From IMG/VR virus record IMGVR_UViG_3300008111_000060: a DNA stretch of 64,000 bases, one strand, 5' to 3'. Both the position numbers and the translations under genes were made by a program. The stretch's first letter is position 1. Each line of letters begins with the position of its first letter. The DNA comes from an uncultured virus (IMG/VR IMGVR_UViG_3300008111_000060) (taxonomy: Duplodnaviria > Heunggongvirae > Uroviricota > Caudoviricetes). The notes below the pieces were generated by a model. That model was not told the origin of the DNA. It worked only from the letters and a program-made list of their open reading frames with translations, and did not search any database. This document shows, piece by piece, positions 1-64,000 of this stretch.

Positions 1-89
1 ATTTCTTCGGGTGTTGCGTCAAGCACATTGTAGATGTACTGGATTTGGCCTGCTTTTGTCTTTGTTTCGTTTCTGAATGTTGCTTTCAT
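1..89 (-). CDS. Small early-region hypothetical protein, partial (MKATFRNETKTKAGQIQYIYNVLDATPEE...)
   Basis: Manually translated; ATG at 89 lies 39 nt downstream of the cassette motif; the frame is open to the window edge. Confidence 0.75.
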   Translation of the reverse strand, partial: MKATFRNETKTKAGQIQYIYNVLDATPEE

Positions 90-101
90 AATAAATAAAA
101 A

Positions 102-138
102 TTAATTGGTTAATATTGTTAAAAAAAGGGGTTATTAA
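102..138 (-). promoter_or_regulatory. Early cassette motif copy 1 (ATAACCCCTTTTT...TAACCAATTAA)
   Basis: Plus strand reads ttaattggtt...aaaaaaaggggttatt; one of six copies. Confidence 0.75.
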
Positions 139-155
139 ATAATTGAAAAAATAAT

Positions 156-191
156 AAAAAGAAAACAAGGTGTGATTAGCACCTTGTTTTC
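156..191 (-). terminator. Intrinsic terminator with CTAATCA loop
   Basis: 12-bp perfect stem gaaaacaaggtg/caccttgttttc followed by a T-run on the minus strand. Confidence 0.8.
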
Positions 192-198
192 AACACGA

Positions 199-351
199 TT
201 ATCTCTTCGCCCAAGTAGGGCAATCATCTACTCTAAAACTCGCTGTGTGTGTTGCGGTTGCACAAGAGGATGATAGTAAAGCCACTGCTGTCATTAAAGC
301 AAAGTATGCTATTACAAATAAGATTTCTTTTCTCGCTTTGATTGCTTTCAT
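199..351 (-). CDS. Small predicted lipoprotein, 50 aa (MKAIKARKEILFVIAYFALMTAVALLSSSCATATHTASFRVDDCPTWAKR)
   Basis: Not in the ORF track; basic N-terminus, hydrophobic core and lipobox-like LSSSC; ATGA overlap with the stop of the upstream gene; terminator follows. Confidence 0.75.
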   Translation of the reverse strand: MKAIKARKEILFVIAYFALMTAVALLSSSCATATHTASFRVDDCPTWAKR

Positions 352-548
352 AGTGTAATATTAATTTTGTTAAACAATTCTCTATATAATAGGTCTCTTG
401 TAGCATGTAAATCCATACAACTTGAATCATAGAATTCATCAAACTCTTTGGTTATCAAGTGCCTATCATATAATCTTTTTACTAGGTCGTCTATATCTTT
501 GATATAGGCAACCTTGATTTCTTTCTCCGGTGTTAGTGTTGTTGTCAT
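348..548 (-). CDS. Hypothetical protein (start revised to MTTTLTPEKE)
   Basis: ORF track 348..572; the upstream ATG falls inside a terminator hairpin, so 548 is preferred. Confidence 0.7.
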   Translation of the reverse strand: MTTTLTPEKEIKVAYIKDIDDLVKRLYDRHLITKEFDEFYDSSCMDLHATRDLLYRELFNKINITL

Positions 549-560
549 TGTTAAGATTTT

Positions 561-585
561 AAAAGGGAGCATTGCTGCCCCCCTT
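561..585 (-). terminator. Intrinsic terminator, GCAA tetraloop
   Basis: Minus strand GGGGCA-GCAA-TGCTCC-CTTTT. Confidence 0.7.
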
Positions 586-594
586 AGTTAATAA

Positions 595-969
595 TTAGAA
601 TTGCAGATAATGATAACCTGTAAGATCTATATGATTCTTCTTAGTTCCATGAGTAATCATATTATCTGCTTGCTTGCGAAGTTCATTAGCATATGCATAT
701 CTTCTAGCATTTTCAAAGGTTTGCCAAATACTATTATCATAGGTTTCAATGATTGCTAAATAAATCATTCTTGTTCCCTGTGTAGTAGTTTTGCCCTCAG
801 CAATAGAAATCTTTTTCAAGTCATCATTAGATAGCCCGTTTAAGATGTCTAATGCAACGCTGTAAGGATAGCGGCATTTTAAGGTTCTTTGATTACCGAT
901 GCTACCGTGGCTGCCAAAAGCAATTGCTTTTAAATTTTTCGCTGTTGTGTTGCACAAAATTGTTTCCAT
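595..969 (-). CDS. Hypothetical early protein, 124 aa
   Basis: ORF preceded by the cassette motif at 36 nt and followed by a terminator. Confidence 0.8.
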   Translation of the reverse strand: METILCNTTAKNLKAIAFGSHGSIGNQRTLKCRYPYSVALDILNGLSNDDLKKISIAEGKTTTQGTRMIYLAIIETYDNSIWQTFENARRYAYANELRKQADNMITHGTKKNHIDLTGYHYLQF

Positions 970-981
970 AGTTATTTGTTT

Positions 982-1015
982 TTAATTGGTTATAGTAAAA
1001 AAAAGGGGTTATTAA
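982..1015 (-). promoter_or_regulatory. Early cassette motif copy 2
   Basis: ttaattggttatagtaaaaaaaaggggttattaa. Confidence 0.75.
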
Positions 1016-1031
1016 TTGTTTTAAATAAGTT

Positions 1032-1057
1032 AAAAAGGGAAGATTGCTCTTCCCCTT
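1032..1057 (-). terminator. Intrinsic terminator, GCAA tetraloop
   Basis: Minus strand GGGAAGA-GCAA-TCTTCCC-TTTTT. Confidence 0.8.
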
Positions 1058-1067
1058 AATTAAGCAT

Positions 1068-1487
1068 TTACACATCTGCATCAGGTCTTCTATTCCAAGA
1101 TTCAAGAGATTCATAATCTTCATATCTTTTCATAGTAGATAGTTTTACATTGAATGCTTTGCAGTTGGAACTATACTTAACCTCAAAGTCCTTATAATTA
1201 TCTTCATTGATAAGGTCTGTGTCAGTATCTTTGCTAACATAAATGTGCTTAGAAGCATTATCATTATAGTAATATATAACACGGTCACTCCATTTATTAT
1301 AACTAACAAAGAATAAAAGTTTATCAGTATCTGTTTTAACTTGACTAATGGTAGGTTCCGTGTAAATACCTAATAATGTTTCTATTGCTACAGTAGGATC
1401 TGCTGTTGCATTTGCAACCTCTATAAGTGAAGAGATTGTTTCTTGTGGGAATTTTGTTGCCAAAGCAATTTCATTGATTGTTTTCAT
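1068..1487 (-). CDS. Hypothetical early protein, 139 aa
   Basis: ORF with the cassette motif 35 nt upstream and a terminator downstream. Confidence 0.8.
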   Translation of the reverse strand: MKTINEIALATKFPQETISSLIEVANATADPTVAIETLLGIYTEPTISQVKTDTDKLLFFVSYNKWSDRVIYYYNDNASKHIYVSKDTDTDLINEDNYKDFEVKYSSNCKAFNVKLSTMKRYEDYESLESWNRRPDADV

Positions 1488-1498
1488 GGTTTATTAAT

Positions 1499-1532
1499 TT
1501 AATTGGTTATTGTATAAAAAAGGGGTTATTAA
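1499..1532 (-). promoter_or_regulatory. Early cassette motif copy 3
   Basis: ttaattggttattgtataaaaaaggggttattaa. Confidence 0.75.
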
Positions 1533-1566
1533 TATAATAAATAATAAATAAAAAAATAGGAAATGG

Positions 1567-1803
1567 TTATTCACCATTCCCTAAGTTGTTTTCTGCTTGA
1601 TTGACTTGATATTCAATATACTCTTGCAGATGGTATGCTAGATTGCGTAGTGCTGTGTCTGCACCATATCCAACCTTTTCACATTTGAATATCCATTGAG
1701 AATCTCTTAATTCCCATGGTCTTGTTTCATTTATCATTGCTCTGATATCAGATCTTTGATTCTCAATCATCTCAATGATTGCTAGTACTGTTGCTGTGTC
1801 CAT
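1567..1803 (-). CDS. Hypothetical early protein (start revised to MDTATVLAII)
   Basis: The cassette motif lies inside the longer track ORF, 35 nt before the ATG at 1803. Confidence 0.8.
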   Translation of the reverse strand: MDTATVLAIIEMIENQRSDIRAMINETRPWELRDSQWIFKCEKVGYGADTALRNLAYHLQEYIEYQVNQAENNLGNGE

Positions 1804-1814
1804 GTTGTTGATTT

Positions 1815-1844
1815 TTAATTGATTATTAATAATAAAAGGGGTTT
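1815..1844 (-). promoter_or_regulatory. Early cassette motif copy 4 (slightly degenerate)
   Basis: ttaattgattattaataataaaaggggttt. Confidence 0.65.
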
Positions 1845-1871
1845 GTGGTTGATGATAGTAAAAAAACAAAT

Positions 1872-1906
1872 AAGAAACAACCAACGGTGATTAGCCGTTG
1901 ATTGTT
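1872..1906 (-). terminator. Terminator-like hairpin with CTAATCA loop
   Basis: aacaaccaacgg-tgattag-ccgttgattgtt; same loop as 156-191. Confidence 0.7.
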
Positions 1907-1918
1907 AATTAGTTATGC

Positions 1919-2155
1919 TTAAAAGTTTCTCTCCTTTCTACATTGCTCTTCATAATACTCATGTGCTATTATAGCACCAATCCACCAACCGATGAAGAGA
2001 TTGTATATAACAAACCAAGCAATATTACCTACTACTTCCGAATAGGTATAATGCTGCAAATTTGGTTTATAAAATAAACACCCTATTGCAGAGAATACTA
2101 AATAAGATATTAGATACGCTGCAAAAAACACGATAAAAGATTTAGTTAATTTCAT
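1919..2155 (-). CDS. Small membrane protein, two predicted TM segments
   Basis: Two hydrophobic stretches (FIVFFAAYLISYLVFSAIG; IAWFVIYNLFIGWWIGAII). Confidence 0.75.
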   Translation of the reverse strand: MKLTKSFIVFFAAYLISYLVFSAIGCLFYKPNLQHYTYSEVVGNIAWFVIYNLFIGWWIGAIIAHEYYEEQCRKERNF

Positions 2156-2156
2156 A

Positions 2157-2279
2157 CTACTTTTTTTTAATTATTTGTTTATAAATATAAAGTGGAACAG
2201 TGTTCTGATAACCTGTGTTATCTTCATACACAACCATTTGTGTTCCGTCAAATGCTGTGTATCTTCTGATAATCTTCAT
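2157..2279 (-). CDS. Small hypothetical protein, 40 aa (MKIIRRYTAFDGTQMVVYEDNTG...)
   Basis: Manually translated; its stop lies 1 nt before the next ATG. Confidence 0.6.
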   Translation of the reverse strand: MKIIRRYTAFDGTQMVVYEDNTGYQNTVPLYIYKQIIKKK

Positions 2280-2290
2280 GATAAAAAATT

Positions 2291-2316
2291 AAAAAGGGAA
2301 CCCCGAAGAGTTCCCT
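2291..2316 (-). terminator. Intrinsic terminator, UUCG tetraloop
   Basis: Minus strand GGGAACTC-TTCG-GGGTTCCC-TTTT. Confidence 0.8.
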
Positions 2317-2329
2317 AATTTATTATCTG

Positions 2330-2509
2330 TTAATCAGGTAACTGATCAAGACACTCAACTGTCCCGTTACTGTTAACACGAAGATTTAACTTACCTGTGT
2401 ATACAAGTTTTTCCTTAACTTGTTTAACAGGTGCTGTTTGCTTTGGTTGAACATTATCAATGTGCTCAATCACGGGCATTTGCAAGAAGCCCAAACCTTT
2501 TCTTTTCAT
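2330..2509 (-). CDS. Small hypothetical protein, 59 aa (MKRKGLGFLQMPVIEH...)
   Basis: Manually translated; cassette motif 36 nt upstream, terminator downstream. Confidence 0.75.
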   Translation of the reverse strand: MKRKGLGFLQMPVIEHIDNVQPKQTAPVKQVKEKLVYTGKLNLRVNSNGTVECLDQLPD

Positions 2510-2520
2510 AGTTATTATTA

Positions 2521-2553
2521 TTAATTGGTTAGTAAAGAAAAAAAGGGGTTAAT
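2521..2553 (-). promoter_or_regulatory. Early cassette motif copy 5
   Basis: ttaattggttagtaaagaaaaaaaggggttaat. Confidence 0.75.
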
Positions 2554-2574
2554 CAATTGATAAAAAACTGTATT

Positions 2575-2935
2575 AACCTGCCCTACACACAAGGTGCAGG
2601 GTCTCGGCTCAGGTCTTTTCAACAGTTGCGACCTGAATTGTTTACACAGTTGTAAGAAAGGTTTAACAAACCTATAAAGTACTATGGAGCATATGCTTTA
2701 TCCATATTATTCTTAACATTACAACTGACTTTAATTAATCTTAGAGCTTGTAACCAAGTTCACAGCCTCTTCATCTGAATCATTTGTTCATCAGATATAT
2801 CTGTCTTAATTGTACTCCTTTCATCCCTCTAAGATTATTGTGTTGTCTTGTTCCTAACAACCGTGAGCCAAGCTTATGGCAAGGGTAAAGCATTTGGTAT
2901 CTTCACGCACCGAAGGTTCAATTAGACCTACAATT
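2575..2935 (-). ncRNA. Candidate large structured non-coding RNA
   Basis: No convincing ORF; nested inverted repeats (2647-2655/2719-2727; 2736-2746/2827-2837) plus several local hairpins; lies downstream of motif copy 6. Confidence 0.45.
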
Positions 2936-2965
2936 AGTTATTATATCGCGATTATAACAACAGAT

Positions 2966-2980
2966 AAAAAAAGGGGTTAT
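2966..2980 (-). promoter_or_regulatory. Early cassette motif copy 6
   Basis: aaaaaaaggggttat, with a TAACTAATT variant at about 2932-2940 and no ATG at the usual distance. Confidence 0.65.
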
Positions 2981-3144
2981 CTTGTTTTCCAACATACACA
3001 TACATACTATATTATATATAAACATACTTCGTTGCTTGTTCTACTTGTAGAACACAAGCAACACATAGACAACACGTGACGAAGTCACACCAAGACACAT
3101 CGACCCATCACATTTCTCCATCATAAGAATTCTTTTTATTTTAT

Positions 3145-3275
3145 TCCCGCAAATCGGAACCAAGCCACCACGAAGACGGGGGTAGGGCCCCCCGGTGAAG
3201 TGTGGCGGGGGCCGAATATAGACGCCCCATCACACTCTCTAGTTCACAAAAATTTCCAGGAAAAATTTTTTTTTT
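3145..3275. other. GC-rich island at the strand switch; candidate packaging or terminus signal
   Basis: G/C runs, a ggccccc/gggggcc inverted repeat and adjacent A/T tracts in an AT-rich genome. Confidence 0.45.
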
Positions 3276-3351
3276 AAACCGCTATGGGATAGGTATTATA
3301 ATTTATTACTTTTATACCCGTGTTATTTATATTTATCTTATTATATATACT

Positions 3352-4230
3352 ATGGTACTTAAACTAGGATCTAAAGGAAAAGAAGTAGAGCTTCTTCAAC
3401 AGTATTTAAAGATTACAGTGGATGGAGACTTCGGGCCCAACACTGAGAAAGCTGTAAAACAATTTCAAAAAGATAGAGGTCTTAATGAAGATGGTATAGT
3501 AGGTTCTAAGACTTGGAGTATTCTTGGTCTTGCTTCTACGGACCAGGAAGAGAAAGCTTCTGACCCAGACTTTGATTTGGATATCAAACCTTACTACCTG
3601 CCTGCTGGTGAATCAGTTGCTGGCAATACTAAAAAGCACTGGATATTCCTGCACCATACTGCTGGATGGCATAACCCATATCAAGTGGTTGATGCTTGGG
3701 CAAGAGATGACCGGGGAACAATTGCTACTGAGTTTGTACTAGGGGGACAATCTGTAAAAGGAGATGATAACAAACACGATGGTGTTATAGTTCAAGCTTT
3801 TCCTAAAGGTAATTATGCTTGGCACCTAGGTACCGGTAATAATGTAATGCACAGATGTAGCACAGGAATAGAAGTGTGCAACTTTGGTGCGATTACCAAT
3901 GGTAAAACTTATGTAAATGTTCAGGCTCATAAAAGTCAAATTACAAAATTGACTAAGCCTTTTAGAGGACACCAGTTTTGGCACGCGTATTCAGATAAAC
4001 AAATAGAGGCTCTGAAGAAACTAATTCTCTACCTGGCTAATCGAGATCTTGTAGATGTTCACAAGGGTCTTGTACCACTTATTAAAAGTAAGGGTGCAGA
4101 TGCCTTTGATCTTTATGACCCAACCCTGGTAGAAAATACTAGAGGATTATGGTCTCACACAAATGTAAGAAAAGACAAGGTGGATATGTTTCCTCAACAA
4201 GAATTGTTGGATATGCTCTTGTCTTTGTAA
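3352..4230 (+). CDS. Endolysin: N-terminal peptidoglycan-binding domain plus N-acetylmuramoyl-L-alanine amidase (Amidase_2 type)
   Basis: LKLGSKGKEVELLQ...VDGDFGPNTEKAVKQFQ...DGIVGSKTW binding domain; IFLHHTAG, AWHLG, GIEVCN and SH...KVD amidase motifs; start revised from 3202. Confidence 0.9.
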   Translation: MVLKLGSKGKEVELLQQYLKITVDGDFGPNTEKAVKQFQKDRGLNEDGIVGSKTWSILGLASTDQEEKASDPDFDLDIKPYYLPAGESVAGNTKKHWIFLHHTAGWHNPYQVVDAWARDDRGTIATEFVLGGQSVKGDDNKHDGVIVQAFPKGNYAWHLGTGNNVMHRCSTGIEVCNFGAITNGKTYVNVQAHKSQITKLTKPFRGHQFWHAYSDKQIEALKKLILYLANRDLVDVHKGLVPLIKSKGADAFDLYDPTLVENTRGLWSHTNVRKDKVDMFPQQELLDMLLSL

Positions 4231-4283
4231 TTTTATTATTGTATATTTAGGAACTATTTATAACTTACCCAAAAACTAAAAAC

Positions 4284-4679
4284 ATGAAAGAGTTTAACTT
4301 ACCAAAAATTTTTAACTGGCAAAAAGCTAGTGAGAAGATTGTAAAAAAATATGTAGCACAATTATCACAGTCTGGAACTGCTGCTCCTGTTGCTACTGAA
4401 TTGTATAATGATACTGGTGTAGCATTTACTTTTCTATATGGAGATCCAGGTGAATATGCTATAGTAGCTAGTAAAGATATTTTTATGGGAGATGGAAAAA
4501 CTCAAATTGAGTTTACTAATCCAGTGGTTACACCAGATATTTTTACAGCAGCTATACCATTTCCTATTACTAATGATATGGCTTTGCTTTATAGTATCGA
4601 TAATGGTTCTGGAGCTAATAATATATTAGGAAATCCTTTTTACCCTCAGACTACTATAGTAATCACAATGTATAACTAA
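4284..4679 (+). CDS. Hypothetical protein, probably virion accessory
   Basis: Clean ORF after a TGTATATTT motif; KYVAQLSQSGTAAP resembles phage fibre terminal domains. Confidence 0.65.
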   Translation: MKEFNLPKIFNWQKASEKIVKKYVAQLSQSGTAAPVATELYNDTGVAFTFLYGDPGEYAIVASKDIFMGDGKTQIEFTNPVVTPDIFTAAIPFPITNDMALLYSIDNGSGANNILGNPFYPQTTIVITMYN

Positions 4680-4694
4680 TTAAAAATTATAATC

Positions 4695-4877
4695 ATGGCA
4701 ACACAAAATGCAATTATCAAACATATAGAAAGCAAGATTAAAAATCCTGCTAAATTAAAAGAAGCTAATAATGCTTTAGCTAAGATTAGATCTAACTACG
4801 GTATTCAATCAGGTGCTATAAAAGAGGAAGAAGCAGCAACAGGAAAAGATACTGCTGCTATTGAAGGAAGAGTTTAA
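4695..4877 (+). CDS. Hypothetical protein, 60 aa
   Basis: ORF tightly packed in the operon. Confidence 0.65.
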   Translation: MATQNAIIKHIESKIKNPAKLKEANNALAKIRSNYGIQSGAIKEEEAATGKDTAAIEGRV

Positions 4878-4888
4878 TAAAATAAATC

Positions 4889-5918
4889 ATGGACCCATAC
4901 CTAATACAAAGTCTAATAGTTCAAGGTAAGTTAGTATCTCCTTTAGAGATAGATACTAACTCTGCCTATCTACCAGTAGGTGTATACCAACCGGGTAATA
5001 GGAAGTTAGCATCAGGCAATGATGCATATCCTTTGTATGCTATTCCTTTAAACAGTATTTTGAGTCAAGAAATTGTATGGGGTAATATTACAGGAAATAT
5101 TAATGATCAATTAGATTTAAAATTAATATTAGATTCTAAATATGATGCAACTAATCCTAGCGGTTTTATTACAAGTGGAGAAGCTGCTTTTACATATCAA
5201 CCTATACTAGGTTATATACCAGAAGATTCAGCTAATAAAAATCCTGATACAACATTAAGTGCAAATTCTGATGATTTTTATCCAACACAAAAAGCGGTTA
5301 AAACTTATGCTGATGGATTAATTGTTGGTTTATTAGATGATCGCGGTAATTGGGATGCATCTACTACCTTATGGCCTACTACCGGAGGATCGGGTCCTGG
5401 TGGTATAATACTTAAAGGTTATCTTTGGTATGTATCAGTAGGTGGTACTTTAGGCGGTACACCAGTTGTTGTTGGTAATAGTTTTAGAGCTTTAGTAGAC
5501 AACCCTGTACTAAATAGTGATTGGAGCATATTAAATGTAGGTCTAGGATATATTCCTGAGAATATTGCAAACAAAGGAATACCAAATGGTTATGCTGCGT
5601 TAGATGCTCTTGGTAAAGTACCTACTACACAGTTACCAGCATTTACTAACAGGTACTATAACTAGATATACAATTTACCTTAGTGTTGGTACAGCTACTA
5701 ATGGTAATTATATTATAAGAAACTCTATTAATGGAGGTCCTTATTCTGTACTAGCAACAGGTCTTATAAATACACAAACAAATGGGACTATTAAAGTAGA
5801 TGTTCCTTGTAGTGTTCCTGTAGCAGCTTTTGATCAAATATATTTTTCTTTTCAATTAACAAGCTCTACAGTAACAAGTTCTGCTATGATGTTAACAATG
5901 GATTTATTAATACAATAA
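4889..5918 (+). CDS. Putative fibre/decoration protein, interrupted near 5640 (track ORFs 4889..5665 and 5604..5918)
   Basis: Fibre-type motifs WGNITGNINDQLDL, LGYIPE..ANK, YPTQKAVKTYAD and NGYAALDALGKVP; the second frame continues protein-like to 2 nt before the next ATG. Confidence 0.65.
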
Positions 5919-5919
5919 A

Positions 5920-7154
5920 ATGGATAATTATATATTACAAACACTTATCACTCAAGGTAGAATAGTAACTTCTGCAGAGATTGATCCAGATAACAGTTAC
6001 CTACAAATCGGTGTATACCAAAGAGGTAACAGAAAAAGTAAAGCAGCTAATGATGCTTATCCTTTATTTGCTATACCTCTTAGTGAAGTAGGTGGTCCTA
6101 TAGGATTATTAGGTACATCTTTATATTCTAAAACTCCAGCAGCGGGTTCTGATTTTAGTATTAACCATGGAATCTTTTTTGGATTAGAAGCTGGATTAAA
6201 TTCATCAACTGCAAACTATTCAATTTTTCTCGGTAAACAATCTGGAGCAAATGCAACTGATGCCTATGAATCTAATTTTATAGGGTTACAAGCTGGAGCT
6301 AATTTATCAAATTCATATCAATCTAATTTTATAGGAACATTAGCTGGTTATTCAGCATCATATTCTTCTGCTTCTAATTTTATAGGATCTTCTGCAGGAT
6401 TTAATGCAGATTTTTGTGCAAACAGTAATTTTATAGGAAACAATGCTGGATATGGTGCACTTGGATCAAGTGGTTCTAATTTTATAGGTGAGTATGCTGG
6501 TCGAAGTTGGCAGGAGCATACGCTAGCAGTTCTCACAAAAGTGTTTTTATAGGACCTTACGCAGGTAACTCTCATACTGGTGCTTTTGAAGCAGTATTTA
6601 TAGGAAATGGAGCAGGTGGAAGCGGTGGATTTTATGGTAACTCTTTTGGTTGTTTAAAATCTTTATTTGTAGGAGCACAATGTGGCGAAGGATCTAAAAC
6701 TGTAACAGATTCTTGTGCTATTGGTAGTGGTGCAATGAGGGGTGCTCAAAATAATAATGAGTGTGTCGGTATAAATGTAAATGCTCTAGGGGTATCTTCA
6801 GGAAATTACAGATACTATGCAATAGGAACCTCAGCAGGTTTTGTAAGTAGCAATAGTCAAAATATAATTGGTATTGGTACAAGTGCAACACAAGCATGTA
6901 ATAATTCCAATAATGTAATTGGTATAGGTTTTCAAGCTGCTTATAATAATGACAATGTAAACAATGTTATTGCTTTAGGTCAAAATGCTGGTTTAAATAA
7001 TACACTAAGCGGGCAAACCATTATAAGTAATTCAAGTTTACCAAGTTATGTAGATAGAGCTACTGCACAAGCTGCTATAGTAGGGGGTTCTGCAGGTAGT
7101 ACTTATTTATATTATAATTCTACAACTGGAGCAATTGAAGGAATAAGATTTTAA
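5920..7154 (+). CDS. Putative fibre/adhesin with 14-aa SNFIGxxAG beta-roll repeats, interrupted near 6505 (track ORFs 5920..6552 and 6507..7154)
   Basis: Tandem SNFIG..AG repeats continue as VFIG/IGIG..A in the second frame; N-terminus is paralogous to 4889. Confidence 0.7.
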
Positions 7155-7166
7155 AATTTATATATC

Positions 7167-7391
7167 ATGAAAATAACATTAGAAAAAGAAAAAGAAGTAG
7201 TTCTTGTAAAAGAAGTAAAAAGAACAATAACTGAAATTACAGTAACAGAACTTAAAGATTTCCCTGAACAAAAAAAAGTAGAAGCTCACACTAAAGAATT
7301 TGGTGTAGTAACTCTTTGGGAAGGTGAAGCTTATGATGCTATTGGTCAATGGACTGATACAGATGTAATCAATAAGTTAAAATCTTTATAA
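7167..7391 (+). CDS. Small fibre-associated protein (possible chaperone)
   Basis: Compact ORF immediately after a fibre gene. Confidence 0.65.
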   Translation: MKITLEKEKEVVLVKEVKRTITEITVTELKDFPEQKKVEAHTKEFGVVTLWEGEAYDAIGQWTDTDVINKLKSL

Positions 7392-7395
7392 ATAA

Positions 7396-8103
7396 GTGAA
7401 ACAATTTGTATATAATCCTATATCTGGAGAATTTGATTATATTAATAAATCTTATAATCAGATACAGGATGAATCTATTCTTTTACCAGAAAGACAAGTT
7501 ATTGACTTTCAAGGAGATGGAGTTACAGCTACTGATGATCCTCTAAATTCTAAAACTATAGTTACTATACCAGGACCACCTGCTACAGTAAATTATGGAT
7601 TATTTGCTCAAACTAGTGATTCAATACCTGTTACAAATACAATTGTAGAAGGATCTTTAATAAATGGTGGTGTAGGAACATTAACAATACCACCAAATAG
7701 TTTTAAAGTTGGTGATAGTTTTCAAGCTAATCTAAGTGGTCATATTAGTTCTAAAAATAATGATCAACTTGAAATAATAGTTAAAACATCTTCAGGTATT
7801 TTACTTGCAGATACTGGTGCTATTACTATGCCTCAATGTACTAGTCAACACTGGGACTTAAAAATTAATTTTACAATAAGAGCTTTGGGTGTTGCAGGTG
7901 TAGCATCTATAGCATCTACATTACTGTTTACTTTTACTAAAGATGCAAGTATATCTTTTGAGGGAGAGAATGTATCTATTGTAAATAATACAACATTTGA
8001 TACAACTATAAGTAATACTTTAGAAATAACAGCACAATGGGGCGCAGCTGACCCTTTAAACTCTATCTACACAGAACTATTTACATTACATAAAACATAT
8101 TAA
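7396..8103 (+). CDS. Putative virion decoration/fibre protein
   Basis: GTG start; beta-rich; N-terminal YNPISG motif shared with 8763. Confidence 0.7.
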   Translation: MKQFVYNPISGEFDYINKSYNQIQDESILLPERQVIDFQGDGVTATDDPLNSKTIVTIPGPPATVNYGLFAQTSDSIPVTNTIVEGSLINGGVGTLTIPPNSFKVGDSFQANLSGHISSKNNDQLEIIVKTSSGILLADTGAITMPQCTSQHWDLKINFTIRALGVAGVASIASTLLFTFTKDASISFEGENVSIVNNTTFDTTISNTLEITAQWGAADPLNSIYTELFTLHKTY

Positions 8104-8115
8104 TATTTATATAAA

Positions 8116-8760
8116 ATGAGCATAGGAAATTTAAAAGACAATGGTAATAAGGGCAACAATTTTCCCTACCAACTTAGAACTCTACAATTATTAGGTTCTA
8201 TTAACGATGCTATTACTGCTTTACCAGGAGTAGATTATGAAACAAGAACTAGTACATATGAAGCTACTACTAACGGTACAGGATATTCTACAGGAAATAT
8301 TATAGTAAGATATGATATTATAGATGTAGCTACATCAACAATAACTACTACTATGTGGTTTAATGATACGCTGCAAACTGTTATCGCACAACCACCTTCT
8401 GGAGATATTGTATTATTATCTAATTCTGGAGATGTTAATGTAAATGATGGTAGCGGTAATCCTATTACAAGTACATCAACTTTACCGGGAGTAAATGGTT
8501 TAGATGTTTATGTTTTAAACACTTTTGCAACAGAAGTAACAGCACAAGATATTAGAAATAATGTAACATCTAAGATAGAAAGAATAAAAGGCGCAGATGA
8601 TTACAATAGAGCTATTACTTATATAGATCCTGTAAATGGAGATTTTAGAGTATTTACTGTTATACATACAGGAACAACACTTGTAGGTAGTGAAACAATA
8701 ACAGAAACATTTACTTATTATCTTGCAACTGATAATGTAACTAATATTCAATACAATTAA
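8116..8760 (+). CDS. Hypothetical virion-associated protein
   Basis: Thr/Asn-rich ORF within the fibre block. Confidence 0.7.
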   Translation: MSIGNLKDNGNKGNNFPYQLRTLQLLGSINDAITALPGVDYETRTSTYEATTNGTGYSTGNIIVRYDIIDVATSTITTTMWFNDTLQTVIAQPPSGDIVLLSNSGDVNVNDGSGNPITSTSTLPGVNGLDVYVLNTFATEVTAQDIRNNVTSKIERIKGADDYNRAITYIDPVNGDFRVFTVIHTGTTLVGSETITETFTYYLATDNVTNIQYN

Positions 8761-8762
8761 TA

Positions 8763-11700
8763 ATGGCATATAAATATAATCCCATATCAGGTCAGCTTGA
8801 TTTAGTTTCGGATCTTACTTTTACTACTATTACTGCTGGTTTAGGATATACACCTGTTAATGTATTAGGTGATACTATGCTTGGCAATTTAATATTAAAT
8901 GCTGATCCAACAACAGCACTAGGTGCAGCTACTAAACAATATGTAGATAATATTGCAATAGGTTTAAATTTTCATGCGCCTGTACTTGCTGCTACAACAG
9001 CTCCTCTACCATCGGTTATTTATAACAATGGTATTGCTGGAGTAGGTGCAACTTTAATAGCAACAGCTCCTGGAGCTCTTAGTATAGACACTGTATCTTT
9101 TACAGGTGGAGAAAGAGTATTAATTAAAGATCAGGTATCTGGATTAGAAAATGGTATATATGTAGTTAATGTTCCCGGGGATGGATCAACACCTTTTGAA
9201 CTAGAAAGAGCAACAGATGCAGATAACTCACCTAGTGGTGAATTGACATACGGTGACTTTTGTTTTGTACAACAAGGTTTAAATAATGGTGCATTAGGTT
9301 ATATACTTAACACAACAGGAACTATTATACTTGGAACTACTTCTATAAGTTATGTAGTATTTAATGCAGGGCAAGTTGTAACGGCAGGTTATGGTCTATT
9401 AGAATTAACACCTAGTGTTTTATCAGTAGATACTTCGATAATATTAACAGCATCTGCAGCAGCATTAGCATATTATCCTTTATCTAGTAACCCTGCAGGG
9501 TATCTTACTTCAGGATCTTTATCAGGTTACGTTCCTTACACAGGAGCTACAGCTAATGTTGATTTAGATACGTATACATTAAAAACTAGTCAATTAAACA
9601 TATCTACTAAAGGAAGTATATCATCATCCGGTACTAATACATTACTTGTAAATAATACTGCAGCAGATGGTACTACTAAAGTTCAATTTAACGGAGTAGA
9701 TAGTTTAATATTAAAAGGAGCTACTACATCAAATACAGCTAGCTTAACTTATACCAAACCTACAAGAACAGGTTTAACTGGTGAGAATGTTAAAGGTATA
9801 CAAATAACAACAGGTACATCAGAATGGACTGATTGGGCAAATTTTCCTGGAGTATTACAAAAAGAAATTGAAATAACATCTCCTTATTATACAGTAACTG
9901 CACTACTACCGCCTCCTCCAGGTCCTAGTGGAGATTTTTATACATTATATATTAATGCTCCAACAGTTGATACTTGGGGTGTATATGGTAATGCTTTAGG
10001 TATATATGGTAACTTTCAAATGAAAGGTAATGCTACAGACTATCTTGGAGGAACTATATTAGATATAGGTAGTGATGGTGATGGTACTATTATAGGTCTA
10101 ACAGGAGCTAAGTTATCTTTCTTTGGTAATTCACCTATAGTACAACCTACAGGTATAACTACAGTACAAGGTCTTTCAACTGCTTTATCTAATCTTGGTT
10201 TAATAGCTACATCTACTTTAAGTTTTGGTACAACAGGTAGTGTATTATTTGCTGGAGTTTCTGGAGCACTAAGTCAAGATAATGCCAATTTCTTCTGGGA
10301 TGATTCAAATAATAGATTAGGTATTGGTACTAATACACCATCTAAAGAATTAACGGTAGTTGGAGATGCTCTTTTTGACCAATCAAAAGTAACAATAAAT
10401 CAAGTAACTGGCACAATAGGTTTAGATATAGTTCAATCTTCGGAGGCAATGTATCAATTAAGTAATAGTGGTACTGATTGGGCTTTAGTTGGTAAAACTC
10501 CTACTGAATTTTATTTTTATAACCAATTAGCAGTACCTATAAATTTTTATACAACTGCAACAAATAGGATGTCTATTCTATCTGGTGGTAATGTTAACAT
10601 AGGTAATTATGCTACTCCTTCTGCTCAAAGAATTTTAACAGTTGGCCAAGATAGCTCTTGGATTACCATGGGTTCTTTAGCAACATCAGTTGGAGTTGCT
10701 GCTATATATTTCAATCAGACTTCTCCAAGTGGTGGTGGTAATGCTGCATTATCAGGTACTAGTACTACAACTAACTTAAATGGTCCATCAACTCTTAATT
10801 TAAACACATTAGGTACACAAAGATTAACTATTACTTCTGTTCAAACTTCAGGAGCGGTTGTTGGATTTACATTTACAAAACCAGATAATACTAATCAAAC
10901 AGCATCTACTCCAGTTAATGGTGTGTTATGGACTTTAGGTTCAAGACAATGGGCAACAGGAGCTATTACTACACAAAAAGAATTTGAGTTAGCAACACCT
11001 ACTTACTCATTTGTAGGAGCATCTACAATAGCAAATGCTTATTCTTTATATGTAAATGCTCCCACAGCTGGTACAAATGCTACTATTACAAATAACTATG
11101 CTTTAGGTGTAAAAGGGCAAGTAGGGTTAGAATGGACAAGTGGAGGTGCAACAATGATAATAGGAGATTGGGGTGCTTTTTCAACTTATGGTTGGGGAAT
11201 AATAACATCTAATAATTTATTTAGATTACCAACTACTCTATATATTGGCGATACAAATTTTTCTATAAGAAGATCGAGTACAACAGGCATAATTGAACCT
11301 TTTAATAATATAACTTTACAATCTGGTAATACTACTGGTGGTCAAAAAACATATTTAGCAGGTATTCAATCAACTGGTCATGTAGGTATAGGAACACTAA
11401 CTCCTACAGAAAGATTAACAATCAGTGGTGGTAATGTATTAATAGAAGATGCTGGTAACTTGGTAGTAGGTTCAACAACCGGTACTAAGATAGGAACTGC
11501 AACAACTCAAAAAATTGGTTTCTTCAATGCTACTCCTATAGTTCAACCTGCTGCTACTACTAGTATTCAAGGAATAGCTACTGCATTAAGTAACTTAGGA
11601 TTAATAGCTTCTTCTACTATACAAGTACAAGAAGTTATTCAAGCTGCTTGTTCAGATGAAAACACAGCTATTACTGTAGGTACAGCTAAAGTAACATTTA

Positions 11701-11984
11701 GAATGCCTTATGCTATGACCTTAACAAGTGTTAGAGCATCTCTTTCTACAGCTCAAACTAGTGGAACAATATTTACAATAGATGTTAATCAAGGCGGGGT
11801 AAGCATATTTTCTACTAGACCTACAATAGATAATGGAGAAAAAACAACAACTACAGCAGCAACACCATCTGTTTTATCTACAACAGCTTTAACAGATGAT
11901 GCAGAAATTACAGTAGATGTTGATCAAATTGGTGATAGCACAGCTAAAGGATTAAAAATAACTTTAATAGGGTATAGAACATGA
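8763..11984 (+). CDS. Large fibre / receptor-binding-like protein, 1073 aa
   Basis: GDTMLGNLIL..DPT....AATKQYVD, GERVLIKDQ...ENGIYVV, RLGIGT.TP/VGIGT.TP motifs; Gly/Thr-rich with an internal duplication. Confidence 0.8.
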   Translation: MAYKYNPISGQLDLVSDLTFTTITAGLGYTPVNVLGDTMLGNLILNADPTTALGAATKQYVDNIAIGLNFHAPVLAATTAPLPSVIYNNGIAGVGATLIATAPGALSIDTVSFTGGERVLIKDQVSGLENGIYVVNVPGDGSTPFELERATDADNSPSGELTYGDFCFVQQGLNNGALGYILNTTGTIILGTTSISYVVFNAGQVVTAGYGLLELTPSVLSVDTSIILTASAAALAYYPLSSNPAGYLTSGSLSGYVPYTGATANVDLDTYTLKTSQLNISTKGSISSSGTNTLLVNNTAADGTTKVQFNGVDSLILKGATTSNTASLTYTKPTRTGLTGENVKGIQITTGTSEWTDWANFPGVLQKEIEITSPYYTVTALLPPPPGPSGDFYTLYINAPTVDTWGVYGNALGIYGNFQMKGNATDYLGGTILDIGSDGDGTIIGLTGAKLSFFGNSPIVQPTGITTVQGLSTALSNLGLIATSTLSFGTTGSVLFAGVSGALSQDNANFFWDDSNNRLGIGTNTPSKELTVVGDALFDQSKVTINQVTGTIGLDIVQSSEAMYQLSNSGTDWALVGKTPTEFYFYNQLAVPINFYTTATNRMSILSGGNVNIGNYATPSAQRILTVGQDSSWITMGSLATSVGVAAIYFNQTSPSGGGNAALSGTSTTTNLNGPSTLNLNTLGTQRLTITSVQTSGAVVGFTFTKPDNTNQTASTPVNGVLWTLGSRQWATGAITTQKEFELATPTYSFVGASTIANAYSLYVNAPTAGTNATITNNYALGVKGQVGLEWTSGGATMIIGDWGAFSTYGWGIITSNNLFRLPTTLYIGDTNFSIRRSSTTGIIEPFNNITLQSGNTTGGQKTYLAGIQSTGHVGIGTLTPTERLTISGGNVLIEDAGNLVVGSTTGTKIGTATTQKIGFFNATPIVQPAATTSIQGIATALSNLGLIASSTIQVQEVIQAACSDENTAITVGTAKVTFRMPYAMTLTSVRASLSTAQTSGTIFTIDVNQGGVSIFSTRPTIDNGEKTTTTAATPSVLSTTALTDDAEITVDVDQIGDSTAKGLKITLIGYRT

Positions 11985-12735
11985 TAATTAATCCATATTT
12001 TGCTCCCAATAGCGGAGGATCTGTACCTACAGGAAATTTAAGAGTATGGTTAAAAGCAGATACAGGTGTAACATATAATATATCAAATCAGGTAGCTCAG
12101 TGGAATACTCAAACAGGTAATGGTTTAAATGCTATTCAAAGTACCACAACAAATAAACCAACATATGTTGCAACAAATGCAAACTTTAATAATAAACCTA
12201 CAATAAATTTTTCTGCTGCAGGAGATGATTATATGACTTTTGCTATAAGTTCATTATTCAATTTTTCTTCAGGTTTTACAATATATGTTGTAGCTAAAGT
12301 ATCATTTACTAATACTTTTAACATGTTGCTTCAACATTCAAATGGCTCTACATGGACTCAAGGATGGGGAATACTTTATTATAGTTCTACAAATTCTTAT
12401 AGGTTTTTTGTAATAACTGGAATAATGTAGCAAATTATGTTGAAATACCACATACAAATACAGCATCTGCTCAGATATATAAGTTTAAATGGACAGGGAC
12501 AAATATTGTTGCTTCAATCTTAGGTAGTGTTCCAGCATCTGGAACAAAAGCATTTAGTGGTCCATATACAGATCCATCTTTATCTTATAGTCCAGAAATA
12601 GCTCGTGGAGGAGCAACCATTTATGATTTTTCATGTGATATTCCAGAAATACTAATGTATAATAGTGGAAATATTGGTACTCCTAATGAAACAGCTGTTG
12701 AAACTTATTTAAAATCAAAATACAATATAGCATAA
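11981..12735 (+). CDS. LamG/ConA-like carbohydrate-binding virion protein with a 1-nt frameshift near 12410
   Basis: LRVWLKADTG...P.INF...FTIYVV; the -1 frame from 12412 is open to TAA 12733-12735 and ends EILMYN...VETYLKSKYNIA, a typical ending for this family. Confidence 0.75.
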
Positions 12736-12737
12736 AA

Positions 12738-12751
12738 AAGTTTATATTTGC
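12738..12751 (+). promoter_or_regulatory. Bacteroidota-type -7 element (TATATTTG) overlapping an AAGTTTA box
   Basis: aagtttatatttgc matches TAnnTTTG. Confidence 0.55.
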
Positions 12752-12772
12752 AATAATTAAAAACCAACAACC

Positions 12773-12943
12773 ATGAGTGAACAAATTCAAATGCCCAAAG
12801 AAGAAGCTCTCAAGATTATTCAAAATGTTGCAGCAGCTTTTGTAGGTAATCTTAAAGATCACCAAGCAGTCCAAACAGCTTTAATAGTAATAGCTAAAGA
12901 GCTGGAAAAGACAAATGAAAAAACATTAGAAAAGGTAGATTAA
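12773..12943 (+). CDS. Small helical protein, 56 aa (MSEQIQMPKEEALKIIQNVAAAF...)
   Basis: Manually translated; AAACCAACAACC leader; terminator follows. Confidence 0.7.
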   Translation: MSEQIQMPKEEALKIIQNVAAAFVGNLKDHQAVQTALIVIAKELEKTNEKTLEKVD

Positions 12944-12958
12944 TCTCTGCCTTTTTTT
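12931..12958 (+). terminator. Intrinsic terminator
   Basis: aaaggtaga-ttaatc-tctgccttt followed by a T-run. Confidence 0.6.
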
Positions 12959-13016
12959 GTTTGCATTCTTTTGAAATATAAGTTATATTTGTTTTTATTA
13001 TTTATATTTATTTATT

Positions 13017-13322
13017 ATGCATATGACTCTGGAACTAGCAGAAACTATCATGGGTATATCAGGAGGATTAATTGGAATCCTGCTCCTAATATTAGGATAC
13101 TTTTTAAAGATAATCCACACAGATACTAAGAAAGCCATAGAAGAGGTTGGTAAAAACAAAGGTAGAATAGAACTGGTAGAGCAACAGCTTAACAGTGATG
13201 TGAAAAGATTAGAACAAACTACCCAGTTAGAACTAAGAACACTAGCGCAAACAGTGACTAAGCTCTCAGCAAGTGTTGACCAACTAGTTCAGATTCAATT
13301 ACAATCAGCAACAAAACACTAA
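13017..13322 (+). CDS. Membrane protein with one TM plus coiled coil (holin/lysis-associated candidate)
   Basis: GISGGLIGILLLILGYFL followed by a heptad-rich C-terminus. Confidence 0.6.
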   Translation: MHMTLELAETIMGISGGLIGILLLILGYFLKIIHTDTKKAIEEVGKNKGRIELVEQQLNSDVKRLEQTTQLELRTLAQTVTKLSASVDQLVQIQLQSATKH

Positions 13323-13323
13323 C

Positions 13324-13557
13324 ATGAAACTAAAAGATAAATATTGGGCTCCAACTCCTAAGAAATGGAGAAAAATTGGTGATGCTATTCTAGCAGCTGG
13401 TACATTTGTAACCGCAGGTGCTCTATTAGAGTATGATAAGATGAAAGAAATCTTTACACCTAAAGAGGTAAAAATAATTATTGCAGTAGCTTTTATATTA
13501 GGTGTAGCTGGTAAGTTTATAACAAACTTCTTTACAGAAGATAAAAAAGAAGAATAA
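13324..13557 (+). CDS. Holin-like protein (two hydrophobic segments, charged termini)
   Basis: PTPKKWRKIGD N-terminus, two hydrophobic stretches, EDKKEE tail. Confidence 0.6.
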   Translation: MKLKDKYWAPTPKKWRKIGDAILAAGTFVTAGALLEYDKMKEIFTPKEVKIIIAVAFILGVAGKFITNFFTEDKKEE

Positions 13558-13582
13558 CCATTTACTATATATTTTAAATTGC

Positions 13583-13611
13583 TCCCTAGAGAAATCTAGG
13601 GATTTTTTTTT
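13583..13611 (+). terminator. Intrinsic terminator, GAAA loop
   Basis: tccctaga-gaaa-tctaggga-T9. Confidence 0.9.
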
Positions 13612-13624
13612 ATTTAACTCTTGC

Positions 13625-13662
13625 AAGTTTAAACTTATCTTATTATATTTGTCTAAGTTTAA
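13625..13662 (+). promoter_or_regulatory. Promoter with palindromic AAGTTTAAACTT box and TATATTTG element
   Basis: 12-bp palindrome at 13625-13636; TATATTTG at 13644-13651; second AAGTTTA at 13655. Confidence 0.65.
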
Positions 13663-13679
13663 TTTAAAATATAATAGCC

Positions 13680-13964
13680 ATGTCAGAAGAAACCAACGCG
13701 CAAGAAAGACAAGCAACCCCTGAAGAAATCCAAAAACAAAGGGAGATTATGCTTCAGTTTTATGAAGAGGAAATACCTCTTTTAGAAAAGAGAAAACATT
13801 ATGATAGCTTACTAGCTGATATTGAAGAAGCTAGATTAAGAAGATTAGTAGCTATTGTTAGAGGTACAAATTTAACTAATCCTCCTCCACCGGAAGTAGA
13901 ACAAGAGGAAGAAGAGCAACCTGTTGAACAAGCTCCTAAGTCAAGAAAATTAAAAACTCAGTAA
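13680..13964 (+). CDS. Hypothetical coiled-coil protein
   Basis: First ORF after the promoter. Confidence 0.75.
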   Translation: MSEETNAQERQATPEEIQKQREIMLQFYEEEIPLLEKRKHYDSLLADIEEARLRRLVAIVRGTNLTNPPPPEVEQEEEEQPVEQAPKSRKLKTQ

Positions 13965-13979
13965 TTAAAAATTTTATCA

Positions 13980-14342
13980 ATGCCAAAAGTTAATCTAGTT
14001 GACAAGCGTCAAAAGCTTAATCTCTGGGATATTGTTAAATTTCAGCTGCTTACTCATTGCTATCTTAATAAAATAGTAATGAGTGAGGCTGAGTTGGATT
14101 GCCTTACTCTACTAGGAGTTACAGGTGAGTATGACTTAGCAGATTTTTGCGTTCAAGCTTCTAACAAAAAGATTTTTAAAACAACTCAATCTGTTAGAAA
14201 CTGTTTAACAAAAATGGAGAAAACAAGTTTTATTGTAAAAGAAGGTAAAAACAAAAAGAAAATATCATTGAATCCTGAGCTTAAGATACAGGCCGATGGT
14301 AATATTTGTTTGGATTTTAAATTTGTATACATTGCTGCCTAG
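13980..14342 (+). CDS. Putative winged-helix DNA-binding protein
   Basis: MSEAELDCLTLL...TTQSVRNCLTKMEKTSFIVKEG...ISLNP fits a wHTH pattern. Confidence 0.6.
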   Translation: MPKVNLVDKRQKLNLWDIVKFQLLTHCYLNKIVMSEAELDCLTLLGVTGEYDLADFCVQASNKKIFKTTQSVRNCLTKMEKTSFIVKEGKNKKKISLNPELKIQADGNICLDFKFVYIAA

Positions 14343-14727
14343 AAAAAGTAATAGTTTTATACCTGAAGTTGCTAAAGAATTTGAGGTATCTGAAAATACA
14401 GTGCAAGATATAGTTGATATCTATTGGAAAGAAATAAGAAAAGCGCTGACAGAAACTAAATCTCCTAGAGTTGTAGTTGCAAAGTTTGGATCTTTTAGGA
14501 TTAAAGAATCCCTGGTAGAGGAAACCTTGAATATGCATAAAACATTCTTAGAAAATAATAATCCTGAGAATATGACTTTTCTCAAACATCAGTGGAAAGT
14601 TGAAATAGAAAAGAGATTAGAAAATCTTTTAAAACTTGTAGAAGTTATAAAAGAAGATAAGGCGAAGAAGAAAGAAGTTAAATCTAAAAAACAAAGTAAT
14701 GAATCTCATAAAAATTTGGAAGAATAG
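14332..14727 (+). CDS. HU/IHF-like DNA-binding protein
   Basis: IPEVAKEFEVSENTVQDIVDIYWKEIRKAL...VVVAKFGSFRI; TTG start at 14332 inferred (track starts at 14296). Confidence 0.65.
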   Translation: MLPRKSNSFIPEVAKEFEVSENTVQDIVDIYWKEIRKALTETKSPRVVVAKFGSFRIKESLVEETLNMHKTFLENNNPENMTFLKHQWKVEIEKRLENLLKLVEVIKEDKAKKKEVKSKKQSNESHKNLEE

Positions 14728-15028
14728 AAAACAAATTATAGAGGGTATTAGAAATACTTGGATTAGACATCCTAAGATAGAAAGAATAGCTTTTGATAGA
14801 TTAGCTATTTGTGATGATTGTGATTTAATAGACAGGGAAGGATCCAAATGTGAATTACCAGGAAGCCAACCTTGCTGTGGAGAATGTGGGTGTAAGTTAT
14901 CTTTAAAAGCAAGGTCTTTATCATCAGAGTGTCCCCATCCTAAAGGGCCTAAGTGGAAAGCTCTTATGACCTATGCGGAGGAGGATATTTATTATGCTAA
15001 AATAAAATATAATCCAGATAAAGATTAG
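14699..15028 (+). CDS. Cys-rich zinc-binding protein
   Basis: RLAICDDC...C...CCGECGC.L..KARSLSSECP. Confidence 0.75.
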   Translation: MNLIKIWKNRKQIIEGIRNTWIRHPKIERIAFDRLAICDDCDLIDREGSKCELPGSQPCCGECGCKLSLKARSLSSECPHPKGPKWKALMTYAEEDIYYAKIKYNPDKD

Positions 15029-15060
15029 TAATTTAAAATCAACTCAAACACCAACTCAAA

Positions 15061-15894
15061 ATGTCAGTAACTTTTCAAGCACAAAATCACAAGTACCAGA
15101 GTCTTGATCCTAATGAAAATATAGATTGGATAAGTGTTACAACATTTATCTCTCAATTTAAACCTCAGTTTGATTCAAAAGCTGCAGCATTAAAAGCATC
15201 AGGAAATAAAAAATCTAAGTGGTATGGTTTATCTCCAGAAGTTATAGAAACTATATGGGAAAAAGAAGGTAAAAGAGCTACTGATTTAGGAACCTGGTAT
15301 CATAACCAAAGAGAAGAAGATACTCTAGGACACAATACTATTAATAGATCAGGACGTGATCTTTCAATAATAAGACCTATTTATGAAGGAGATTTAAAGA
15401 TAGCTCCAGATCAAAAGCTAGTAGAAGGAATTTATCCAGAGCATTTTGCTTATTTAAAATCTGCCGGTATCTGTGGCCAGTCTGATAGAGTAGAAGTAAT
15501 TAAAAATCTTGTAGATATATACGATTACAAAACCAACAAAGAAATAAAAACAGAAAGTTTTAAAAATTGGGAAGGTAAAAAAGAAAAGATGTTACACTGT
15601 TGTAGCCATCTAGACAATTGTAATTATAATCACTATGCTTTACAGTTGAGTGTGTATATGTATATAATATTAAAACACAATCCGCGATATAATCCTGGTA
15701 AAATTCAAATTCATCATATTATCTTTGAATCAGAATCAATTGATGAATATGGTTATCCTGTAGCAAAAAGAAATGATAAAGGAGAACCGATAGTAAAAGA
15801 CATTGTTCCATATGATTTACCTTATTTGAAAAAAGAAGTAATTGATATGATCAATTGGTTACATGATAATAGAAACAACTTAATTAAAAAATAG
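15061..15894 (+). CDS. PD-(D/E)XK nuclease (Cas4/RecB-like exonuclease family)
   Basis: SVTT, GTWYH, GICGQSD, IYDYKT and YALQLSVY motifs. Confidence 0.85.
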   Translation: MSVTFQAQNHKYQSLDPNENIDWISVTTFISQFKPQFDSKAAALKASGNKKSKWYGLSPEVIETIWEKEGKRATDLGTWYHNQREEDTLGHNTINRSGRDLSIIRPIYEGDLKIAPDQKLVEGIYPEHFAYLKSAGICGQSDRVEVIKNLVDIYDYKTNKEIKTESFKNWEGKKEKMLHCCSHLDNCNYNHYALQLSVYMYIILKHNPRYNPGKIQIHHIIFESESIDEYGYPVAKRNDKGEPIVKDIVPYDLPYLKKEVIDMINWLHDNRNNLIKK

Positions 15895-15897
15895 ATT

Positions 15898-16146
15898 ATG
15901 ACAGATTTTGAAGTAGTGTTAGAAAACATTAAACTAAAAGAAGATTTAGGAATAGAACAATTAATAATTGCAAATTGCACAATAGATTTATTCAGCGTTA
16001 TTGCTTATAGAGAATCCTATACAGAAGACGGTGAGCTTGAGCCTTATACAATTGTAGTTTTACCATATGGTGTAGCCTATTGTTTAAATATTCCTTATGA
16101 AGAATTTAAAATATTACATAACCGAGAAGTAAGAGGTATAAAATGA
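15898..16146 (+). CDS. Hypothetical protein
   Basis: ORF in a tightly packed operon. Confidence 0.7.
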   Translation: MTDFEVVLENIKLKEDLGIEQLIIANCTIDLFSVIAYRESYTEDGELEPYTIVVLPYGVAYCLNIPYEEFKILHNREVRGIK

Positions 16147-16283
16147 GCAATGATGAATATCAACAACAACAATTTTGGAGAGATAAAATAGAAGATAAAA
16201 AACCTAAAAGTGTTTCTTGCCCAACGGTAGAAAAACTTAAAAAACAAAAACATGATAAAACTATTCGATATACAAGGAGATAA
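16143..16283 (+). CDS. Possible small ORF, 46 aa (MSNDEYQQQQFW...)
   Basis: ATGA overlap with the previous stop and fills the gap, but overlaps the next gene by 32 nt. Confidence 0.35.
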   Translation: MSNDEYQQQQFWRDKIEDKKPKSVSCPTVEKLKKQKHDKTIRYTRR

Positions 16284-16764
16284 ACTTATACCAACAGAGC
16301 ATTGTTATTCTCTTAACTTTTTAAAAGTTATTATGGATAAACATCCTGATGACTATCTCACAGTTTATAAGTATTTGTTTTATATGAGCTGTAGAAATGA
16401 AGATTTAAATCCTTTTTTTAATATGCCGGAAGATGAAAAAGAGGATATGATATTAAAAGAAATAGATGCTGATTTTTCTACAGACGAAGATGAGATTGTA
16501 CAAGCTCTAGAAAAGTGTATTAAGTTATATGAAACTCCTACACTTAGAGCTTATAGTGGGATGGCCAAAATGATGGATAGACTAGCAGACTACATGGAGA
16601 ATACACCGCTTACCCATGGTAGAGATGGAAACTTGCCTGCAGTGTTAGCAGCTGCTAAAAACTTTGAGGCTATACGTAACTCTTTTAAAGGTATCTTTAA
16701 GGACTTACAAGAAGAACAAAAAGGTAGAAACCGCGGTGGTGCAGATTTAGCTTATGATCAATAA
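16252..16764 (+). CDS. Conserved protein upstream of terminase (small terminase subunit candidate)
   Basis: Helical 170-aa ORF ending RNRGGADLAYDQ; position before TerL. Confidence 0.55.
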   Translation: MIKLFDIQGDKLIPTEHCYSLNFLKVIMDKHPDDYLTVYKYLFYMSCRNEDLNPFFNMPEDEKEDMILKEIDADFSTDEDEIVQALEKCIKLYETPTLRAYSGMAKMMDRLADYMENTPLTHGRDGNLPAVLAAAKNFEAIRNSFKGIFKDLQEEQKGRNRGGADLAYDQ

Positions 16765-16975
16765 TATGAAAAATAAAGACAACCTCTATGACTGGTTATT
16801 CCATTATAACCATATTCAAAATCTTTGGACTGCTTTTAAAAGAGAAGATTCAATAGATTATTTTAATGGTAAATTAGTAGACAAAATTACTTCCAAAAAG
16901 CATAGTACTTTAGTAGATATAATTTTGAAGACTAATGGTGATAAAGCTCTTATTAAAAAAATGATACATGAGTAA
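16754..16975 (+). CDS. Hypothetical protein
   Basis: ORF overlapping both neighbours. Confidence 0.7.
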   Translation: MINNMKNKDNLYDWLFHYNHIQNLWTAFKREDSIDYFNGKLVDKITSKKHSTLVDIILKTNGDKALIKKMIHE

Positions 16976-19172
16976 TCCTTTTATAGAAGTTCCTACTTGG
17001 GAAAACGGTACCTGGACAACAACATCTTTTGAAACAAGAGATGACTTTAGAGAATTTGTCCATACTTGTTTTAAAGAACCTGGTAAATACGAGTTTGATG
17101 AAACATCTTTATTGTTTAATCAGCAAGCTAGGAATTTTAATAAAAATGGTTTGTATTGTACAGCTCCTTTTAAAAGCAGAGACTTTATAAACTATTGGGA
17201 TGATCAAAAAACAAAATGTAGAAAAGGAGCTATTTTTAAAAACAATGGTAAAGTTTGGTATTTACCTAGGGACTATTACATGTTCCTTAACTTTTTAAGA
17301 ATCAATGATAAAGAGCAAAAAAAGTTTGACTTTGCTTCTATCAGGGATGCTCAGTATCATATGGCTCTATATGAGTTACTAGCTGAGTTAAACTATAAGC
17401 ATGCTGCTATTTTAAAGAAAAGACAGATAGCTTCTTCTTATTTTCATTGTGCTAAACTTATTAATACTCTTTGGTTTGAAGAAACACCTATTCTCAAAAT
17501 AGGTGCTAGTCTAAAAGATTATATTAATGACAAAGGTTCTTGGAAATTTTTAGAAGAATATAGATCTTTTTTAAACCAGCATACTGCTTGGTACCGACCA
17601 ATGAATCCTGGTAAAATGGGTAACTGGCAACAGCAGATAGAAGAAATGAGCACTCAAGGTAGAAAATTCTTAAAAGGTTTAAAGGGTGTAATGTCCATGC
17701 TAACTTTTGAGAAAGATCCAACAGCTGGTGTCGGTGGACCTTGTACAATATTCTTCCACGAAGAAGCAGGTATTGCTCCTAAGATGGATCAGACTTATGA
17801 GTTCCTTAGACCTGCTCTACAATCTGGTCATATGACTACAGGTTTATTTATTGCAGCAGGATCCGTGGGTGATCTAGATCAATGTGTTCCTTTGAAAGAG
17901 ATGATACTTAGACCTTTATCTAATGATATATACGGAGTAGAAACAAATCTACTAGATGATCAGGGCACTGTAGCAATCACCGGATTATTTATTCCAGAGC
18001 AGTGGTCTATGCCTCCTTACATTGATGAGTATGGTAATTCTAAAGTAGAAGATGCTTTGGAAGCGATAGCTTCTATGAGAAAAGCTTGGAAAAAAGATTT
18101 AACTCCAGAAAAATATCAGCTTCGTATATCTCAGCATCCGATTAATATAAGTGAAGCATTTGCTTATAGAAAAGTTTCTATGTTTCCAATGGAATTAGTT
18201 GGTAGTCATAAAAGAAAAATTCTTGATAAAGATTTTCCATATGAGCTTGTAGAGTTACACAGAAATCTAATAGATAATAAGATAGAACATAAACTTACAA
18301 ATAAAATACCTATATCAGAGTTTCCAATAACTAAAGACACTGAAGACAAAACAGGTGCAATAGTTGTCTGGGAAAAACCAGATAAAAATGCTGAATGGGG
18401 CACATACTATGCATCAATTGACCCGGTATCAGAAGGTAAAACAACTACATCAGAATCTCTTTGTTCCATCTATGTTTACAAAAGAGCTGTAGAAGTAAAG
18501 AGAATTAAAGGAGAATTAGTAGAAACTTTTATAGAACACGATAAAATTGTTGCGGCCTGGTGTGGTAGATTTGACGATATAAATAGAACCCATGAAAGAT
18601 TAGAATTCATAATTGAATGGTATAATGCGTGGACAATCATAGAAAACAATATATCTTTGTTCATTCAATATATGATTAGTAAGCATAAACAAAAATACCT
18701 AGTACCTAAAGATCAGATAATGTTTCTAAAAGACCTTGGAGCTAATAGAAATGTTTATCAAGAATATGGTTGGAAGAATACTGGTGTTTTATTTAAAACA
18801 CATCTACTTAGTTATCTTATTGAATTTTTAAAAGAAGAGATTGATGTTGAAACTAAGGAAGATGGAACAGTGGTAAAAAGAGTATATGGTATATCAAGAA
18901 TACCAGATGTTATGGCTATGAAAGAGATGGAAGCTTATGATGATGGTGTCAATGTCGATAGATTAGTTTCTTTAGCTGCTTTGATTGCTTTTGCAAAGAT
19001 TCAGCAATCTAATAGAGGTCTAAAGAAAAGAGTTGAACATATACAAACAAAATCTTTGCAAAAAGAGAATAATTTATATAAATTAGTGAGCAGTCCTTTT
19101 CGCCACATGGGGAAGGGGAATTCTATTTCCGGTGGTAAGCCTCCAAGAAATATGTTTAAAAATATAAGATAA
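16968..19172 (+). CDS. terL: Terminase large subunit
   Basis: Walker A-like LKKRQIASS, Walker B IFFHEEAG, RNase H-type YYASIDPV, IIENN and terminal DR motif. Confidence 0.92.
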   Translation: MSNPFIEVPTWENGTWTTTSFETRDDFREFVHTCFKEPGKYEFDETSLLFNQQARNFNKNGLYCTAPFKSRDFINYWDDQKTKCRKGAIFKNNGKVWYLPRDYYMFLNFLRINDKEQKKFDFASIRDAQYHMALYELLAELNYKHAAILKKRQIASSYFHCAKLINTLWFEETPILKIGASLKDYINDKGSWKFLEEYRSFLNQHTAWYRPMNPGKMGNWQQQIEEMSTQGRKFLKGLKGVMSMLTFEKDPTAGVGGPCTIFFHEEAGIAPKMDQTYEFLRPALQSGHMTTGLFIAAGSVGDLDQCVPLKEMILRPLSNDIYGVETNLLDDQGTVAITGLFIPEQWSMPPYIDEYGNSKVEDALEAIASMRKAWKKDLTPEKYQLRISQHPINISEAFAYRKVSMFPMELVGSHKRKILDKDFPYELVELHRNLIDNKIEHKLTNKIPISEFPITKDTEDKTGAIVVWEKPDKNAEWGTYYASIDPVSEGKTTTSESLCSIYVYKRAVEVKRIKGELVETFIEHDKIVAAWCGRFDDINRTHERLEFIIEWYNAWTIIENNISLFIQYMISKHKQKYLVPKDQIMFLKDLGANRNVYQEYGWKNTGVLFKTHLLSYLIEFLKEEIDVETKEDGTVVKRVYGISRIPDVMAMKEMEAYDDGVNVDRLVSLAALIAFAKIQQSNRGLKKRVEHIQTKSLQKENNLYKLVSSPFRHMGKGNSISGGKPPRNMFKNIR

Positions 19173-19173
19173 G

Positions 19174-21948
19174 ATGAAAGTATTAAATGCAATGCAGCTC
19201 AAATCAGGAGCTAAAGCTGAGTATAATAGGATGGGTAGTATTACTCAACCTGTTCAATTTATTCCAAGAAGTGAAAAAGACAAAGAATGGGTGTCTTGGA
19301 ACATGGACTGGCTTGAGTGGCAAGGTCTTAAGCAAATCAGAAGAAATGCTAGAAGGCTTATGAAAAATTATAAGCTTGCCAAAGGGATCATTGATAAAAC
19401 TGATTACATTGTTCAAGAAGATAACGAGATGCGTGATCTGGTTGAGACTTTAACTAAAGATGATTCAACAGCTTTAGAGTTAAAGTTTTATCCAATTATT
19501 CCTAATGTTATTAATACCATGACAGCTGAGTTTGCTAAAAGAAATAGCAAGATATCATTCACAGCTGTTGATGAGTATTCTTATAATGAGTTAATGGAGC
19601 AAAAACGCGCAGCTATTGAAGCTGTATTATTAGAAGATGCTCAAAATATGTTGATAACTAAGATGTTAGAATCTGGTGCAGATCCTAATGATCCTGAGAT
19701 GCAACAGCAGATGCAACAACAATTGGCTCCAGAAAATCTTAAAACATTACCAGAGATTCAAGACTTTTTTAGCAAAAGCTACAGAAATGTTGCAGAAGAA
19801 TGGGCTTCTCATCAGTTAGCTATTGATGAAGAAAGATTTAAAATGGATGAGTTAGAAGAGAGAGGTTTTCGCGATAGCTTAATTACTGATAGAGAGTTCT
19901 GGCACTTCAGGATGATGGAGGATGATTATGATGTAGAATTATGGAATCCTGTATTAACTTTCTACCATAAATCACCTGATGTAAGATATATCTCCCAAGG
20001 TAATTGGGTTGGTAAAATTGAGATGATGACTGTGGCCGATGTTATAGACAAGTACGGCTATATCATGAACCAAGAGCAGCTAGAATCTATAGAGGCTATC
20101 TACCCGGTTAGATCAGCTGGTTATCCTATTCAAGGATACCAAAATGATGGTGCTTATTACGATGCTACAAAAAGCCATGAGTGGAATGTTAATATGCCAT
20201 CATTAGCTTATAGACAATTTGTATCTATGTGGGATAACTTTGTCTACAATGGTGGAGATATTGTTAACTGGATCATGGGTGAATCTGAAGATTACTTTGA
20301 TATGGGTATGGCTTACATGCTTCGTGTAACTACTTGTTATTGGAAGTCTCAGCGTAAAGTAGGTCATCTAACTAGAATTACAGAAGCAGGTGAAGTTATT
20401 ACTGATGTAGTAGATGAAACTTATAAAGTAACAGATAAGCCTGTTTATAATAACATGCTTGTTAAAAATAAAAACAAAGACACCTTAGTATTTGGAGAGC
20501 ATATAGATTGGATTTGGATTAATCAAACTTGGGGCGGAGTAAAGATTGGCCCTAATCATCCTACATTCTGGGGTATGAATAATCCAGGTGGTGTAAATCC
20601 TATTTACCTAGGTATTGATAAAAATGTTATTGGTCCACTAAGATTCCAATTCAAAGGTGATAATACTTTGTATGGATGTAAATTACCAGTAGAGGGATCT
20701 GTATTTGGAGATAGAAATACTAGATCTACAGCTTTAGTAGATTTGATGAAACCTTATCAGATTGGATACAACATTGTTAACAATCAGATAGCAGATATCC
20801 TGGTAGATGAATTGGGCACCGTGATCATGTTGGATCAGAATGCTTTACCTAGACATTCCTTGGGTGAAGATTGGGGTAAAAATAATTTAGCAAAAGCCTA
20901 TGTAGCAATGAAGAATTTCCAAATGCTACCTCTAGATACGAGCATCACTAATACAGAAAATGCTTTAAATTTCCAACACTTCCAAGTGATGAATCTAGAG
21001 CAAACTCAAAGGATGATGTCTAGAATTCAGATGGCTAACTACTTTAAGCAACAAGCTTTTGAAGTTATAGGTATTACTCCTCAGAGAATGGGTCAGCAAA
21101 TAGGACAAACTGAAACAGCTAAAGGTATAGAACAAGCTGTGGCTGGATCTTATGCTCAAACAGAGATGTATTTTATACAACACTCTGATTATCTAATGCC
21201 TAGAGTACACCAGATGAGAACTGATTTAGCACAGTTTTACCATTCTAAAAAACCTTCTTTAAGATTACAATACATGACTAGCAAAGAAGAAAAAGTAAAC
21301 TTTGAAATAAATGGTACTACTTTATTGCTAAGAGATATAAATGTTTACGCTACAACTAGATCTAATCATAGAGCATTACTAGAACAAATGCGTCAATTAG
21401 CTATGAGTAATAATACAGCCGGTGCAAGTATCTATGATCTTGGTGAAGTTATACAAAGTAACTCTTTATCTGAGCTTTCTTCTACATTGAAAGGAATAGA
21501 AGATAAAGCTAATGCAGCTCGTCAAGAACAAATGCAGCATGAGCAACAGATGAAGCAGATGGAAGTTGAACAGCGTACCAAAGAAAAACAAATGGAGCTT
21601 GATGCTAAAGCTCTTGAAGAAGAAAAGAATAGAAGAAAAGATATCTTGGTTGCTGAGATTAAATCTGCAGGCTATGGTGCTATGCAAGATATTAATCAGA
21701 ATATGCAGAGTGATTACCAAGATACTCTAGATAAAATCCAACAGTCAAATGAGTTTAATCAAATCATGAACTTTGATAAAACTAAAGAGGTTAATAAACA
21801 ATCCCAGTTTAGAGAAAAAATAAATCTAGAAAGGGAAAAGTTACAGAATCAAAGAAACCTTAAAGATGTTGATTTACAGATAGCTAGAGAGAATAAAAAC
21901 AAGTATGACGAGAAAGCAAAACAAAAAAGTAAGGAGAAGAAAAAGTAA
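19174..21948 (+). CDS. Portal protein (crAss-like)
   Basis: Follows TerL; 924 aa, YPIIPNVIN, LVDLMKPYQ..YN, GITPQRMGQ, C-terminal coiled coil. Confidence 0.88.
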   Translation: MKVLNAMQLKSGAKAEYNRMGSITQPVQFIPRSEKDKEWVSWNMDWLEWQGLKQIRRNARRLMKNYKLAKGIIDKTDYIVQEDNEMRDLVETLTKDDSTALELKFYPIIPNVINTMTAEFAKRNSKISFTAVDEYSYNELMEQKRAAIEAVLLEDAQNMLITKMLESGADPNDPEMQQQMQQQLAPENLKTLPEIQDFFSKSYRNVAEEWASHQLAIDEERFKMDELEERGFRDSLITDREFWHFRMMEDDYDVELWNPVLTFYHKSPDVRYISQGNWVGKIEMMTVADVIDKYGYIMNQEQLESIEAIYPVRSAGYPIQGYQNDGAYYDATKSHEWNVNMPSLAYRQFVSMWDNFVYNGGDIVNWIMGESEDYFDMGMAYMLRVTTCYWKSQRKVGHLTRITEAGEVITDVVDETYKVTDKPVYNNMLVKNKNKDTLVFGEHIDWIWINQTWGGVKIGPNHPTFWGMNNPGGVNPIYLGIDKNVIGPLRFQFKGDNTLYGCKLPVEGSVFGDRNTRSTALVDLMKPYQIGYNIVNNQIADILVDELGTVIMLDQNALPRHSLGEDWGKNNLAKAYVAMKNFQMLPLDTSITNTENALNFQHFQVMNLEQTQRMMSRIQMANYFKQQAFEVIGITPQRMGQQIGQTETAKGIEQAVAGSYAQTEMYFIQHSDYLMPRVHQMRTDLAQFYHSKKPSLRLQYMTSKEEKVNFEINGTTLLLRDINVYATTRSNHRALLEQMRQLAMSNNTAGASIYDLGEVIQSNSLSELSSTLKGIEDKANAARQEQMQHEQQMKQMEVEQRTKEKQMELDAKALEEEKNRRKDILVAEIKSAGYGAMQDINQNMQSDYQDTLDKIQQSNEFNQIMNFDKTKEVNKQSQFREKINLEREKLQNQRNLKDVDLQIARENKNKYDEKAKQKSKEKKK

Positions 21949-21953
21949 CTTAG

Positions 21954-21990
21954 TGATATAGTGCGAAATTTTTTCTTTTGCACTATATCA
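21954..21990. terminator. Hairpin after the portal gene (terminator or RNA processing site)
   Basis: tgatatagtgc/gcactatatca 11-bp stem followed by TTTT. Confidence 0.6.
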
Positions 21991-22003
21991 TTTTAACTAT
22001 ATT

Positions 22004-22025
22004 AAGTTTAAGTATCGTATATTTG
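22004..22025 (+). promoter_or_regulatory. Promoter: AAGTTTA box plus TATATTTG
   Basis: aagtttaagtatcgtatatttg. Confidence 0.6.
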
Positions 22026-22062
22026 AGATTATTATAATTGTCAGTAACAAAAACCAACAAAT

Positions 22063-23346
22063 ATGGCAGATAACAACAACGGTACAACTACTGTTAGTAC
22101 AGTAGATGTAGCAGATTTAGACTCGATTTTAGGATCTCCCACAGGAGAAAGTGTGATGGTCCCAGATCAGGGTGGAAGCAAAGAAGTTAAAAAACCTAAC
22201 TTGTTTACTTCAAAACCAGTAGATATGACGTTCCTTGATAAGGATGATGATGACGATGATGACTCTAGTAGTTCTTCAGCAGCATCTACACAAGCAAGTG
22301 CTTCAACAACTACTACAAGTGGTGCACCGGCAAGTGATGATGACGATGATAAAAACATAGATGCATTATTATCACCCGATGGTTCTGATAAAGGTGGTCG
22401 TCCTAAGATGGATAAGAATGGTATGTTAGAGCTTGCTAAAAAGCTTATTGACCAAAAGAAACTTATTCCATTTGATGATGATAAACCTTTAGAAAAATAT
22501 ACTGTTCAAGATTTTGAAGAGTTATTTGAAGCAAACTTTGAAGAAAGAGAAAGAAAAGCAAGAGAAGAGATTCCTCTTGAGTTCTTTGATAGTTTGCCAG
22601 TAGAATTACAAGTTGCAGCAAAATATGTAGCTGATGGTGGTGCGGATTTAAAAGGCTTATTTAGAACCCTGGCCCAAGTAGAAGAGGTTAGACAATTAGA
22701 TCCTTCTGAAGATAATGATCAGGAGCAAATTGTTAGATCTTACTTGCACGCAACCCAATTTGGTACCGCTGAGGAAATCGAAGAGGAAATTACCAGTTGG
22801 AAAGACCGTGATGAGTTAGGTGCTAAAGCTAAGAAATTTAAACCAAAGTTGGATGCTATGCAAGAACAAGTTGTAGCTAGACAGTTAGCACAACAAGAGC
22901 AGATGCGTAAACAACAAGCCGCTCAAGCACAAATGTATATGAATAATGTGTATAAAGTCCTTGAACCTGCAGAAATTAACGGTATCAAGTTAGATAAAAA
23001 AACACAGAGTTTATTATACGCTGGACTAGTACAGCCTAATTATCCTTCTATATCAGGTAAGCCTACTAATATGTTAGGACACCTTTTAGAGAAGTATCAA
23101 TGGGTAGAACCTAGACACGATTTAATCGCCGAAGCTCTTTGGTTACTAGCTGATCCTGAATCATATAGAAACAAAGTAAGAGAAATAGGCAAAAAAGAAG
23201 CAACAGAGAAAACAGTTAGAATGTTAAAAACAGAAGAAAAAAATAAGATATCTTCTACAACATCTGATGATTTTGATCAGGATAACAAGAGACAGTCTTC
23301 TCAACAAAAGCTTCAAAGACCAAGTCAAAACTTTTTTAAACGATAA
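22063..23346 (+). CDS. Acidic scaffold-like protein upstream of the capsid gene
   Basis: Asp/Ser low-complexity N-terminus and helical C-terminus; lies between portal and MCP as in crAss-like capsid modules. Confidence 0.7.
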   Translation: MADNNNGTTTVSTVDVADLDSILGSPTGESVMVPDQGGSKEVKKPNLFTSKPVDMTFLDKDDDDDDDSSSSSAASTQASASTTTTSGAPASDDDDDKNIDALLSPDGSDKGGRPKMDKNGMLELAKKLIDQKKLIPFDDDKPLEKYTVQDFEELFEANFEERERKAREEIPLEFFDSLPVELQVAAKYVADGGADLKGLFRTLAQVEEVRQLDPSEDNDQEQIVRSYLHATQFGTAEEIEEEITSWKDRDELGAKAKKFKPKLDAMQEQVVARQLAQQEQMRKQQAAQAQMYMNNVYKVLEPAEINGIKLDKKTQSLLYAGLVQPNYPSISGKPTNMLGHLLEKYQWVEPRHDLIAEALWLLADPESYRNKVREIGKKEATEKTVRMLKTEEKNKISSTTSDDFDQDNKRQSSQQKLQRPSQNFFKR

Positions 23347-23376
23347 TTAATAACAACCTAAAACAAAAAACAAAAA

Positions 23377-25011
23377 ATGAGCACTCCAGTTTTAAACAAT
23401 GGTATTTTCCTAAGAGATACCAACTATCAAGCGAGTTCACATGTTGATTCTTATCACTTAGTGAATATGCTAAAAAATGCTGAGCCTATGGATATGGGTC
23501 CAGTAGACATTTGGGCAATGGCACAAAAAGTAGAAATGCCTCTTTACCAATTATCATCTTTTGGTGGTAAGAACATTATCATGGTTGATAATGCGCGTGG
23601 TGAGTACAAATGGCAAACTCCTGTGTCACAAGATCTTCCTTTCATCATCGAAGATATTGAGCCAGAAAACTACAACAAAGGTATTGATGGTACAACCTTC
23701 AAAATCAAAATCAGCCGTAGAGAATTTGGTCATGGTGATATCATCACTTATGATAAGTTTAATGGTTGCGAATTGTATATCACAGCTGATGATATTCTTC
23801 CAATGAGCGATGGATTTGTCTACACCGTTCAATTAGTTAACAATGATAACTATAAGTTCTTAGACAACAAATACTTAACCAATGGAACCAAGATCTTCCG
23901 TAAAGGTTCTGCTCGTGGTGAGTATGGTGAAAGATTCTCTGATATCGCAACACGTGCTGGTTTCCGCGAGTTCTATAACTTCGTAGGTGGAGCTGAAGCA
24001 CATGTTCACTATTCAGTATCTTCTCGTGCTGATTTAATGACTCGTGGTGGTATGAATGCTGATGGCACAGTACCTGTAACTGAGATCTGGAGAAACTTTG
24101 ATAAAACAATGGATCCATCAATCTCTAAGATTGAAGATATGGTTGCTAAAATGGGTAAGGATTATGTTAAGCGTGCTATGGGCAATGGTACTTTAACTCG
24201 TACCTTTATGACAACTATGGAAGCAGCTCACTTAACTAAGGTAGCTCAAGATATTGAGACTTACTTAATGTGGGGTCATGGTGGTCGCGTTAAGCAAGAT
24301 GGTCCAGATGATATCCGTTTATCAGTAGGTTTATGGAAGCAATTGGATAACTCTTTCAAACGCGTATACAACAAATCAGGTTTCTCACTTGAATTGTTCC
24401 GCGCTGAGTTATATAACTTCTACGCTGGTCGTGTGGAGTTCCAAGGTCCAGATCCTAAGAGACAATTAATTGTTCAAACAGGTATGGGTGGTATGAGATT
24501 AGTAAACGAAGCTATCAAGCGTGAGGCAGTAAACTCTGGTCTTGTAGCGGTTACTGGTTCTTCTAACACAGGTATTGGTAATGCAATCAATGGAACAAGT
24601 GCAATGGACTTGAACTTTGGATTTGCTTTCACTAGCTATGTGATTCCTTTCTTAGCAAATGTTAAGTTTGTGTTGAACCCAGCTTTTGATAACTTACATA
24701 CCAATGATATTGAAAACCCAATCATCGATGGTAATCCTTTATCTTCTTATAGCTTTATCATTTTCGATATCACTGATACAGGAAATGACAACATCTTTAT
24801 GTTGAAGTTATCTTGGGATAATCAATTAAAATGGTGGTATCAAAACGGTACTATGGATTACATGGGCCGTACACAAGGTTTTGCTTCAGTTGGTCAGTTT
24901 AATGGATACCGTGTTTATATGACACAGACCATGCCTGCTATCTGGGTGAAAGATCCTACCAAAGTATTGAAGATTGTAATGAGAAACCCAATTACAGGTG
25001 GATCATTCTAA
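23377..25011 (+). CDS. Major capsid protein (crAss-like, HK97 fold)
   Basis: Position, size (544 aa), high-expression codon bias (ttc, aac, cgt, atc), EYKW and IWVKDPTK motifs. Confidence 0.85.
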   Translation: MSTPVLNNGIFLRDTNYQASSHVDSYHLVNMLKNAEPMDMGPVDIWAMAQKVEMPLYQLSSFGGKNIIMVDNARGEYKWQTPVSQDLPFIIEDIEPENYNKGIDGTTFKIKISRREFGHGDIITYDKFNGCELYITADDILPMSDGFVYTVQLVNNDNYKFLDNKYLTNGTKIFRKGSARGEYGERFSDIATRAGFREFYNFVGGAEAHVHYSVSSRADLMTRGGMNADGTVPVTEIWRNFDKTMDPSISKIEDMVAKMGKDYVKRAMGNGTLTRTFMTTMEAAHLTKVAQDIETYLMWGHGGRVKQDGPDDIRLSVGLWKQLDNSFKRVYNKSGFSLELFRAELYNFYAGRVEFQGPDPKRQLIVQTGMGGMRLVNEAIKREAVNSGLVAVTGSSNTGIGNAINGTSAMDLNFGFAFTSYVIPFLANVKFVLNPAFDNLHTNDIENPIIDGNPLSSYSFIIFDITDTGNDNIFMLKLSWDNQLKWWYQNGTMDYMGRTQGFASVGQFNGYRVYMTQTMPAIWVKDPTKVLKIVMRNPITGGSF

Positions 25012-25017
25012 CCATTA

Positions 25018-25110
25018 GCACTACGCGGGTAGACCCTCCCAACTACCCGCTACAGAGTGCCATCGCCTAGATGATGCTTTAAGCATGTAGGATTATAACC
25101 TGATCTAGGC
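25018..25110 (+). ncRNA. Structured intergenic RNA element downstream of MCP
   Basis: Extended hairpin gcact..gcgggtag/ctacccgc..agtgc, then a gcctagat/atctaggc stem enclosing two small hairpins; no U-tract. Confidence 0.45.
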
Positions 25111-25149
25111 TCAAATGTCAGACAAATAAACCACCAAAAACCAACAAAA

Positions 25150-26175
25150 ATGAGTAAAACAAACATGACAATGGTAGAAATACCAACATTATCTGAAAAA
25201 GGTAAAATCACAATTAAGCCGTTCTTTGATCCTAATGTGGACAACCTAGGATTGCAAAACTATGGAATATCCCTTTTTGATGGAGTATTTCATGAAGAGC
25301 AATTAGCTTGTGTAGAAAACAATGGAGTTATAAGATACATTACTGGTCTTAATCCATTTGCTCCAGATGTTAAACTAATTCAAGATCCTGAAAAAAGGGA
25401 AGCTAGAATTAGTGAGATTAACAAAGTTGTAGCTAAACTGGAAGCAGAATTAGCAACAAATATTTTGGATCCTAAAGATCCAGATTTTTGGAACAAAGTA
25501 AAATTGTTATCTCCAAGTAATGAAAAATTCTGGAGTAGAATTACTGTAAGATGTGGTAATCAACCTGTGCCTCTAGATCCTGAAGCTAATGCTTATGATT
25601 TAATTAAGTTATATGCTATTGAAGCCGGAGGATTTTCTATTGTAGCTAAAAGCTATGAAGATGCTAGAAGTAGAGCCGTATCACCTAAGTTTTATTTAGA
25701 TAAAGCAATTACAACAATTGCTACTAAAACAGAAGTTAAAAAACTTAGAAACAAAGCATTGTCTGAGCTTGAAGCAATCTTTAAAAAGAATCCAAGCAAG
25801 CTTATGTATATTGCAAAAGTTGTTGATGGCAACAGTGCTCAATACAAAAAATCTACACCTCTAGATGTTATCTATGACAACATGGATAAATATATTACAG
25901 GTGAAGGTGTTGAAACTAATTTAAGAAGAGCAGCTGAAACTTTCTTAGAAGCTTGTGAACAAGATGTTGAAAGTCTTAAGTTAAGAGCTTTGGTTAAAGA
26001 TGCTAACTTCTATAAATTAATAGCCACAAAATCAGATGGTATGATTTATCATATGGCATCACAATCAATGATGGGTCGTAACTCATCAGAGTGTATTGAG
26101 TATTTAAAGAATCCTTTGAATGATAAGATCCTTGGAGAATTATTATCAAAAATAGAAAGTTATTGGAAAAAATAA
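25150..26175 (+). CDS. Conserved crAss-like protein following MCP
   Basis: 341-aa ORF in the capsid-module position, with an AAACCAACAA leader. Confidence 0.75.
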   Translation: MSKTNMTMVEIPTLSEKGKITIKPFFDPNVDNLGLQNYGISLFDGVFHEEQLACVENNGVIRYITGLNPFAPDVKLIQDPEKREARISEINKVVAKLEAELATNILDPKDPDFWNKVKLLSPSNEKFWSRITVRCGNQPVPLDPEANAYDLIKLYAIEAGGFSIVAKSYEDARSRAVSPKFYLDKAITTIATKTEVKKLRNKALSELEAIFKKNPSKLMYIAKVVDGNSAQYKKSTPLDVIYDNMDKYITGEGVETNLRRAAETFLEACEQDVESLKLRALVKDANFYKLIATKSDGMIYHMASQSMMGRNSSECIEYLKNPLNDKILGELLSKIESYWKK

Positions 26176-26187
26176 AAAACAAAAACC

Positions 26188-26385
26188 ATGGCAAAAAACG
26201 AATACCCAGAAGTAGTAAAAAATCCTACACAATACAAAGGTGGGATGAATTCTTATCCAGAAGTAGTTAAGAATCCTACTCGCTACACCGGTGGTAAAAA
26301 TACTTACCCTACTGTAGTAACTAGTCCAACCCAATACAAAGGTGGAAAAAATCCTTCAGTAACTGTTAATCCTAAATCTGTTTAA
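26188..26385 (+). CDS. Small tandem-repeat protein (17-aa YPEVVKNPTQYKGG units)
   Basis: Three full repeats and one partial repeat. Confidence 0.75.
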   Translation: MAKNEYPEVVKNPTQYKGGMNSYPEVVKNPTRYTGGKNTYPTVVTSPTQYKGGKNPSVTVNPKSV

Positions 26386-26387
26386 TT

Positions 26388-26516
26388 ATGAAAAAAGCAG
26401 TTAAAAAGAATGCTACAGCTACAGTTGTAAAAAAACCAACAGGGAAAGTTGGTGGTACAAGTACACCTCCTAAAGGTGCAGTGCCTAAAAAGAAGATGGG
26501 CGGCAAAGCTTGCTAA
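26388..26516 (+). CDS. Small basic protein, 42 aa (MKKAVKKNAT...KKMGGKAC)
   Basis: Manually translated; tightly packed. Confidence 0.65.
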   Translation: MKKAVKKNATATVVKKPTGKVGGTSTPPKGAVPKKKMGGKAC

Positions 26517-26519
26517 GCA

Positions 26520-26669
26520 ATGGCTAAGAAAGGTCTATATGATAATATTCACGCTAAGAGAGCTCGCATAGCTGCGGGCTCCGGCGAGAAGATGCGAAAG
26601 CCAGGTAGCAAGGGAGCTCCTAGTAAAAAAGATTTTATTAATTCTGCTAAAACAGCTAAGAAAAAATAA
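26520..26669 (+). CDS. Small basic protein, 49 aa (MAKKGLYDNIHAKRARIAAGSGEKMRKPG...)
   Basis: Manually translated; resembles small basic proteins common in aquatic phages. Confidence 0.75.
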   Translation: MAKKGLYDNIHAKRARIAAGSGEKMRKPGSKGAPSKKDFINSAKTAKKK

Positions 26670-26670
26670 T

Positions 26671-26919
26671 ATGGCAAAGTCTCCTGCATGGCAAAGAAAA
26701 GCAGGTAAGTCACCAAGTGGTGGACTTAATGCTAAAGGTAGAGCTTCTTATAATAGAGAAACTGGTGGAAACTTAAAAGCTCCACAACCTGAAGGAGGGC
26801 CTAGAAAAAAATCTTTTTGTGCTAGAATGGAAGGGATGAAGAAGAAATTAACTAGTGCTAAAACAGCCAGAGATCCAGATAGTAGAATTAATAAATCACT
26901 TAGAAAGTGGAAATGTTAA
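26671..26919 (+). CDS. Small basic protein (DUF6321-like)
   Basis: MAKSPAWQRK..GGLNAKGRASY...RKKSFCARM...SRINKSLRKWKC. Confidence 0.75.
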   Translation: MAKSPAWQRKAGKSPSGGLNAKGRASYNRETGGNLKAPQPEGGPRKKSFCARMEGMKKKLTSAKTARDPDSRINKSLRKWKC

Positions 26920-26922
26920 AAC

Positions 26923-27087
26923 ATGGCAGCAAAAAAAGGAATGGGCTTTAAAGCAGCTCAAAAAAGTATTGCAAAAAAATCAGGTGTTAGTATGAAAGCA
27001 GCAGGAGCTATCTTAGCTTCTTCTACTAGAAAAGCTTCCCCAGCAGCTAAGAAAGCAAACCCAAATTTGAAAAAAGTTAAAGGATAA
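26923..27087 (+). CDS. Small basic protein, 54 aa (MAAKKGMGFKAAQKSIAKK...)
   Basis: Manually translated; TAATG overlap with the next gene. Confidence 0.75.
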   Translation: MAAKKGMGFKAAQKSIAKKSGVSMKAAGAILASSTRKASPAAKKANPNLKKVKG

Positions 27088-27791
27088 TGAACAATCAAAC
27101 CATATATCTTAAAATAAAACAAAGGCTTAATAAGCTTGCTAGTAATGACTATGATAACATAGAGTGTTGGCAAGTTGTTGAAGCTTTTAATAAGGGTATG
27201 GTTGAGTGGTGTCGCCGTAACTTGCATGGTATTAACCAGAAGCAAGAAGGTGATGAGCAATCCAAAAGAAGAATTGATGATTTGCAAAAGCTAATGGTTA
27301 CAGAAACTATAACCATGAGTAACAAACAATTGTATTATGAATCATCAGTTTTACCAACAAATTATTTAGAATGGAAAAGAGTATCTGCTAAATCTAAAAA
27401 TAATTGTTGTGAAGATCCTCGCCGGATGGTTATCTACTTGGCAGAAGAAGCTAATGTGGATGAACTACTCAGGGATAAGAACAAACAACCAAGCTTTGAA
27501 TGGGCAGAAACTTTTGTAACATTAATTGATAATAAATTTAGAATATACACTGACAACAAGTTTGAAGTTCAAGATGTTGTCTTAACATATTATAGACAAC
27601 CTGTAAGAATACAAATACTAAACTGTGTAGATCCTTATACACAATTAGCATCTACTCAAGAAGTAGAATGCGAGTTTAAAGATGACTTAGTAGAGTTATT
27701 TGTAGATGAGGCTGTTAAAATTTTAGCTGGTGATATTGAATCAATGAATCAATATACTAGAGCTCAACAATCAGTAGAAGGAAATAACTAA
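27087..27791 (+). CDS. Putative head-tail adaptor / ring protein
   Basis: crAss-like gene order; KRRIDDLQKL, LTYYRQP and ELFVDEAVKIL motifs. Confidence 0.65.
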   Translation: MNNQTIYLKIKQRLNKLASNDYDNIECWQVVEAFNKGMVEWCRRNLHGINQKQEGDEQSKRRIDDLQKLMVTETITMSNKQLYYESSVLPTNYLEWKRVSAKSKNNCCEDPRRMVIYLAEEANVDELLRDKNKQPSFEWAETFVTLIDNKFRIYTDNKFEVQDVVLTYYRQPVRIQILNCVDPYTQLASTQEVECEFKDDLVELFVDEAVKILAGDIESMNQYTRAQQSVEGNN

Positions 27792-27799
27792 TTTATATA

Positions 27800-28180
27800 A
27801 TGGAAAAGCCAAGATTATTACAAAGAACAAATGCAGAATACAGTGCCCCTGCTAGTGGTGGATTAGATACTATGGTAAGTGCTTGCGTATCTGAGCTTAT
27901 GAATGCAGCAACATCTATTCATAAGTTACACCTTAAAGTAACTGGTGCAGGATCATATGCTGCACACAAAGCTTTGAATGAATTATATGATGCTTTACCA
28001 GGACATGCTGATGATTTAGCAGAAGCATTTCAAGGAGCTTCAGAAAAGTTATTGGAATACAAAGATGTAGCTCCAAGACAATTAGGATCAGTAGCTGATG
28101 CTATTGCTTATCTTAGAGAGATGACTCAGATGGTATCTAACTTACAAGCTAAGATGCCTTATAGTGAAATAGTAAATGAC
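27800..28180 (+). CDS. Ferritin/Dps-like (DUF5856-like) protein; C-terminus apparently deleted
   Basis: HKLHL...SYAAHKALNELYD...ADDLAEAFQG; after EIVND the frame runs through an A-rich leader and overlaps the next gene out of frame to 28438. Confidence 0.65.
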
Positions 28181-28209
28181 TTTATTTATAAACTCAAAAA
28201 CAAAAAACA

Positions 28210-29784
28210 ATGGCTTATTTTAATCACGCGTTTACAAAGCGCTTCTTGGCCAACGGGCCAACACTTTCACCAGCATCTCCAAATGCTCAAAATCCAGCAA
28301 CGGAGTATGGTTTTATTACTACTAAAAATGTTCCTTCTAGCTATATTGCTACAATGGGATACTCTACACCAGGCGGATCTTATCAAGGTTATTTTGGATT
28401 CGTTAATCCAAAAGATTACACTGTACAAAATGATGTAGGATGTCCTTTCATGATTGCGGGATCTTCTCTTTTAAGAAAAGACAAGATTGGACCTTTCCAT
28501 GGTGGATACCAAGAGTCTAACAAATCTAAGATAATCAATCCTAAGTATGTTAGTCAAGTTTATGGTGTAGAAGCATGTACTCCTCAGCAAGCAGTTGTTT
28601 CTATCGGAAACACTCCTTACACTGATGATCAAGCTATTACAGCAGTTTTAGATGATGTTGGTGCAAATTTATTAGATGGTTCCTATAATGATGTAGCTTT
28701 AAATGGCGGATCAGGTTCAGGTGCTACTGGTAACTTTATAGTATCTGGTGGTGAAGTTGTTTCTTTTACATTAGTAGATGAAGGAACTGGTTATTCTGAT
28801 GGTGATATTTTAACAGCTGATTTACAAGGTAATGGTGGTTCACTAGAAGTTAATCAACCTACAGTAGAAATTACTGTTGCAGGTCAAGCTGCAGGTTGCT
28901 GCTACCAATTTTTATGTGGTGAAACATATTACTTAAGAATTGATGTTAAAGGTTCTCCTGCTTTGCGTTACTTAAATCACAACGCTTACCAAACACTTGA
29001 TGCTTACACAGGATGTTGCGAAGGTCCTACTCCAACTCCAGTAGATTCTACTTTAGTGTTTATTAAGTGGGCTGAGAGATTAAAAGAAAATCAATATATC
29101 AATCCATTCATCTTCCCAGTTGTTTATGATCAAGGTGGTAATGCTTGGTATGCTCCAGGAACTACTGAAGATCCATTAGGAGTATCTGTATCTGCATCAC
29201 AATGGTGGTCTAACTACGTAACTCCAGGATACCAAGAAGATAAATGTGGCGGTTTAAGATTATTTGGAGCATATGTTGAAACTAAGTTCTTAACATGTTC
29301 TTTCCAAATTACTGATTTCTTCGAAAAAGAACCAGTTAAAATCTTAGCATCAATGGTTGATTACACTGGAGATCCTTGTACTTTTGAAGGAATCTGTGTA
29401 GTAACTGAGTGTCCTGCTTTGATGGGTAATGGATTTGGTGAGCAAGTATTACGTGATGTAATCTTAGCACAATCTTACTTACAAAACTATGTGCACAGTG
29501 ATATTCGTATCAGGGAGATTACTCAAGGTAATGATATCTTGGATGCTGTAGATCGTAACTTCTTGTATACTCGTTACTATATCTTACATAATGTACCTCG
29601 TTTCAACAACCCAACTGGTGTGTTTGATAATGATCAATACTTAGTAGAGATTATTACTACTAATAGAATAACATCTTTAGAAAGCAAACTTAATGAGTTA
29701 GCTAAAAATGCTGGCAACTGTGAAGATTTTGTAGTATATTCTTGCAACCCTTGCGATATTATTCCTACAAATCCTCAACTTTAA
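28210..29784 (+). CDS. Abundant structural protein (auxiliary capsid/collar candidate) with an inserted GxGY module
   Basis: High-expression codon bias, A-rich leader, strong terminator downstream. Confidence 0.7.
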   Translation: MAYFNHAFTKRFLANGPTLSPASPNAQNPATEYGFITTKNVPSSYIATMGYSTPGGSYQGYFGFVNPKDYTVQNDVGCPFMIAGSSLLRKDKIGPFHGGYQESNKSKIINPKYVSQVYGVEACTPQQAVVSIGNTPYTDDQAITAVLDDVGANLLDGSYNDVALNGGSGSGATGNFIVSGGEVVSFTLVDEGTGYSDGDILTADLQGNGGSLEVNQPTVEITVAGQAAGCCYQFLCGETYYLRIDVKGSPALRYLNHNAYQTLDAYTGCCEGPTPTPVDSTLVFIKWAERLKENQYINPFIFPVVYDQGGNAWYAPGTTEDPLGVSVSASQWWSNYVTPGYQEDKCGGLRLFGAYVETKFLTCSFQITDFFEKEPVKILASMVDYTGDPCTFEGICVVTECPALMGNGFGEQVLRDVILAQSYLQNYVHSDIRIREITQGNDILDAVDRNFLYTRYYILHNVPRFNNPTGVFDNDQYLVEIITTNRITSLESKLNELAKNAGNCEDFVVYSCNPCDIIPTNPQL

Positions 29785-29804
29785 TTAATTAATTGTTAAA
29801 CAAT

Positions 29805-29843
29805 AAAAAGGAGAGTAGAGTGTAGACTCTTCTCTCCTTTTTT
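29805..29843 (+). terminator. Intrinsic terminator (potentially bidirectional)
   Basis: aaaaaggagag...ctctcctttttt. Confidence 0.85.
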
Positions 29844-29865
29844 GTTTATATTAGCAGAAAAAAAT

Positions 29866-30417
29866 ATGGCAAGACACGTATTAAGTTTAGAGGTGCCGGA
29901 TACTATGAATAAAAGTATTCTGCGTATTATGGATACTAGCATCTATGCACCAAACTTAGATGTTAAGTGCCAATTATTGCAAGTTACTCTACCAGGATTT
30001 GCAGTTCCAGAAAATTTTGAATATCCTCAAATAGAGGAAGGATTTGCTTTAAATTTAACAGCTTGTGATTTTGGTGTTCAAACTACAGAGTGTGGAACTA
30101 ATTACTGGGATTTATCTGATGGAATCTATATTATAAAATATAGTGTTTCACCAAATGAATTAGTATATGTTGAATATAATCACTTGAGAATCACTCAAGC
30201 TCTTTGGAGATATAATAATTTACTATGTGAGATGGATTATCCTTCTTGTGAACCATCTGCAGAGATGAAAGATAAATTGAATAAGTTAAGATTAATAAAA
30301 ACTTATCTTGATGCGGCTAAAGCCAAAGTAGAATATTGTCATCAACCTGATAGAGGAATGATGCTTTATAACTACGCGATCAAGATGTTAGATAAATTAG
30401 ATTGTAAATCGTGTTAA
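29866..30417 (+). CDS. Putative tail ring/neck protein (start revised to MARHVL)
   Basis: LSDGIYIIKYSV motif; position in the structural module. Confidence 0.6.
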   Translation: MARHVLSLEVPDTMNKSILRIMDTSIYAPNLDVKCQLLQVTLPGFAVPENFEYPQIEEGFALNLTACDFGVQTTECGTNYWDLSDGIYIIKYSVSPNELVYVEYNHLRITQALWRYNNLLCEMDYPSCEPSAEMKDKLNKLRLIKTYLDAAKAKVEYCHQPDRGMMLYNYAIKMLDKLDCKSC

Positions 30418-30436
30418 ACCTTAAAAACCAACCAAT

Positions 30437-30640
30437 ATGATTTGTAACAATTGTAGAATGAAAATGGGCTGCGGCTGTAATAAGAGAACAGCTTCAGACG
30501 GAAAAAGCTGCTGTGCATCTTGCATTAATGCTTATGAATTACAACTTAAAGTGCTTAAAAATACTAATCCTAATCTACCAGGAAATAATACAATAGCACC
30601 ATCTAATGTATCATCAAGCGGTAGTATTTTTAAAAAATAA
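30437..30640 (+). CDS. Small Cys-rich (metallothionein-like) protein
   Basis: CNNC...GCGC...SCCASC. Confidence 0.7.
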   Translation: MICNNCRMKMGCGCNKRTASDGKSCCASCINAYELQLKVLKNTNPNLPGNNTIAPSNVSSSGSIFKK

Positions 30641-30646
30641 AGATTA

Positions 30647-33600
30647 ATGGCTAATTTCTTTTATAAAGTAACATTTGTATCTTGTTGTGATGGAACAGTT
30701 ATAGAACTTCAAATACAAACAAGTCAAGTTAATAGTTACCTAACAATAGGTAATACTTATCTTTATAATGGAGTTGAACCTTCTTTAATCAATGGTAAGT
30801 GTTATACTTATACTGTAAATACAGAAACAACAGTTAACGGATATACTACAGTTCCTCCTGTTGAAGATTTTACTTTACAAGATAATTGCCAAGATCCAGA
30901 ATGTCAAACCTGTAGTGGTGGAAATTGTGTTTGCCCTCCGGGTTATGAGCCTAATGAAGCAGGCGATGCTTGTGTTCAAACTGAAATAATACCAGCTATA
31001 CCACCTACAGAATTATTATTCTGTGGCAATAATGTTGGAACAGATCCTCAGTTTGGTATTGAGTATTTTGGTTCTCTTAATAATTATGTTTGGCCACTAT
31101 TAACAGTGCCTCAAAATAACAATTATGTTAGTACCACTAACATGACTCCTATTCCAAATTCTGGAAATAATTTGTTAACAGGAGATGCTTGGACAAGTAT
31201 TAGTCCTGCTGCTCAGATGAGTGGGGCTCATACTCCAATAATAAGTCCTGATTTTGCAAGACCCTATCCTAGTCCTAATCCTTTAGGATTACCTATAAAT
31301 TCTAGTCCTTCGGGATTAACAACTTCTTATCCTTATCCTTTATATCAAAGTACTATAACAAGTGGTGTATTGAATTATGGGCAAGGTCCTGAAGTAACTC
31401 CTATAGCATACACATCTTTTTTTCCGACTTTTCCACAGCCTTTTTCAACTTACTTTGGTCAAGGTTATTTAGGAAATAAAGGTGTATGGAATTATCAATT
31501 AGGTGTAAATGTTGAAAATCAATGGGCTGGATTTATAGCATGTTTAGAACCTGAAGTTGAAACTACTTATTTAATTACCGCGGTTGGTAATAATGGTATA
31601 AGAGTAATAATAGACGGAGTCCTTGCTGTAGAAATAATATCTGGTGATGGAGGAACACAGGCTTTAAATCTTATTAATACATATGAAATAACTTTACCTG
31701 CTGGTTTACATTCTATAAGACTAGAATGTTTTAATTACTCGGGTAGTGGTGGATTAGCTGCTGATATTTTTGAGTGTAGTTATTCTCAGTTTGCAGCAGT
31801 AACCACTTTAGCTCAACTAGAAGCTTTGGTTAGATTTTCTACTTTTTGGAAAAGAGCTAGAAATATGACAATTGCTTCTACCGGGTCTGATGTAGTAACT
31901 ATAAGCGGTGATGTTACAAAACCAAGTGATGTACAAGGTTACTTTGATTCAGCAGGTTTTCCAGCTAATGCTTTTGTTATAGAAGTGTTAGATTCTGTAA
32001 CTTATAGATTTAATCAAAATATTCCTGCTGGAGCATATACTGGTAAACTTAGATTTTTATTTACAGCATCTAGCGATCCTGATACAGCTTTTTCTTGTCC
32101 TGATGGATATGTATTAGGAACTTGTGATGGATTAATTTGTTATAAAACAACTGAAGTTCCTTGTCAAGAGTTTGATTATTATACTCTAAATGATTGTTGT
32201 ACAAATCTTCCATATGAGATTGAGGGAGAACCACTTGTCTTAAGATTTGATGGTGTTTGTTATGATATCGGATTATGTCCAGAAGATTTGATAAATCTTG
32301 TGATAACAAGTATATCTAATGAATCTGGTATAGATATAACAGGATGTTTAAAGTTAGTAGAGATAACAGATAATATACCTGAACAAACTGCTAATTTTTC
32401 TACTGTTATACAAGAAGTAGAAACCGTTCCTACTTGTGCAGAGTGTATTACAAATTATAGATTAGTATTTTGTGATCCTACAATTCCATCAATTGATACA
32501 TTTACAGATTTATCAACAGTTGTTGGTCAAAATATTCTTGTTGAAGTTAATGGTATACAAAGATGTGCTACTGTTGAACAAACTAATAATTGTGATAATC
32601 TAGTAGAAGTAATTACACAATTAGAAACATGTAGTTGTGAAAAATGTTATATTCTTACTAATTGTATAATAGAAGGTGTACCTCCAATCATTGTTACAAA
32701 TGATTTGGCACAATATGTAGGAGATACAATTTACTTGTGTGCAGATAACTTTCCGAGTAATCCAACACCTCCAGTAGACCCTGGTGTTCCTTTTTCTATT
32801 CCGGGAGATAGTCCAATATATAAAGGTAAACTAATAAACTGTTGTGATTCAACAGATATTAGATATGTAACTAATAATTTTCAAGGATACTTGTCAGTAG
32901 GTGTACTTGTTATACCTAATATAGATAGCCCATCAGGTGGTTCTACAAAATGTTGGATTTATGAAAAAACTGATGAGCAAAGTCAACCTTATTATTTTGC
33001 GGATTTAACAGGAGCTAAATACTATCAAAATTGCACAGTTTGTAATCAGCAAAATCCTTGTACTATTTATCCTGAAATAGGAGAATGTTATTGCTATGAA
33101 GTACAAGAATCAGAAACTTGTGATGGTGCTTTAACATTAACCTTACCAGCAATAATAGAATCTTTTGATGATTGTTTAGAGTGTAAAACTCAAAAAATAC
33201 CAGAGTGCTATTTAATAGTTGATTGTGAAGATAATCAAAACACTTTACTAATTCAAAATGATTTATCTGCTTATGTAGGTAAAGTAATTAAGATACAATA
33301 TTGTGATACTTGTTGGACAGTTTTACCTCCTATACAAAATTGTAATGGTTCAATACAAACAACAATTGTTGCTTCTTTTGATACTTGTGTAGAATGTTTA
33401 CCTCCTCCTCCAGAACCTGAATCTAAGTTAATTCCTAGAAGAATACCTCCAGGATATACAACACCTGGATGTCCTCCAGAGTATACTGAGAAAGTAAACT
33501 GTGCTTTTGCTAAACAAGCTTTAGATAAGATGTCTTCTATTAGATATGGTATTAATAGTTGTTGTGAAGAAGACTTTGATTCTCAAGATATTAAAAAAAG

Positions 33601-33871
33601 ATTATTAGATTTAAAAGCTATTAACACAGCTACATCAGAGTTGTTACCTTTAATTTGTAAATGTTATAGATTACAAGTAACATCGGGTAATGTAGAATTT
33701 AAATATATTTCTTGCGATGGGCAATTAACTTATGTAACTTTGGGAGAAGATGAAGATTTGAGTTTACTAAAAGTGTGTGCTCAAACTTATCCTAGACCAG
33801 TTTGTCCAGAAGCAGGAGTTGTTTATAGCGTTATTGTTGAGAATAATTGTGTTAATGGAACTTGTTTATAA
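30647..33871 (+). CDS. Large Cys-rich repeat protein with a PA14-like domain (putative tail hub/fibre)
   Basis: Repeated Y.L..C...DLS.YVG..I...C..V...C..C modules; PA14-like NNGIRVIIDG...ITLPAGLHSIRLE. Confidence 0.75.
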   Translation: MANFFYKVTFVSCCDGTVIELQIQTSQVNSYLTIGNTYLYNGVEPSLINGKCYTYTVNTETTVNGYTTVPPVEDFTLQDNCQDPECQTCSGGNCVCPPGYEPNEAGDACVQTEIIPAIPPTELLFCGNNVGTDPQFGIEYFGSLNNYVWPLLTVPQNNNYVSTTNMTPIPNSGNNLLTGDAWTSISPAAQMSGAHTPIISPDFARPYPSPNPLGLPINSSPSGLTTSYPYPLYQSTITSGVLNYGQGPEVTPIAYTSFFPTFPQPFSTYFGQGYLGNKGVWNYQLGVNVENQWAGFIACLEPEVETTYLITAVGNNGIRVIIDGVLAVEIISGDGGTQALNLINTYEITLPAGLHSIRLECFNYSGSGGLAADIFECSYSQFAAVTTLAQLEALVRFSTFWKRARNMTIASTGSDVVTISGDVTKPSDVQGYFDSAGFPANAFVIEVLDSVTYRFNQNIPAGAYTGKLRFLFTASSDPDTAFSCPDGYVLGTCDGLICYKTTEVPCQEFDYYTLNDCCTNLPYEIEGEPLVLRFDGVCYDIGLCPEDLINLVITSISNESGIDITGCLKLVEITDNIPEQTANFSTVIQEVETVPTCAECITNYRLVFCDPTIPSIDTFTDLSTVVGQNILVEVNGIQRCATVEQTNNCDNLVEVITQLETCSCEKCYILTNCIIEGVPPIIVTNDLAQYVGDTIYLCADNFPSNPTPPVDPGVPFSIPGDSPIYKGKLINCCDSTDIRYVTNNFQGYLSVGVLVIPNIDSPSGGSTKCWIYEKTDEQSQPYYFADLTGAKYYQNCTVCNQQNPCTIYPEIGECYCYEVQESETCDGALTLTLPAIIESFDDCLECKTQKIPECYLIVDCEDNQNTLLIQNDLSAYVGKVIKIQYCDTCWTVLPPIQNCNGSIQTTIVASFDTCVECLPPPPEPESKLIPRRIPPGYTTPGCPPEYTEKVNCAFAKQALDKMSSIRYGINSCCEEDFDSQDIKKRLLDLKAINTATSELLPLICKCYRLQVTSGNVEFKYISCDGQLTYVTLGEDEDLSLLKVCAQTYPRPVCPEAGVVYSVIVENNCVNGTCL

Positions 33872-33891
33872 TATTAAAATTTAAATAAAAG

Positions 33892-35364
33892 ATGAAACCT
33901 TTAAATGCTGATAACCCATCTTGTAATCCAATATCATCAAATTGTGTGATATGGCAAGGTCCAGATATACCTTGTATTTCCTTATGTAAAGGGGATAGTA
34001 TATCACTTGTTGTTTACAAGTTAGCTACAGAACTTTGTACTTTACTTGAGCAAACAAATGTTGATAATTATGATCTTGAATGTTTAAATACAGGTTGTGG
34101 TCCAAGCAATTTTCAACAATTAATACAAATATTAATTGATAAGATTTGTAATTGCTGTGATGGCGGAGTTACTCCTACTCCATCAACAAATAAGGAACTT
34201 GATGAAGAAGTAGTTATTGCACCTTGTTTCCAATATACTAATGGAACAGGTGATCTTGTTACAACAATGACTGTTTTAGATTATGTTCTTGCTATAGGAA
34301 ATAAGGTGTGTAATCTAGTAAGTCAAATTACTACAATAAATTCTATATTAGCTCAATACAATATTAGAATTGAAGCATTAGAAAATGCGCCGCCTCCTAC
34401 TTTTACATTACCATCTGTTCTACCAGGTTGTTTAATAAGTCCTAGTAATGTAGGTGTACCTATGAATATTGCTTTACAAGAGTTGATTACTCAATTCTGT
34501 TTATTGCAAGGTGCAACAGGTTTACCTATAGATATATTAAATTCAATTACTTTTCAGTGTCCTGATTTAACTAATCAGCCTCAGTTAAGTAACTCTGCTA
34601 GTTCTATGGGTAGCCTAGTAGGTTGGAATTCTACAGTAGAAAACTTATCTGATTCAATCACAAACATGTGGTTAACAATCTGTGATATAAGAGCTGCTGT
34701 GAATAATATTCAACAAACTTGTTGTCCTAGTGGATGTGAAGGTGTTAGTGTTATTCTAGATGGATATGTTACTGGTACAGATTTACACTTAGTAGTAACT
34801 GGATCTATTCCTTCAGGATTAGTTCAGTGTGCTCCTGGTACAACTACCTTTACTATATCTGATCAAAGCGGTAATACAATTACTAGAACTGGTGATGTAG
34901 TTACTAACTTAAATAATCCAACAGGATTAGTATATAACTTAACAGGAACAGGTATTAATACTGCAGATAACTTAAATATTACAGCTACCTTATGTTTAAA
35001 TAGTACATCTGGAGCAACTGTAACATGTCAAAGTATTCTACAAGTTACTGTGTTTAATAATGCTCTTTGTCCTACTTTAACACTTAGTCCAAGTAGTACA
35101 TCAATAGGATATACAGGATCTGTTGTAGCAGGAACAGCTACTTATGTTGTTCAATTGTGGGATGAGTTTGGTTTAGTATTGATTGCATCTACTACTTTAT
35201 CAGGTTCATTTACTGGATTAACTCCAAATACAACCTATAGAGTAAGAGTATTAGTTATACCAGCTGCAGGTGAGCAATATAATTGTCCTCCTACTTTAGT
35301 AACAACTATACCATCATTGTGTTTAGCACCAATTAATGTATCATCAGAAATAATAATACCATAA
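33892..35364 (+). CDS. Cys-rich structural protein with a C-terminal FN3-like domain
   Basis: SSNCVIWQGPDIPC; FTGLTPNTTYRVRV. Confidence 0.75.
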   Translation: MKPLNADNPSCNPISSNCVIWQGPDIPCISLCKGDSISLVVYKLATELCTLLEQTNVDNYDLECLNTGCGPSNFQQLIQILIDKICNCCDGGVTPTPSTNKELDEEVVIAPCFQYTNGTGDLVTTMTVLDYVLAIGNKVCNLVSQITTINSILAQYNIRIEALENAPPPTFTLPSVLPGCLISPSNVGVPMNIALQELITQFCLLQGATGLPIDILNSITFQCPDLTNQPQLSNSASSMGSLVGWNSTVENLSDSITNMWLTICDIRAAVNNIQQTCCPSGCEGVSVILDGYVTGTDLHLVVTGSIPSGLVQCAPGTTTFTISDQSGNTITRTGDVVTNLNNPTGLVYNLTGTGINTADNLNITATLCLNSTSGATVTCQSILQVTVFNNALCPTLTLSPSSTSIGYTGSVVAGTATYVVQLWDEFGLVLIASTTLSGSFTGLTPNTTYRVRVLVIPAAGEQYNCPPTLVTTIPSLCLAPINVSSEIIIP

Positions 35365-35365
35365 A

Positions 35366-35974
35366 ATGAGCTGTAAAACTTGTAAATGTAAAACAACACC
35401 ATGCGGATGCGAGGATCAAGGTTTAACCACTCCTCCATCTTGTGGTAGTATAAATTGTCCTGAACCAGAACCTTGTGCAGAAATCTTTAGTGATTGTTGT
35501 ATTGTTCATAGTGGGGATAGTTATGCTTATATAGATGCTGAGATTCCTACAGAGCAACCTCAAGGTAATGAAATAGCACCTCAGTATATTGAACCACCTT
35601 CGGTAAAACCACCTTTTATTGTAAATCAAAATGAGAGACTTTGTGATTTTTTTCAAAGATATCTTGCTTATAATAATTGTGATAGTTTTACTAATGATCA
35701 AATTCCTTATGGTTTACATTCTAATATTATAGCTTCTACTAGTATAAATATTGGTTGGACAGCAGGAATAGCAGTTGAGAGTTATGATATCTACTATGCA
35801 CCTGTTAGTACTGGTGTATTTGTAGCAGCTGGATCTGTTGGTCCAAGCACTACTCCTAATGCAACTATTACAGGCTTAACTCCTAACACAGAATATTATG
35901 TTTGTGTAAGAAGTTATATTGAAGGTGAACCTAGTTGTTTATCGGTTTCTCTAATAATAAAAACTAAATTATAA
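35366..35974 (+). CDS. Cys-rich protein with an FN3 domain
   Basis: CKTCKC..PCGC; STSINIGW...YDIYY...ITGLTPNTEYYVCVRS. Confidence 0.78.
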   Translation: MSCKTCKCKTTPCGCEDQGLTTPPSCGSINCPEPEPCAEIFSDCCIVHSGDSYAYIDAEIPTEQPQGNEIAPQYIEPPSVKPPFIVNQNERLCDFFQRYLAYNNCDSFTNDQIPYGLHSNIIASTSINIGWTAGIAVESYDIYYAPVSTGVFVAAGSVGPSTTPNATITGLTPNTEYYVCVRSYIEGEPSCLSVSLIIKTKL

Positions 35975-35978
35975 AATA

Positions 35979-37202
35979 ATGATAGCCACACTTAGTATAA
36001 CATTTACTCCACAAACTAGTATAAATCATAGAGTTTGTTGGAAAGAAACAACAGATAGTTTATATGATTGTTCTACCATTGCAACAAGTTGTATAGCAGG
36101 AATACCAAAAACAGTTACTATAAGTGTTACTGTTTTTAATGAATCATGTGATCCAATTGTTTATGAAGGATATGTTCAACCTGTTTGTGAACCAGAAGCA
36201 TCTTTACTTGCTAGAACTTCTTTTCCAAATATAACTTTTACACCTGATAATCCTTGTTTATTCTGGCAAGCAACATGTGCTCCCGGAGTAGAAGAGGTTG
36301 ATGTAATTGATCAAGGATCTGGTTATACTCCAGGTTCTACAATAAATCCTACAATAACGGGAGATGGCGCTGGAGCTGCTGCAACTTGTTATGTTACAGA
36401 TGGAACACTTGCTGCAGGATTTCCTTTAACAATTACAAATCCGGGAAGCGGATACAATGATGGCTTTTACACTTTTGTGCATGTTACAAATGTTTCTTCT
36501 TCGGGTGTTAATGCTAGATTAGAAGTTCAAGTTACAGGAGGAGTAGTTGTAAGTGCTATTAGATATCAAAATAATGGTGGTACAGGATATGCTCCTGGCG
36601 ATACTATAAGTATTGATAATACTACAGGTGGTATGGGTGGAGTAGGTTCTGGTGCAGTATTTACACTTGATGCTTCTACTGTTTTAAGTGGTACAATTGA
36701 TTATTGCAATGTTACTGCTTCTGGTTCTGGTTATATTACAGTAGGTTATACTATTAGCGGTAATGCTATTTTAGATGTTGTATTAACAGATTGTGATGAT
36801 ACTTATGTATTTGGTGTAGATTGTGATGGTAACACAGTACTACCATATGCTACAAATTTTAGTGCAAAACTTATACCTGGACAAATAATTAATATGTGTC
36901 ATTCCCAATCATTACCTGATCCTGTTCCAGATGTGAAGAATACTTGGTCAGTAGAACAAAGAGAAGATCTTTGCTGCTATGATTGTGAGCAAGTTAATTT
37001 AACACTTGCATTAGGAAATTATGGAACATATAACTATTCTTATATTCGTTGTTCAGATTTACAAACAGTGCAAGATTCTTTAATATATGATGGAGTAGAA
37101 GTACCTGTTCCACCTATTGAGATTGTGTGTTATGTTAAAGGAAGCTTACTAACACATCCTGATATAAACATTATAGGCCCTGTAGCTTGTGCAGTAATAT
37201 AA
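35979..37202 (+). CDS. Cys-containing structural protein with GSGY/GTGY repeats
   Basis: DQGSGY, NPGSGY, GGTGY and SGSGY units. Confidence 0.75.
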   Translation: MIATLSITFTPQTSINHRVCWKETTDSLYDCSTIATSCIAGIPKTVTISVTVFNESCDPIVYEGYVQPVCEPEASLLARTSFPNITFTPDNPCLFWQATCAPGVEEVDVIDQGSGYTPGSTINPTITGDGAGAAATCYVTDGTLAAGFPLTITNPGSGYNDGFYTFVHVTNVSSSGVNARLEVQVTGGVVVSAIRYQNNGGTGYAPGDTISIDNTTGGMGGVGSGAVFTLDASTVLSGTIDYCNVTASGSGYITVGYTISGNAILDVVLTDCDDTYVFGVDCDGNTVLPYATNFSAKLIPGQIINMCHSQSLPDPVPDVKNTWSVEQREDLCCYDCEQVNLTLALGNYGTYNYSYIRCSDLQTVQDSLIYDGVEVPVPPIEIVCYVKGSLLTHPDINIIGPVACAVI

Positions 37203-37208
37203 AAAATT

Positions 37209-37237
37209 GTCATGGTTTGGTTGGTTTCCACTGTGAC
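37209..37237 (+). ncRNA. Hairpin whose loop is antisense to late-gene leaders
   Basis: GTCATGG-TTTGGTTGGTTTCCA-CTGTGAC; reverse complement contains AAACCAACCAAACCATG. Confidence 0.4.
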
Positions 37238-37243
37238 TGGCAG

Positions 37244-37278
37244 GCAAGAAAGGCTCAGGTAACTGGGCCTTTTGCTTT
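37244..37278 (+). terminator. Intrinsic terminator, GTAA loop
   Basis: aaaggctcag-gtaa-ctgggccttt-tgcttt. Confidence 0.75.
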
Positions 37279-37336
37279 AAAATGATTATTTTTAAAAAGT
37301 AAAAAATATTAGTATATTAACGGTAATTTATTTAGT

Positions 37337-37915
37337 ATGAAAGTTTTCAAAGGACCGGATAAAAAAGCACCTAGATATAGACAAAGTTCTCTATCAATTT
37401 TAAATGAAGATTTGTATAATAAATATAAGTTAAAAAATCCTCATTCTAAGATTGATAATGAAAAGTTTAAAGCTATTATAGGTTCTTTTAATCAAAAACT
37501 TAGAGAAGCTGTTGTAGAAAATAGAGACGGAGTAGAATTACCTGAAGGATTAGGTTATGTTTTTCTTGGTTCTTGTAAATCTCCTAAGAAAGAAAACTTA
37601 GATTATAAAAAGTCAACAGAGCTTGGCCAATTTGTTTTAAAAAGAAATTTGAATTCTGATGGATATTTAGCTAAAATATTTTACACAAACTACGCAAGTA
37701 AATATAACTTTGCAAATAAAAAACTTTGGGCGTTTAAAGGGGCGCGAGAATTTACTAATGCTGTTTCAAAAGCTTATGCTGAGAACTGGCCAAAGTATAT
37801 TGTTGTTGAAGATTATCAGTTGGTATCTTCACTATTTAGACAAAGTACTAAAAGTTTTATTGTTAAAAAAGGAACACCAATACCAGATAATTATAACGAA
37901 TTTGATTTAGATTAA
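37337..37915 (+). CDS. IHF-like protein of the crAss-like tail module
   Basis: GVELPEGLGYVFL; position before the tail ring genes. Confidence 0.6.
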   Translation: MKVFKGPDKKAPRYRQSSLSILNEDLYNKYKLKNPHSKIDNEKFKAIIGSFNQKLREAVVENRDGVELPEGLGYVFLGSCKSPKKENLDYKKSTELGQFVLKRNLNSDGYLAKIFYTNYASKYNFANKKLWAFKGAREFTNAVSKAYAENWPKYIVVEDYQLVSSLFRQSTKSFIVKKGTPIPDNYNEFDLD

Positions 37916-37916
37916 C

Positions 37917-38588
37917 ATGACAACAATAGGCGATAGCATATCACGAGTACGCAATGTTTTAAAATCTGTAAAGGAAGATCCTTTCTTAACAGATAGATTT
38001 ATTGCTAGTGTAATATACAAATATGCAAAACTCTTAATTAAGAGACAAGATGATATAAATAAGATAATGAAGTTTCAAAGCTTATTTGAAGTATTACCTT
38101 GTCTTGAATTAATCGAGGTAGATAAAGTAGAAGCTTGTTGTGGTGGTATTAAATCTAATTGCATAATTAAGCGTACAAAAGATAAGTTGCCTGAGATACT
38201 AGAAAGTAACTTTGGACCAATCATAAGAAGCGTGACATCTATTGATGGAAGTGTAATTATGATTAGAACACAGCCAAGTACTTTTGTGTCAATGGAAAAG
38301 ACAAAAAACTTTAAATACAACAAAGAAAAATATTACTGGTATATGCAACAACATTTATATTTTCCTAATATAGAATGGGATGCTATAAGAGTTGAAGCTT
38401 TATGGGAAGGTAATCTGGATGCATATAAATGTGATACTGCAGGAGAGTGTAATGTGTATCAAGATAATCAAATTAGAATACCAGAATATTTATTTGCTGA
38501 AGTAGAGCAGATGACACTAAAAGAGTTATTAACTTTGGGTCAAGTACCTAGTGATGGTCCTGATGATAATCAAAATATACTTAGATAA
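37917..38588 (+). CDS. Tail ring/tubular protein
   Basis: Gene order; Cys cluster (EACCG...C.IKRT), YYWY...HLYF. Confidence 0.65.
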   Translation: MTTIGDSISRVRNVLKSVKEDPFLTDRFIASVIYKYAKLLIKRQDDINKIMKFQSLFEVLPCLELIEVDKVEACCGGIKSNCIIKRTKDKLPEILESNFGPIIRSVTSIDGSVIMIRTQPSTFVSMEKTKNFKYNKEKYYWYMQQHLYFPNIEWDAIRVEALWEGNLDAYKCDTAGECNVYQDNQIRIPEYLFAEVEQMTLKELLTLGQVPSDGPDDNQNILR

Positions 38589-39640
38589 TGAGCTACAATT
38601 ATACCTTAAAATATAGAACCTTTGATCAATTACTAGATGAAGTATTTGTAGATTTTCAAAACTACAATCTTCAGAATATGATCGAGCCTCATCAATTAAT
38701 CAAAGTTGCTAAAAGAGTTAACTATGATTTAGGCTTAAGAATCTTCATGACTAAGCAAGCTGTTTTAGAAGTAGAGAAAGGTAAAGCAAAATTACCAGAT
38801 GATTTCTTTGTTTTAAACTTTGCTCTTGTTTGTGATGAATACGAAGTACATGAAGCTATGCCTCAAGGTACTTGGATAGAAGATAGACCATTGATTACTC
38901 CTTACAAATCTACACCGGCATCTGTTGATTTTTGTGCAACACCAACTGTTAATTGTAGTAAGTGTTCTCCTCAGCCATGTGGTTGTAATGGAGCTCCGCT
39001 ACCTTCGTCAGCTTATGCAAGTGAAGCAACTTACAATCCAACAGAGCCTTATGGTAATTATTGTAATAAACCAAGAGTTTATTTAAATTGTAAAGGAGAA
39101 GCTTATGAACTAGTACAGATTGTAAATACACAATCAAGAATATATAAAAGATTATTTCCAATTAAGATAGTTAACAATGCAGCCAATGTAGATTGTGATT
39201 GTCCTAATCTTAATTTCTATGCTCCAGATACAGCTTGGATTAAAGATAATTTTATTTACACATCTTTTGACTGTGGTAGTTTATATATCAATTATCAAGG
39301 TATGCTAGAAGATGATGACGGCAATCTTCTTGTTCCTGATCATGATATGCTTAATGAGTATTACGAGTATGCTTTAAAACAAAGAATACTAGAAAATCTT
39401 ATTATGAATGATGAGATTACAGCTGGACAAAAACTACAATTAATAGAAAATAGATACAGGGCTGCGAGAAATCAAGCTCTTTCAATTGTTAATACTCCTA
39501 ACTTTGCAGAGATGAAACAGTTGTGGGAACTTAATAGAACAGCTCAGTATTCTAAATACTATGATATGTTTAAGAGTTTACCTTATGGTAGACCACGTTA
39601 TGGATTAAACCCTGGACCAACAATACCAAGACTTGGATAA
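38588..39640 (+). CDS. Tail tubular/ring protein with a Cys-rich insert
   Basis: KAKLPDDF, IYTSFDCGSLYINY, DDDGNLLVPD; lies immediately before the tail stabilisation gene. Confidence 0.7.
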   Translation: MSYNYTLKYRTFDQLLDEVFVDFQNYNLQNMIEPHQLIKVAKRVNYDLGLRIFMTKQAVLEVEKGKAKLPDDFFVLNFALVCDEYEVHEAMPQGTWIEDRPLITPYKSTPASVDFCATPTVNCSKCSPQPCGCNGAPLPSSAYASEATYNPTEPYGNYCNKPRVYLNCKGEAYELVQIVNTQSRIYKRLFPIKIVNNAANVDCDCPNLNFYAPDTAWIKDNFIYTSFDCGSLYINYQGMLEDDDGNLLVPDHDMLNEYYEYALKQRILENLIMNDEITAGQKLQLIENRYRAARNQALSIVNTPNFAEMKQLWELNRTAQYSKYYDMFKSLPYGRPRYGLNPGPTIPRLG

Positions 39641-42600
39641 TGGCTAAAGATAATTTTTCACAAAATACATCAAACTCTGAAACAAGAAGGTTTGATAAAT
39701 CATTAGTAGAAGATGTTAATGATTTTCACTTGCCCGAGAACTCTTGGACACAAGCAAGAAATGCTATAAGCAATTCGGTAACAGGTGACTTGGGTAAACT
39801 TGGTAATGAACCAGGAAATAGATTTTGTACAAAAGCGCCTTATCCTATTATAGGAGCTATTCATCTTAATGCTGATAAGTGGGCTATATTTTCTACAGAT
39901 AATACTAATTCTGAAATAGGTATATATGAAGAAAAAGTTTGTTCTTATACTAAGGTAGTAAATGCTTCTTGCTTAAATTTTAATCAGGCTAATCTTATAA
40001 AAGGTGTATCAAGATATACTAGTAATTGTTCTTTTAGAGTTTACTGGGATGATGGTTTAAATCCTTCTAGAGTATTAGATCTTAATGATGTACCTTGGGT
40101 ACAAATTTGTCTTGATGAAAATCAAATAGATGTTAATAATGCTCCTGCTAATTATGATCCTGTTGGATGTATTACTTGTACAGACACAGAAGAATTAGAT
40201 TGTGAAAGAACAAGATTAGCAATGAGAATGATACCACCTTGTTACAATATACAAAAAGGTACAAATGGTGGGACATTAGCTAATGGTATGTACATAGTAA
40301 CCATGGCTTATACTATAGATGGAGAAAGAGTAAGTGATTATTTTCCTTTATCTAATCAACAACCTTTATATAATCATACTAATGTTGCTGGTTCTATTGA
40401 TATTATTATTGGTGATACTGATGATAATTTTGATGAAGTGGAAGTTGTAGTAATCTACATCGTTGCTCAACAAACTGTTGCTAGAAGAGTTGGTATTTAT
40501 AGTACTAAGCAAAAAAGAATATCTATAGATATTATTAATCCTGAATGGCCAGTTGTTCCAATAGAAAATATACCGTTTAGAACTACTATATACAATCAAA
40601 GTGATGCGATGTATAATGTTAATGATTACCTAATAAGAGTTGGTCCTAAATCAAAATTTGATTTTAACTATCAACCTTTAGCTAATCAGATTGTAACTAA
40701 GTGGTCAGCTGCAGAATATCCTGCAGATTACTACAAGAATGGTGGATCTAATACAGGATACATGCGCGATGAAGTGTATGCTTTTTTTATTAGATGGATA
40801 TATGATACTGGAGATAAATCAGCTTCTTATCATATACCGGGCAGACCATCTTTACCAGGAGAAAAAAATCTAGCTGTTACAGATTCTTTATCAGATGAAA
40901 CAGCTGGACCTAATCCTTTTAACTATAAGTGGTTAGTTGAAAATACAGCTTATCCAGATCCTAGTTTTGTTCCATCACAACTACCAGATGGTGGTTGGGA
41001 AGTAGCTGCAGGCTACATGGGATATTGGGAATCTACAGAAGAGTATCCAGATAATAAAGCAGATGTGTGGAATGCGAGTGCTCACTGTTGGTCATCTTTA
41101 AGTCCTAGTCCTCCTTGTCCAGTAGTAAGTGCCCCGTCTATACCTTATTCTGGAACAGCTAATGGTTTATCTGATTATGATCTTTGTGGAGAAAAAGTAA
41201 GACATCACAAGTTTCCCGATAACTATATCAATTTTACAAATCCTGCTTCTAATCACTATGCATCAGGTTCTGCTTATTTTCAAGGCCCTGTTATTAGAAT
41301 AATGGGAGTAAAGTTTGAAAACATATTGCCACCAGTAGATAATAATGGTGTTGCTATTCCAAACATTGTAGGATACGAAATACTAAGAGGAACAAGAACT
41401 GGTAATAGAAGTGTTTTATTCAAAGGTATTATAAACAACATGCGTGTTTATACACTTGAATCAGGTTCTAATAGAACAGGTTTGTTTGCTAATTATCCTT
41501 ACAATGATTTAAGACCAGATCCATTTTTATCTAATACTAGAACAAGTAATGTACCTTGCTTCTTTGGTTTATTTAATGGTGGAGAAAATGGTTACGATCC
41601 ACAAATAGCTTATAGAAAAGATATATTTTCTTTTCATTCACCAGATACAAATTATGATAATCCTTATCTATCAGGTAAAGAGTTAAAAGTATATTCTAAT
41701 ATATATGGTACTACTACCGGTAAGTTTGAATATTCTGAAAAACATCCTAAACATAAGATAATATCAAACAGTGCTCTTATTGTTTCTTTTCTAGTAGGTT
41801 TAGTTTTAACATCAAAAAAATTAAATGGTGATAAAAAAATAACTTATACAACACCTCATACTTCAGGGTTTATTGATGGTGGTGTGGAACCTGTAACTGG
41901 AGGTTTGTATGGAGCATTAAATCCTGCAATATATGCTTGGTATAATGTTGCTGATGCTGCTCAAAGTTTAATGGCTGGTTTAACACAAACAGCAAATACT
42001 GTTTATAACTCAGGTTTAACTAACATAGTACAAAATGTTGGAGGTCTTTCTGGTACAACAACTTTTTTACAAGCTGTAAGATTAGCAAATGTTATTCCTT
42101 CTGTAGCTGGTGCACCTTTTTTAAATGGTGATCCTTTTGTTATTGAATTAGGAGATGGTTTATATGATTCTTTTTCAGCTGTTGGTTTAGTACCACCTTT
42201 CTCAGCAATACAATATTTATATAACTTATCAGAGAATGCTCAGATTGTATTAGATCTTATTAAAGCATTTTTAACACCTAGACAATATGCATTAAAATAT
42301 AATTCTCATTGTTTTTATTCAGCTAGTGCTCCACCTCCATCAGCAGGTAATCGTAGAAAAAGTATTATTAATCAACAATACATAGGACCATCTTATGTAG
42401 ACTTTGGAACATCTTTTAGAATAAACAATCTATATAGGGCTAACTATGTTGTATTACAAACCGATACAAATATTACAAATCCATCTATAGTAGATGACAC
42501 TAGAAAAAGAGTATATGATGTTCCAGCTTTAGCTGAAGGACCAGATAACTTTTTCAATGTACCTAGAGTAAAAGATCCTGTTGCAAAAGAATTTAATACA

Positions 42601-44784
42601 ACATCTTCTTGTTACTATGTTGGTTATAAACAAAGAATAAGAAATCAATATGGTCAAGTAAATACTGTTAAACAAGTACCAGTAACTACATGTTACCAAA
42701 GAAGAAGAAATATATCAAAATCAGATGTTCTTTTTAATGGTGATGTTTATATTGGTAGACACACTGAAAAAAATACTTTTTTCTTTTTCTATGAATGGTT
42801 ATTTGAACAACCAGATTTTTTTGAGTTTAATTATCTAGAACATAGAATGGTAGGTTTTCCAAGATATTGGTTAGATACTACTAGTTATGAGATAACAGAT
42901 TTTACAGGTGGATTGTTTGGATTAATCACAACATTAAATCTTAACTCTGCATCATTAGGAGGAATACTTCCTTCAGGATTATATAATCTTGATGAAAGTA
43001 CTTGCGCTTTTGCATCAGGTTTAGATGAATTAAACTTTGCTGTTAAGTATCAATATTTCTACTTGTTCTCATCTGGCGTAAGAGACTTCTTTGTAGAATC
43101 AGAAATCAATGTTGATTTTAGAGATTATGGTGAATTAGATACCGAGTATTTCTACCCGATTAGAGAGATTAAAGATTTATTTAATACTAGTATTATTAAA
43201 TCAGGAAACTTCTTTAAATATGATAGAAGCTTTACAATGTCAAAAAACTTTATAGCTTATGTATCATGGGGAGATTGTCAAGAGAGATCTTATGATCCAC
43301 AATTATCAGAGACATGTTATGTATATGATCCTAATGAAATAATATATTCTTTACCAGCTAATCAAGAAGCTGATAAAGATTACTGGTTATATTTCTTAGC
43401 AAACAACTATGAGAAATTTTTATCGCGACCTAGTTGTATAAAACCTATTGATAAAAGCGGAGCTGTAATATTTTTTGAAAACGGTTCTCCTCTAATCTTT
43501 AGAGGATTAGATCAATTACAAACTACATCTGGTACAGCTTTAACTATAGGTGACGGTGCATTGTTTTCACAGCCTCGTCAAAATGTAGTAAATGCTGATA
43601 GGCCATACGAATATGGTTCTTGTCAAGATAGATTGAGTGTTATTACTACACCGGTTGGAACATATTGGATATCACAAAGTTTAGGAAAAGTTTTTGCTTT
43701 AGTTGATGGTATCCAGGAACTATCCAATGCTAATATGAAATGGTGGTTTGCTGAATACTTACCTTATAAGTTAATTAAAGATTTTCCAAACTTTGCTTTA
43801 ACAGAAAACCCTTTTATTGGTATAGGTTGTCAATCGATTTATGATAATGAGAACCAAATATTATATTTTACTAAAAAGGATTATAAATTAAGGACTGATT
43901 TACCTGCGAGTACAACAATTACTTATAAGGAGAAGAACATCTTTAATATTGTTGTAGATGGTCAAATATTAGCTACTACTACTTTACAAGATCCACAATA
44001 TTTTGAAGATGCTTCTTGGACAGTTAGTTATGATCCAAAGCTTCAAGCTTTTATATCATATCATGATTGGCATCCAGATCTTCTTCTACCTGGTAAAAAT
44101 ACTTTCATGAGTATTAAAAATATCAATGCTAATCCTAATGTTGAGAATGGTATTTGGATACATAATGAAAGAGTAGATTTATATTGTAACTACTATGGCA
44201 TAGATTATCCTTTTGAGATAGAGTGGAATGTGCATACTGGTCCAATAGTAAACTCTTTAAGAAGTGTTGAGTATATTATGGAAGTATTTATCTATGCAGA
44301 AAATCGCTATGATAGATACCATGTTTTAGATTTCAACTTTGATGAAGCTACTATTTATAATACAGAACAGTGCTCTGGATTACTTAAGTTAAACTTAACA
44401 CCTAAGAATAACTCAGCTAAAATATTACAATATCCTCAAGTAGGAACAAATAATATTCAGATACTTTATTCTAAGGAAGAAAACAAATATCGCTTTAATC
44501 AGTTTTGGGATATTACAGATAGCCGCGGCGAGTTTCCTATTAATTCTCCGTATCCACCTACTACAATGACAGGTACATTTGCTGAAAGATTAATATTTAA
44601 TACACAAGCTAATGGCTATGTAAGAATACTAAATCCTAATAATTTAAATTACAATAAAAATCAATTGCAAAGAAAAAAGTTTAGACATTATACTAACTTA
44701 GTACTTTTGCGTAGATTAGTATGCGGTAATAAAAAAATGATGGTAATGTTAGCTTCAAATAAAAATCTTTATTCTCCTAGATAA
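39640..44784 (+). CDS. Tail stabilisation / muzzle (nozzle) protein, 1714 aa
   Basis: GNEPGN, VYWDDGLNPSR, GYMRDEVYAF, VRHHKFP and WTVSYD...FISYHDW motifs typical of crAss-like tail stabilisation proteins. Confidence 0.8.
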   Translation: MAKDNFSQNTSNSETRRFDKSLVEDVNDFHLPENSWTQARNAISNSVTGDLGKLGNEPGNRFCTKAPYPIIGAIHLNADKWAIFSTDNTNSEIGIYEEKVCSYTKVVNASCLNFNQANLIKGVSRYTSNCSFRVYWDDGLNPSRVLDLNDVPWVQICLDENQIDVNNAPANYDPVGCITCTDTEELDCERTRLAMRMIPPCYNIQKGTNGGTLANGMYIVTMAYTIDGERVSDYFPLSNQQPLYNHTNVAGSIDIIIGDTDDNFDEVEVVVIYIVAQQTVARRVGIYSTKQKRISIDIINPEWPVVPIENIPFRTTIYNQSDAMYNVNDYLIRVGPKSKFDFNYQPLANQIVTKWSAAEYPADYYKNGGSNTGYMRDEVYAFFIRWIYDTGDKSASYHIPGRPSLPGEKNLAVTDSLSDETAGPNPFNYKWLVENTAYPDPSFVPSQLPDGGWEVAAGYMGYWESTEEYPDNKADVWNASAHCWSSLSPSPPCPVVSAPSIPYSGTANGLSDYDLCGEKVRHHKFPDNYINFTNPASNHYASGSAYFQGPVIRIMGVKFENILPPVDNNGVAIPNIVGYEILRGTRTGNRSVLFKGIINNMRVYTLESGSNRTGLFANYPYNDLRPDPFLSNTRTSNVPCFFGLFNGGENGYDPQIAYRKDIFSFHSPDTNYDNPYLSGKELKVYSNIYGTTTGKFEYSEKHPKHKIISNSALIVSFLVGLVLTSKKLNGDKKITYTTPHTSGFIDGGVEPVTGGLYGALNPAIYAWYNVADAAQSLMAGLTQTANTVYNSGLTNIVQNVGGLSGTTTFLQAVRLANVIPSVAGAPFLNGDPFVIELGDGLYDSFSAVGLVPPFSAIQYLYNLSENAQIVLDLIKAFLTPRQYALKYNSHCFYSASAPPPSAGNRRKSIINQQYIGPSYVDFGTSFRINNLYRANYVVLQTDTNITNPSIVDDTRKRVYDVPALAEGPDNFFNVPRVKDPVAKEFNTTSSCYYVGYKQRIRNQYGQVNTVKQVPVTTCYQRRRNISKSDVLFNGDVYIGRHTEKNTFFFFYEWLFEQPDFFEFNYLEHRMVGFPRYWLDTTSYEITDFTGGLFGLITTLNLNSASLGGILPSGLYNLDESTCAFASGLDELNFAVKYQYFYLFSSGVRDFFVESEINVDFRDYGELDTEYFYPIREIKDLFNTSIIKSGNFFKYDRSFTMSKNFIAYVSWGDCQERSYDPQLSETCYVYDPNEIIYSLPANQEADKDYWLYFLANNYEKFLSRPSCIKPIDKSGAVIFFENGSPLIFRGLDQLQTTSGTALTIGDGALFSQPRQNVVNADRPYEYGSCQDRLSVITTPVGTYWISQSLGKVFALVDGIQELSNANMKWWFAEYLPYKLIKDFPNFALTENPFIGIGCQSIYDNENQILYFTKKDYKLRTDLPASTTITYKEKNIFNIVVDGQILATTTLQDPQYFEDASWTVSYDPKLQAFISYHDWHPDLLLPGKNTFMSIKNINANPNVENGIWIHNERVDLYCNYYGIDYPFEIEWNVHTGPIVNSLRSVEYIMEVFIYAENRYDRYHVLDFNFDEATIYNTEQCSGLLKLNLTPKNNSAKILQYPQVGTNNIQILYSKEENKYRFNQFWDITDSRGEFPINSPYPPTTMTGTFAERLIFNTQANGYVRILNPNNLNYNKNQLQRKKFRHYTNLVLLRRLVCGNKKMMVMLASNKNLYSPR

Positions 44785-47700
44785 TGAAAAAGAAAAATAC
44801 AGGCTGGTTAGATAAATATGAGGATGGTGGTAAAACAATAATGCATCATCCTAAGAAAACAGTATTTAATCCTAATACTGGAGAATATACTTTACCAGAA
44901 GTGGTAATCAAACCAAAAAAATATACTGATGCTGAAGCAGATGCTACAAGTAAAAAACCATGGGGTGAAATGGCATATAAAGAAAGAGTTGCTTATTTAG
45001 ATGCTAAAGAAAAAAATAAAAATAAAACTATAACAAAAGCTCAAGCTGAAACATGGGCTAAAGAAGCAGAAGCTAAATCTAGAGAACAAGCTAAAAAAGA
45101 ATATGCTAAAGAATATGTTCAGCAGAGCATGCAAGATTTTTATAAGCATCCTATAGCTATGGCTCCAGGAATGATATTTGGTTCTACAATAGCTCCAGCT
45201 CTTGGTGCAATAGCTTCTTTACCACAAGCTTATGAATCAGGTAAAAATATTGCACAAGGTGATGGTTCTTTTATGGATTATGCTAATCTTGCTCTAGCAG
45301 CTGCTGGTGCTAAAGGAGCTATACCAAAGATTGCAAACCCTGTTAAATCATATGTGCAAGATGTAGCATATGCTAGTAAAGTAGCAGGTAAACCTAAGTT
45401 ACCAACTTATACAAATGCTATAAGATGGCAACCAGATGTATTTCCTAATAGTCTTGTTGAAGCAGGAAAAACACTTTCACCTGAGCAACAAGCTTTAACT
45501 GGTAGTTGGTATAGTTACGCAGATAGACCTGATCAACTAGGGTTTTATATGAGTACAAGACCGGGTTCTGGTAATATAAATACTTTGCGTTTATCAGAAA
45601 GAGAAATTGCTGAGCTAGAAGGAGCAATGCCAGATTATGCAAAGGGTATGTCGGGTAAAGCCGAGAGTGTCCCTACATCCGATAGTTATATGAAAGGAGA
45701 GCTAATAGTTCCTAAAAATATAAGAACCAAGGCAAAACAAATAAGATTTGATGTAAATCCTTCCGAGTATATTCCACAATCTAAAGGTGTTTATCCTGGA
45801 ATGTTTTTTGGCGCAGATGAATATGCGCAATCGCTCACAGGAAGACATGTTCAAGATATTATAAATTCTCAATATCCTAATTTAATGAAAATTCCTAGAA
45901 AGTATTTTCCATTTGAATACGGAGGTTGGTTACAAAAATATGATAGAGGAGGTGATCCTGAGACACCGCCAAAAACTAGTCTTTCACCAGAAGCTTTTGA
46001 ACAGCAATACATAGATAATCTTAAAAGAAGATTAGATCTTGCTAATCTTATAGAAAAAGAAAAAAAAGCAGTTGCTGCTATAAGAGCTAACTTTGTTCCT
46101 ACAGCAAAAAAAATTGATGAAGCAGATGATAAAATACTTAGAGAACAAGGTATACCTTATCAGCATTTTTTGAAAATGAGAGCTGCTAAAAATCCTGAAG
46201 AGTTACGCAAATTGATTAATACAGCTCCTCAAGAATTAAAATATGTATTACCAGATAATGGAAATTTTAATATTGCTCAATGGGATAAAAAAACTAATTC
46301 TTGGAATCCTCAGCAAACTCCAGCTAGAGAATTATATTGTGCAGGTGAAACTTGTACAGTGCTTAGAAAAGCAGGTGCTAAAGATATTCCTATAATTGGA
46401 GGCAATGTTACTTTTATAGGCAAAGTTCAAAAAGGTGAATTACCATTTGCTAAAGTTAATCCTGATGAAGCAGAACCTGGAGATCTAGCCGTTGTACATG
46501 GATTAGCTCCAGCAGTATACACAGATGAAAATTCTCCTATTGTAAACAGAGGTCATCATATGACTTTATTAGCAAAAAAACCTATATTAGATGCTAAAAA
46601 AAATGCTCAAAAAATAGAAGCTTATAATGCAGTTGAAGGAAACAGATTATTTTATGGGTTATCAGAAAGAACAGCTGGCGGAGATGATGATGAACACTAT
46701 ACATTTTATAGATATACAGGAGCTGTACCAAAATATGAAAAAGAGTTAGCGGATATACAAGAATATTTTAAAAACACAAGATTACCAGATATGCAACCAA
46801 TTCAATCAAGATTACCACAAGCACCTGAGCCTGAATTAAAAAGAGAAGGAGGCTGGCTAGATAAGTATGATAATAAATATAAAAGAGGTGGAAGTAAATC
46901 CAAATCTAAATTTACATCAAAGAATATTCAATCTAGTATAAATACATTGTTTGCTAGAAACTATGATTTGTTTGGACCTAGTGGTAAAAAATATTATAAT
47001 CCACTTTCTAAATTTGATGATGGTGGACAACCGGTATTTGATCCTACTACAGGGATGTATACTTTACCAGAAGTAACTATTGAAGCTGAAGCACCTGAGT
47101 GGAGTGATTTATCTCAAGAATATGAAAGAACAAATCCTTTACAAGCTTTTGTAAGAGGAAGAAAAGAAGATGTTATAAGACAATCTCCAAGAGGTTTAAA
47201 TAAACTTTTTGGTGTAAATCCTTCTCAGTTTGCATCTAGTATAGAAAACAATATAGCAAATGAATATGACTATCTTAAGAATACCGCTATCATAGAAGGA
47301 ATAGCTAAGAGTCGTGGAATTGATTTATCAGAAAGAGGAGACTGGGTAGATCAATTATCAAACAAAGAAAAAGAAATATTAGCTAATTCAAAATATGAAA
47401 CTCTTCTTCAACCAAGTTTTTATGCAAAGAGTTTAGCAGGTTTACAAGAACTAGCTGGTTATATGCCGGGTACTTTACCTAATAAATATGCACCATTAAC
47501 TCCAGGTTTAACAAAAAGAGAACAAGAAGAAATACACAATGAAAAGTTTTTAGGAGTTCCTACTGGAGCACTTAATGCTTTTCAATTTATGGATGTCCCT
47601 GGCCAAGCTATTGCTAATGTTCTAAAAAATAGAGGTTTATCTACAGGGTCAGATTACAGAGATATACCTGGTGTATTATCAGGTAAATCTATGGGTAATG

Positions 47701-49580
47701 TAAATCCACTAGATGCTGCGCTTATGAATCCTTTTAATACTGTAGGAGCACCAGAAGCTGTAGTTGGATTAGGTAGAGGTACCGTAGCTTTAGGTAAAGG
47801 TGTATATCAACTTGGTAAAAAAGGTTATGAAGAAGCTCCAAGAATCGGGAGATTTTTAAAACAAGGGTTTAATAAATTTGAAAATCTTGTTGGTCAAGGT
47901 TTTGATAATCTTAGCAGACAAGAGAATGCTATGTATCTAGATGACCTATATAGAAGAGGAATAATAGATAATCCGAATCCTATTGTAGATCCGTGGGATA
48001 CTTATGTTCCATCATATAGCGAGAATTATGATCCTAGCAAGAATTATACTCCACCATATAGCGAGGATTATACTCCACCATATGGCAATGAGCCATATCC
48101 TTGGGATGCAGAACCTTTTGTAACCCCTGCTGATATTGAAGGTGCTATAGAACAACATCTAAGACAAAGAAGAGCTTCAAATGTTGAACCATCTTCAAAT
48201 CAGCTTCCTCCTCCTCCTTCAGAAATAATATTACCAGAAGCAAATCGATTTAGAGAAACTTATAATTCAATATTAGGTAATCTTAGAAATCAATTTAGAA
48301 GATCAGGAGAAATTTTATCTGCAGATGATATTGCTTCTCGTTTTGCTAGAGAAAATAGTGTTAATGATTTGTATTCTTCTTCACCAGCTAGTAGTAGAAA
48401 CAATGAATTATCAGAATCTACTATTAATAGTTTACTTGGATACAATCAACCAGCACAAGCAGCAGTTGAAGTTATAGATCCTATTACTTTAAGAAGACAA
48501 CTTGTAGAAGCAATACCTAATAAAAAAGTAAAAGATATTACAGATAAAGTTTTACAAACAAATAAAAGATCTACAGGTAGTATTTCTTATTACGATGTTT
48601 TACAAAATGATAGAGGTGGTGTTAATCCTGAAATACGAGATTTTGACCAACACTTTATGCCTACAAATCAATTAGATTCTAGAATAGAAGATTTACAAAC
48701 TAGTATAAATGAGTTAGAAAAATTAATGAATGAGTATAATAATCCAATTCTTACTACTAAACAAGAAAATATTCGCGAACAGCAAAAATTTATTATTAAT
48801 AAATTACAACAAGAGTTAGAAGATGCTAAATCTACTAAATGGTTAAGAACAGAAAGAGTTGAAGAATTAAAAGCACAAGGATTAGATCCTGATGATCAAT
48901 TATCTATAGTGACAATTGGAGGTTCTTCTTATTTTGCTCCAAAACAACTTGTAGATAAAAATGGAAAAATACTTGGAACCGTAAATCTTGGTGGTAATAC
49001 TATTAGTTCTACAGGTCTTGCTTATAATCAACATGGTTATGCTTTTGGAAAACAATTTGCAAATGGTGCTAAAAATTATACTAAAGAAGAAGCAAGAGAT
49101 GTTTTAGCTCGTAGAGCTTATGATGAGTTGCTTATGACTCATCCAAGTGCTGCTTCTGATCCAGATAGATTAAAAGGTTTTGAACAAGCTGCTTATGAAA
49201 TAGCTGATGGTAAAATAAAAGAAATAGAATATAATAATAATAATAGTTTTGGTTTAACTTTATATAGAGGTGTTCATCATGGTATAAAAGATACTAGAGG
49301 AAACCTTAGATCTTATAAGCATTTTGCAGATACAGATTTACCAAATAAAATAACCGGATTTTTAGAAAAAGAGAAGAGAGCTAAAAGAGCATGGAATTCT
49401 TGGGATAGACAAGGCTATGTAAAAAATAATCCTATAGCAGGTGAAGATCCTATAGAAACTGGATACTACGAGTTTATTAAAAAGTTTGGTGGATCTTTTG
49501 ATGCTGTAAGATATCTTAAAGAGCACTCAAGAAAAATGAATAAAGGTGGTTCAACTCAAGGATGGTTAGATAACTATTAA
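44784..49580 (+). CDS. Modular cargo protein with an NlpC/P60-like hydrolase and other effector-like domains separated by GWLDKY/xxGG motifs
   Basis: YCAG...EPGDL...GHHM triad-like pattern; four GWL(D/Q)(K/N)Y motifs; two VF.P.TG.YTLPEV.I motifs. Confidence 0.75.
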   Translation: MKKKNTGWLDKYEDGGKTIMHHPKKTVFNPNTGEYTLPEVVIKPKKYTDAEADATSKKPWGEMAYKERVAYLDAKEKNKNKTITKAQAETWAKEAEAKSREQAKKEYAKEYVQQSMQDFYKHPIAMAPGMIFGSTIAPALGAIASLPQAYESGKNIAQGDGSFMDYANLALAAAGAKGAIPKIANPVKSYVQDVAYASKVAGKPKLPTYTNAIRWQPDVFPNSLVEAGKTLSPEQQALTGSWYSYADRPDQLGFYMSTRPGSGNINTLRLSEREIAELEGAMPDYAKGMSGKAESVPTSDSYMKGELIVPKNIRTKAKQIRFDVNPSEYIPQSKGVYPGMFFGADEYAQSLTGRHVQDIINSQYPNLMKIPRKYFPFEYGGWLQKYDRGGDPETPPKTSLSPEAFEQQYIDNLKRRLDLANLIEKEKKAVAAIRANFVPTAKKIDEADDKILREQGIPYQHFLKMRAAKNPEELRKLINTAPQELKYVLPDNGNFNIAQWDKKTNSWNPQQTPARELYCAGETCTVLRKAGAKDIPIIGGNVTFIGKVQKGELPFAKVNPDEAEPGDLAVVHGLAPAVYTDENSPIVNRGHHMTLLAKKPILDAKKNAQKIEAYNAVEGNRLFYGLSERTAGGDDDEHYTFYRYTGAVPKYEKELADIQEYFKNTRLPDMQPIQSRLPQAPEPELKREGGWLDKYDNKYKRGGSKSKSKFTSKNIQSSINTLFARNYDLFGPSGKKYYNPLSKFDDGGQPVFDPTTGMYTLPEVTIEAEAPEWSDLSQEYERTNPLQAFVRGRKEDVIRQSPRGLNKLFGVNPSQFASSIENNIANEYDYLKNTAIIEGIAKSRGIDLSERGDWVDQLSNKEKEILANSKYETLLQPSFYAKSLAGLQELAGYMPGTLPNKYAPLTPGLTKREQEEIHNEKFLGVPTGALNAFQFMDVPGQAIANVLKNRGLSTGSDYRDIPGVLSGKSMGNVNPLDAALMNPFNTVGAPEAVVGLGRGTVALGKGVYQLGKKGYEEAPRIGRFLKQGFNKFENLVGQGFDNLSRQENAMYLDDLYRRGIIDNPNPIVDPWDTYVPSYSENYDPSKNYTPPYSEDYTPPYGNEPYPWDAEPFVTPADIEGAIEQHLRQRRASNVEPSSNQLPPPPSEIILPEANRFRETYNSILGNLRNQFRRSGEILSADDIASRFARENSVNDLYSSSPASSRNNELSESTINSLLGYNQPAQAAVEVIDPITLRRQLVEAIPNKKVKDITDKVLQTNKRSTGSISYYDVLQNDRGGVNPEIRDFDQHFMPTNQLDSRIEDLQTSINELEKLMNEYNNPILTTKQENIREQQKFIINKLQQELEDAKSTKWLRTERVEELKAQGLDPDDQLSIVTIGGSSYFAPKQLVDKNGKILGTVNLGGNTISSTGLAYNQHGYAFGKQFANGAKNYTKEEARDVLARRAYDELLMTHPSAASDPDRLKGFEQAAYEIADGKIKEIEYNNNNSFGLTLYRGVHHGIKDTRGNLRSYKHFADTDLPNKITGFLEKEKRAKRAWNSWDRQGYVKNNPIAGEDPIETGYYEFIKKFGGSFDAVRYLKEHSRKMNKGGSTQGWLDNY

Positions 49581-49593
49581 CAATAAATATAAT

Positions 49594-49619
49594 AAGTTTA
49601 AAAAATAATTGTATATTAA
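49594..49619 (+). promoter_or_regulatory. Promoter-like: AAGTTTA box plus GTATATTA
   Basis: aagtttaaaaaataattgtatattaa. Confidence 0.5.
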
Positions 49620-49638
49620 CAGCATAATTTAAAACAAC

Positions 49639-52113
49639 ATGACAGCAGCAGAAAGATTAGCTTATGTAGGTTTACCAGATACTCCTGAAGGCAGAGAAAC
49701 ATTCTATGATATGTTTGATGATGAATCAAAGTGGGATGATTTTTATTCTCAAGAAATGGCTAGAGGTGGAACAACCTCTACATACATGTTTCCTCAAGCT
49801 TTTTACCAGGATGGCGGAGCTACTGATGGCATAGCTTATCCTCAACAACCTACTTCACAGTATATGTTTGAAGGAGCTTCTTGGTATCCTAGTTATAAAG
49901 AACATGGTGGTATTGCTTATCCACAGCAACCTACTGCTGATGTATTTTTTAGTGCAAATCCTTGGCAACCCCACTATGAAGAAGGTGGTCAGTATGGAGG
50001 ATCTGCTTCACCACTAGGCTATGGTCAGATGCCACCTGTTATGGATTTTGGAGGTATGTCTAAAGGAGATAAGAAAACATTTCTTAAAAGCTTTGTAGAC
50101 AACTACATGAAATATGCTTATGGAGGTAATGCTTCTCAGATGGAAGCTGATACAGATCCTATTAACTATCCTGAAAAGATTAGAAATAACTTTGTTAGTA
50201 AGTTACAAAAAAATGCTACTATATCAAGAGCAGAAGATGAAGGTAAGGCTATCTTAAATAATCTAATGCAAAACAACCAAGTTGAGCCAATGGCTTTTAA
50301 CTATGGTGGAGGTATGGATTATGATTGGGATTCTATGAGAAATCCTAATGCTCAAGCTCAAGCTGATATGTATAATAACATGGCAGATGAATATGAAAAT
50401 CAAGCTATGAATTCTACACAACAAGCTGGTCAAAATTTATTTGATATTGGCAAACAGTTTATGAATAATAGAAATGCTATCAATGCTCAGACAGAAGCTG
50501 CAAAAAACTTTGCTGCTTCCACAATGACAGGAGCTGAAGCAGCTCGTGGTGGTAGCTTTAATGTACCTAGATTTGATCCAGGTGGAGGATTTAGTAAAAA
50601 TATAGGACCTGATCCAGGTAACTTATTTAAAAAATCAACACCTATATTTTTCCCTAATGCGGGTGCTCCTGCAGCTCCAGCAGCAAAGGTTGATCCATAT
50701 GCTGGTTTAAATCAAGCTCAAATACTAAGAAAACAATTAGAAGAAAAATATCCTACTAGTAATACTGGTCAACAAAATCAGTCATATGATTTAGCACAAC
50801 TACTAGGTCAATACTTTGGAACAAATCCTAATCAATCAGGAAGATATGTTTTTGCTCCAACCTTTGGTGATCCTTTTGATTATAAAGGTAGAAACCAATA
50901 TGGTAAGTTTAGATTAAGAAGCTATGGTCCAGGAATATTTAATCCAAATGCTGGTAATGTTTATGGAACTGCTTCACAAAATACAGGTAATTTTAATTTT
51001 GGTAATATGTCTAAGATGGATCCTAATCAATTAGCTGCTGCTCAACAGTATCTTAAAGATAAAGGAATTAGTCTTGAATATTCACAACAAAATAGAAAGT
51101 TTTTTAATAAACTTTTAGGACCAAAAAGTTTTAGTTTAAAATATAATATAGGTAATTCAAGTACTGGAACTACTCAACCTGGAGCTGCACCAACTACTCC
51201 TGTTGCCCCAGCTGAAGCAAAAAAACCAGGATTCTTTGATAGGATGAAAGAGAAGAATCAAGCTAGAAAAGCTACTAAAGAAGCTGCTAGATATGAAGAG
51301 TTTAAAAAGAATAATCCAGTTTATCCTAATGAAAAAACACCAACAGGTGCACCGGTTATATCACCATTAGATCAATCTAATGCGTTGCCAAATGCTAATA
51401 GTAATTCAAATTGGTCAATGATGGAAAAACCTGGATTAGTATTAGATCCTAATTCACCTGGCTCAAGTGGACCTGTTATGTCTCCAATGCAAAGAGCTAA
51501 TGCGTTACCAGCAGGTACACAAAGCGTTCCTTACACACCTAGACCTACAATAAATCCTAATGATTCTACACCAACGGGTCCTGTAATGGAACCTCTTGAT
51601 CAATCTGGTGCTGTATTTAATTATGGTGGTTATTACTTACCAAAAGCTGTAGGTGGATTTGATAATAGTAATTTAATTACTAAAGATGTAGGATTTCAGT
51701 ATGATCAAAATCTTAATCCTTTTACAGGTGTAGGTCAAAAAGTTATGAAATCTATGCCTAGTATAATGCAAGCAACAACAAATTTAGTTAATTATCATAG
51801 AATAGGAAAAGGATTAGAAGATCAAGCTTTTGCTAAAACATCTGCTGATGCTAATTACTTTGCTGATAATCGTGTTAATAAAGGATCCAAAATGATTGAT
51901 CCTTATAATGCGGCAAGTTTAGATGATCCATATCAAACAGGTTTCCAATTACATGATCAAGGAAGAGCTTTCCAAAATAGCAACATAAAGGATAGCAGAT
52001 ATGGTGGAAACTTATATCCTGATGGCGGCCAAGTAGGAGATATAATGTATTTGTCTGATGAAGATGTAGCAAGATTTATGGCAGAAGGTGGAACAATAGA
52101 ATTTTTAGATTAA
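49639..52113 (+). CDS. Low-complexity cargo protein rich in xxGG motifs
   Basis: Gly/Asn/Gln/Met-rich with internal repeats; position among the ejected-protein genes. Confidence 0.75.
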   Translation: MTAAERLAYVGLPDTPEGRETFYDMFDDESKWDDFYSQEMARGGTTSTYMFPQAFYQDGGATDGIAYPQQPTSQYMFEGASWYPSYKEHGGIAYPQQPTADVFFSANPWQPHYEEGGQYGGSASPLGYGQMPPVMDFGGMSKGDKKTFLKSFVDNYMKYAYGGNASQMEADTDPINYPEKIRNNFVSKLQKNATISRAEDEGKAILNNLMQNNQVEPMAFNYGGGMDYDWDSMRNPNAQAQADMYNNMADEYENQAMNSTQQAGQNLFDIGKQFMNNRNAINAQTEAAKNFAASTMTGAEAARGGSFNVPRFDPGGGFSKNIGPDPGNLFKKSTPIFFPNAGAPAAPAAKVDPYAGLNQAQILRKQLEEKYPTSNTGQQNQSYDLAQLLGQYFGTNPNQSGRYVFAPTFGDPFDYKGRNQYGKFRLRSYGPGIFNPNAGNVYGTASQNTGNFNFGNMSKMDPNQLAAAQQYLKDKGISLEYSQQNRKFFNKLLGPKSFSLKYNIGNSSTGTTQPGAAPTTPVAPAEAKKPGFFDRMKEKNQARKATKEAARYEEFKKNNPVYPNEKTPTGAPVISPLDQSNALPNANSNSNWSMMEKPGLVLDPNSPGSSGPVMSPMQRANALPAGTQSVPYTPRPTINPNDSTPTGPVMEPLDQSGAVFNYGGYYLPKAVGGFDNSNLITKDVGFQYDQNLNPFTGVGQKVMKSMPSIMQATTNLVNYHRIGKGLEDQAFAKTSADANYFADNRVNKGSKMIDPYNAASLDDPYQTGFQLHDQGRAFQNSNIKDSRYGGNLYPDGGQVGDIMYLSDEDVARFMAEGGTIEFLD

Positions 52114-52114
52114 T

Positions 52115-54922
52115 ATGCTAAGAAAAGTAAAAATAACAGGACTTCCAAAAGCAGCTAAAGGTGGACCTAGAGTTAACCCTGCTATGGGCTTTAATGCTAA
52201 TACATTAAATTGGCCAGCTATGCCGGGTCAGATGTCCGATAAACCAATAATGGTTAAAAAGAGTATTGGTCCAACAAAAGGTAAACCTGATCTAGAAGCT
52301 GAGAAAGGTGAGACTATTGTTGCTGATTATATGAATGGGGGTATTCCTCAGCAATATATTATTGGTGGCAAAAGACACTCACAAGGTGGTACTAATTTAT
52401 CTGTGCCTAAAAATTCTCCTGCTTTTATTTTTTCAGATACACCAGCTCTAAAAATAAAAGATGAAGAAGTTCTTGCTATGTTTAACAAGAAGCTTAAGAA
52501 TGGTGGATTAACTCCGGCAGAAATTGCTAAGCAATATAATATCAATGATTACTATGCAATGCTTCTTGATCCAGATTCAGATGATCTTCAAAGAAAAACT
52601 GCAGAAGCTATGATTGCTAAATACAATCTTAAGCTAGGTGGTTTAGCTTTATATCAAGAATCTATGAAAGGATTTAAAGAGGGTGGGATACCACCGATAT
52701 CTCAATCCTATGTAGAGATGACTGGTATAGATCCTCAATCGATTATGCCGCCGGAACCAACACAAGCTCAACAAGAGAATCCTTATGGTGACATGGCTAA
52801 ATATGGAAAGAGTATTAATAAGTTTATTCCACAAGCTCGTAGAGGAAACAGAGGAGATAATCCTCTTCTACAAGCTTTGAATAATCTTATGCCAGGGAGA
52901 ACCGCGGATCCATTTCCTATGTTCGGAAATAGAAGACAACCTGTAGGATACAGATTTAATCCTCAAGCAAATATAATTGAAGTTGTAAACAGTAATGGAG
53001 AAGTAATTGGATACGGTACCAGATCAAATCAAAAATATCGTGATCCTTATAGTGGATGGGACGGAACAGGATCTATGCCATTTATTACATCTTCTAATGC
53101 TCCACAAGAATGGAAAGATAGAAATGGATTTGGTGACAACTCTTCTACAAGTACTCAAACTACAACAACAACTACTAAAAAGAAAAAGGTTAAGAAACAA
53201 GTTGTACCTGCAGATGCTCAAATAATTAAACGTAGTGATTATGCTACAGATGCAGAATACGAAGCTGCTAGAGATAAAGCTTTTGCAGATGCTGGTGGTA
53301 AGAAAACCATTTATACTCAAGATAAAAATGGTAGATACTATACAGTAGAAGAAAAAGATTATGCTGGTTCAAATGCTGATGAAAACATTGAGATGATTAA
53401 AAGCGCTTTTAAAAACCCTAAAGTAGCTGAAGAATTTAAAGCAAATATTTTAAAAGGTTTTGATCAAAAAAATAAAGATGGTAAATCAGTTGTTAGGCAT
53501 GCTGGTCTTAAAAAAGCAGATGTTGAAAAGATGACTGCTGATGAATTAGCTGATCAGTTTATAGAATTTAATACTAGAAATATCAAAGGTATAGAACAGC
53601 TTAGTAAAGAGTTAGGCATTAAACCTGGTGATATGAGTCAAGGAAGTGTATTAAAATTTTTTAATAATAAAAGTGGTAAAAAGGTTGAAAATTGTGCTTT
53701 TGATGCTCAAGGTAATCGTAACAGTAAAGAAGATCAACAGCGTTGTGCAAGTTTAAAATATAAAAGCTTAGAAGATCTTTATGAAAAAACAGGTACTCCT
53801 ATGCCTAAAGATGATAAGTCTAAAGCTTTACAACAACTTACATATATTGGTTATAATAACCTTTTAAAGGCCAGAGATAACAAAGAGATTAAAGATGATG
53901 AAATCAATAAGAGTTTATCACCTTTTATTATTGGACAAAAAGGTGTAGGCGATGAAAAGATTGCTGGTAAATATGCTGGTTCTATATCGGATGCTGATGC
54001 TGTTTATACTAATACCACGGCTGGAGAATATGCAGCTATTACCGGTAAAAAAAGAAATGAGAAAGAGTTAGGTGAAACAGAAACAGAAGAGGATGAAACA
54101 ACTACTGATGTTAATAATGTAAACACAGATGCTAACATGCCTTATGGTTTTGGTTACAAGCCAAAGAAAGAATATTTTAGACAGGATGAAAATAGAATGG
54201 CTTTTGATTTAGGTAATCTATTAACAGCTAGAAAGTATATGCCTTGGCAAGCAAGTTTAAATCCATCTCTTATTAAAAATGAATATTATAGTCCAGAAAG
54301 AGAATTAGCAGCTAATGCAGAGCAGAGTAATATTATGGCTAATGTATTAGCTGGATTTACAGGTAGAAAGAAATTCTCATCTGCTGCTTCTCAGTTATCT
54401 GGGGCAGGAGCTAAGAATGCTGCGGATATCTTAGGTAGATACAATAACCTTAATGTTGGTGTAGCAAATAGATCTGCTGAGCAAAATGCAGATATATTAA
54501 ACAGATTTAATATGTTAAATGCTGATTTAGCTACCAAGCTTTTTGATAAGAATACTATTGGTAATCAGCAATATAGAAATGCTAAAATAGCATATGGAGA
54601 TAACTTTGTTACATCTTTAAATAATGCTATAACCAATGCTTCTAATGCTTACAATTTAAATCAAATGAATCCTCAGTTTAATATCAGTCCTCGCAGAGGA
54701 GGTGACATGTTTTTTACAGGTGTACCAAAACCTTGGAATAGAACTGGATATACAACTGAAGATTTGACTACAGCATTTAATACTGCTAAAGGTAAACTAC
54801 CTGGTGTTAAAGATGAAGTTATTTGGAACATTGTTAAGAACCAAAAAGGAATTGGAACAGAAGCACCAGATATGAGTTTTCTTTCACAAGCAAATAATGT
54901 AATAAGCAATTCAGGAGTATAA
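52115..54922 (+). CDS. crAss-like cargo protein
   Basis: EAEKGE...GGKRHSQGG motif; Asn/Ala-rich helical C-terminus. Confidence 0.75.
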   Translation: MLRKVKITGLPKAAKGGPRVNPAMGFNANTLNWPAMPGQMSDKPIMVKKSIGPTKGKPDLEAEKGETIVADYMNGGIPQQYIIGGKRHSQGGTNLSVPKNSPAFIFSDTPALKIKDEEVLAMFNKKLKNGGLTPAEIAKQYNINDYYAMLLDPDSDDLQRKTAEAMIAKYNLKLGGLALYQESMKGFKEGGIPPISQSYVEMTGIDPQSIMPPEPTQAQQENPYGDMAKYGKSINKFIPQARRGNRGDNPLLQALNNLMPGRTADPFPMFGNRRQPVGYRFNPQANIIEVVNSNGEVIGYGTRSNQKYRDPYSGWDGTGSMPFITSSNAPQEWKDRNGFGDNSSTSTQTTTTTTKKKKVKKQVVPADAQIIKRSDYATDAEYEAARDKAFADAGGKKTIYTQDKNGRYYTVEEKDYAGSNADENIEMIKSAFKNPKVAEEFKANILKGFDQKNKDGKSVVRHAGLKKADVEKMTADELADQFIEFNTRNIKGIEQLSKELGIKPGDMSQGSVLKFFNNKSGKKVENCAFDAQGNRNSKEDQQRCASLKYKSLEDLYEKTGTPMPKDDKSKALQQLTYIGYNNLLKARDNKEIKDDEINKSLSPFIIGQKGVGDEKIAGKYAGSISDADAVYTNTTAGEYAAITGKKRNEKELGETETEEDETTTDVNNVNTDANMPYGFGYKPKKEYFRQDENRMAFDLGNLLTARKYMPWQASLNPSLIKNEYYSPERELAANAEQSNIMANVLAGFTGRKKFSSAASQLSGAGAKNAADILGRYNNLNVGVANRSAEQNADILNRFNMLNADLATKLFDKNTIGNQQYRNAKIAYGDNFVTSLNNAITNASNAYNLNQMNPQFNISPRRGGDMFFTGVPKPWNRTGYTTEDLTTAFNTAKGKLPGVKDEVIWNIVKNQKGIGTEAPDMSFLSQANNVISNSGV

Positions 54923-54968
54923 ACCTTATAAGTTTAATAAACTTATAAAGTTTTTGTATTATATTTAC
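54921..54968 (+). promoter_or_regulatory. Palindromic operator-like site plus TATATTT promoter element
   Basis: TTATAAGTTTA-a-TAAACTTATAA perfect 11-bp inverted repeat, then ttgtattatatttac. Confidence 0.65.
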
Positions 54969-54988
54969 AAAATAAAATTAGATAAAAA

Positions 54989-57900
54989 ATGGCTACTTAT
55001 ATCCCTGGAATAACGGATTATATACCTCAAGCACAACCATTTAGACCCGACTTTAATATGTTGGGCAATATGTTGCAGACTAAACAAAGTAGATATGATG
55101 CTAATCATAAGCAACTTAGTTCTATTTATAGTACTCTTTTAAATTCTCCTTTAATGAGAGATGAGAATATTTCTAAAAGAGATATGTTTTTTAAATCAGT
55201 TGATCAATCTATACAAAGAATAGCTGGATTAGATTTATCATTAGATCAAAATGTTGAAGCTGCAAAATCTATATTCAAAGGTTTTTATGAAGATAAAGAT
55301 CTTATAAAGGATATGACTTGGACTAAAAACTATTACAATCAAAAAGAAAGATCACAGGCAATGCGTAATTGTATTAAGCCTGATGAGTGTGGTGGTTCTT
55401 GGTGGGAAGGTGGAGATAAGTATTTAGATTATAAAGCTCAAGAATTTAAAAATGCTACTAAAGAAGAAGCTTTAGGTTTTGAAAATGTAAATTATGTAGC
55501 TGCTCAAGATTTTCAAGACAAGGCTATGAAAGCTGCAAAAGATGCAGGCTTCAAAGTTGTATATGATGATGTAAAAGGTGATTGGATTGTTAAGACTACC
55601 AATGGCACTGAGATGGTAAAACCATTATCAGAATTCTATGTATCCAAGTTTGGTGAAGAACCTGGTATGATGGAGTATCTTAAAGCTAATTCATATGTAA
55701 ATAGAAAAGATTGGGTAGCATCTAACTTGTCTAACTATCAAAGTGAAGACGAAGCTAACATGGCTTATATTCAAGAGTACTATAACCAAGTAGAGCAATC
55801 GATTAATGATGGTAAAAAAGAAGCTCAAACAAATGCTGATGTTGCTAATCAAAAAAGTAAAGATATAGATCAGCATGTTAAAACTACTGGTGTATTACCA
55901 CAATCTGATGATTGGCTTAGTCAGTGGGGAGATACTAAAGCTGAAGTTGAAGATACTGAGAAAAATGTAAAAGTATATGATGAGGCTGCTAATTCCATGA
56001 AGGTTTTTAAAAACAATATTGGAAACATGAAAGCTTATTTATCCTACTTCGATAACTCAGCTGCTATTGATTTGCTAAAAAGAAAATCTTTATTAGCTGC
56101 ATCAGAGTATGCAAACCTTACCACAGAAAGAGAGTTTAGAGAAAATCCTATAGCAAAAGCTGCTAGAGAACATGCTTGGGATTTAGAAAAAACAAGAATG
56201 AAGGAGGGTTATATTGATCCTAGAACAAATGAATATGTTCCTGGTACAGATGTCAGAGGCCAAATGATGATGAAAGATTATGAGGCTAAAAAGAAAAAAG
56301 AAGAAGAAGCAGCAATAGCAGCAGCTGAAAAAGCAATAAAGATTAATCCGCAAATTGTTGATAAAGGAAACACAGCAACACCGGTAATAGATCAGGCTCA
56401 AGCTGTTAGACTTAATAAAGAACAAAGTGTAAAAAGTTTATTAGATGTTCAGTCTGCTATGAATTCTAATATAAGCAATAGTGTTATTGCTATGCAAGAT
56501 GCTTTGGCTTCAGATTCTTCTCAAAGAACATCTATGTTAAATGTTTTAAAAGATGTATTAGGACCTAATACAAATATAAATCCTATAAAACTATTAGATA
56601 AAGATCCAGAAGAATTTGAAAAATTAAAAGGCTTAAGCTTAACTCAAAAAGATATAATCAATACTAAGTTTAAAAAATATACAGATGCTTCTACAGCAGA
56701 TGGTCAAGTTTATTCTAAATGGTTTGATGCAAATAGAGCAGCTTTAACACAAGATGCTGCTAACTATAATAATGCTTTAGCAGATTATAAAGCTATTACA
56801 GCTCATGTAGAAAATGGTAGACTTGCTGCAAAAAAAGAATATGAAGGTTTCATTAATAATGAAATAGCTAGCAAAAAGCTTGATGGAGAAGACCTTATGG
56901 AAAGAACCATTATCAAAGAAGCTTTACAAAATTCTGTTTCAATGGGATTTGCTGGTGGTGATGTAGATGCTTTTGCAAGAGAATGGGCAGCAAAAAATCA
57001 AAACAAATTTCAAGGAGGATCTGTTAAAAAAGTAGGAGAGCAAGATGTTATTGTTAATAAATATAAAGTTAAAAATCCTATATTAAAAACATTAACTAAG
57101 CAAGATGAAGCTTACGAGTTTGCAAAAGAAGCTTTAGAAAAAGGTAAAGCTTCCTTTGATGGATATGAAATGCTTAAAACACCAGCTTGGGATGCTATGG
57201 ATCCAAACATGCCAAAGGGTACAAATGCTAAAGCTACTAAAACATATGTAGCAAATGTAACACCTTGGGATATTAGTAATCCTCAATCTTCTCAAGATGC
57301 TCAAGATTTAATAGAATTACTTACAGCAACTAAGAAAGCTATTATAGAAAATAATGCTGTAGTTAGACCTGAGAATGATTTCTCATTAGATGAAGAGTAT
57401 ACTTATAAAGATAGCGACAAAGGAGCTATTGCTAAACTTAATCAGTATATAGCTGATTTAGAATCTGGTGATAAAGAAAAAATTAAAAATATTACTTCCG
57501 AGTTTCAGTTTTCTAGAATATCGGGTAATAGATATGGTAAATCATATATCTATCTTAATCCTAATGAAAGTTGGAATCAGATTTATAGAACTGGTGAAGA
57601 GAAGAAGTCACCGCTGTTTACTACAAATGAAGATCAAGAACTGTTAGATAATATATCAAAACCAATTGCTGTAGAGTTACCAAGTAGTTATGTTGCTAAT
57701 ACAAGATTGTATAAAACAACATCTCCTAGCATGATTGATTTTAGATTAAAAACAGATAAACAAGTTGTTGATAATGTTCCTTTAGGAGGTAAAAGTATAA
57801 TTACTAAAGATGGTGATATGTATATTTTGCAAAAGGAATTTATACGCGTTAATAATGATGGGACAAAATCTGTTGAAACAGTAACAACTAAAGAGCCTAT

Positions 57901-58039
57901 TGCAATGTTTAATGCAGACTTGTATCAACAAAAAATTATAAGAGATATGTCTAATCTTTCAGCTATAAACAAAAAAAGATTAGATGATATTTCTAAAATA
58001 AAAGGAGTAAAGGATCCTCAACAACTTTTTAATAAATAA
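54989..58039 (+). CDS. Large helical cargo/ejection protein, 1016 aa
   Basis: MATYIPGITDYIP..QPFRPDF N-terminus; position before the giant genes. Confidence 0.75.
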   Translation: MATYIPGITDYIPQAQPFRPDFNMLGNMLQTKQSRYDANHKQLSSIYSTLLNSPLMRDENISKRDMFFKSVDQSIQRIAGLDLSLDQNVEAAKSIFKGFYEDKDLIKDMTWTKNYYNQKERSQAMRNCIKPDECGGSWWEGGDKYLDYKAQEFKNATKEEALGFENVNYVAAQDFQDKAMKAAKDAGFKVVYDDVKGDWIVKTTNGTEMVKPLSEFYVSKFGEEPGMMEYLKANSYVNRKDWVASNLSNYQSEDEANMAYIQEYYNQVEQSINDGKKEAQTNADVANQKSKDIDQHVKTTGVLPQSDDWLSQWGDTKAEVEDTEKNVKVYDEAANSMKVFKNNIGNMKAYLSYFDNSAAIDLLKRKSLLAASEYANLTTEREFRENPIAKAAREHAWDLEKTRMKEGYIDPRTNEYVPGTDVRGQMMMKDYEAKKKKEEEAAIAAAEKAIKINPQIVDKGNTATPVIDQAQAVRLNKEQSVKSLLDVQSAMNSNISNSVIAMQDALASDSSQRTSMLNVLKDVLGPNTNINPIKLLDKDPEEFEKLKGLSLTQKDIINTKFKKYTDASTADGQVYSKWFDANRAALTQDAANYNNALADYKAITAHVENGRLAAKKEYEGFINNEIASKKLDGEDLMERTIIKEALQNSVSMGFAGGDVDAFAREWAAKNQNKFQGGSVKKVGEQDVIVNKYKVKNPILKTLTKQDEAYEFAKEALEKGKASFDGYEMLKTPAWDAMDPNMPKGTNAKATKTYVANVTPWDISNPQSSQDAQDLIELLTATKKAIIENNAVVRPENDFSLDEEYTYKDSDKGAIAKLNQYIADLESGDKEKIKNITSEFQFSRISGNRYGKSYIYLNPNESWNQIYRTGEEKKSPLFTTNEDQELLDNISKPIAVELPSSYVANTRLYKTTSPSMIDFRLKTDKQVVDNVPLGGKSIITKDGDMYILQKEFIRVNNDGTKSVETVTTKEPIAMFNADLYQQKIIRDMSNLSAINKKRLDDISKIKGVKDPQQLFNK

Positions 58040-58045
58040 TTTATT

Positions 58046-61000
58046 ATGGCAGAAACAGATAACTTAGGTGTAGATGCTAATCAATCTATACCTAGTCTAA
58101 ATGAATTACAATCCGAGCAGATGTCGGGCTTAGTTAATCCTTATTCTATAGAAGTTAGTAATTTAAATTTACCAGAACCTCCTAAGCCATATCCTGTAAA
58201 TATTACTAGTAGTAATCTTATTCCTACACAATCAGGTGATTCAGATTATAATAAATTATTTAGCAACATTACTCAATCTTATCAAGATACTAAATGGGCC
58301 AATGATGTAGCAAAGTATGCAAAAGAAGAATCTTACAATGCAGATTATGATGGAGCTAATTTTGAAAGATATTATAAAGTAGGTAGCGTTTTTAAAGATA
58401 GAGGATTTTCTCCATATAGAGATAATGAAGAAATATATAATAAAGAAGCTACATGGTTTGATTATTATAAAAGAAGTTTGGGCGCTATGGGCGATGGGTT
58501 TGTATCTGGATTTACAGATATGCTACCTTGGAATTCTTGGTCTTCTGATTTAACAGATGTTGAAGCAGCAAGAAATATGGAAAGAGCTCATGCTATTGGA
58601 GCAGATACAAGAGGAGGATTTGGAAGCTTTGTAAATAACATGACAGTTGACTTTGGTTACACTGCTGGTATATTAGGAGAGTTTGCTGCAGAAGAAATTG
58701 CTATGTGGGCAGGTGCTGCTTTTTTAGCACCAGAATCTGGAGGAACATCTCTTGCTACAGCTAGTGCAGAATCAGCTTCTCAATTTGCAAAGTTGAAAAA
58801 ATTAATGGATTTAAAAACTTATGGCAAAGCTCTTAGTAAATCTTATGATTGGGTAAGAAATGCTGATAAGATGAAAGATATTTATTCTTTAGCTAAATCT
58901 GGTGCAAAAGGTTTAGGTAGAGGATTAACTGCAGCTGCTGAAGGACTTATACCAGAAACATTTAAATATGCTGATGAACTAGCTGACTTAGGTAAAAAAG
59001 GAGAACTTGTTTTTGACTTAGCTAAAACAGCAAAAGGTTTTGGTGCACTATATAGAGATGCTAGAAGAGTAACAGCTGCTACATCAGAATCTGCAATGGA
59101 AGGTGGTAGTGCTGAGTTAGCTGTAAGAGATAGACTTGCTGATGAGATATACGCACAGGGTAAAACTCCTACAGTAAAAGATTGGGAAAGAATATATGCA
59201 GAAGCAGCTAATGCTGGTAGGGAAACTTTTTGGTGGAACTTGCCGGTATTATTTGCATCTAATGCTATTGTATTTGATAAAGCATTCAAAGGCTTTAAAC
59301 CAATGGAAGCTTTTAGAGAAGAACTTACACAAGGTATTAAAGGTAAACTTACTTTTAATCAAGCTTGGAAACAAGCTAATCAAAAAGCTTGGAAGAGGAT
59401 TGATACAGATTTTATGTCTACTCTAAAATCTTTAACAAAGCCAGAGACATATAGACCTAAGAATCTTTTAAAAAATGGTTTAAACAAATTTGTAAATTAT
59501 ACTAAAGCAAATTTTGCTGAAGGTTTTCAAGAAGTATATCAGGATGCGGTTCAAAAGACTATGACTGATTACTACGCTAATCAATTTATTAATCCTGCTA
59601 TTGCTGGATCAAGATCTACATGGGGAGCTTTTGCTGATAATGCTGGGATGCTTAATCCTTTTGGAGAAAGTAGAGATACTTTCTTATCTGGTTTCTTGAT
59701 GGGTTCTATGGCTCATATACCACAGGCTGCTGTATTTGAATGGGCTCCAAAAAAGTTTTGGCAAATAACTGATAAAGAAGGATATGATAGACATCAACTT
59801 GATTTAGAAAGACATACTAATTCTGTTGTAGATGCTTTAAATGCGGCTACTATGGATGAAAGATTTTTTGATGCTATTACTGTCAATGGAGCAATACAGT
59901 TTAATAATAAGAAAGAAGCTGAAGAAGCTAACATGGCTGGTGATAAGAGAAACTTCTATACCATTACAGATGATGCTATTGGTAATCACTTGCACACACT
60001 TATTTCTACAGGGAAATTAAATCTTATAAAAGATCAGCTTGAAGATTATAAACAATTAACCCCAGAAGAATTACAAGAAGCTTTTGGTCCTATTGATAAA
60101 TCACAAGGAGATCCTGAAACTTTTTATCAGAATAAAATAGATAACATGCTTCATAAACTAGATCTAGTTCAGAAGCATACTGAAGAAATAGAAAAGAGAT
60201 TTCCTAATCCTTTTAATCCTGGAAAATATAATAAGCAAACAAATCCAGAAGCTTTTCAATCAGAGCTTTTTAAACAAAAATCTTTTGATGAAGCTAAGAA
60301 AGCAGCTATCATGTCTTCTTATCATTTTGATAGATCTGTAGAAAGATTAAAAAGTGTTACTGAAAATTTAATTAAGTCTCAACCGTTAGGTGAAGCTAAT
60401 GCTACAGACTTTAGTAACATTGTAAATAGAAACAATATTGATTCTGCTATTTTAGCTCTTGAATCCGAAGTAGAGATTTATTCAAAGGGTGATGCCGATG
60501 CTCAGAAAAAAGCAGCAAGCGCTTCAGAAACTTTAGAAGATTTAAAAGCAGTAAGAGATGGTATAATGGGTATCCAACTTGCAAGACAAATGAAAAGCAA
60601 GGAAGATGCTGGAGTAGATACTGATAAAGTTGATGAATTAAAAAGATCATCTAAGATTAAATCAGGAACAAAAGTTTTAAATAAAAAAGGTGAAGCTGTT
60701 GTTGTAGATAAAACTAAAGGTGGATACGCTTATGATAAGGCTGGTAATCGTATAGGTAAAACTAAAAATCTTACAGCCGTTGAAGAAGCTGAGGAAGATG
60801 ATTTCTTTGATGTGGCATCGAAGGAATTGTATAGAGCATATGATAGATATTTAAAAAATATTGCTAGAAAAAGAGGGGGAATTGTTCAACAAAAAAATAT
60901 AGACAAGTCTTTCCAAGATTATAAAGATCTATTCCTACTAGGAGTTGATATGGAAGAGTATGCTGATTATGTAGACACTTTACATAATCCAACTAAATTC

Positions 61001-63658
61001 TTAGAATATGCGGCTAGAGCAGAACAAGCTTTAAGATACATTGAACAAAACAAGAGAGACCTTATTGAAAAAGCTTATAGAGAATTCTTAGATAGAATGA
61101 AGGATAATGATTTCTTTGTAGAGCTTTATAAGATGGGTGTCTTCTTAGATCAAGATGGGATGGATGATTTTCTTGATGGTAAAGTCCCATCGGCTTTTTA
61201 CGATATAAGTAGTAAAAACCAAATAGATCCTCAGTCTCAAAAGTTCAAAGATATCATGGAGCTTTTTGATAAGTATGAAAAATCTGGTGAGAAAAAGTTT
61301 ACTAAGAAGCCTATAACAGATAGAAGTACTGATCCAGAAAATTTAAAATATAGTACTGCTACAAGAAACAAAATTAATGATGATAAGAGAACACTTAGAG
61401 ATCATGCTCAATATTGGGGATTTGATCCTGATTTAAGTAAATCATCTAAGGTAAATACAATAGATATTCTTAATAAAATAATTACTAGTCCATATGCTAC
61501 GTCTAGAGAGAAAGAATTAGCTAAAAGATTATTAACTAAAATATCTCCACAAAGTGAAATAACATTTAGCACATTGCCTAACCCAGGAGTATTTGCTTAT
61601 GATGCAGCTGGTAATGAAATAGGTACCATTATTGATCCTAGATATATGTCAGAGGATTATGAAGATGGTACTTTGCCTATAGAAAAAGTTATTCTTCATG
61701 AGCTTATCCATGAAATTACTTCTACAAAATTAGCACAAGATCCAGAATTTAGAGCAGATATAACAAAATTACTTGAAGCGGCAAAAGAAGCTTATAAAAA
61801 GAATCCTCCAAAAGATAAAGTTTTATATAAGAGTGCTACCGATAAAGAGTTTTATGGTCTCAAAAATGAGTTTGAATTTTTATCAGAACTATTTAGTAAT
61901 GATAGATTTAAAACTTGGCTTAAAACAATACCTTATGAAAATACAGGTAAATCTTTATGGGAAGAGTTTACTGAAAAGCTAAGAAAGTTTTTATCTAGAA
62001 TGCTAGGTGTAAAAGAGAATGATACACTTTTAGATGAAGCTTTATATATTGCCACTACCTACATTGAGGGAAGAAAACCAGGTGAAGCTCCTAAATCAGA
62101 AGTTACAACATCTAAAGCTTTAACAAAAGATTCAAGTATTGAAAGCTTAAGAGAAGCTGGTTTGCTACCTAGGTTGCTTCAAGCATTTAAAGATTATGTT
62201 AATAGTGCTTATGATATGGATAATCTAGAAACACTATCTAGATTAAATCCAAGATTTATCAATGTTACTAAAGAACAATTTAATAATCTTAAAGATGATG
62301 ATCTAGTAGCTGGTACAGCATTTAGAAATTATCTAGGATATACTAACCCAGGTAGAATACTAAATGAGTATAATCGTAAAGCGGGATTATTAGCAGAACC
62401 AACACCTGAGACTAAAGCTACTACAACTCCTACTCCAACCAATTGGAATAGTCTTATAGCTAATGCTGTAAGTGAAAAAGAGTTAGATGCTGTAATGGAT
62501 CAGATAGATAATCAAGGTGTTATGACACCTGAGCTTATGACTAGCATTAATCAAAAAAGAGATACATTTAAGAAGCCTGCTGAATCAACTACTACAGATG
62601 CTAGAGCTGATATAGAAAAACTAGGTAAACAAATTCAAAAATTACCATTTGATACTATTAATAAATTAGGAGGTTTATTAAAGACAAAAACTAAAGGTGC
62701 ATTTAAAGAAATAGAAGATGTTGCTGATGCTGTAGCATATAGTTATTATACAGATAAAAATTCTGATCTTATAAAAGCTGTTGATGCAGAACTAGCTGCT
62801 TTAGAAGGTAAACCTGTTAAAGGTGAAACAGGCACACAGCTTACTATGGATTTAGGAGAAGCTGAAGAACAAGAGGAAAAACCTAAACCTAGTAAAAAGA
62901 ATAAGCCAACTATAGAGCAGAAAAAAGATTTAAAAGCTTTAGGATTTACTCCTAGAGATTATGCTACTATGACTTCTCAAGAAGCAGAAGATCTTATAAA
63001 TCAAGGTCTTACAAAACAAGAAATAGAAGAAAGAGATAAGGAACTTTTACTAGAAGAAGAAGAAAGAAAAAGAAGAGAAAAAGAAGAAACTGTACAAGAA
63101 AAAATAGAGCTTGTTAAAAAGATGATTGATGATGCAGAATTCTTAGAAGACTTCAAAGATATTGATTCTGAAATCTCATCTATCATTGCTGCGGATGTAT
63201 TTTTTAATCCTGCAGAACTTGAATATTTGATACAAAAAAAGAAACAACAATTAGCAAAAACACCTATATTTGAAGATATCAAAGTTAATGAAATCATTCA
63301 GCTTAATAACAAAGCAAAATATATAGTGGTGAAGGTTACTCCAAAGAATATTCAGGTTAGAAAAGCTAATGATATAACTGCAAAAGTTTTCTCAATAAAT
63401 ATAAAACAATTTGATGAAACAACTAGGGATCCAAAAAAACAATATGTTACAATGAGAATACAACCAGGTGTAGAGGGGATTTCCGAATCTCCAGTTTTAT
63501 CTAAAGAAGATAAGAAAACAATTGTAGATAACTTTAAAGATGCTTCATCATTTACAGATGAAGAAGAATTAAAAGCAGATATTGCTAATGGCAAAAAGCT
63601 TACAAAAGACGAGAGAAGAAACAATATTTTAAACAACATTAAATCTTGCGGATCATGA
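58046..63658 (+). CDS. Giant virion protein with a zincin metallopeptidase motif, 1870 aa
   Basis: ILHELIH at 61691-61711 and downstream EFLSEL; Ala/Gly-rich hydrophobic segments (ESAMEGG, EGFQE) typical of ejected proteins. Confidence 0.78.
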   Translation: MAETDNLGVDANQSIPSLNELQSEQMSGLVNPYSIEVSNLNLPEPPKPYPVNITSSNLIPTQSGDSDYNKLFSNITQSYQDTKWANDVAKYAKEESYNADYDGANFERYYKVGSVFKDRGFSPYRDNEEIYNKEATWFDYYKRSLGAMGDGFVSGFTDMLPWNSWSSDLTDVEAARNMERAHAIGADTRGGFGSFVNNMTVDFGYTAGILGEFAAEEIAMWAGAAFLAPESGGTSLATASAESASQFAKLKKLMDLKTYGKALSKSYDWVRNADKMKDIYSLAKSGAKGLGRGLTAAAEGLIPETFKYADELADLGKKGELVFDLAKTAKGFGALYRDARRVTAATSESAMEGGSAELAVRDRLADEIYAQGKTPTVKDWERIYAEAANAGRETFWWNLPVLFASNAIVFDKAFKGFKPMEAFREELTQGIKGKLTFNQAWKQANQKAWKRIDTDFMSTLKSLTKPETYRPKNLLKNGLNKFVNYTKANFAEGFQEVYQDAVQKTMTDYYANQFINPAIAGSRSTWGAFADNAGMLNPFGESRDTFLSGFLMGSMAHIPQAAVFEWAPKKFWQITDKEGYDRHQLDLERHTNSVVDALNAATMDERFFDAITVNGAIQFNNKKEAEEANMAGDKRNFYTITDDAIGNHLHTLISTGKLNLIKDQLEDYKQLTPEELQEAFGPIDKSQGDPETFYQNKIDNMLHKLDLVQKHTEEIEKRFPNPFNPGKYNKQTNPEAFQSELFKQKSFDEAKKAAIMSSYHFDRSVERLKSVTENLIKSQPLGEANATDFSNIVNRNNIDSAILALESEVEIYSKGDADAQKKAASASETLEDLKAVRDGIMGIQLARQMKSKEDAGVDTDKVDELKRSSKIKSGTKVLNKKGEAVVVDKTKGGYAYDKAGNRIGKTKNLTAVEEAEEDDFFDVASKELYRAYDRYLKNIARKRGGIVQQKNIDKSFQDYKDLFLLGVDMEEYADYVDTLHNPTKFLEYAARAEQALRYIEQNKRDLIEKAYREFLDRMKDNDFFVELYKMGVFLDQDGMDDFLDGKVPSAFYDISSKNQIDPQSQKFKDIMELFDKYEKSGEKKFTKKPITDRSTDPENLKYSTATRNKINDDKRTLRDHAQYWGFDPDLSKSSKVNTIDILNKIITSPYATSREKELAKRLLTKISPQSEITFSTLPNPGVFAYDAAGNEIGTIIDPRYMSEDYEDGTLPIEKVILHELIHEITSTKLAQDPEFRADITKLLEAAKEAYKKNPPKDKVLYKSATDKEFYGLKNEFEFLSELFSNDRFKTWLKTIPYENTGKSLWEEFTEKLRKFLSRMLGVKENDTLLDEALYIATTYIEGRKPGEAPKSEVTTSKALTKDSSIESLREAGLLPRLLQAFKDYVNSAYDMDNLETLSRLNPRFINVTKEQFNNLKDDDLVAGTAFRNYLGYTNPGRILNEYNRKAGLLAEPTPETKATTTPTPTNWNSLIANAVSEKELDAVMDQIDNQGVMTPELMTSINQKRDTFKKPAESTTTDARADIEKLGKQIQKLPFDTINKLGGLLKTKTKGAFKEIEDVADAVAYSYYTDKNSDLIKAVDAELAALEGKPVKGETGTQLTMDLGEAEEQEEKPKPSKKNKPTIEQKKDLKALGFTPRDYATMTSQEAEDLINQGLTKQEIEERDKELLLEEEERKRREKEETVQEKIELVKKMIDDAEFLEDFKDIDSEISSIIAADVFFNPAELEYLIQKKKQQLAKTPIFEDIKVNEIIQLNNKAKYIVVKVTPKNIQVRKANDITAKVFSINIKQFDETTRDPKKQYVTMRIQPGVEGISESPVLSKEDKKTIVDNFKDASSFTDEEELKADIANGKKLTKDERRNNILNNIKSCGS

Positions 63659-64000
63659 TTTGTAGAATAGATACATCTACTGAAGAAGGTAAAAAAGCTT
63701 TAAAAGATATAAGAATGATGGTGGCTGGTGATTTGAATGATATGGCCACTGCTAAAGATAAACCTAAGTTTGTTTTAGAAGATTATTTAAAATCAATATA
63801 CGATTTTGTACATGAAAATACTATGGCTGATGTTGATGGTAAACACGGTATGGCTTTGAGCTATGCTGGTTTAGCGGCAGATGCTATTAATAAAATACAA
63901 GGTGCAGATGAAACTATAGCAGATTATTTATTTGAACAAAAGCTAAGCTTAGATAAGCTTAGAGAATTCTCATATCTCTACAAGAAAGGAGGAGACGCCG
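63655..64000 (+). CDS. Start of the next giant protein, partial (MICRIDTSTEEGKK...)
   Basis: ATGA overlap with the previous stop; frame open to the window end. Confidence 0.75.
   Translation, partial: MICRIDTSTEEGKKALKDIRMMVAGDLNDMATAKDKPKFVLEDYLKSIYDFVHENTMADVDGKHGMALSYAGLAADAINKIQGADETIADYLFEQKLSLDKLREFSYLYKKGGDA

Follow-up and report, generated by a model that had tools for sequence, protein, structure and literature searches.

Behind the last gene of a tail-fibre operon in an uncultured phage, a short hairpin stands directly before a transcription terminator, and the reverse complement of its loop recurs just ahead of the start codons of several head and tail genes. This raises the question of whether the hairpin is read as RNA and, if so, whether those start sites are what it reads. 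A sequence-only reading of the locus had proposed a 3'-derived small RNA that pairs in trans with several initiation regions and had named the leader of a small antisense gene as the alternative. The window, by which we mean the whole stretch of 64,000 nt that was analysed, has a base composition of 33% G+C and, according to its map of open reading frames (ORFs), carries nearly all of its genes on the plus strand from about 3.2 kb onwards. PHROG matches mark the large terminase (16968), the portal (19174) and the major head protein (23377), together with tail- or baseplate-like proteins and, from 39640 on, giant virion proteins. The read runs linked to the stretch carry the label lake-water metagenome; no RNA run was listed for 30300-37500, and three metatranscriptome runs contained next to none of its sequence words. 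A near-identical complete record, G002 (120,123 bp, with direct terminal repeats), served as a stand-in for whole-genome questions. As judged from one virion protein with about 29% identity, the nearest cultured relatives are the Cellulophaga phages phi17:2 and phi4:1 and the FpV4-type Flavobacterium phages; since phages of Cellulophaga and Flavobacterium are the closest cultured kin, the host is most likely a member of the Flavobacteriia. A blastn search with positions 36000-38600 against cultured phages gave no match.

The last gene of the tail-fibre/baseplate block codes for a protein of 407 aa (35979..37202, plus strand; in the ORF list, with PHROG matches to virion structural protein and to baseplate wedge). 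Its TAA stop codon lies at 37200-37202, and 6 nt further on begins a stem-loop (37209..37237, plus strand), which is predicted by RNAfold and has, among relatives, a conserved core and a co-varying stem. The predicted stem is 8 bp long, includes two G·U pairs and joins GTCATGGT (37209-37216) to ACTGTGAC (37230-37237) around a loop of 13 nt, TTGGTTGGTTTCC, with a GTTGGT core at 37220-37225. The sequence at 37209-37227 is GTCATGGTTTGGTTGGTTT, whose reverse complement, AAACCAACCAAACCATGAC, was found once in the window, while the loop stretch TTGGTTGGTTT (37217..37227, plus strand) has its exact reverse complement, AAACCAACCAA, at 30425-30435. We also considered whether the loop might join the AACAA linker that follows it in an H-type pseudoknot and dropped this idea because the linker is not conserved.

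The fold bears out the sequence-only reading in placing this hairpin directly ahead of a terminator. A predicted intrinsic terminator occupies 37242..37279 on the plus strand, where its fold shows a GC-rich hairpin with a U-tract and where relatives have a terminator at the same place. Its core stem, GGCTCAG / CTGGGCC (37252-37258 / 37263-37269), closes a GTAA loop, and an A-rich stretch 5' of the core pairs with the U-tract TTTTGCTTT, so that the predicted structure has the stem-loop (37252-37269) followed by a U-tract that characterises intrinsic (Rho-independent) terminators. The site 37242-37279 was absent from the list returned by a simple terminator scan of the window. In RNAfold, the 96 nt from 37195 to 37290 reach -28.7 kcal/mol (z -3.5), which none of 200 shuffles equalled; the hairpin taken alone is modest (-8.9 kcal/mol, z -1.74, with 15 of 200 shuffles equally good). 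The hairpin is an uncatalogued RNA motif: Rfam 15 yielded no match in the entire window at gathering thresholds, and the best match within 36900-37500 (E=0.13) was far under gathering and concerned the terminator part only.

Beyond the terminator, the next operon (ATG at 37337) is preceded by a promoter-like stretch (37291..37320, plus strand), which was picked out by a site scan at 37291-37318 and by a conserved block, and which consists of TTTAAA-16-TATATT plus the conserved TAGTATATTAA (37310-37320). A block resembling TAGTATATTAA is kept in the alignment of relatives, in which the GTATATT motif also occurs 5' of the gene for a 427-aa protein, and 37291-37320 is probably the promoter of the next operon. 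A promoter-like motif of the form (T)TTG..GTATATT(A/T) stands after the terminator and before several late operons, about 25-35 nt from the ATG (at 37310-37320, upstream of 22063, 12773 and 49639, and in relatives L197-L215). Upstream of the hairpin we saw no conserved promoter among relatives, because the upstream genes are non-homologous among them.

We took the virion-protein gene 37917-38588, two genes downstream, as bait for related loci and obtained 161 tblastn-confirmed IMG/VR relatives, from which 80 loci with 47-100% identity were kept. The hairpin and terminator follow the last tail-block gene in 76 of these 80 loci; the exceptions are two loci that have no upstream DNA (L061, L062) and two without a hairpin within 3 kb (L069, L081). 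The element starts 5-20 nt past the stop codon in relatives, and the terminator comes about 5-12 nt after the hairpin. The gene at the position of ORF 35979-37202 varies between relatives, and the element 3' of it is kept; where the relationship is more distant, an additional gene of about 420 codons comes between the element and the downstream operon. The element is also present in five more near-complete or complete genomes (G003-G007), and it is single-copy: the complete 120,123 bp of G002 contain one TTGGTT-loop hairpin with a terminator after it. Among cultured phages, Cellulophaga phage phi17:2 has the same hairpin and terminator at 51313-51425 of its record (L092/L095), between the genes for tail-fibre gp047 and virion protein gp046. 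In Cellulophaga phage phi14:2 (Crassvirales), none of the four TTGGTTT sites in the late-strand structural module, among seven on the reverse strand, lies in a hairpin followed by a terminator, and in the 24.6 kb examined of Flavobacterium phage FpV4 the element was not found.

Across relatives the loop is U/G-rich and 11-13 nt long, with the consensus (U)UUGUUGGUUU(U), also given as UUUGUUGGUUU. None of the 38 distinct copies departs from GTTGGT, and their stems vary, with 5' arms such as GTCATGG, GTTACAG, GTCGCAG, GTTGAAG, AAATGG, GTTTAG and ACATATGT, each of which has its own matching 3' arm. Because loop lengths differ, the stems were out of register in the MAFFT alignments A3 and A4, and arm-to-arm duplex energies and a covariance model were used instead. 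Over 48 distinct elements, the duplex of an element's own 5' and 3' arms has a mean energy of -9.6 kcal/mol, compared with -5.3 kcal/mol when arms are combined with those of other genomes. The covariance-model alignment has 83.3% paired cells, where shuffles have 53.8%, and its co-variation score of 0.729 compares with 0.208 in shuffles (0/500; slid controls at most 0.22); all eight of the eight stem pairs show two-sided changes. These figures are indicative in that the alignment is fitted to the structure and includes about 10 false matches on leaders. The covariance model R1, built from seven copies, was too short for sensitivity, so that the window's own variant was missed at E<=1, and it also matched tagged leaders on the opposite strand. 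The conservation and co-variation that the sequence-only reading had named as a check are thus present, and the element is evidently not a chance feature.

Such a stem would be expected of any structural hairpin, and a location directly before the terminator, 5-20 nt past the stop codon, would suit one that passively aids termination or keeps exonucleases off the 3' end of the tail-fibre mRNA and has no sequence-specific partner. A passive hairpin has no need, however, of an 11-nt loop that stays invariant among relatives with just 47-72% protein identity, nor would it explain why the element is single-copy and other operon ends do without it, and we regard this explanation as improbable.

The two strands of the element are not equivalent. 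In 40 of the 48 distinct elements the plus strand is stabler than the minus strand (Wilcoxon 1.5e-7), an advantage that arises from G·U pairs, and this points to a hairpin that acts as a structure of the plus-strand transcript. The strand preference also bears on the alternative that the minus-strand motif is the ordinary leader of a small antisense gene. The 27-codon ORF (MTIFYITAQ...) that had been put forward in this role does exist in the ORF list; the minus-strand sequence at this place in the window, AAACCAAC...ATGAC, has the spacing of a leader and recurs in some close relatives. Yet a suitably placed minus-strand ATG is found in only 16 of 48 distinct elements, and the ORFs that follow it, of 1-62 codons, are unrelated to one another, are not conserved and overlap non-homologous upstream genes. 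As the stem favours the plus strand and the region is a one-directional gene block, we give an antisense gene next to no credence.

What the loop mirrors is a motif at start codons. Translation initiation in Bacteroidota and their phages proceeds without Shine-Dalgarno (SD) pairing. In the window, AAACCAAC lies exactly 4 nt ahead of an ATG at 12761, 22051, 25138 and 30425, the four leaders that the sequence-only reading had matched to the reverse complement of the loop; these matches hold, including the exact one of 11 nt at 30425. The expected number of AAACCAAC copies in the window is 2.4; the observed number, 11, was reached by 0 of 100 shuffles. The motif, which we call the tag, takes the form AAAACCAA(C/U), extended AAAACCAA(C/U)AAA, and stands at about -13 to -3 from the ATG of some head and tail genes. 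On the plus strand of the window, tag and ATG are found as AAACCAACCAAT (30425..30439) before a small Cys-rich ORF of 67 aa (30437-30640), as AAACCAACAAAA (25138..25152) before a 341-aa gene located 3' of the one for the major head protein, as AAACCAACAAAT (22051..22065) before the 427-aa gene, which lies between the portal and major head protein genes, and as AAACCAACAACC (12761..12775) before a 56-aa ORF (12773-12943) that is also tagged in G002. The tag at 30425 fills a 19-nt gap after a 183-aa gene and belongs to the same gene block as the hairpin.

Homologues of these genes keep the motif. AACCAA is present in 12 of 12 distinct leaders of the 427-aa gene family and in 44 of 47 of the 341-aa gene family, frequently at both -17 and -8, and the tag is found in most of the 37 distinct leaders of the small Cys-rich ORF family. 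Counted over 72 non-redundant loci with 1012 predicted genes, 14.7% of plus-strand AACCAA falls within 25 nt before starts (1.9% of the sequence; 77/1012 genes), and control hexamers, the non-overlapping A4C2 permutations, place 1.5-4% in the same 25-nt zones. The motif is real, a start-site tag that is conserved and specific to these phages. Five late-strand genes of G002 are preceded by the AAACCAAC form, and the early genes carry a different repeat, TAACCAATTAA; the AACCAA that had been noted in early leaders is indeed there but belongs to this separate repeat.

The early-gene repeat, composed of AATAACCCC, T7-8, ACNA and TAACCAATTAA, precedes early minus-strand genes about 13-16 nt before the ATG (102-112, 982-992, 1499-1509 and 2521-2531, plus flanks, minus strand) and resembles a promoter or operator repeat for early genes. 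A GC-rich stretch at about 3150-3260, which lies where the early and late blocks diverge, contains G/C runs (for example GGGGGTAGGGCCCCCCGG), with no tRNA and no Rfam match in it. In G002, the exonuclease-like gene that corresponds to 15061-15894 of the window has a tagged leader, AAACCAACTCAAACACCAACTCAAA; the window at 15520-15549 reads AAATCAAC, and another AAACCAAC lies within the coding region of this gene.

All four tagged leaders of the window have A at -3, -6, -12 and -13. These are the positions at which A favours initiation in Flavobacterium johnsoniae, where the frequencies of C and G are indifferent (PMC6847099). The CC of the tag would therefore not be a general requirement of the host. 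The available portion of the phage-S21 paper (PMC9723584) contains neither the word 'motif' nor the further leader terms that were looked for.

The tagged small ORF at 30437 adjoins a variable part of the late region. The Cys-rich proteins of this family have 42-72 residues with the pattern M.C.NC...L.CGCQ.R.ASDG..C..C, and their genes always lie between the 183-aa-type gene and a large tail-fibre gene, sitting in a 16-25-nt gap after the former; searches against Pfam and PHROG returned no match for the family. From this small ORF to the hairpin, the region 30647-37202 is hypervariable in L006-L084, with one to seven genes, many MSC..C starts and conserved flanks, and it is predicted to be a receptor-binding cassette that can be swapped, with the tag at one border and its mirror at the other.

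That the motif (30425) and its inverse (37217) flank the hypervariable tail-fibre block is what a DNA-level element would lead one to expect, namely an inverted 11-bp motif that is used by a DNA-binding protein, in a promoter or as the boundary for recombination of the variable tail-fibre cassette, with the stem forming in single-stranded DNA, in which G·T pairs form too. A co-varying stem is, however, unnecessary for double-stranded recognition, and the fixed distance from tag to ATG, the frequent tandem copies and the intercistronic gaps of 19-23 nt fit a signal in mRNA; we consider a DNA-level element very improbable. One particular version, in which the inverted motif would flank an invertible tail-fibre cassette, was excluded because all genes of the block point one way.

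A further reading is an RNA element whose loop would pair with the tag, and the match between loop and tag bears on it. Over its full conserved length the loop shows Watson-Crick complementarity to the tag (consensus UUUGUUGGUUU against tag AAACCAACAAA). Perfect complementarity to the loop over 8 nt or more is seen at nine plus-strand sites of the window; four of these lie directly before start codons, and the sole plus-strand match of at least 9 nt is that of 11 nt at 30425. Among 37 distinct genomes, the loop can form 6-13 contiguous Watson-Crick pairs (mean 9.4) with the leader of the small ORF, and in nine genomes 7-12 contiguous pairs with the leader of the 341-aa gene. The base that faces the invariant loop G is C or U, both of which can pair with it, in 50 of 64 distinct tagged leaders (78%), compared with 43% pyrimidine after AACCAA elsewhere. 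A change at clade level is seen in phi17:2, where the loop, UUUUUGGUUUUU, has U in place of the loop G and the leaders are AAAACCAAAAA (gp065, 11 nt), which belongs to the positional counterpart of the 341-aa gene, and AAAACCAAA (gp047); on the late strand of this phage, leaders make up only 2 of the 11 sites with at least 9 nt of complementarity. In the lineage of the window an extra loop G faces a C of the 30425 leader, giving one compensatory pair.

Lineage-specific co-variation between loop and leader was not found: in a permutation test over 37 distinct genomes, with the window itself left out, the run of a genome's own leader averaged 9.38 nt as against 9.51 nt for leaders of other genomes (p=0.89). 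Since loop and leaders do not co-vary at the level of lineages, their match rests on two conserved consensus sequences and is in essence one evolutionary observation. A or G faces the G of the GUUGGU loop in 14 of the 64 leaders, yet this loop G is invariant, and in G003-G007 the leader of the 341-aa gene, AAACCAAAC, is complementary over 7-8 nt only, which suggests that the loop may be constrained by something besides these leaders. Pairing energies over 51 leaders, another check that had been named for the small-RNA claim, gave a divided answer: plain duplex energy was unselective, without enrichment of leaders (10 of 51 at or below -12 kcal/mol, compared with 462 of 2937 genome-wide windows), and once intramolecular structure was included the four tagged leaders ranked 2, 6, 7 and 9 of 51. 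Some distant relatives (L050, L077, G003-G005) also keep the hairpin, and the 10 kb examined in them show no tagged gene.

Several of these observations would sit well with a hairpin that binds a protein or the polymerase, its loop being an operator for an RNA-binding protein of phage or host or acting directly on RNA polymerase and its complementarity to leaders being incidental; variants include a boxB/nut- or put-like signal for read-through past the adjacent terminator into the virion-protein/giant-protein operon and a stability site at the mRNA 3' end. The element always precedes, by a few nt, the intrinsic terminator that marks an operon boundary, its core is invariant in 38 of 38 copies even where the facing leader base varies, loop and leaders show no lineage-specific co-variation, and the element persists in relatives in which no nearby tagged gene was seen. 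Such a binding site leaves unexplained, however, why the loop consensus, over all of its 11 nt, exactly complements the leader tag that these phages conserve best and why a pyrimidine is preferred opposite the loop G. Moreover, a conserved promoter-like motif belongs to the downstream operon itself, which makes read-through unnecessary; there is no overlap of hairpin and terminator such as attenuator-type antiterminators have; and no candidate binding protein was identified. We hold a binding hairpin to be possible but rather unlikely.

Comparison with the lambda nut/boxB and HK022 put sites, which are antitermination RNA signals, shows likenesses and differences. Like them, the element is a small phage hairpin of the nascent transcript with a conserved loop and a variable stem, upstream of a terminator at an operon junction. 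Unlike them, it abuts the terminator instead of lying far upstream of it, and its loop complements leaders, which nut sites do not. No boxA or N-like protein was identified, and the relatives' alignment has no conserved linear box other than the loop. The available part of a preprint on phi14:2 transcription describes sigma-70-like middle promoters and no such hairpin element, and a listing of papers on crAss-like phages and RNA brought up nothing relevant.

Taking together the co-varying plus-strand stem, the invariant loop, the single copy, the position at the 3' end and the full-length complementarity, we find that pairing with the tagged starts is the best explanation. We therefore return to a 3'-UTR RNA element whose loop would pair with, and mask, the SD-less initiation sites of the tagged genes, a proposal to which we assign about an even chance of being right. 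Relative to the earlier claim of a small RNA that pairs in trans, what stands is a conserved, structured plus-strand element that shares the operon's terminator and has a loop complementary to a conserved phage-specific tag; lineage co-variation and selective plain duplex energies were not found.

The closest parallels are bacterial base-pairing small RNAs that derive from 3' UTRs, of the CpxQ, SroC and DapZ type. In both cases the element lies in the 3' untranslated end of a protein-coding operon and shares its intrinsic terminator (here with the stop codon at 37200-37202, the hairpin from 37209 and the terminator to 37279), and a short conserved seed complements the initiation regions of several other genes (here a conserved loop complementary to tagged leaders in three gene families). 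Unlike RNAs of that type, which have their seed in a single-stranded 5' stretch, the phage element presents it in a hairpin loop; it is also phage-encoded, its targets are an SD-less, A-rich tag that contains CC, and the processed RNA is a candidate. Hfq-type seed presentation is not known from the Bacteroidota, the phylum of the probable host. The Staphylococcus aureus RNAs RNAIII and Rsa are hairpin-loop regulators that carry UCCC loops directed against the Shine-Dalgarno sequence, and they resemble the phage element in having a short conserved loop complementary to the ribosome-loading regions of many mRNAs, on a co-varying stem beside a terminator. The phage loop differs in being U/G-rich and mirroring an SD-less leader of Bacteroidota type, and it is a single, phage-encoded loop with no promoter of its own. 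In the icaR mRNA of S. aureus, the 3' UTR reportedly pairs with the message's own ribosome-binding region. The phage likewise has an anti-initiation-site motif in a 3' UTR and a tagged gene, 30437, in the gene block of the hairpin, and differs from icaR in that the tagged cistron is internal (the second gene) and about 6.8 kb upstream, that more tagged genes belong to other operons and that the target is not a Shine-Dalgarno sequence.

In mechanistic terms, the mRNA of the tail-fibre operon would end in the hairpin and terminator, which would form a cis-encoded element in its 3' untranslated end, and a stable 3' fragment of about 65-75 nt could outlast the message. The loop would pair with the tag and thereby cover the adenines at -3, -6, -12 and -13 needed for SD-less initiation, so that translation of the tagged genes would be tuned, and most likely lowered, once the tail-fibre operon is transcribed. 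Genes 29866-37202 are packed with gaps of 1-20 nt, and the tagged ORF 30437 is the second of them; as this ORF is in the same tightly packed block, the element could pair in cis, within one long mRNA, with the start of the small Cys-rich ORF. The messages of the head genes 22063 and 25150 and of the small ORF 12773 would need a 3' fragment acting in trans. Since the hairpin begins 6 nt past the stop codon, a terminating ribosome, given its known footprint, would overlap the 5' arm, and folding of the hairpin could be coupled to translation of the last gene.

A more far-reaching proposal, which we offer tentatively and as rather less probable than not, is that these Bacteroidota phages use a private translation code. 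In a host phylum indifferent to SD sequences, AAAACCAAY, frequently as tandem copies, would be the tag of a small regulon of head and tail genes, and it would be read by one master anti-tag RNA whose production requires transcription to run through the whole tail-fibre operon. The anti-tag RNA might then act as a timer or as a switch for the stoichiometry of head and tail synthesis, and, being within reach of the terminating ribosome, its activity could depend on translation of the last tail-fibre gene.

Very little is known of how SD-less initiation is controlled gene by gene in Bacteroidota and their phages. The tag and the single-copy loop that mirrors it recur throughout a large clade of uncultured phages, both freshwater and marine, and in at least one Cellulophaga phage that has been cultured. 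The element is directly testable in an existing phage-host pair, Cellulophaga baltica with phi17:2. If the pairing is true, tag and anti-tag would offer a portable pair for gene control in Flavobacteriia, and the phages would show clearly that SD-less initiation sites can be under riboregulation, in the form of a phage-internal post-transcriptional regulon.

What the first reader, a model, noticed from the sequence alone, without database searches (positions are those of the whole stretch)
44784..49580. Cargo polyprotein: effector-like domains framed by repeated GWLDKY/xxGG linkers
Seen: the protein is punctuated by GWLDKYEDGG (44802), FEYGGWLQKYDRGG (45912), KREGGWLDKYDNKYKRGG (46839), KFDDGG (47010), KKFGG (49479) and MNKGG..GWLDNY (49536-49577). 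A second motif, VF(N/D)PxTGxYTLPEVxI, opens modules 1 and 3 (44862, 47034). Unrelated globular-looking domains lie between the linkers. Established: crAss-like virions package large cargo proteins that are ejected on infection, and GG-type sites are cleavage signals for adenovirus and ASFV proteases. Inference: this is a cassette-built virion payload in which the linkers are cleavage or packaging tags, so enzymes can be swapped in and delivered to the host.
Basis: partly seen in the sequence, partly recalled or inferred. Interest (0 to 1): 0.85.

Follow-up and report, generated by a model that had tools for sequence, protein, structure and literature searches.

The report
Mosaic crAss-phage cargo protein with tags
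This gene encodes a large protein that a crAss-like phage most likely carries inside its particle and injects into its host; it is built from interchangeable modules that are joined and capped by one short repeated peptide, whose job (address label, hinge or cutting site) is still unknown.

Summary
ORF 44784-49580 (1598 aa) carries GWL(D/Q)(K/N)Y four times, at its start, its end and two internal junctions, and nowhere else in the window. It lies directly after the muzzle gene of a crAss-like phage, in the slot of crAss001 cargo protein 1 (gp45). The protein is a true mosaic. Modules A, B, m, C and E recur independently, in 14 different orders, in 157 relatives. Two phages that are 95-98% identical in the flanking genes differ by whole-module deletion, replacement and insertion, and 5 of 6 breakpoints lie at the linkers. 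AlphaFold gives low confidence for the linkers and higher confidence for the modules between them. Only module B has an identified fold, an NlpC/P60-CHAP cell-wall peptidase. C and E are helical with no match, and A is an unassigned alpha/beta domain. A new point is that the linker equals the C-terminal tail. In 58 of 158 family proteins the last 15 residues recur internally (controls 13.5 and 7.6), in at least three tag classes. This favours address or docking tags carried by each cassette over protease sites, but cleavage was neither shown nor excluded. The family is known in kind (polyvalent/ejection proteins); the tag system appears undescribed.

The parts
39640..44784 (+). Muzzle protein gene (1714 aa). 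Its stop overlaps the start codon of the cargo ORF.
   Evidence: Pfam crAss_MUZ PF25731, E 2.7e-34. PHROG 37948. 38-40% identical over its full length to the ORF before the cargo gene in 5 distant loci.
44784..49580 (+). Mosaic cargo-protein-1-type ORF, 1598 aa (P0001)
44802..44831 (+). Tag copy 1 plus hinge: GWLDKY-ED-GG (aa 7-16), at the N-terminus
   Evidence: DNA identity to L002 (95%) ends at 44821 and identity to L004 (98%) ends at 44800.
44862..44909 (+). VFNPNTGEYTLPEVVI motif, copy 1 (aa 27-42)
   Evidence: pLDDT below 50.
45159..45215 (+). Gly/Ala-rich hydrophobic segment (aa 126-144), a possible membrane-inserting helix
   Evidence: Kyte-Doolittle mean 1.42 over 19 aa. This compares with the predicted TM of crAss001 gp45, aa 140-158, at 1.73 (Bayfield 2023 passages).
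45351..45917 (+). Module A (aa 190-378): conserved alpha/beta domain of unknown function, ending in IPRKYFPF
   Evidence: Found in 26 of 157 relatives. Invariant Y209, W215, Q235, W242, R259, GMSG 288-291, E306 and N325 in 24 sequences. pLDDT decile means are 74-89 over aa 190-290 and 300-330, and lower (51-59) at aa 290-300 and 330-350.
45918..45953 (+). Tag copy 2 plus hinge: YGGWLQKYDRGG (aa 379-390)
   Evidence: Homology to L002 and L004 resumes at 45916 and 45921. There is a 91% identity island between diverged flanks. pLDDT below 50.
45975..46778 (+). Module B (aa 398-665): helical arm plus an NlpC/P60-CHAP papain-fold peptidase core, with invariant C519, C524, D567, H591 and H592
46845..46892 (+). 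Tag copy 3 plus hinge: EGGWLDKYDNKYKRGG (aa 688-703)
   Evidence: The 444-nt extra cassette of L002 is inserted here. pLDDT below 50.
46893..47027 (+). Mini-module m (aa 704-748): SKSKSKFTSKNIQSSINTLFARNYDLFG...KFDDGG
   Evidence: Found in 16 of 157 relatives, near either end of the protein.
47034..47081 (+). VFDPTTGMYTLPEVTI motif, copy 2 (aa 751-766). Its second half is the conserved start of module C.
   Evidence: family consensus EVxxxAxAxxW. Low-confidence beta-hairpin.
47082..47843 (+). Module C (aa 767-1020): all-helical, the most widespread module
   Evidence: Found in 105 of 157 relatives. pLDDT mostly 70-88. No fold match. No relation to crAss001 gp45 or gp46 by hhalign.
47874..48473 (+). 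Region D (aa 1031-1230): P/Y/N-rich with low predicted order; contains a 42-nt tandem duplication at 47988-48071
   Evidence: pLDDT mostly below 50. Repeat D5. Alignable only in the two close relatives.
48474..49370 (+). Module E (aa 1231-1529): helices plus a small sheet, with many invariant polar residues (LYRGVHHGIKDTRG)
49479..49577 (+). C-terminal tail: KKFGG...MNKGGSTQ-GWLDNY* (tag copy 4, the last residues of the protein)
   Evidence: 18 of the 19 family proteins with this tag end in it.
49639..52113 (+). Second cargo ORF (824 aa, Q/N/G/Y-rich). It has 10 [FYM]xxGG sites and ends in a different tag class (MYLSDEDVARFMAEGGTIEFLD*, nt 52045-52110).
   Evidence: A similar acidic-helix-GG-x-[VILQ]-[EQ]-[YF] tail ends the second ORF after the muzzle in 8 of the 9 loci listed; it is absent in L015.
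52115..54922 (+). Third cargo ORF (935 aa) with a conserved N-terminal 220 aa
   Evidence: 42-43% identical over aa 1-220 to the third post-muzzle ORF in 5 loci. No Pfam hit.

Best explanation
The ORF is the cargo (ejection) protein encoded next to the muzzle gene of an uncultured crAss-like phage. It is a string of independently folding cassettes on flexible Gly-Gly hinges.

Each cassette is a module followed by a short peptide tag, in this lineage GG-WL(D/N)xY-xx-GG. The same tag ends the whole protein.

My reading is that the tag is an address or docking peptide. Every cargo unit needs it to be taken into the particle, held there, or released in order. The idea is comparable to a cargo-loading peptide. 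Internal 'linkers' are then the retained C-terminal tags of cassettes that were fused or inserted in frame. That would explain why recombination adds, removes and swaps whole module-plus-tag units.

After ejection, the hydrophobic N-region would insert into a membrane, module B would cut peptidoglycan, and the other modules would act on the envelope or the cell.

Shown here: the mosaic, the breakpoints at tags, the identity of terminal and internal tags, the low predicted order of the linkers, and the fold of B.

Inferred: virion packaging of this particular protein, the docking function of the tag, and the roles of A, C and E.
For: Context. TerL, portal, Crass_capsid, ring 2, ring 1 and muzzle lie upstream. 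The start codon overlaps the muzzle stop, as in 7 distinct distant loci. This is the slot of crAss001 gp45, which is a virion cargo protein by mass spectrometry and cryo-EM (Bayfield 2023 passages). Relatives sharing module B or A carry crAss_CARG1 (P0149 at 97.7 bits, P0051 at 50.4 bits).

Mosaic. The search found 367 representative proteins at E<=1e-3. In the 157 retrieved, C occurs in 105, B in 33, A in 26, m in 16 and E in 9, in 14 orders and at relative positions 0.10-0.94. Rings and muzzle are colinear in 5 loci, while the cargo ORF shares only module C.

Swapping at tags.
- Against L002 (95.2% identical upstream), identity stops at 44821. Bases 44822-45915 are absent from L002, and homology resumes at 45916.
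- B is a 75.6% allele.
- L002 has a 444-nt extra cassette inside tag 3.
- Against L004 (98.3% upstream), 44801-45920 is replaced by an unrelated 1088 nt.
- All three cassettes (window N+A, the P0002 N-module, the P0003 insert) end in their own tag: GGWLQKY, GGWLDKY, GGSLNEY.

Tag equals terminus.
- The WLxxY tag occurs in 19 of 158 proteins, as 18 C-terminal, 5 N-terminal and 34 internal copies.
- A 25-aa tag, ELTxEEIxxYxxGGYxVEExD, occurs in 69 proteins, as 44 C-terminal and 56 internal copies.
- In an unbiased test, a 6-mer of the last 15 aa recurs internally in 58 of 158 proteins. The figure is 13.5 for random internal segments and 7.6 for shuffled proteins.
- Single-module proteins that start with M also end in tags (P0031, P0111). 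P0101 has NPYLK at both ends.
- GG flanks the tag on both sides. G sits directly upstream at 47 of 57 copies, and GG lies within 8 aa downstream at 30 of 39.

Position-specific tails. Tails of the first, second and third post-muzzle ORFs are conserved across phages whose muzzles are only 38-40% identical.

Linkers. pLDDT is below 50 at all tags.
Against: - No receptor for the tag was identified and no binding was tested.
- No proteomic or expression data exist for this phage or any relative. None is in the 50,697 deposited phage genomes.
- Low pLDDT is not proof of disorder, and the alignments were shallow.
- One of six breakpoints (the right edge of the B allele, about 46742) lies roughly 105 nt upstream of tag 3, inside the last helix of B.
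- Enrichment of GG near projected module ends across the family is modest: 126 of 345 against 96.8 expected.
- The protein lacks the one cargo-docking domain that is structurally documented, CARG1.
- 29 of 158 relatives have an hhHExxH motif and 3 hit a putative metallopeptidase family. Processing of some family members is therefore plausible, and tags could serve both purposes.
Confidence: 0.5

Rival explanations
1. True polyprotein. The tags, or the aromatic-x-x-GG sites next to them, are recognition sites of a protease. This could be a virion-packaged metallopeptidase, the papain-fold module B itself, or a host enzyme. It would cut the chain into separate modules during maturation or after injection.
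For: - GG sites lie in low-confidence linkers between folded modules.
- F, Y and M are 4.4x, 4.2x and 3.0x enriched three residues before GG across the family.
- Such sites number 19 in the three cargo ORFs (3357 aa) against 5 in 18 other ORFs (12447 aa).
- Relatives carry zincin-like motifs (29 of 158) and DUF6782 (3 proteins).
- Iyer et al. 2017 propose autoprocessing of polyvalent proteins by an embedded metallopeptidase (passages).
- The natural C-terminus (...WLDxY plus 0-2 residues) looks like the product of a cut just after the tag.
- In crAss001 gp45 both cryo-EM-resolved pieces are bracketed by aromatic-GG sites.
Against: - P0001 has no HExxH. No protease family was found in 43 window ORFs of 100 aa or more.
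- The only HExxH in the window (ORF 58046-63658, aa 1218) has no family support.
- All structural neighbours of B are cell-wall hydrolases, and B is present in only 33 of 157 relatives.
- Tags at the extreme N- and C-termini, and on single-module proteins, have nothing to release.
- The commonest tag class is a 25-residue unit, long for a cleavage site.
- The Bayfield 2023 main text has 0 occurrences of words beginning 'cleav' or 'proteoly' and models gp45 as one chain.
Confidence: 0.2
2. The linkers have no function of their own beyond being flexible hinges. They are conserved scars of gene fusion and preferred sites where in-frame recombination is tolerated, possibly helped by the 21-nt microhomology.
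For: - Breakpoints lie at the 21-nt repeats.
- The L002 deletion looks like recombination between tag copies 1 and 2.
- The linkers have low predicted order.
Against: - The four DNA copies differ by synonymous changes while the peptide is kept.
- Linker 2 is a 91% identity island between flanks of about 50% identity.
- The same 5-residue core is conserved in 57 copies across 19 proteins that otherwise share little.
- Tag classes are conserved by gene position across phages with 38-40% identical muzzles.
- A hinge needs only Gly/Ser, not W-L-D-K-Y.
Confidence: 0.15
3. The tags are short linear motifs read by a host protein after ejection. They would work like the Tol/Ton boxes in the disordered translocation domains of colicins (recalled, not tested). 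Repeated copies along an unfolded chain would act as ratchet points that pull the cargo through the envelope.
For: - The tags are Trp/Tyr-containing cores flanked by Gly on flexible segments.
- Cargo is thought to pass the tail partly unfolded (Bayfield 2023 passages).
- Copies are spaced 56-1627 residues apart along the chains.
Against: - There is no host, no candidate receptor and no test.
- This does not by itself explain why different cargo genes of one phage carry different, position-specific tails.
Confidence: 0.1

Closest known systems
Cargo protein 1 (gp45) of Bacteroides phage crAss001 (PDB 7qog chain M; Pfam crAss_CARG1 PF25725)
   Same: - It is the gene directly after the muzzle gene.
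- It has a basic N-terminus and a Gly-rich hydrophobic segment at about aa 130-160.
- It is punctuated by aromatic-GG sites, including FGGWLNTQGG at the start of the portal-bound piece 425-552.
- A relative, P0149, combines module B with CARG1.
   Different: - There is no CARG1 domain and no sequence match to gp45.
- It is twice as long.
- It carries modules A, B, C and E, which none of 50,697 deposited phage genomes matches.
- It repeats one defined tag at its junctions and both ends.
Polyvalent proteins of phages and conjugative elements (Iyer, Burroughs, Anantharaman, Aravind 2017, PMC5512222; passages seen)
   Same: - Many unrelated domains sit in one polypeptide, encoded among virion genes and thought to be injected with the DNA.
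- The relatives' repertoire overlaps: lysozyme, SLT, NlpC/P60, ART-PolyVal (P0057, 49.6 bits) and zincin-like peptidase.
   Different: - P0001 itself has no metallopeptidase, ART-PolyVal or other family defined in that paper.
- That paper's main text has 0 occurrences of words beginning 'linker'. A conserved junction and terminal tag is not part of the concept.
Capsid-targeting and cargo-loading peptides: the T4 internal-protein N-terminal targeting sequence and encapsulin C-terminal loading peptides (recalled, no call)
   Same: A short terminal peptide on a flexible linker is shared by unrelated cargo proteins of one particle. In those systems, fusing it to other proteins is enough to load them.
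   Different: - Binding to any shell, portal or scaffold protein is untested here.
- The tags also occur internally and at both ends.
- There is no sequence similarity.
GG-X polyprotein processing by adenovirus protease and ASFV pS273R
   Same: A hydrophobic residue lies a few positions before Gly-Gly, in linkers between mature products.
   Different: - No such cysteine protease was detected in the window.
- The aromatic residue is one position further from GG than in the recalled adenoviral consensus.
- The motifs also sit at the chain termini.
Cell-wall-degrading domains of ejected or tail-tip phage proteins, e.g. the CHAP domain of the phi812 hub protein and the NlpC/P60 domain in the diffocin baseplate
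   Different: - No Pfam NlpC/P60 or CHAP hit at sequence level.
- A long N-terminal helical arm (aa 402-493) precedes the core.

Membership tests
crAss-like cargo protein 1 (gp45 / crAss_CARG1) | Encoded immediately downstream of the muzzle gene in the structural block | tested here: met
   The muzzle gene (PF25731) ends at 44784, which is the start of the ORF. crAss001 has the same order, gp44 then gp45, and so do 7 distinct distant loci.
crAss-like cargo protein 1 (gp45 / crAss_CARG1) | CARG1 portal-binding domain | tested here: not met
   No PF25725 hit for the whole protein at E<=0.01, or for five segments at E<=1. No gp45 chain was found by phmmer against PDB sequences. The domain is present in relatives P0149 and P0051.
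crAss-like cargo protein 1 (gp45 / crAss_CARG1) | Present in virions and ejected | not testable with these tools
   No cultured relative is known. No whole genome is held for the window.
Polyvalent proteins (Iyer et al. 2017) | Two or more unrelated, independently occurring domains in one polypeptide of a phage late region | tested here: met
   Five modules each recur independently in 9 to 105 of 157 relatives. The gene lies in a structural-gene context.
Polyvalent proteins (Iyer et al. 2017) | Embedded zincin-like metallopeptidase for processing (frequent in the family, not universal) | tested here: not met
   P0001 has no HExxH and no Pfam peptidase hit. Relatives do: 29 of 158 have hhHExxH, and DUF6782 is hit in 3.
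NlpC/P60-CHAP papain-fold peptidases (module B) | Papain-like alpha+beta core | tested here: met
NlpC/P60-CHAP papain-fold peptidases (module B) | Catalytic Cys followed by His, both conserved | tested here: met
   C519 and H591/H592 are invariant in 33 aligned sequences. Whether they superpose on the catalytic dyad was not checked residue by residue.
NlpC/P60-CHAP papain-fold peptidases (module B) | Sequence-profile membership (Pfam PF00877 / PF05257) | tested here: not met
   No hit at E<=1. A profile of 33 sequences finds no PDB chain.
ADP-ribosyltransferase fold (module A) | ART fold with an R/H - S/Y - E triad | tested here: inconclusive
   Language-model neighbours are ART families at 0.77-0.82, below the tool's 0.9 bar. 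R214, T239/S241 and E306 lie in predicted strands. There is no Pfam hit.
Viral GG-X polyprotein processing | A cognate protease encoded by the virus | tested here: inconclusive
   None was found in 43 ORFs of 100 aa or more by Pfam and PHROGs. The window is not the whole genome: the longest contig with this protein is 72,669 bases.
Viral GG-X polyprotein processing | Mature products beginning or ending at the sites | not testable with these tools
   This needs virion terminomics.

The most novel reading that the evidence does not exclude
The short tails form a peptide address code for crAss-like virions. Each cargo gene after the muzzle carries its own tag class: WLxxY or the 25-aa ELTxEEI..GGYxVEE unit on the first, an acidic-helix-GG-x-[VILQ]-[EQ]-[YF] tail on the second, and GG..Y..YPF on the third. 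These tags would dock the cargo to defined sites and set the order of ejection. Any module that acquires a tag by in-frame recombination would then be packaged and injected. That would make the first cargo gene an open slot through which the phage samples new injected enzymes, and a natural handle for loading foreign proteins into these particles.
Probability: 0.3. Interest if true: 0.85.

Novelty: new variant of a known kind. Interest (0 to 1): 0.68.

Why it matters
Crassvirales are among the most abundant phages known. Their particles carry megadaltons of protein cargo, and how that cargo is selected, stored and released is unknown (Bayfield 2023 passages).

This locus shows three things. 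The first cargo gene is a hypervariable cassette array. Whole modules move between near-identical phages at one conserved peptide. The same peptide, or in other lineages other short tags, caps the proteins.

If the tags are loading or ordering signals, cargo selection becomes directly testable by tag deletion, tag swapping and tag-reporter fusions. If they are cleavage sites, the reading of crAss001 gp45 as one chain threaded through the portal would need re-examination, because its two resolved pieces are also bracketed by aromatic-GG sites.

The analysis also defines four widespread modules (A, C, m, E) with no family assignment.

Tried and rejected
- **Whole-protein searches.** Pfam and PHROGs gave no hit. 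PDB sequences gave only a chance match. Deposited phage genomes gave no match.
- **Profiles of modules A, B, C and E against PDB sequences.** Nothing below E 0.07. A 0.5 E-value match of the E profile to a RelQ-type pyrophosphokinase was inspected. It was rejected because the family's conserved motifs (recalled) are not matched.
- **Multi-module alignments A1 and A8.** These placed A-type hits onto module B and were discarded. A6 and A9 were checked per module before folding.
- **ESM Atlas.** For module C, one unnamed cluster at 0.77.
- **hhalign.** Module C against crAss001 gp45 and gp46 gave probability below 1%.
- **HExxH at aa 1218 of ORF 58046-63658.** No family support. One chance occurrence in about 16,000 residues is not unlikely by my estimate.
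- **Loci searches.** The search for P0031 found only a contig end. The search for P0101 found nothing. Genome contigs held no relative.
- **A 45-aa tail of the commonest tag class against deposited phages.** No match.
- **Whole genome.** None is held for the window.
- **The search of earlier findings.** Returned nothing.
- **Literature.** Searches found no paper on these tags. Motif strings cannot be searched by meaning, and the supplements of Bayfield 2023 and Iyer 2017 were not opened.


Full report
**1. The observation**

ORF 44784-49580 (+) encodes 1598 residues. Its ATG overlaps the stop of the preceding 1714-aa ORF.

A relaxed pattern for the core, GW[LIV][DQNE][KNRQ][YF], matches four times in all six frames of the window, all in this ORF. 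From composition 1.3e-4 matches are expected. That P value is nominal, since the pattern was defined after seeing the data.

The four copies form a 21-nt repeat family of 86-90% identity that differs by synonymous changes. Selection therefore acts on the peptide.

**2. Context**

The window is the structural block of a crAss-like phage:
- large terminase at 16968
- portal at 19174
- Crass_capsid at 23377
- ring 2 at 37917
- ring 1 at 38588
- muzzle at 39640-44784

The ORF thus occupies the slot of crAss001 gp45 (cargo protein 1), which follows the muzzle gene gp44. By mass spectrometry and cryo-EM, gp45 is a virion protein seen both on the portal and in the tail barrel (Bayfield et al. 2023, PMC10172136; passages read).

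P0001 has no CARG1 domain and no sequence match to gp45. It does share a Gly-rich hydrophobic segment at a similar position. Relatives that share its module B (P0149) or A (P0051) do carry CARG1. P0149 matches PDB gp45 over that domain.

No deposited phage genome matches P0001.

**3. Mosaic architecture**

An exhaustive search with aa 1-1199 found 367 representative proteins at E<=1e-3. Word-based searches added close relatives and C-terminal homologues.

Mapping seven segments of P0001 onto the 157 retrieved relatives gives these counts:

| Module | Residues | Relatives with it (of 157) |
|---|---|---|
| C | 751-1030 | 105 |
| B | 393-688 | 33 |
| A | 161-392 | 26 |
| m | 689-750 | 16 |
| E | 1251-1598 | 9 |

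The modules occur in 14 different orders and at relative positions from 0.10 to 0.94, in proteins of 373-2617 aa.

In five distant loci the ring and muzzle genes align end to end (52-59% and 38-40% identity). The ORF after the muzzle shares only module C with P0001. In the 7 distinct complete examples among the loci listed, that ORF starts on the muzzle stop and is 1045-2789 aa long.

**4. Swapping at the linkers**

Two contigs carry near-identical phages.

Against L002 (P0003):
- DNA identity is 95.2% from 38588 to 44821, which is the end of tag copy 1.
- Bases 44822-45915 (N region plus module A) have no counterpart in L002.
- Homology resumes at 45916, the start of tag copy 2, at 75.6% across module B.
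- L002 then has 444 extra bases inserted within tag 3.
- Identity returns to 90.7% afterwards.

Against L004 (P0002):
- Identity is 98.3% up to 44800.
- Bases 44801-45920 are replaced by an unrelated 1088 nt.
- Homology resumes at 45921.

L004 and L002 share the same B allele at 94.6%.

A sliding window shows a 91% island at linker 2 between flanks of about 50% identity. It also shows a jump from 51-78% to 98-100% at about 46742, roughly 105 nt before tag 3. So five of six breakpoints lie at the tags and one lies inside the last helix of B.

Each of the three exchanged cassettes ends in its own tag: GGWLQKY, GGWLDKY, GGSLNEY.

**5. Folds**

AlphaFold2 on aa 1-750 (18-row alignment, mean pLDDT 62.8) gives:
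- pLDDT below 50 at 1-59, 118-144, 375-399 and 670-750
- decile means of 74-89 for aa 190-290 and 300-330 of module A, lower between and after
- decile means of 74-95 for aa 520-660 of module B, with a helical arm before it

AlphaFold2 on aa 740-1598 (24 rows, mean 57.7) gives:
- a helical module C at mostly 70-88
- low confidence over aa 986-1230
- a partly confident module E

Module B matches NlpC/P60 and CHAP cell-wall peptidases. Z runs from 10.8 to 8.4 for 29 chains, with nothing else above them. Foldseek and the second look give the same picture. C519 and H591/H592 are invariant in 33 sequences.

Module A could not be searched on its own. Its language-model neighbours are ADP-ribosyltransferase families at 0.77-0.82, which the tool rates as a lead only. 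No sequence or structural support was obtained.

Pfam scans covered all 157 relatives and found SLT, two lysozyme families, glucosaminidase, NlpC/P60, CHAP, VanY, YkuD, LysM, PG_binding_1, ART-PolyVal (P0057, 49.6 bits), a putative metallopeptidase (DUF6782) and CARG1. Thresholds differed between calls, from 1e-4 to 1e-2. The slot therefore does carry swappable enzymes, mostly cell-wall enzymes.

**6. The tags: what is new**

The WLxxY core occurs in 19 of 158 family proteins, as 18 C-terminal, 5 N-terminal and 34 internal copies.
- G sits directly upstream at 47 of 57 copies.
- GG lies within 8 residues downstream at 30 of 39 internal and N-terminal copies.
- At C-termini only 0-2 residues follow the Tyr.

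Other lineages use other tags in the same way.
- A 25-residue unit, ELTxEEIxxYxxGGYxVEExD, occurs in 69 proteins, with 44 C-terminal and 56 internal copies.
- A KLNKFI tail occurs in 15 proteins, all C-terminal.

In an unbiased test, a 6-mer from the last 15 residues recurs elsewhere in the same protein (at most 1 mismatch) in 58 of 158 proteins. The figure is 13.5 for random internal segments and 7.6 for shuffled sequences.

Single-module proteins that begin with Met also end in tags. One, P0101, has the same pentapeptide at both ends.

In the window itself the next ORF (49639-52113) ends in a tail of the 25-residue type. A similar tail ends the second post-muzzle ORF in 8 of the 9 loci listed; it is absent in L015. 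A third, aromatic tail ends most third ORFs.

Across the family, F, Y and M are 3.0-4.4x enriched three residues before GG. In the window such sites number 19 in the three cargo ORFs against 5 in 18 other ORFs.

crAss001 gp45 shows the same habit. Its two cryo-EM-resolved pieces, 214-245 and 425-552, are bracketed by YGG (208-210), FGGWL (426-430, the very start of the portal-bound piece) and YGG (561-563) (residue ranges from Bayfield 2023).

**7. Interpretation**

The cassette reading is well supported. I put about 0.85 on 'mosaic cargo/ejection protein whose modules are exchanged at conserved tags'.

On tag function, four observations argue for a role of the peptide itself rather than a role only as a scissile site:
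- internal linkers are identical to natural C-termini
- tags occur at chain ends and on single-module proteins
- the commonest class is long
- tails are position-specific and conserved across distant phages

I favour an address or docking signal that each cassette brings along. Internal copies would be retained termini of fused cassettes.

Cleavage remains possible (0.2). Relatives contain zincin-like motifs (29 of 158). Iyer et al. 2017 (PMC5512222; passages) propose autoprocessing for polyvalent proteins. However, no protease family was detected in 43 window ORFs, and P0001 has no HExxH.

The other two rivals are inert hinge or recombination scars (0.15) and host-read motifs (0.1). Nothing here tests binding, packaging or processing directly.

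**8. Novelty**

Injected multidomain phage proteins and crAss cargo proteins are known. I found no description of a conserved tag that both joins modules and caps cargo proteins.
- Literature searches found none.
- The main text of Iyer 2017 has 0 occurrences of words beginning 'linker'.
- The main text of Bayfield 2023 has 0 occurrences of words beginning 'cleav' or 'proteoly'.
- The 2023 Crassvirales review does not mention it in the passages seen.

Supplements of these papers were not opened and could bear on gp45 processing.

Noticed in passing
window 49639-52113: The second post-muzzle ORF (824 aa) is Q/N/G/Y-rich, with no Pfam, PHROG or BLAST relatives in the distant loci. It has 10 [FYM]xxGG sites and ends in a 22-residue tail of the ELTxEEI..GGYxVEE class. 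In this phage two adjacent cargo genes therefore carry two different tag classes.
   Followed up: partly
window 52115-54922: The N-terminal 220 aa of the third post-muzzle ORF are 42-43% identical in 5 distant loci. By eye they resemble the CARG1 portal-binding domain (GG..H..GG...FxFSD), but there is no Pfam hit. This ORF may be the portal-bound cargo of this clade.
   Followed up: partly
window 58046-63658, aa 1218: This is the only HExxH among 41 window ORFs (VILHELIHEIT). It lies in the largest ORF, which sits in the block where crAss001 encodes its RNA-polymerase-associated cargo proteins. No peptidase family supports it, and it could be chance.
   Followed up: partly
L001 4729-7257 (crAss001 gp45): Both cryo-EM-resolved pieces of gp45 are bracketed by aromatic-GG sites. 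The portal-bound piece begins exactly at AFGGWLNTQGG, a sequence close to the tag studied here.
   Followed up: partly
relatives such as P0054, P0029, P0124 (aa ~33-88): Partial 'SET domain' Pfam hits (profile positions ~51-104 of 105) fall on a conserved N-terminal motif, ITM..YP..G..M.PG..Y.FPG, shared by many family proteins including P0002. It is probably a small beta module and not a methyltransferase.
   Followed up: no
P0101 (415 aa): A single-module protein (module A) with the same pentapeptide at both ends: MNPYLKKYSPGG... and ...GGSVNPYLK*. This is a further tag class that behaves like the WLxxY tag.
   Followed up: no
window 47988-48071: A 42-nt tandem duplication (76% identity) encodes DPWDTYVPSYSENY / DPSKNYTPPYSEDY in the low-confidence P/Y/N-rich region D.
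   Followed up: no
window 3202-4230: Probable endolysin with PG_binding_1 (E 2e-15) and Amidase_2 (E 3e-8). It is separate from the virion-associated peptidase module B.
   Followed up: no
P0057 (2377 aa), aa 1352-1502: A family member with a clear ART-PolyVal domain (49.6 bits, cut-off 31.2), plus YkuD and module C. It links this cargo family to the ADP-ribosyltransferases of polyvalent proteins.
   Followed up: no
P0068 C-terminus: The protein ends in ...CLLYTSPSPRDRS. From memory this looks like a translated sequencing-adaptor remnant, so this database entry is probably truncated by an assembly artefact.
   Followed up: no

Follow-up and report, generated by a model that had tools for sequence, protein, structure and literature searches.

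The window, a stretch of 64,000 nucleotides from an uncultured virus (IMG/VR record IMGVR_UViG_3300008111_000060), contains a block of structural genes from a crAss-like phage, with Crass_capsid, CrAss_Ring_1, CrAss_Ring_2 and crAss_MUZ all above the Pfam cut-off, as well as a terminase and a portal assigned by PHROG. The muzzle protein (39640..44784, + strand; crAss_MUZ, E 2.7e-34) has Leptolyngbya phage Lbo-JY46 as its closest cultured record (25.5% identity), followed by the Cellulophaga phages phi4:1 and phi17:2. Downstream of it lie five large genes on the same strand, beginning at 44784, 49639, 52115, 54989 and 58046, whose products were assigned to no family in Pfam and PHROG scans and gave no useful match in PDB sequence searches. 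The first two encode the putative accessory cargo polyproteins 1 (p44784, 1598 aa, 44784..49580) and 2 (p49639, 824 aa, 49639..52113). The third encodes p52115 (935 aa, 52115..54922), which is probably a homologue of the crAss001 cargo protein C1 (gp45). The last two (54989..63658), labelled by position and not by family match, encode a C2-like protein (p54989) and a large RNAP-associated-type cargo protein (p58046), the latter with a zincin-type HExxH, HELIH, at 61697.

A preliminary description of this DNA had pointed to a dense (F/Y/M/A)xxGG motif across consecutive cargo genes. All 13 pentapeptides that it listed for p49639 were found in the sequence, two of which, KEHGG and SRYGG, fall outside the [FYMA] class that it stated. 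Compared with 3000 composition-preserving shuffles per protein, p49639 contains 11 [FYMA]xxGG sites against 1.99 expected (p ≤ 0.0003) and 10 [FYM]xxGG sites against 1.23 expected (p ≤ 0.0003; p = 5e-5 given its 17 GG pairs). [FYM]xxGG also exceeds the shuffled expectation in p52115 (3 versus 0.73, p 0.035) and in p44784 (6 versus 0.92, p 0.001), a protein that had been overlooked. No [FYM]xxGG was found in p54989 or p58046, which serve as a motif-free internal control, indicating that not every cargo gene is marked. Likewise, the motif is not enriched in the muzzle protein (2 versus 0.96 expected) or in the major capsid, portal and scaffold-position proteins of the window.

Not all of the individual sites stood up equally. 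In p52115, AAKGG, FKEGG and the degenerate forms AKYGK (228) and ARRGN (241) are all present, but FKEGG is not a conserved site, because its first G is an insertion missing from 96% of 100 aligned sequences. Similarly, MAEGG of p49639 (814-818) is present, but it lies within a separate C-terminal module in which relatives often have QGY or AGY. As for the small proteins, the YKGG and YTGG of p26188 are out of register, the aromatic residue being one place nearer the GG than in the motif; this repeat is kept in five of five related loci examined. In contrast, the small basic protein p26388 (26388..26516, + strand) carries an in-register C-terminal site, PKK|KMGG, with a score of 5.6 under our site profile. 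In related loci, the small basic proteins of this neighbourhood likewise terminate in sites of this kind, followed by a lysine tail, and p26388 is possibly a member of the same cut-site system.

Since the residue class had been picked on this window, an out-of-sample test was made on 80 related IMG/VR loci, which were reduced to 48 after a near-identical locus was dropped and the rest were dereplicated at 80% domain identity. In these 48 loci, [FYM]xxGG was observed 299 times against 51.2 expected (sd 7) in the gene directly before C1, 127 times against 26.8 in earlier post-muzzle genes, and 136 times against 30.6 in the C1 homologues. The motif was at background in the muzzle (32/27.8 observed/expected), C2-like (21/21.9) and 58046-like (24/29.1) proteins, and counts were low in genes before the muzzle (2/3.1) and in unclassified genes (7/2.5). 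The enrichment, 4.4-5.8-fold, is thus confined to the genes between the muzzle and C2. The suggestion that the motif marks all proteins bound for the capsid interior did not hold, as the C2-like and RNAP-associated cargo proteins lack it. The motif logo reads (P)-x-[FYMK]-[QKA]-x-G-G; positions after the GG contribute little information. The positional preference at -3/-2 is strong (KL 0.67/0.57 versus 0.09/0.14 in controls), whereas the GG pair alone is only mildly enriched (1.25-1.7x).

The motif is also conserved at the level of single sites and beyond this clade, in line with the expectation of conservation in homologues. Most p49639 sites are kept in homologues of 41-43% identity. In the C1 proteins of nine Steigviridae records, including crAss001, 35 motifs were observed against 9.0 expected, while muzzle, C2 and gp47 of the same records were at background (2/7.1, 2/2.6 and 10/6.7 observed/expected). 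The signal persists, though thinner, in eight records at a greater distance: phi17:2 gp41 has 4 sites versus 0.6 expected, csAssE-Sib 4 versus 0.5, and phi14:2 gp81 2 versus 0.3. Density is low in Suoliviridae, with one site each in three of three records, and C1 of Fpv1 and Lbo-JY46 contains no strict site, with degenerate forms instead.

The motif coincides with module boundaries. In p44784, three large payload modules (residues about 13-377, 387-686/699 and 745-1566) have motif sites, located by their site scores, between them, and GWL[DQ][KN]Y units occur at 44802, 45924, 46851 and 49560, which gives this protein the appearance of several fused units, each with GWL[DQ][KN]Y at its end. In p49639, predicted cuts have the first base of P1' near 49759, 49807, 49900, 49978, 50044, 50116, 50299, 50542, 50575, 51619, 51997 and 52018. 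Where such sites lie 4-30 residues apart, the spacing speaks against cleavage in that the pieces are hard to see as useful products. The last ~25 aa of p49639 form a C-terminal module of the type YLSDEDV..F...GG.IEFLD (tag A, 52036..52110, + strand), a candidate packaging signal, which ends 47 of 84 accessory proteins from the 48 loci, although their bodies are mostly not alignable, and which is also found in the cultured Lbo-JY46. Altogether, 63 of the 84 accessory proteins end in a short module (47 of the EEI..G.IEYL, 11 of the WLDKY and 5 of the KVKI..LP type). A scoring site lies within 30 residues upstream of 57 of these 63 terminal tags versus 21% for random positions; for this comparison, the tag patterns had been drawn up with these proteins in view, and it was from them that the site profile was derived.

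The C1 homologue has its module at the other end, where an N-terminal basic tag KV[KR]I..LP is followed by PKA|AKGG (52115..52153, + strand). P11, A13 and G16 of this region are conserved at 86%, 67% and 89%, respectively, and [KR][VYF][KR]I occurs within the first 14 residues of 59 of 122 complete proteins, 40 of which are C1. The payloads are highly variable. In the clade of the window, the genes between the muzzle and C1 span 180 to 2360 residues, and 8 of 35 such genes scanned had Pfam matches, including PG_binding, SET, lysozyme, ART-PolyVal, LysM and YkuD. Within the C1 proteins of Steigviridae, the gain, duplication or relocation of enzyme inserts and small basic modules falls exactly between motifs. 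Moreover, phi17:2 gp42 and phi14:2 gp81 have a near-identical zincin module in common, the alignment of which begins at a GG.

The domain of p52115 with EAEKGE and HSQGG, singled out in the preliminary description as a candidate partner of the motif, is probably of the C1 portal-bound type (52244..52714, + strand; Glu residues 52295-52312, His 52364-52390). This N-terminal domain is conserved in 214 proteins (2148 at E ≤ 0.001 with the whole-protein profile), with E61, E63, E66, G85, H88, G91, G92 and S107 invariant in 100 sequences, and its predicted fold is confident (pLDDT above 85 at residues 51-210). It had no PDB sequence match, and no match to Pfam CARG1 (PF25725) at E ≤ 10, which may be because the His and Glu loops are swapped relative to gp45. 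Four links to gp45, singly weak, together make homology probable: a profile-profile HHalign match to Steigviridae C1 (prob 85.6, E 5.6e-6, 67 columns), placement in the CARG1 cluster of the ESM Atlas at 0.92, a weak VIA match to 7qog_M (Z 4.9, 99 aligned, rmsd 4.7, rank 35) and a Foldseek match with E 0.81. Single-sequence HHalign and HMM comparison with gp45 gave no match; only profile versus profile succeeded. Like C1, p52115 is encoded between the muzzle and the C2-like gene, which it precedes in related loci too, and its domain shares with gp45 a His loop, a Glu loop and FSD, T.A..AK and QE elements. gp45 carries the motif itself, with 8 [FYMA]xxGG. Different from gp45, the block here consists of three genes and the domain is N-terminal, in addition to the loop swap and the CARG1 miss.

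Judged by sequence, the same motif heads a small domain apparently related to that of C1 near the C-termini of tape-measure proteins. A DNA pattern for HxxGGxxxE[AV]ExGE, of which the upstream motif is not part, retrieved 109 distinct proteins, 90 with a GG 8-9 residues before the His; in 88 of these 90 the -3 residue is F (39), Y (27), A (11), K (6) or M (5). A stricter pattern matched 60 of the 109 proteins versus 0 of 53 control windows. Among 28 long proteins scanned with PHROG, 24 are tape measures; other proteins retrieved are stand-alone ones of 75-160 residues. The tape-measure profile matched p52115, in which the motif lies 45 residues ahead of the Glu loop, with a probability of 94.4% (E 8.8e-8), a match that is partly circular since the set was picked by a pattern from the same residues. 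It did not match Steigviridae C1 (prob 0.8) or align to the T5 domain (HHalign prob 0.1), and reached 29.5% with lambda gpH. The model of the tape-measure domain had no fold match at Z ≥ 2, and a PDB sequence search gave only the tape measure 8zdo; in the domain model pLDDT climbs from 55 to 86 at the motif. Lambda gpH indeed contains FATGG (733) and YATGG (778), as stated in the preliminary description, flanking a similar stretch.

Two proteins provide a register for a possible cut. The T5 tape-measure protein pb2 is reported to be cut after R1127 (PMC10038345), and its fragment was measured at 9702 on undigested tails by intact mass (PMC11937500). R1127 is the R of VPR|AEGG, residues 1128-1219 compute to 9701.7 Da, and [AQEK]xGG starts at only 3 of 1219 pb2 positions. 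This site is disputed, since trypsin also cuts at R1127 and an older MALDI study had arrived at V1148 instead (PMC11937520); under the site profile of the present clade it scores -0.48. For crAss001 gp45, cryo-EM resolved segments 214-245 and 425-552, the latter portal-bound (PMC10172136). The portal-bound segment begins exactly at N424|A425, that is N|AFGG, in the T5 register, and both segments fall within single predicted fragments (207-260 and 425-559). The start of the gp45 model at the motif may just mark the first ordered element.

The gp45 mass spectrometry peptides named in PMC10172136 (79-101, 181-190, 275-300 and 307-320) span none of the eight predicted cuts. Bayfield et al. take gp45 as intact, threading from the tail to the head (PMC10172136), and the accessible text of that paper describes neither the motif nor cleavage, with no occurrence of 'cleav' or 'protease'. 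We also repeated the peptide mass fingerprinting of 13 crAss001 gel bands from their published MALDI peak lists (source data of PMC6235969), with 27 proteins as candidates, which identified the portal, muzzle, gp47, gp49, gp50, fibres, capsid and gp36. gp45 (90.8 kDa) was above chance in none of the 13 bands, which is weak evidence, compatible with cutting, because the motif-free gp46 was likewise found in none.

Based on these data, we propose that [FYM]xxGG is probably a site of the form X|[AQKE]xGG at which proteins are cut during virion maturation, payload domains thereby being separated from packaging tags. The preliminary description had left open whether the motif represents protease sites or docking tags; the former are favoured, because the reported T5 pb2 cut R|AEGG and the gp45 segment are in the same register, and the tags probably exist as other sequences. 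The site would be read mainly on the prime side, as (P)-x-[F/Y/M/K/A/R] | [A/Q/K/E]-x-G-G. As the motif is the same as that at the reported T5 tape-measure cut, the crAss cargo proteins are likely cut at it and are probably polyproteins: the genes from the muzzle to C2 would encode variable payloads (cell-wall enzymes, SET, ADP-ribosyltransferase, zincin and small basic modules) joined via sites to short terminal tags. The terminal EEI..G.IEYL, WLDKY and KVKI..LP modules, set off from the payload by a motif, are candidates for such packaging tags, a role that we consider slightly favoured on balance, and would direct the precursors to the procapsid near its portal. Once cut, presumably during particle assembly, the precursors would lose their tags and become small pieces that can be ejected separately and suit the narrow tail, and the C1 domain would stay at the portal wing, its chain now beginning with the motif.

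The nearest competitor, though an unlikely one, is that the motif serves as a docking peptide and is not cleaved; intact cargo would collect at the portal through the binding of its many copies to the C1 domain, the portal or the scaffold. This would fit the order of the motif where the portal-bound gp45 segment begins, and likewise in the model of the tape-measure domain, the avidity to be expected of closely spaced p49639 copies, and the confinement to the C1 block. However, the T5 intact mass puts a chain end exactly inside the motif, the separate terminal modules just past a motif are better tag candidates, and the N-terminal p52115 motif is not docked on its own domain in the model (residues 12-28, pLDDT < 50). 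More improbable still is a role of the motifs as glycine hinges or as points of unfolding that ease the threading of cargo through the tail and are read by no enzyme. While the proposed threading of intact gp45 (PMC10172136) and the mild GG enrichment agree with this, hinges would not explain the strict preference at -3/-2, nor the absence of the motif from the C2-like and RNAP-associated proteins, for which passage through the tail is likewise necessary.

At the DNA level, the motifs might be leftovers of duplication or recombination junctions without a protein role: motifs are points of module exchange, the WLDKY unit is present as four copies of a 19-nt repeat, and the stretch at 49824/49905 is duplicated. 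We regard this as very improbable, since none of the 20 largest families of direct repeats listed accounts for the majority of motif sites, motifs persist beside diverged flanks, and they recur in unrelated tape measures. That the motif is a chance product of glycine-rich, low-complexity proteins has a negligible probability. p49639 is 10% glycine and the residue class was chosen after the data had been viewed, but the out-of-sample excess in loci from which the near-identical one was excluded refutes this reading. Cleavage after the GG was also set aside, because the T5 and gp45 anchors both put the chain end two residues before the GG.

As to the protease of the proposed cleavage, the zincin of p58046 had been suggested as one partner of the motif, but it is a poor candidate for a general protease and was rejected: HExxH is present in only 2 of 44 homologues, some of them partly truncated, and T5 and lambda would need no such enzyme. 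HExxH was found in 0 of 48 C1 proteins, and most motif-bearing proteins lack it. If cleavage occurs, the Glu/His domain found in C1 and in tape measures is a serious candidate, with a chance that we put a little short of even; in p52115 it might instead be a reader of the motif. It is favoured because a small domain with a G-E glutamate after the motif is what T5, lambda, the tape-measure set and C1 share, and because the lambda gpH cut precedes head joining (PMC12617516). Against the domain as protease, Foldseek and VIA searches gave no significant peptidase fold match, the His is missing in the Suoliviridae sequence seen, the T5 domain is unaligned, and the p52115 motif is undocked in the model. 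Alternatively, a host enzyme or another phage gene possibly supplies the protease. A bolder and rather doubtful version is that the domain is an unrecognised self-processing peptidase, acting in cis in tape measures (T5 pb2, lambda gpH) and in trans on the portal, in 12 copies; a portal-borne domain that cuts swappable tagged polyproteins would then amount to plug-in effector loading and release.

We found no description of the motif in the literature searched, a set from which most subscription papers and bioRxiv supplements fell outside, and the accessible text of PMC12014285 and 10.64898/2026.02.24.707460 contained nothing that bears on it. Adenovirus, ASFV and poxvirus proteases cut core polyproteins at Gly-Gly-containing motifs, after or within the glycines, different from the T5 and gp45 registers, which lie two residues before the GG. 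Closer in register are T5 pb2 and lambda gpH, which have the same motif before a small G-E domain; they carry one or two sites near the C-terminus, whereas here there are 3-13 per protein, in podovirus-type cargo and not in a tail ruler. Lambda gpH fragments are about 78 and 14 kDa, and according to that paper neither where gpH is cut nor what cuts it is known (PMC12617516); a cut at F733|ATGG computes to 79.6 and 12.5 kDa, compatible with these sizes. In the DT57C study, the tape-measure C-terminal fragments that had been resolved were seen to have no conserved motif in common (PMC10713586), but these fragments lie downstream of the present motif.

In T4 (gp21, with a capsid targeting sequence), SPN3US (gp245) and phiKZ, targeting propeptides of internal head proteins are removed at repeated short motifs (PMC10052503). 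The present system would resemble these in having internal proteins with targeting propeptides trimmed during assembly, but T4 and phiKZ proteins are cut after A-X-E, on the non-prime side, while here the conserved residues, including the GG, are mostly on the prime side. Membership in the prohead-protease substrate class was therefore rejected, the enriched motif being aromatic-x-x-G-G and not A-X-E; the system would work alike without being a member. No prohead protease was found among 27 window proteins scanned with Pfam and PHROG. Polyvalent proteins combine unrelated effector domains in one virion-delivered chain that is predicted to be processed (Iyer et al. 2017; PMC5512222), and ART-PolyVal and HExxH domains are among the payloads here. 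For those with a zincin MPTase, no cleavage motif was found in the accessible text of PMC5512222, whereas here most motif proteins are free of HExxH. In the accessible text of bioRxiv 2020.03.07.982082, polyprotein processing in crAss phages is proposed for no block other than that of the RNAP, with a zincin as the enzyme; the RNAP block has no [FYM]xxGG enrichment.

The proposed cleavage predicts an exact site for the lambda gpH cut, F733|A734 and possibly also Y778|A779, which was an open question in a 2025 paper, and the predictions for lambda gpH and crAss001 gp45 are exact enough for existing data. If true, the ejection model of crassviruses would be revised, with the tail helix and the portal-bound domain of gp45 being separate products. 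Podovirus-type ejection proteins would be linked to siphovirus tape measures via one motif and domain, and the motif may provide a parsing rule by which large unannotated cargo genes are resolved into payload domains.

Five tiny lysine-rich ORFs are clustered after the capsid region of the window (26188-27087), one of which was assigned to DUF6321, and the content of this cluster differs between related loci. In those loci, several cluster members end in a GG motif in the usual register followed by a lysine tail, resembling the end of the cargo protein gp45. The cluster products are possible candidates for internal DNA-binding peptides processed in the way proposed for gp45. The window protein starting at 26188 is a threefold repeat, and its aromatic residue is out of register with the motif. 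Further downstream, a ferritin/Dps-like ORF (27800-28438; DUF5856) overlaps the next gene (28210-29784) by 229 bases in a different frame, and its tail matched no family, so its 3′ end may reflect a frameshift or an assembly error.

By muzzle comparison, the closest cultured relative of the window phage is Leptolyngbya phage Lbo-JY46 (L241), which shares with it the three-gene block, the C-terminal tag A and the basic N-terminal leader of the C1 cargo protein. Its group is described as infecting Bacteroidota; the cyanobacterial host on record is atypical for this group. In csAssE-Sib, which we take to be an epsilon-group phage, a C1-type domain was found (L243:33254-36094, E 1.5e-10). With csAssE-Sib so placed, this stands against the absence of a gp45 homologue from the epsilon group, as reported by Bayfield et al. 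(PMC10172136).

Among accessory cargo proteins, the motif-delimited payloads of L038, L041, L052 and L066 include SET domains (three proteins) and one ART-PolyVal domain, which are candidate injected host-modifying enzymes. The zincin module is near-identical in two distant Cellulophaga phages (L242:26485-28704 and L244:19104-20885) a sign of recent cargo-module exchange. An N-terminal domain, DP.GQW..PG..T.IP...ITM, matching no known family, recurs in many accessory cargo proteins (e.g. L005:6351 and L018:4302) and is absent from those of the window.

Re-fingerprinting of crAss001 virion gel bands confined the gp23 peptide matches in band 9 to residues 147-602 of 689. Moreover, gp34 and gp44 co-occur in bands 1-2, presumably those of highest mass, suggesting an SDS-resistant tail-tip complex.

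Stand-alone genes of 75-160 residues (L094, L101, L105, L112, L131, L137 and others) encode the His/Glu domain with no more than the motif and a basic leader, which makes them ideal minimal constructs for testing whether the domain has protease activity.
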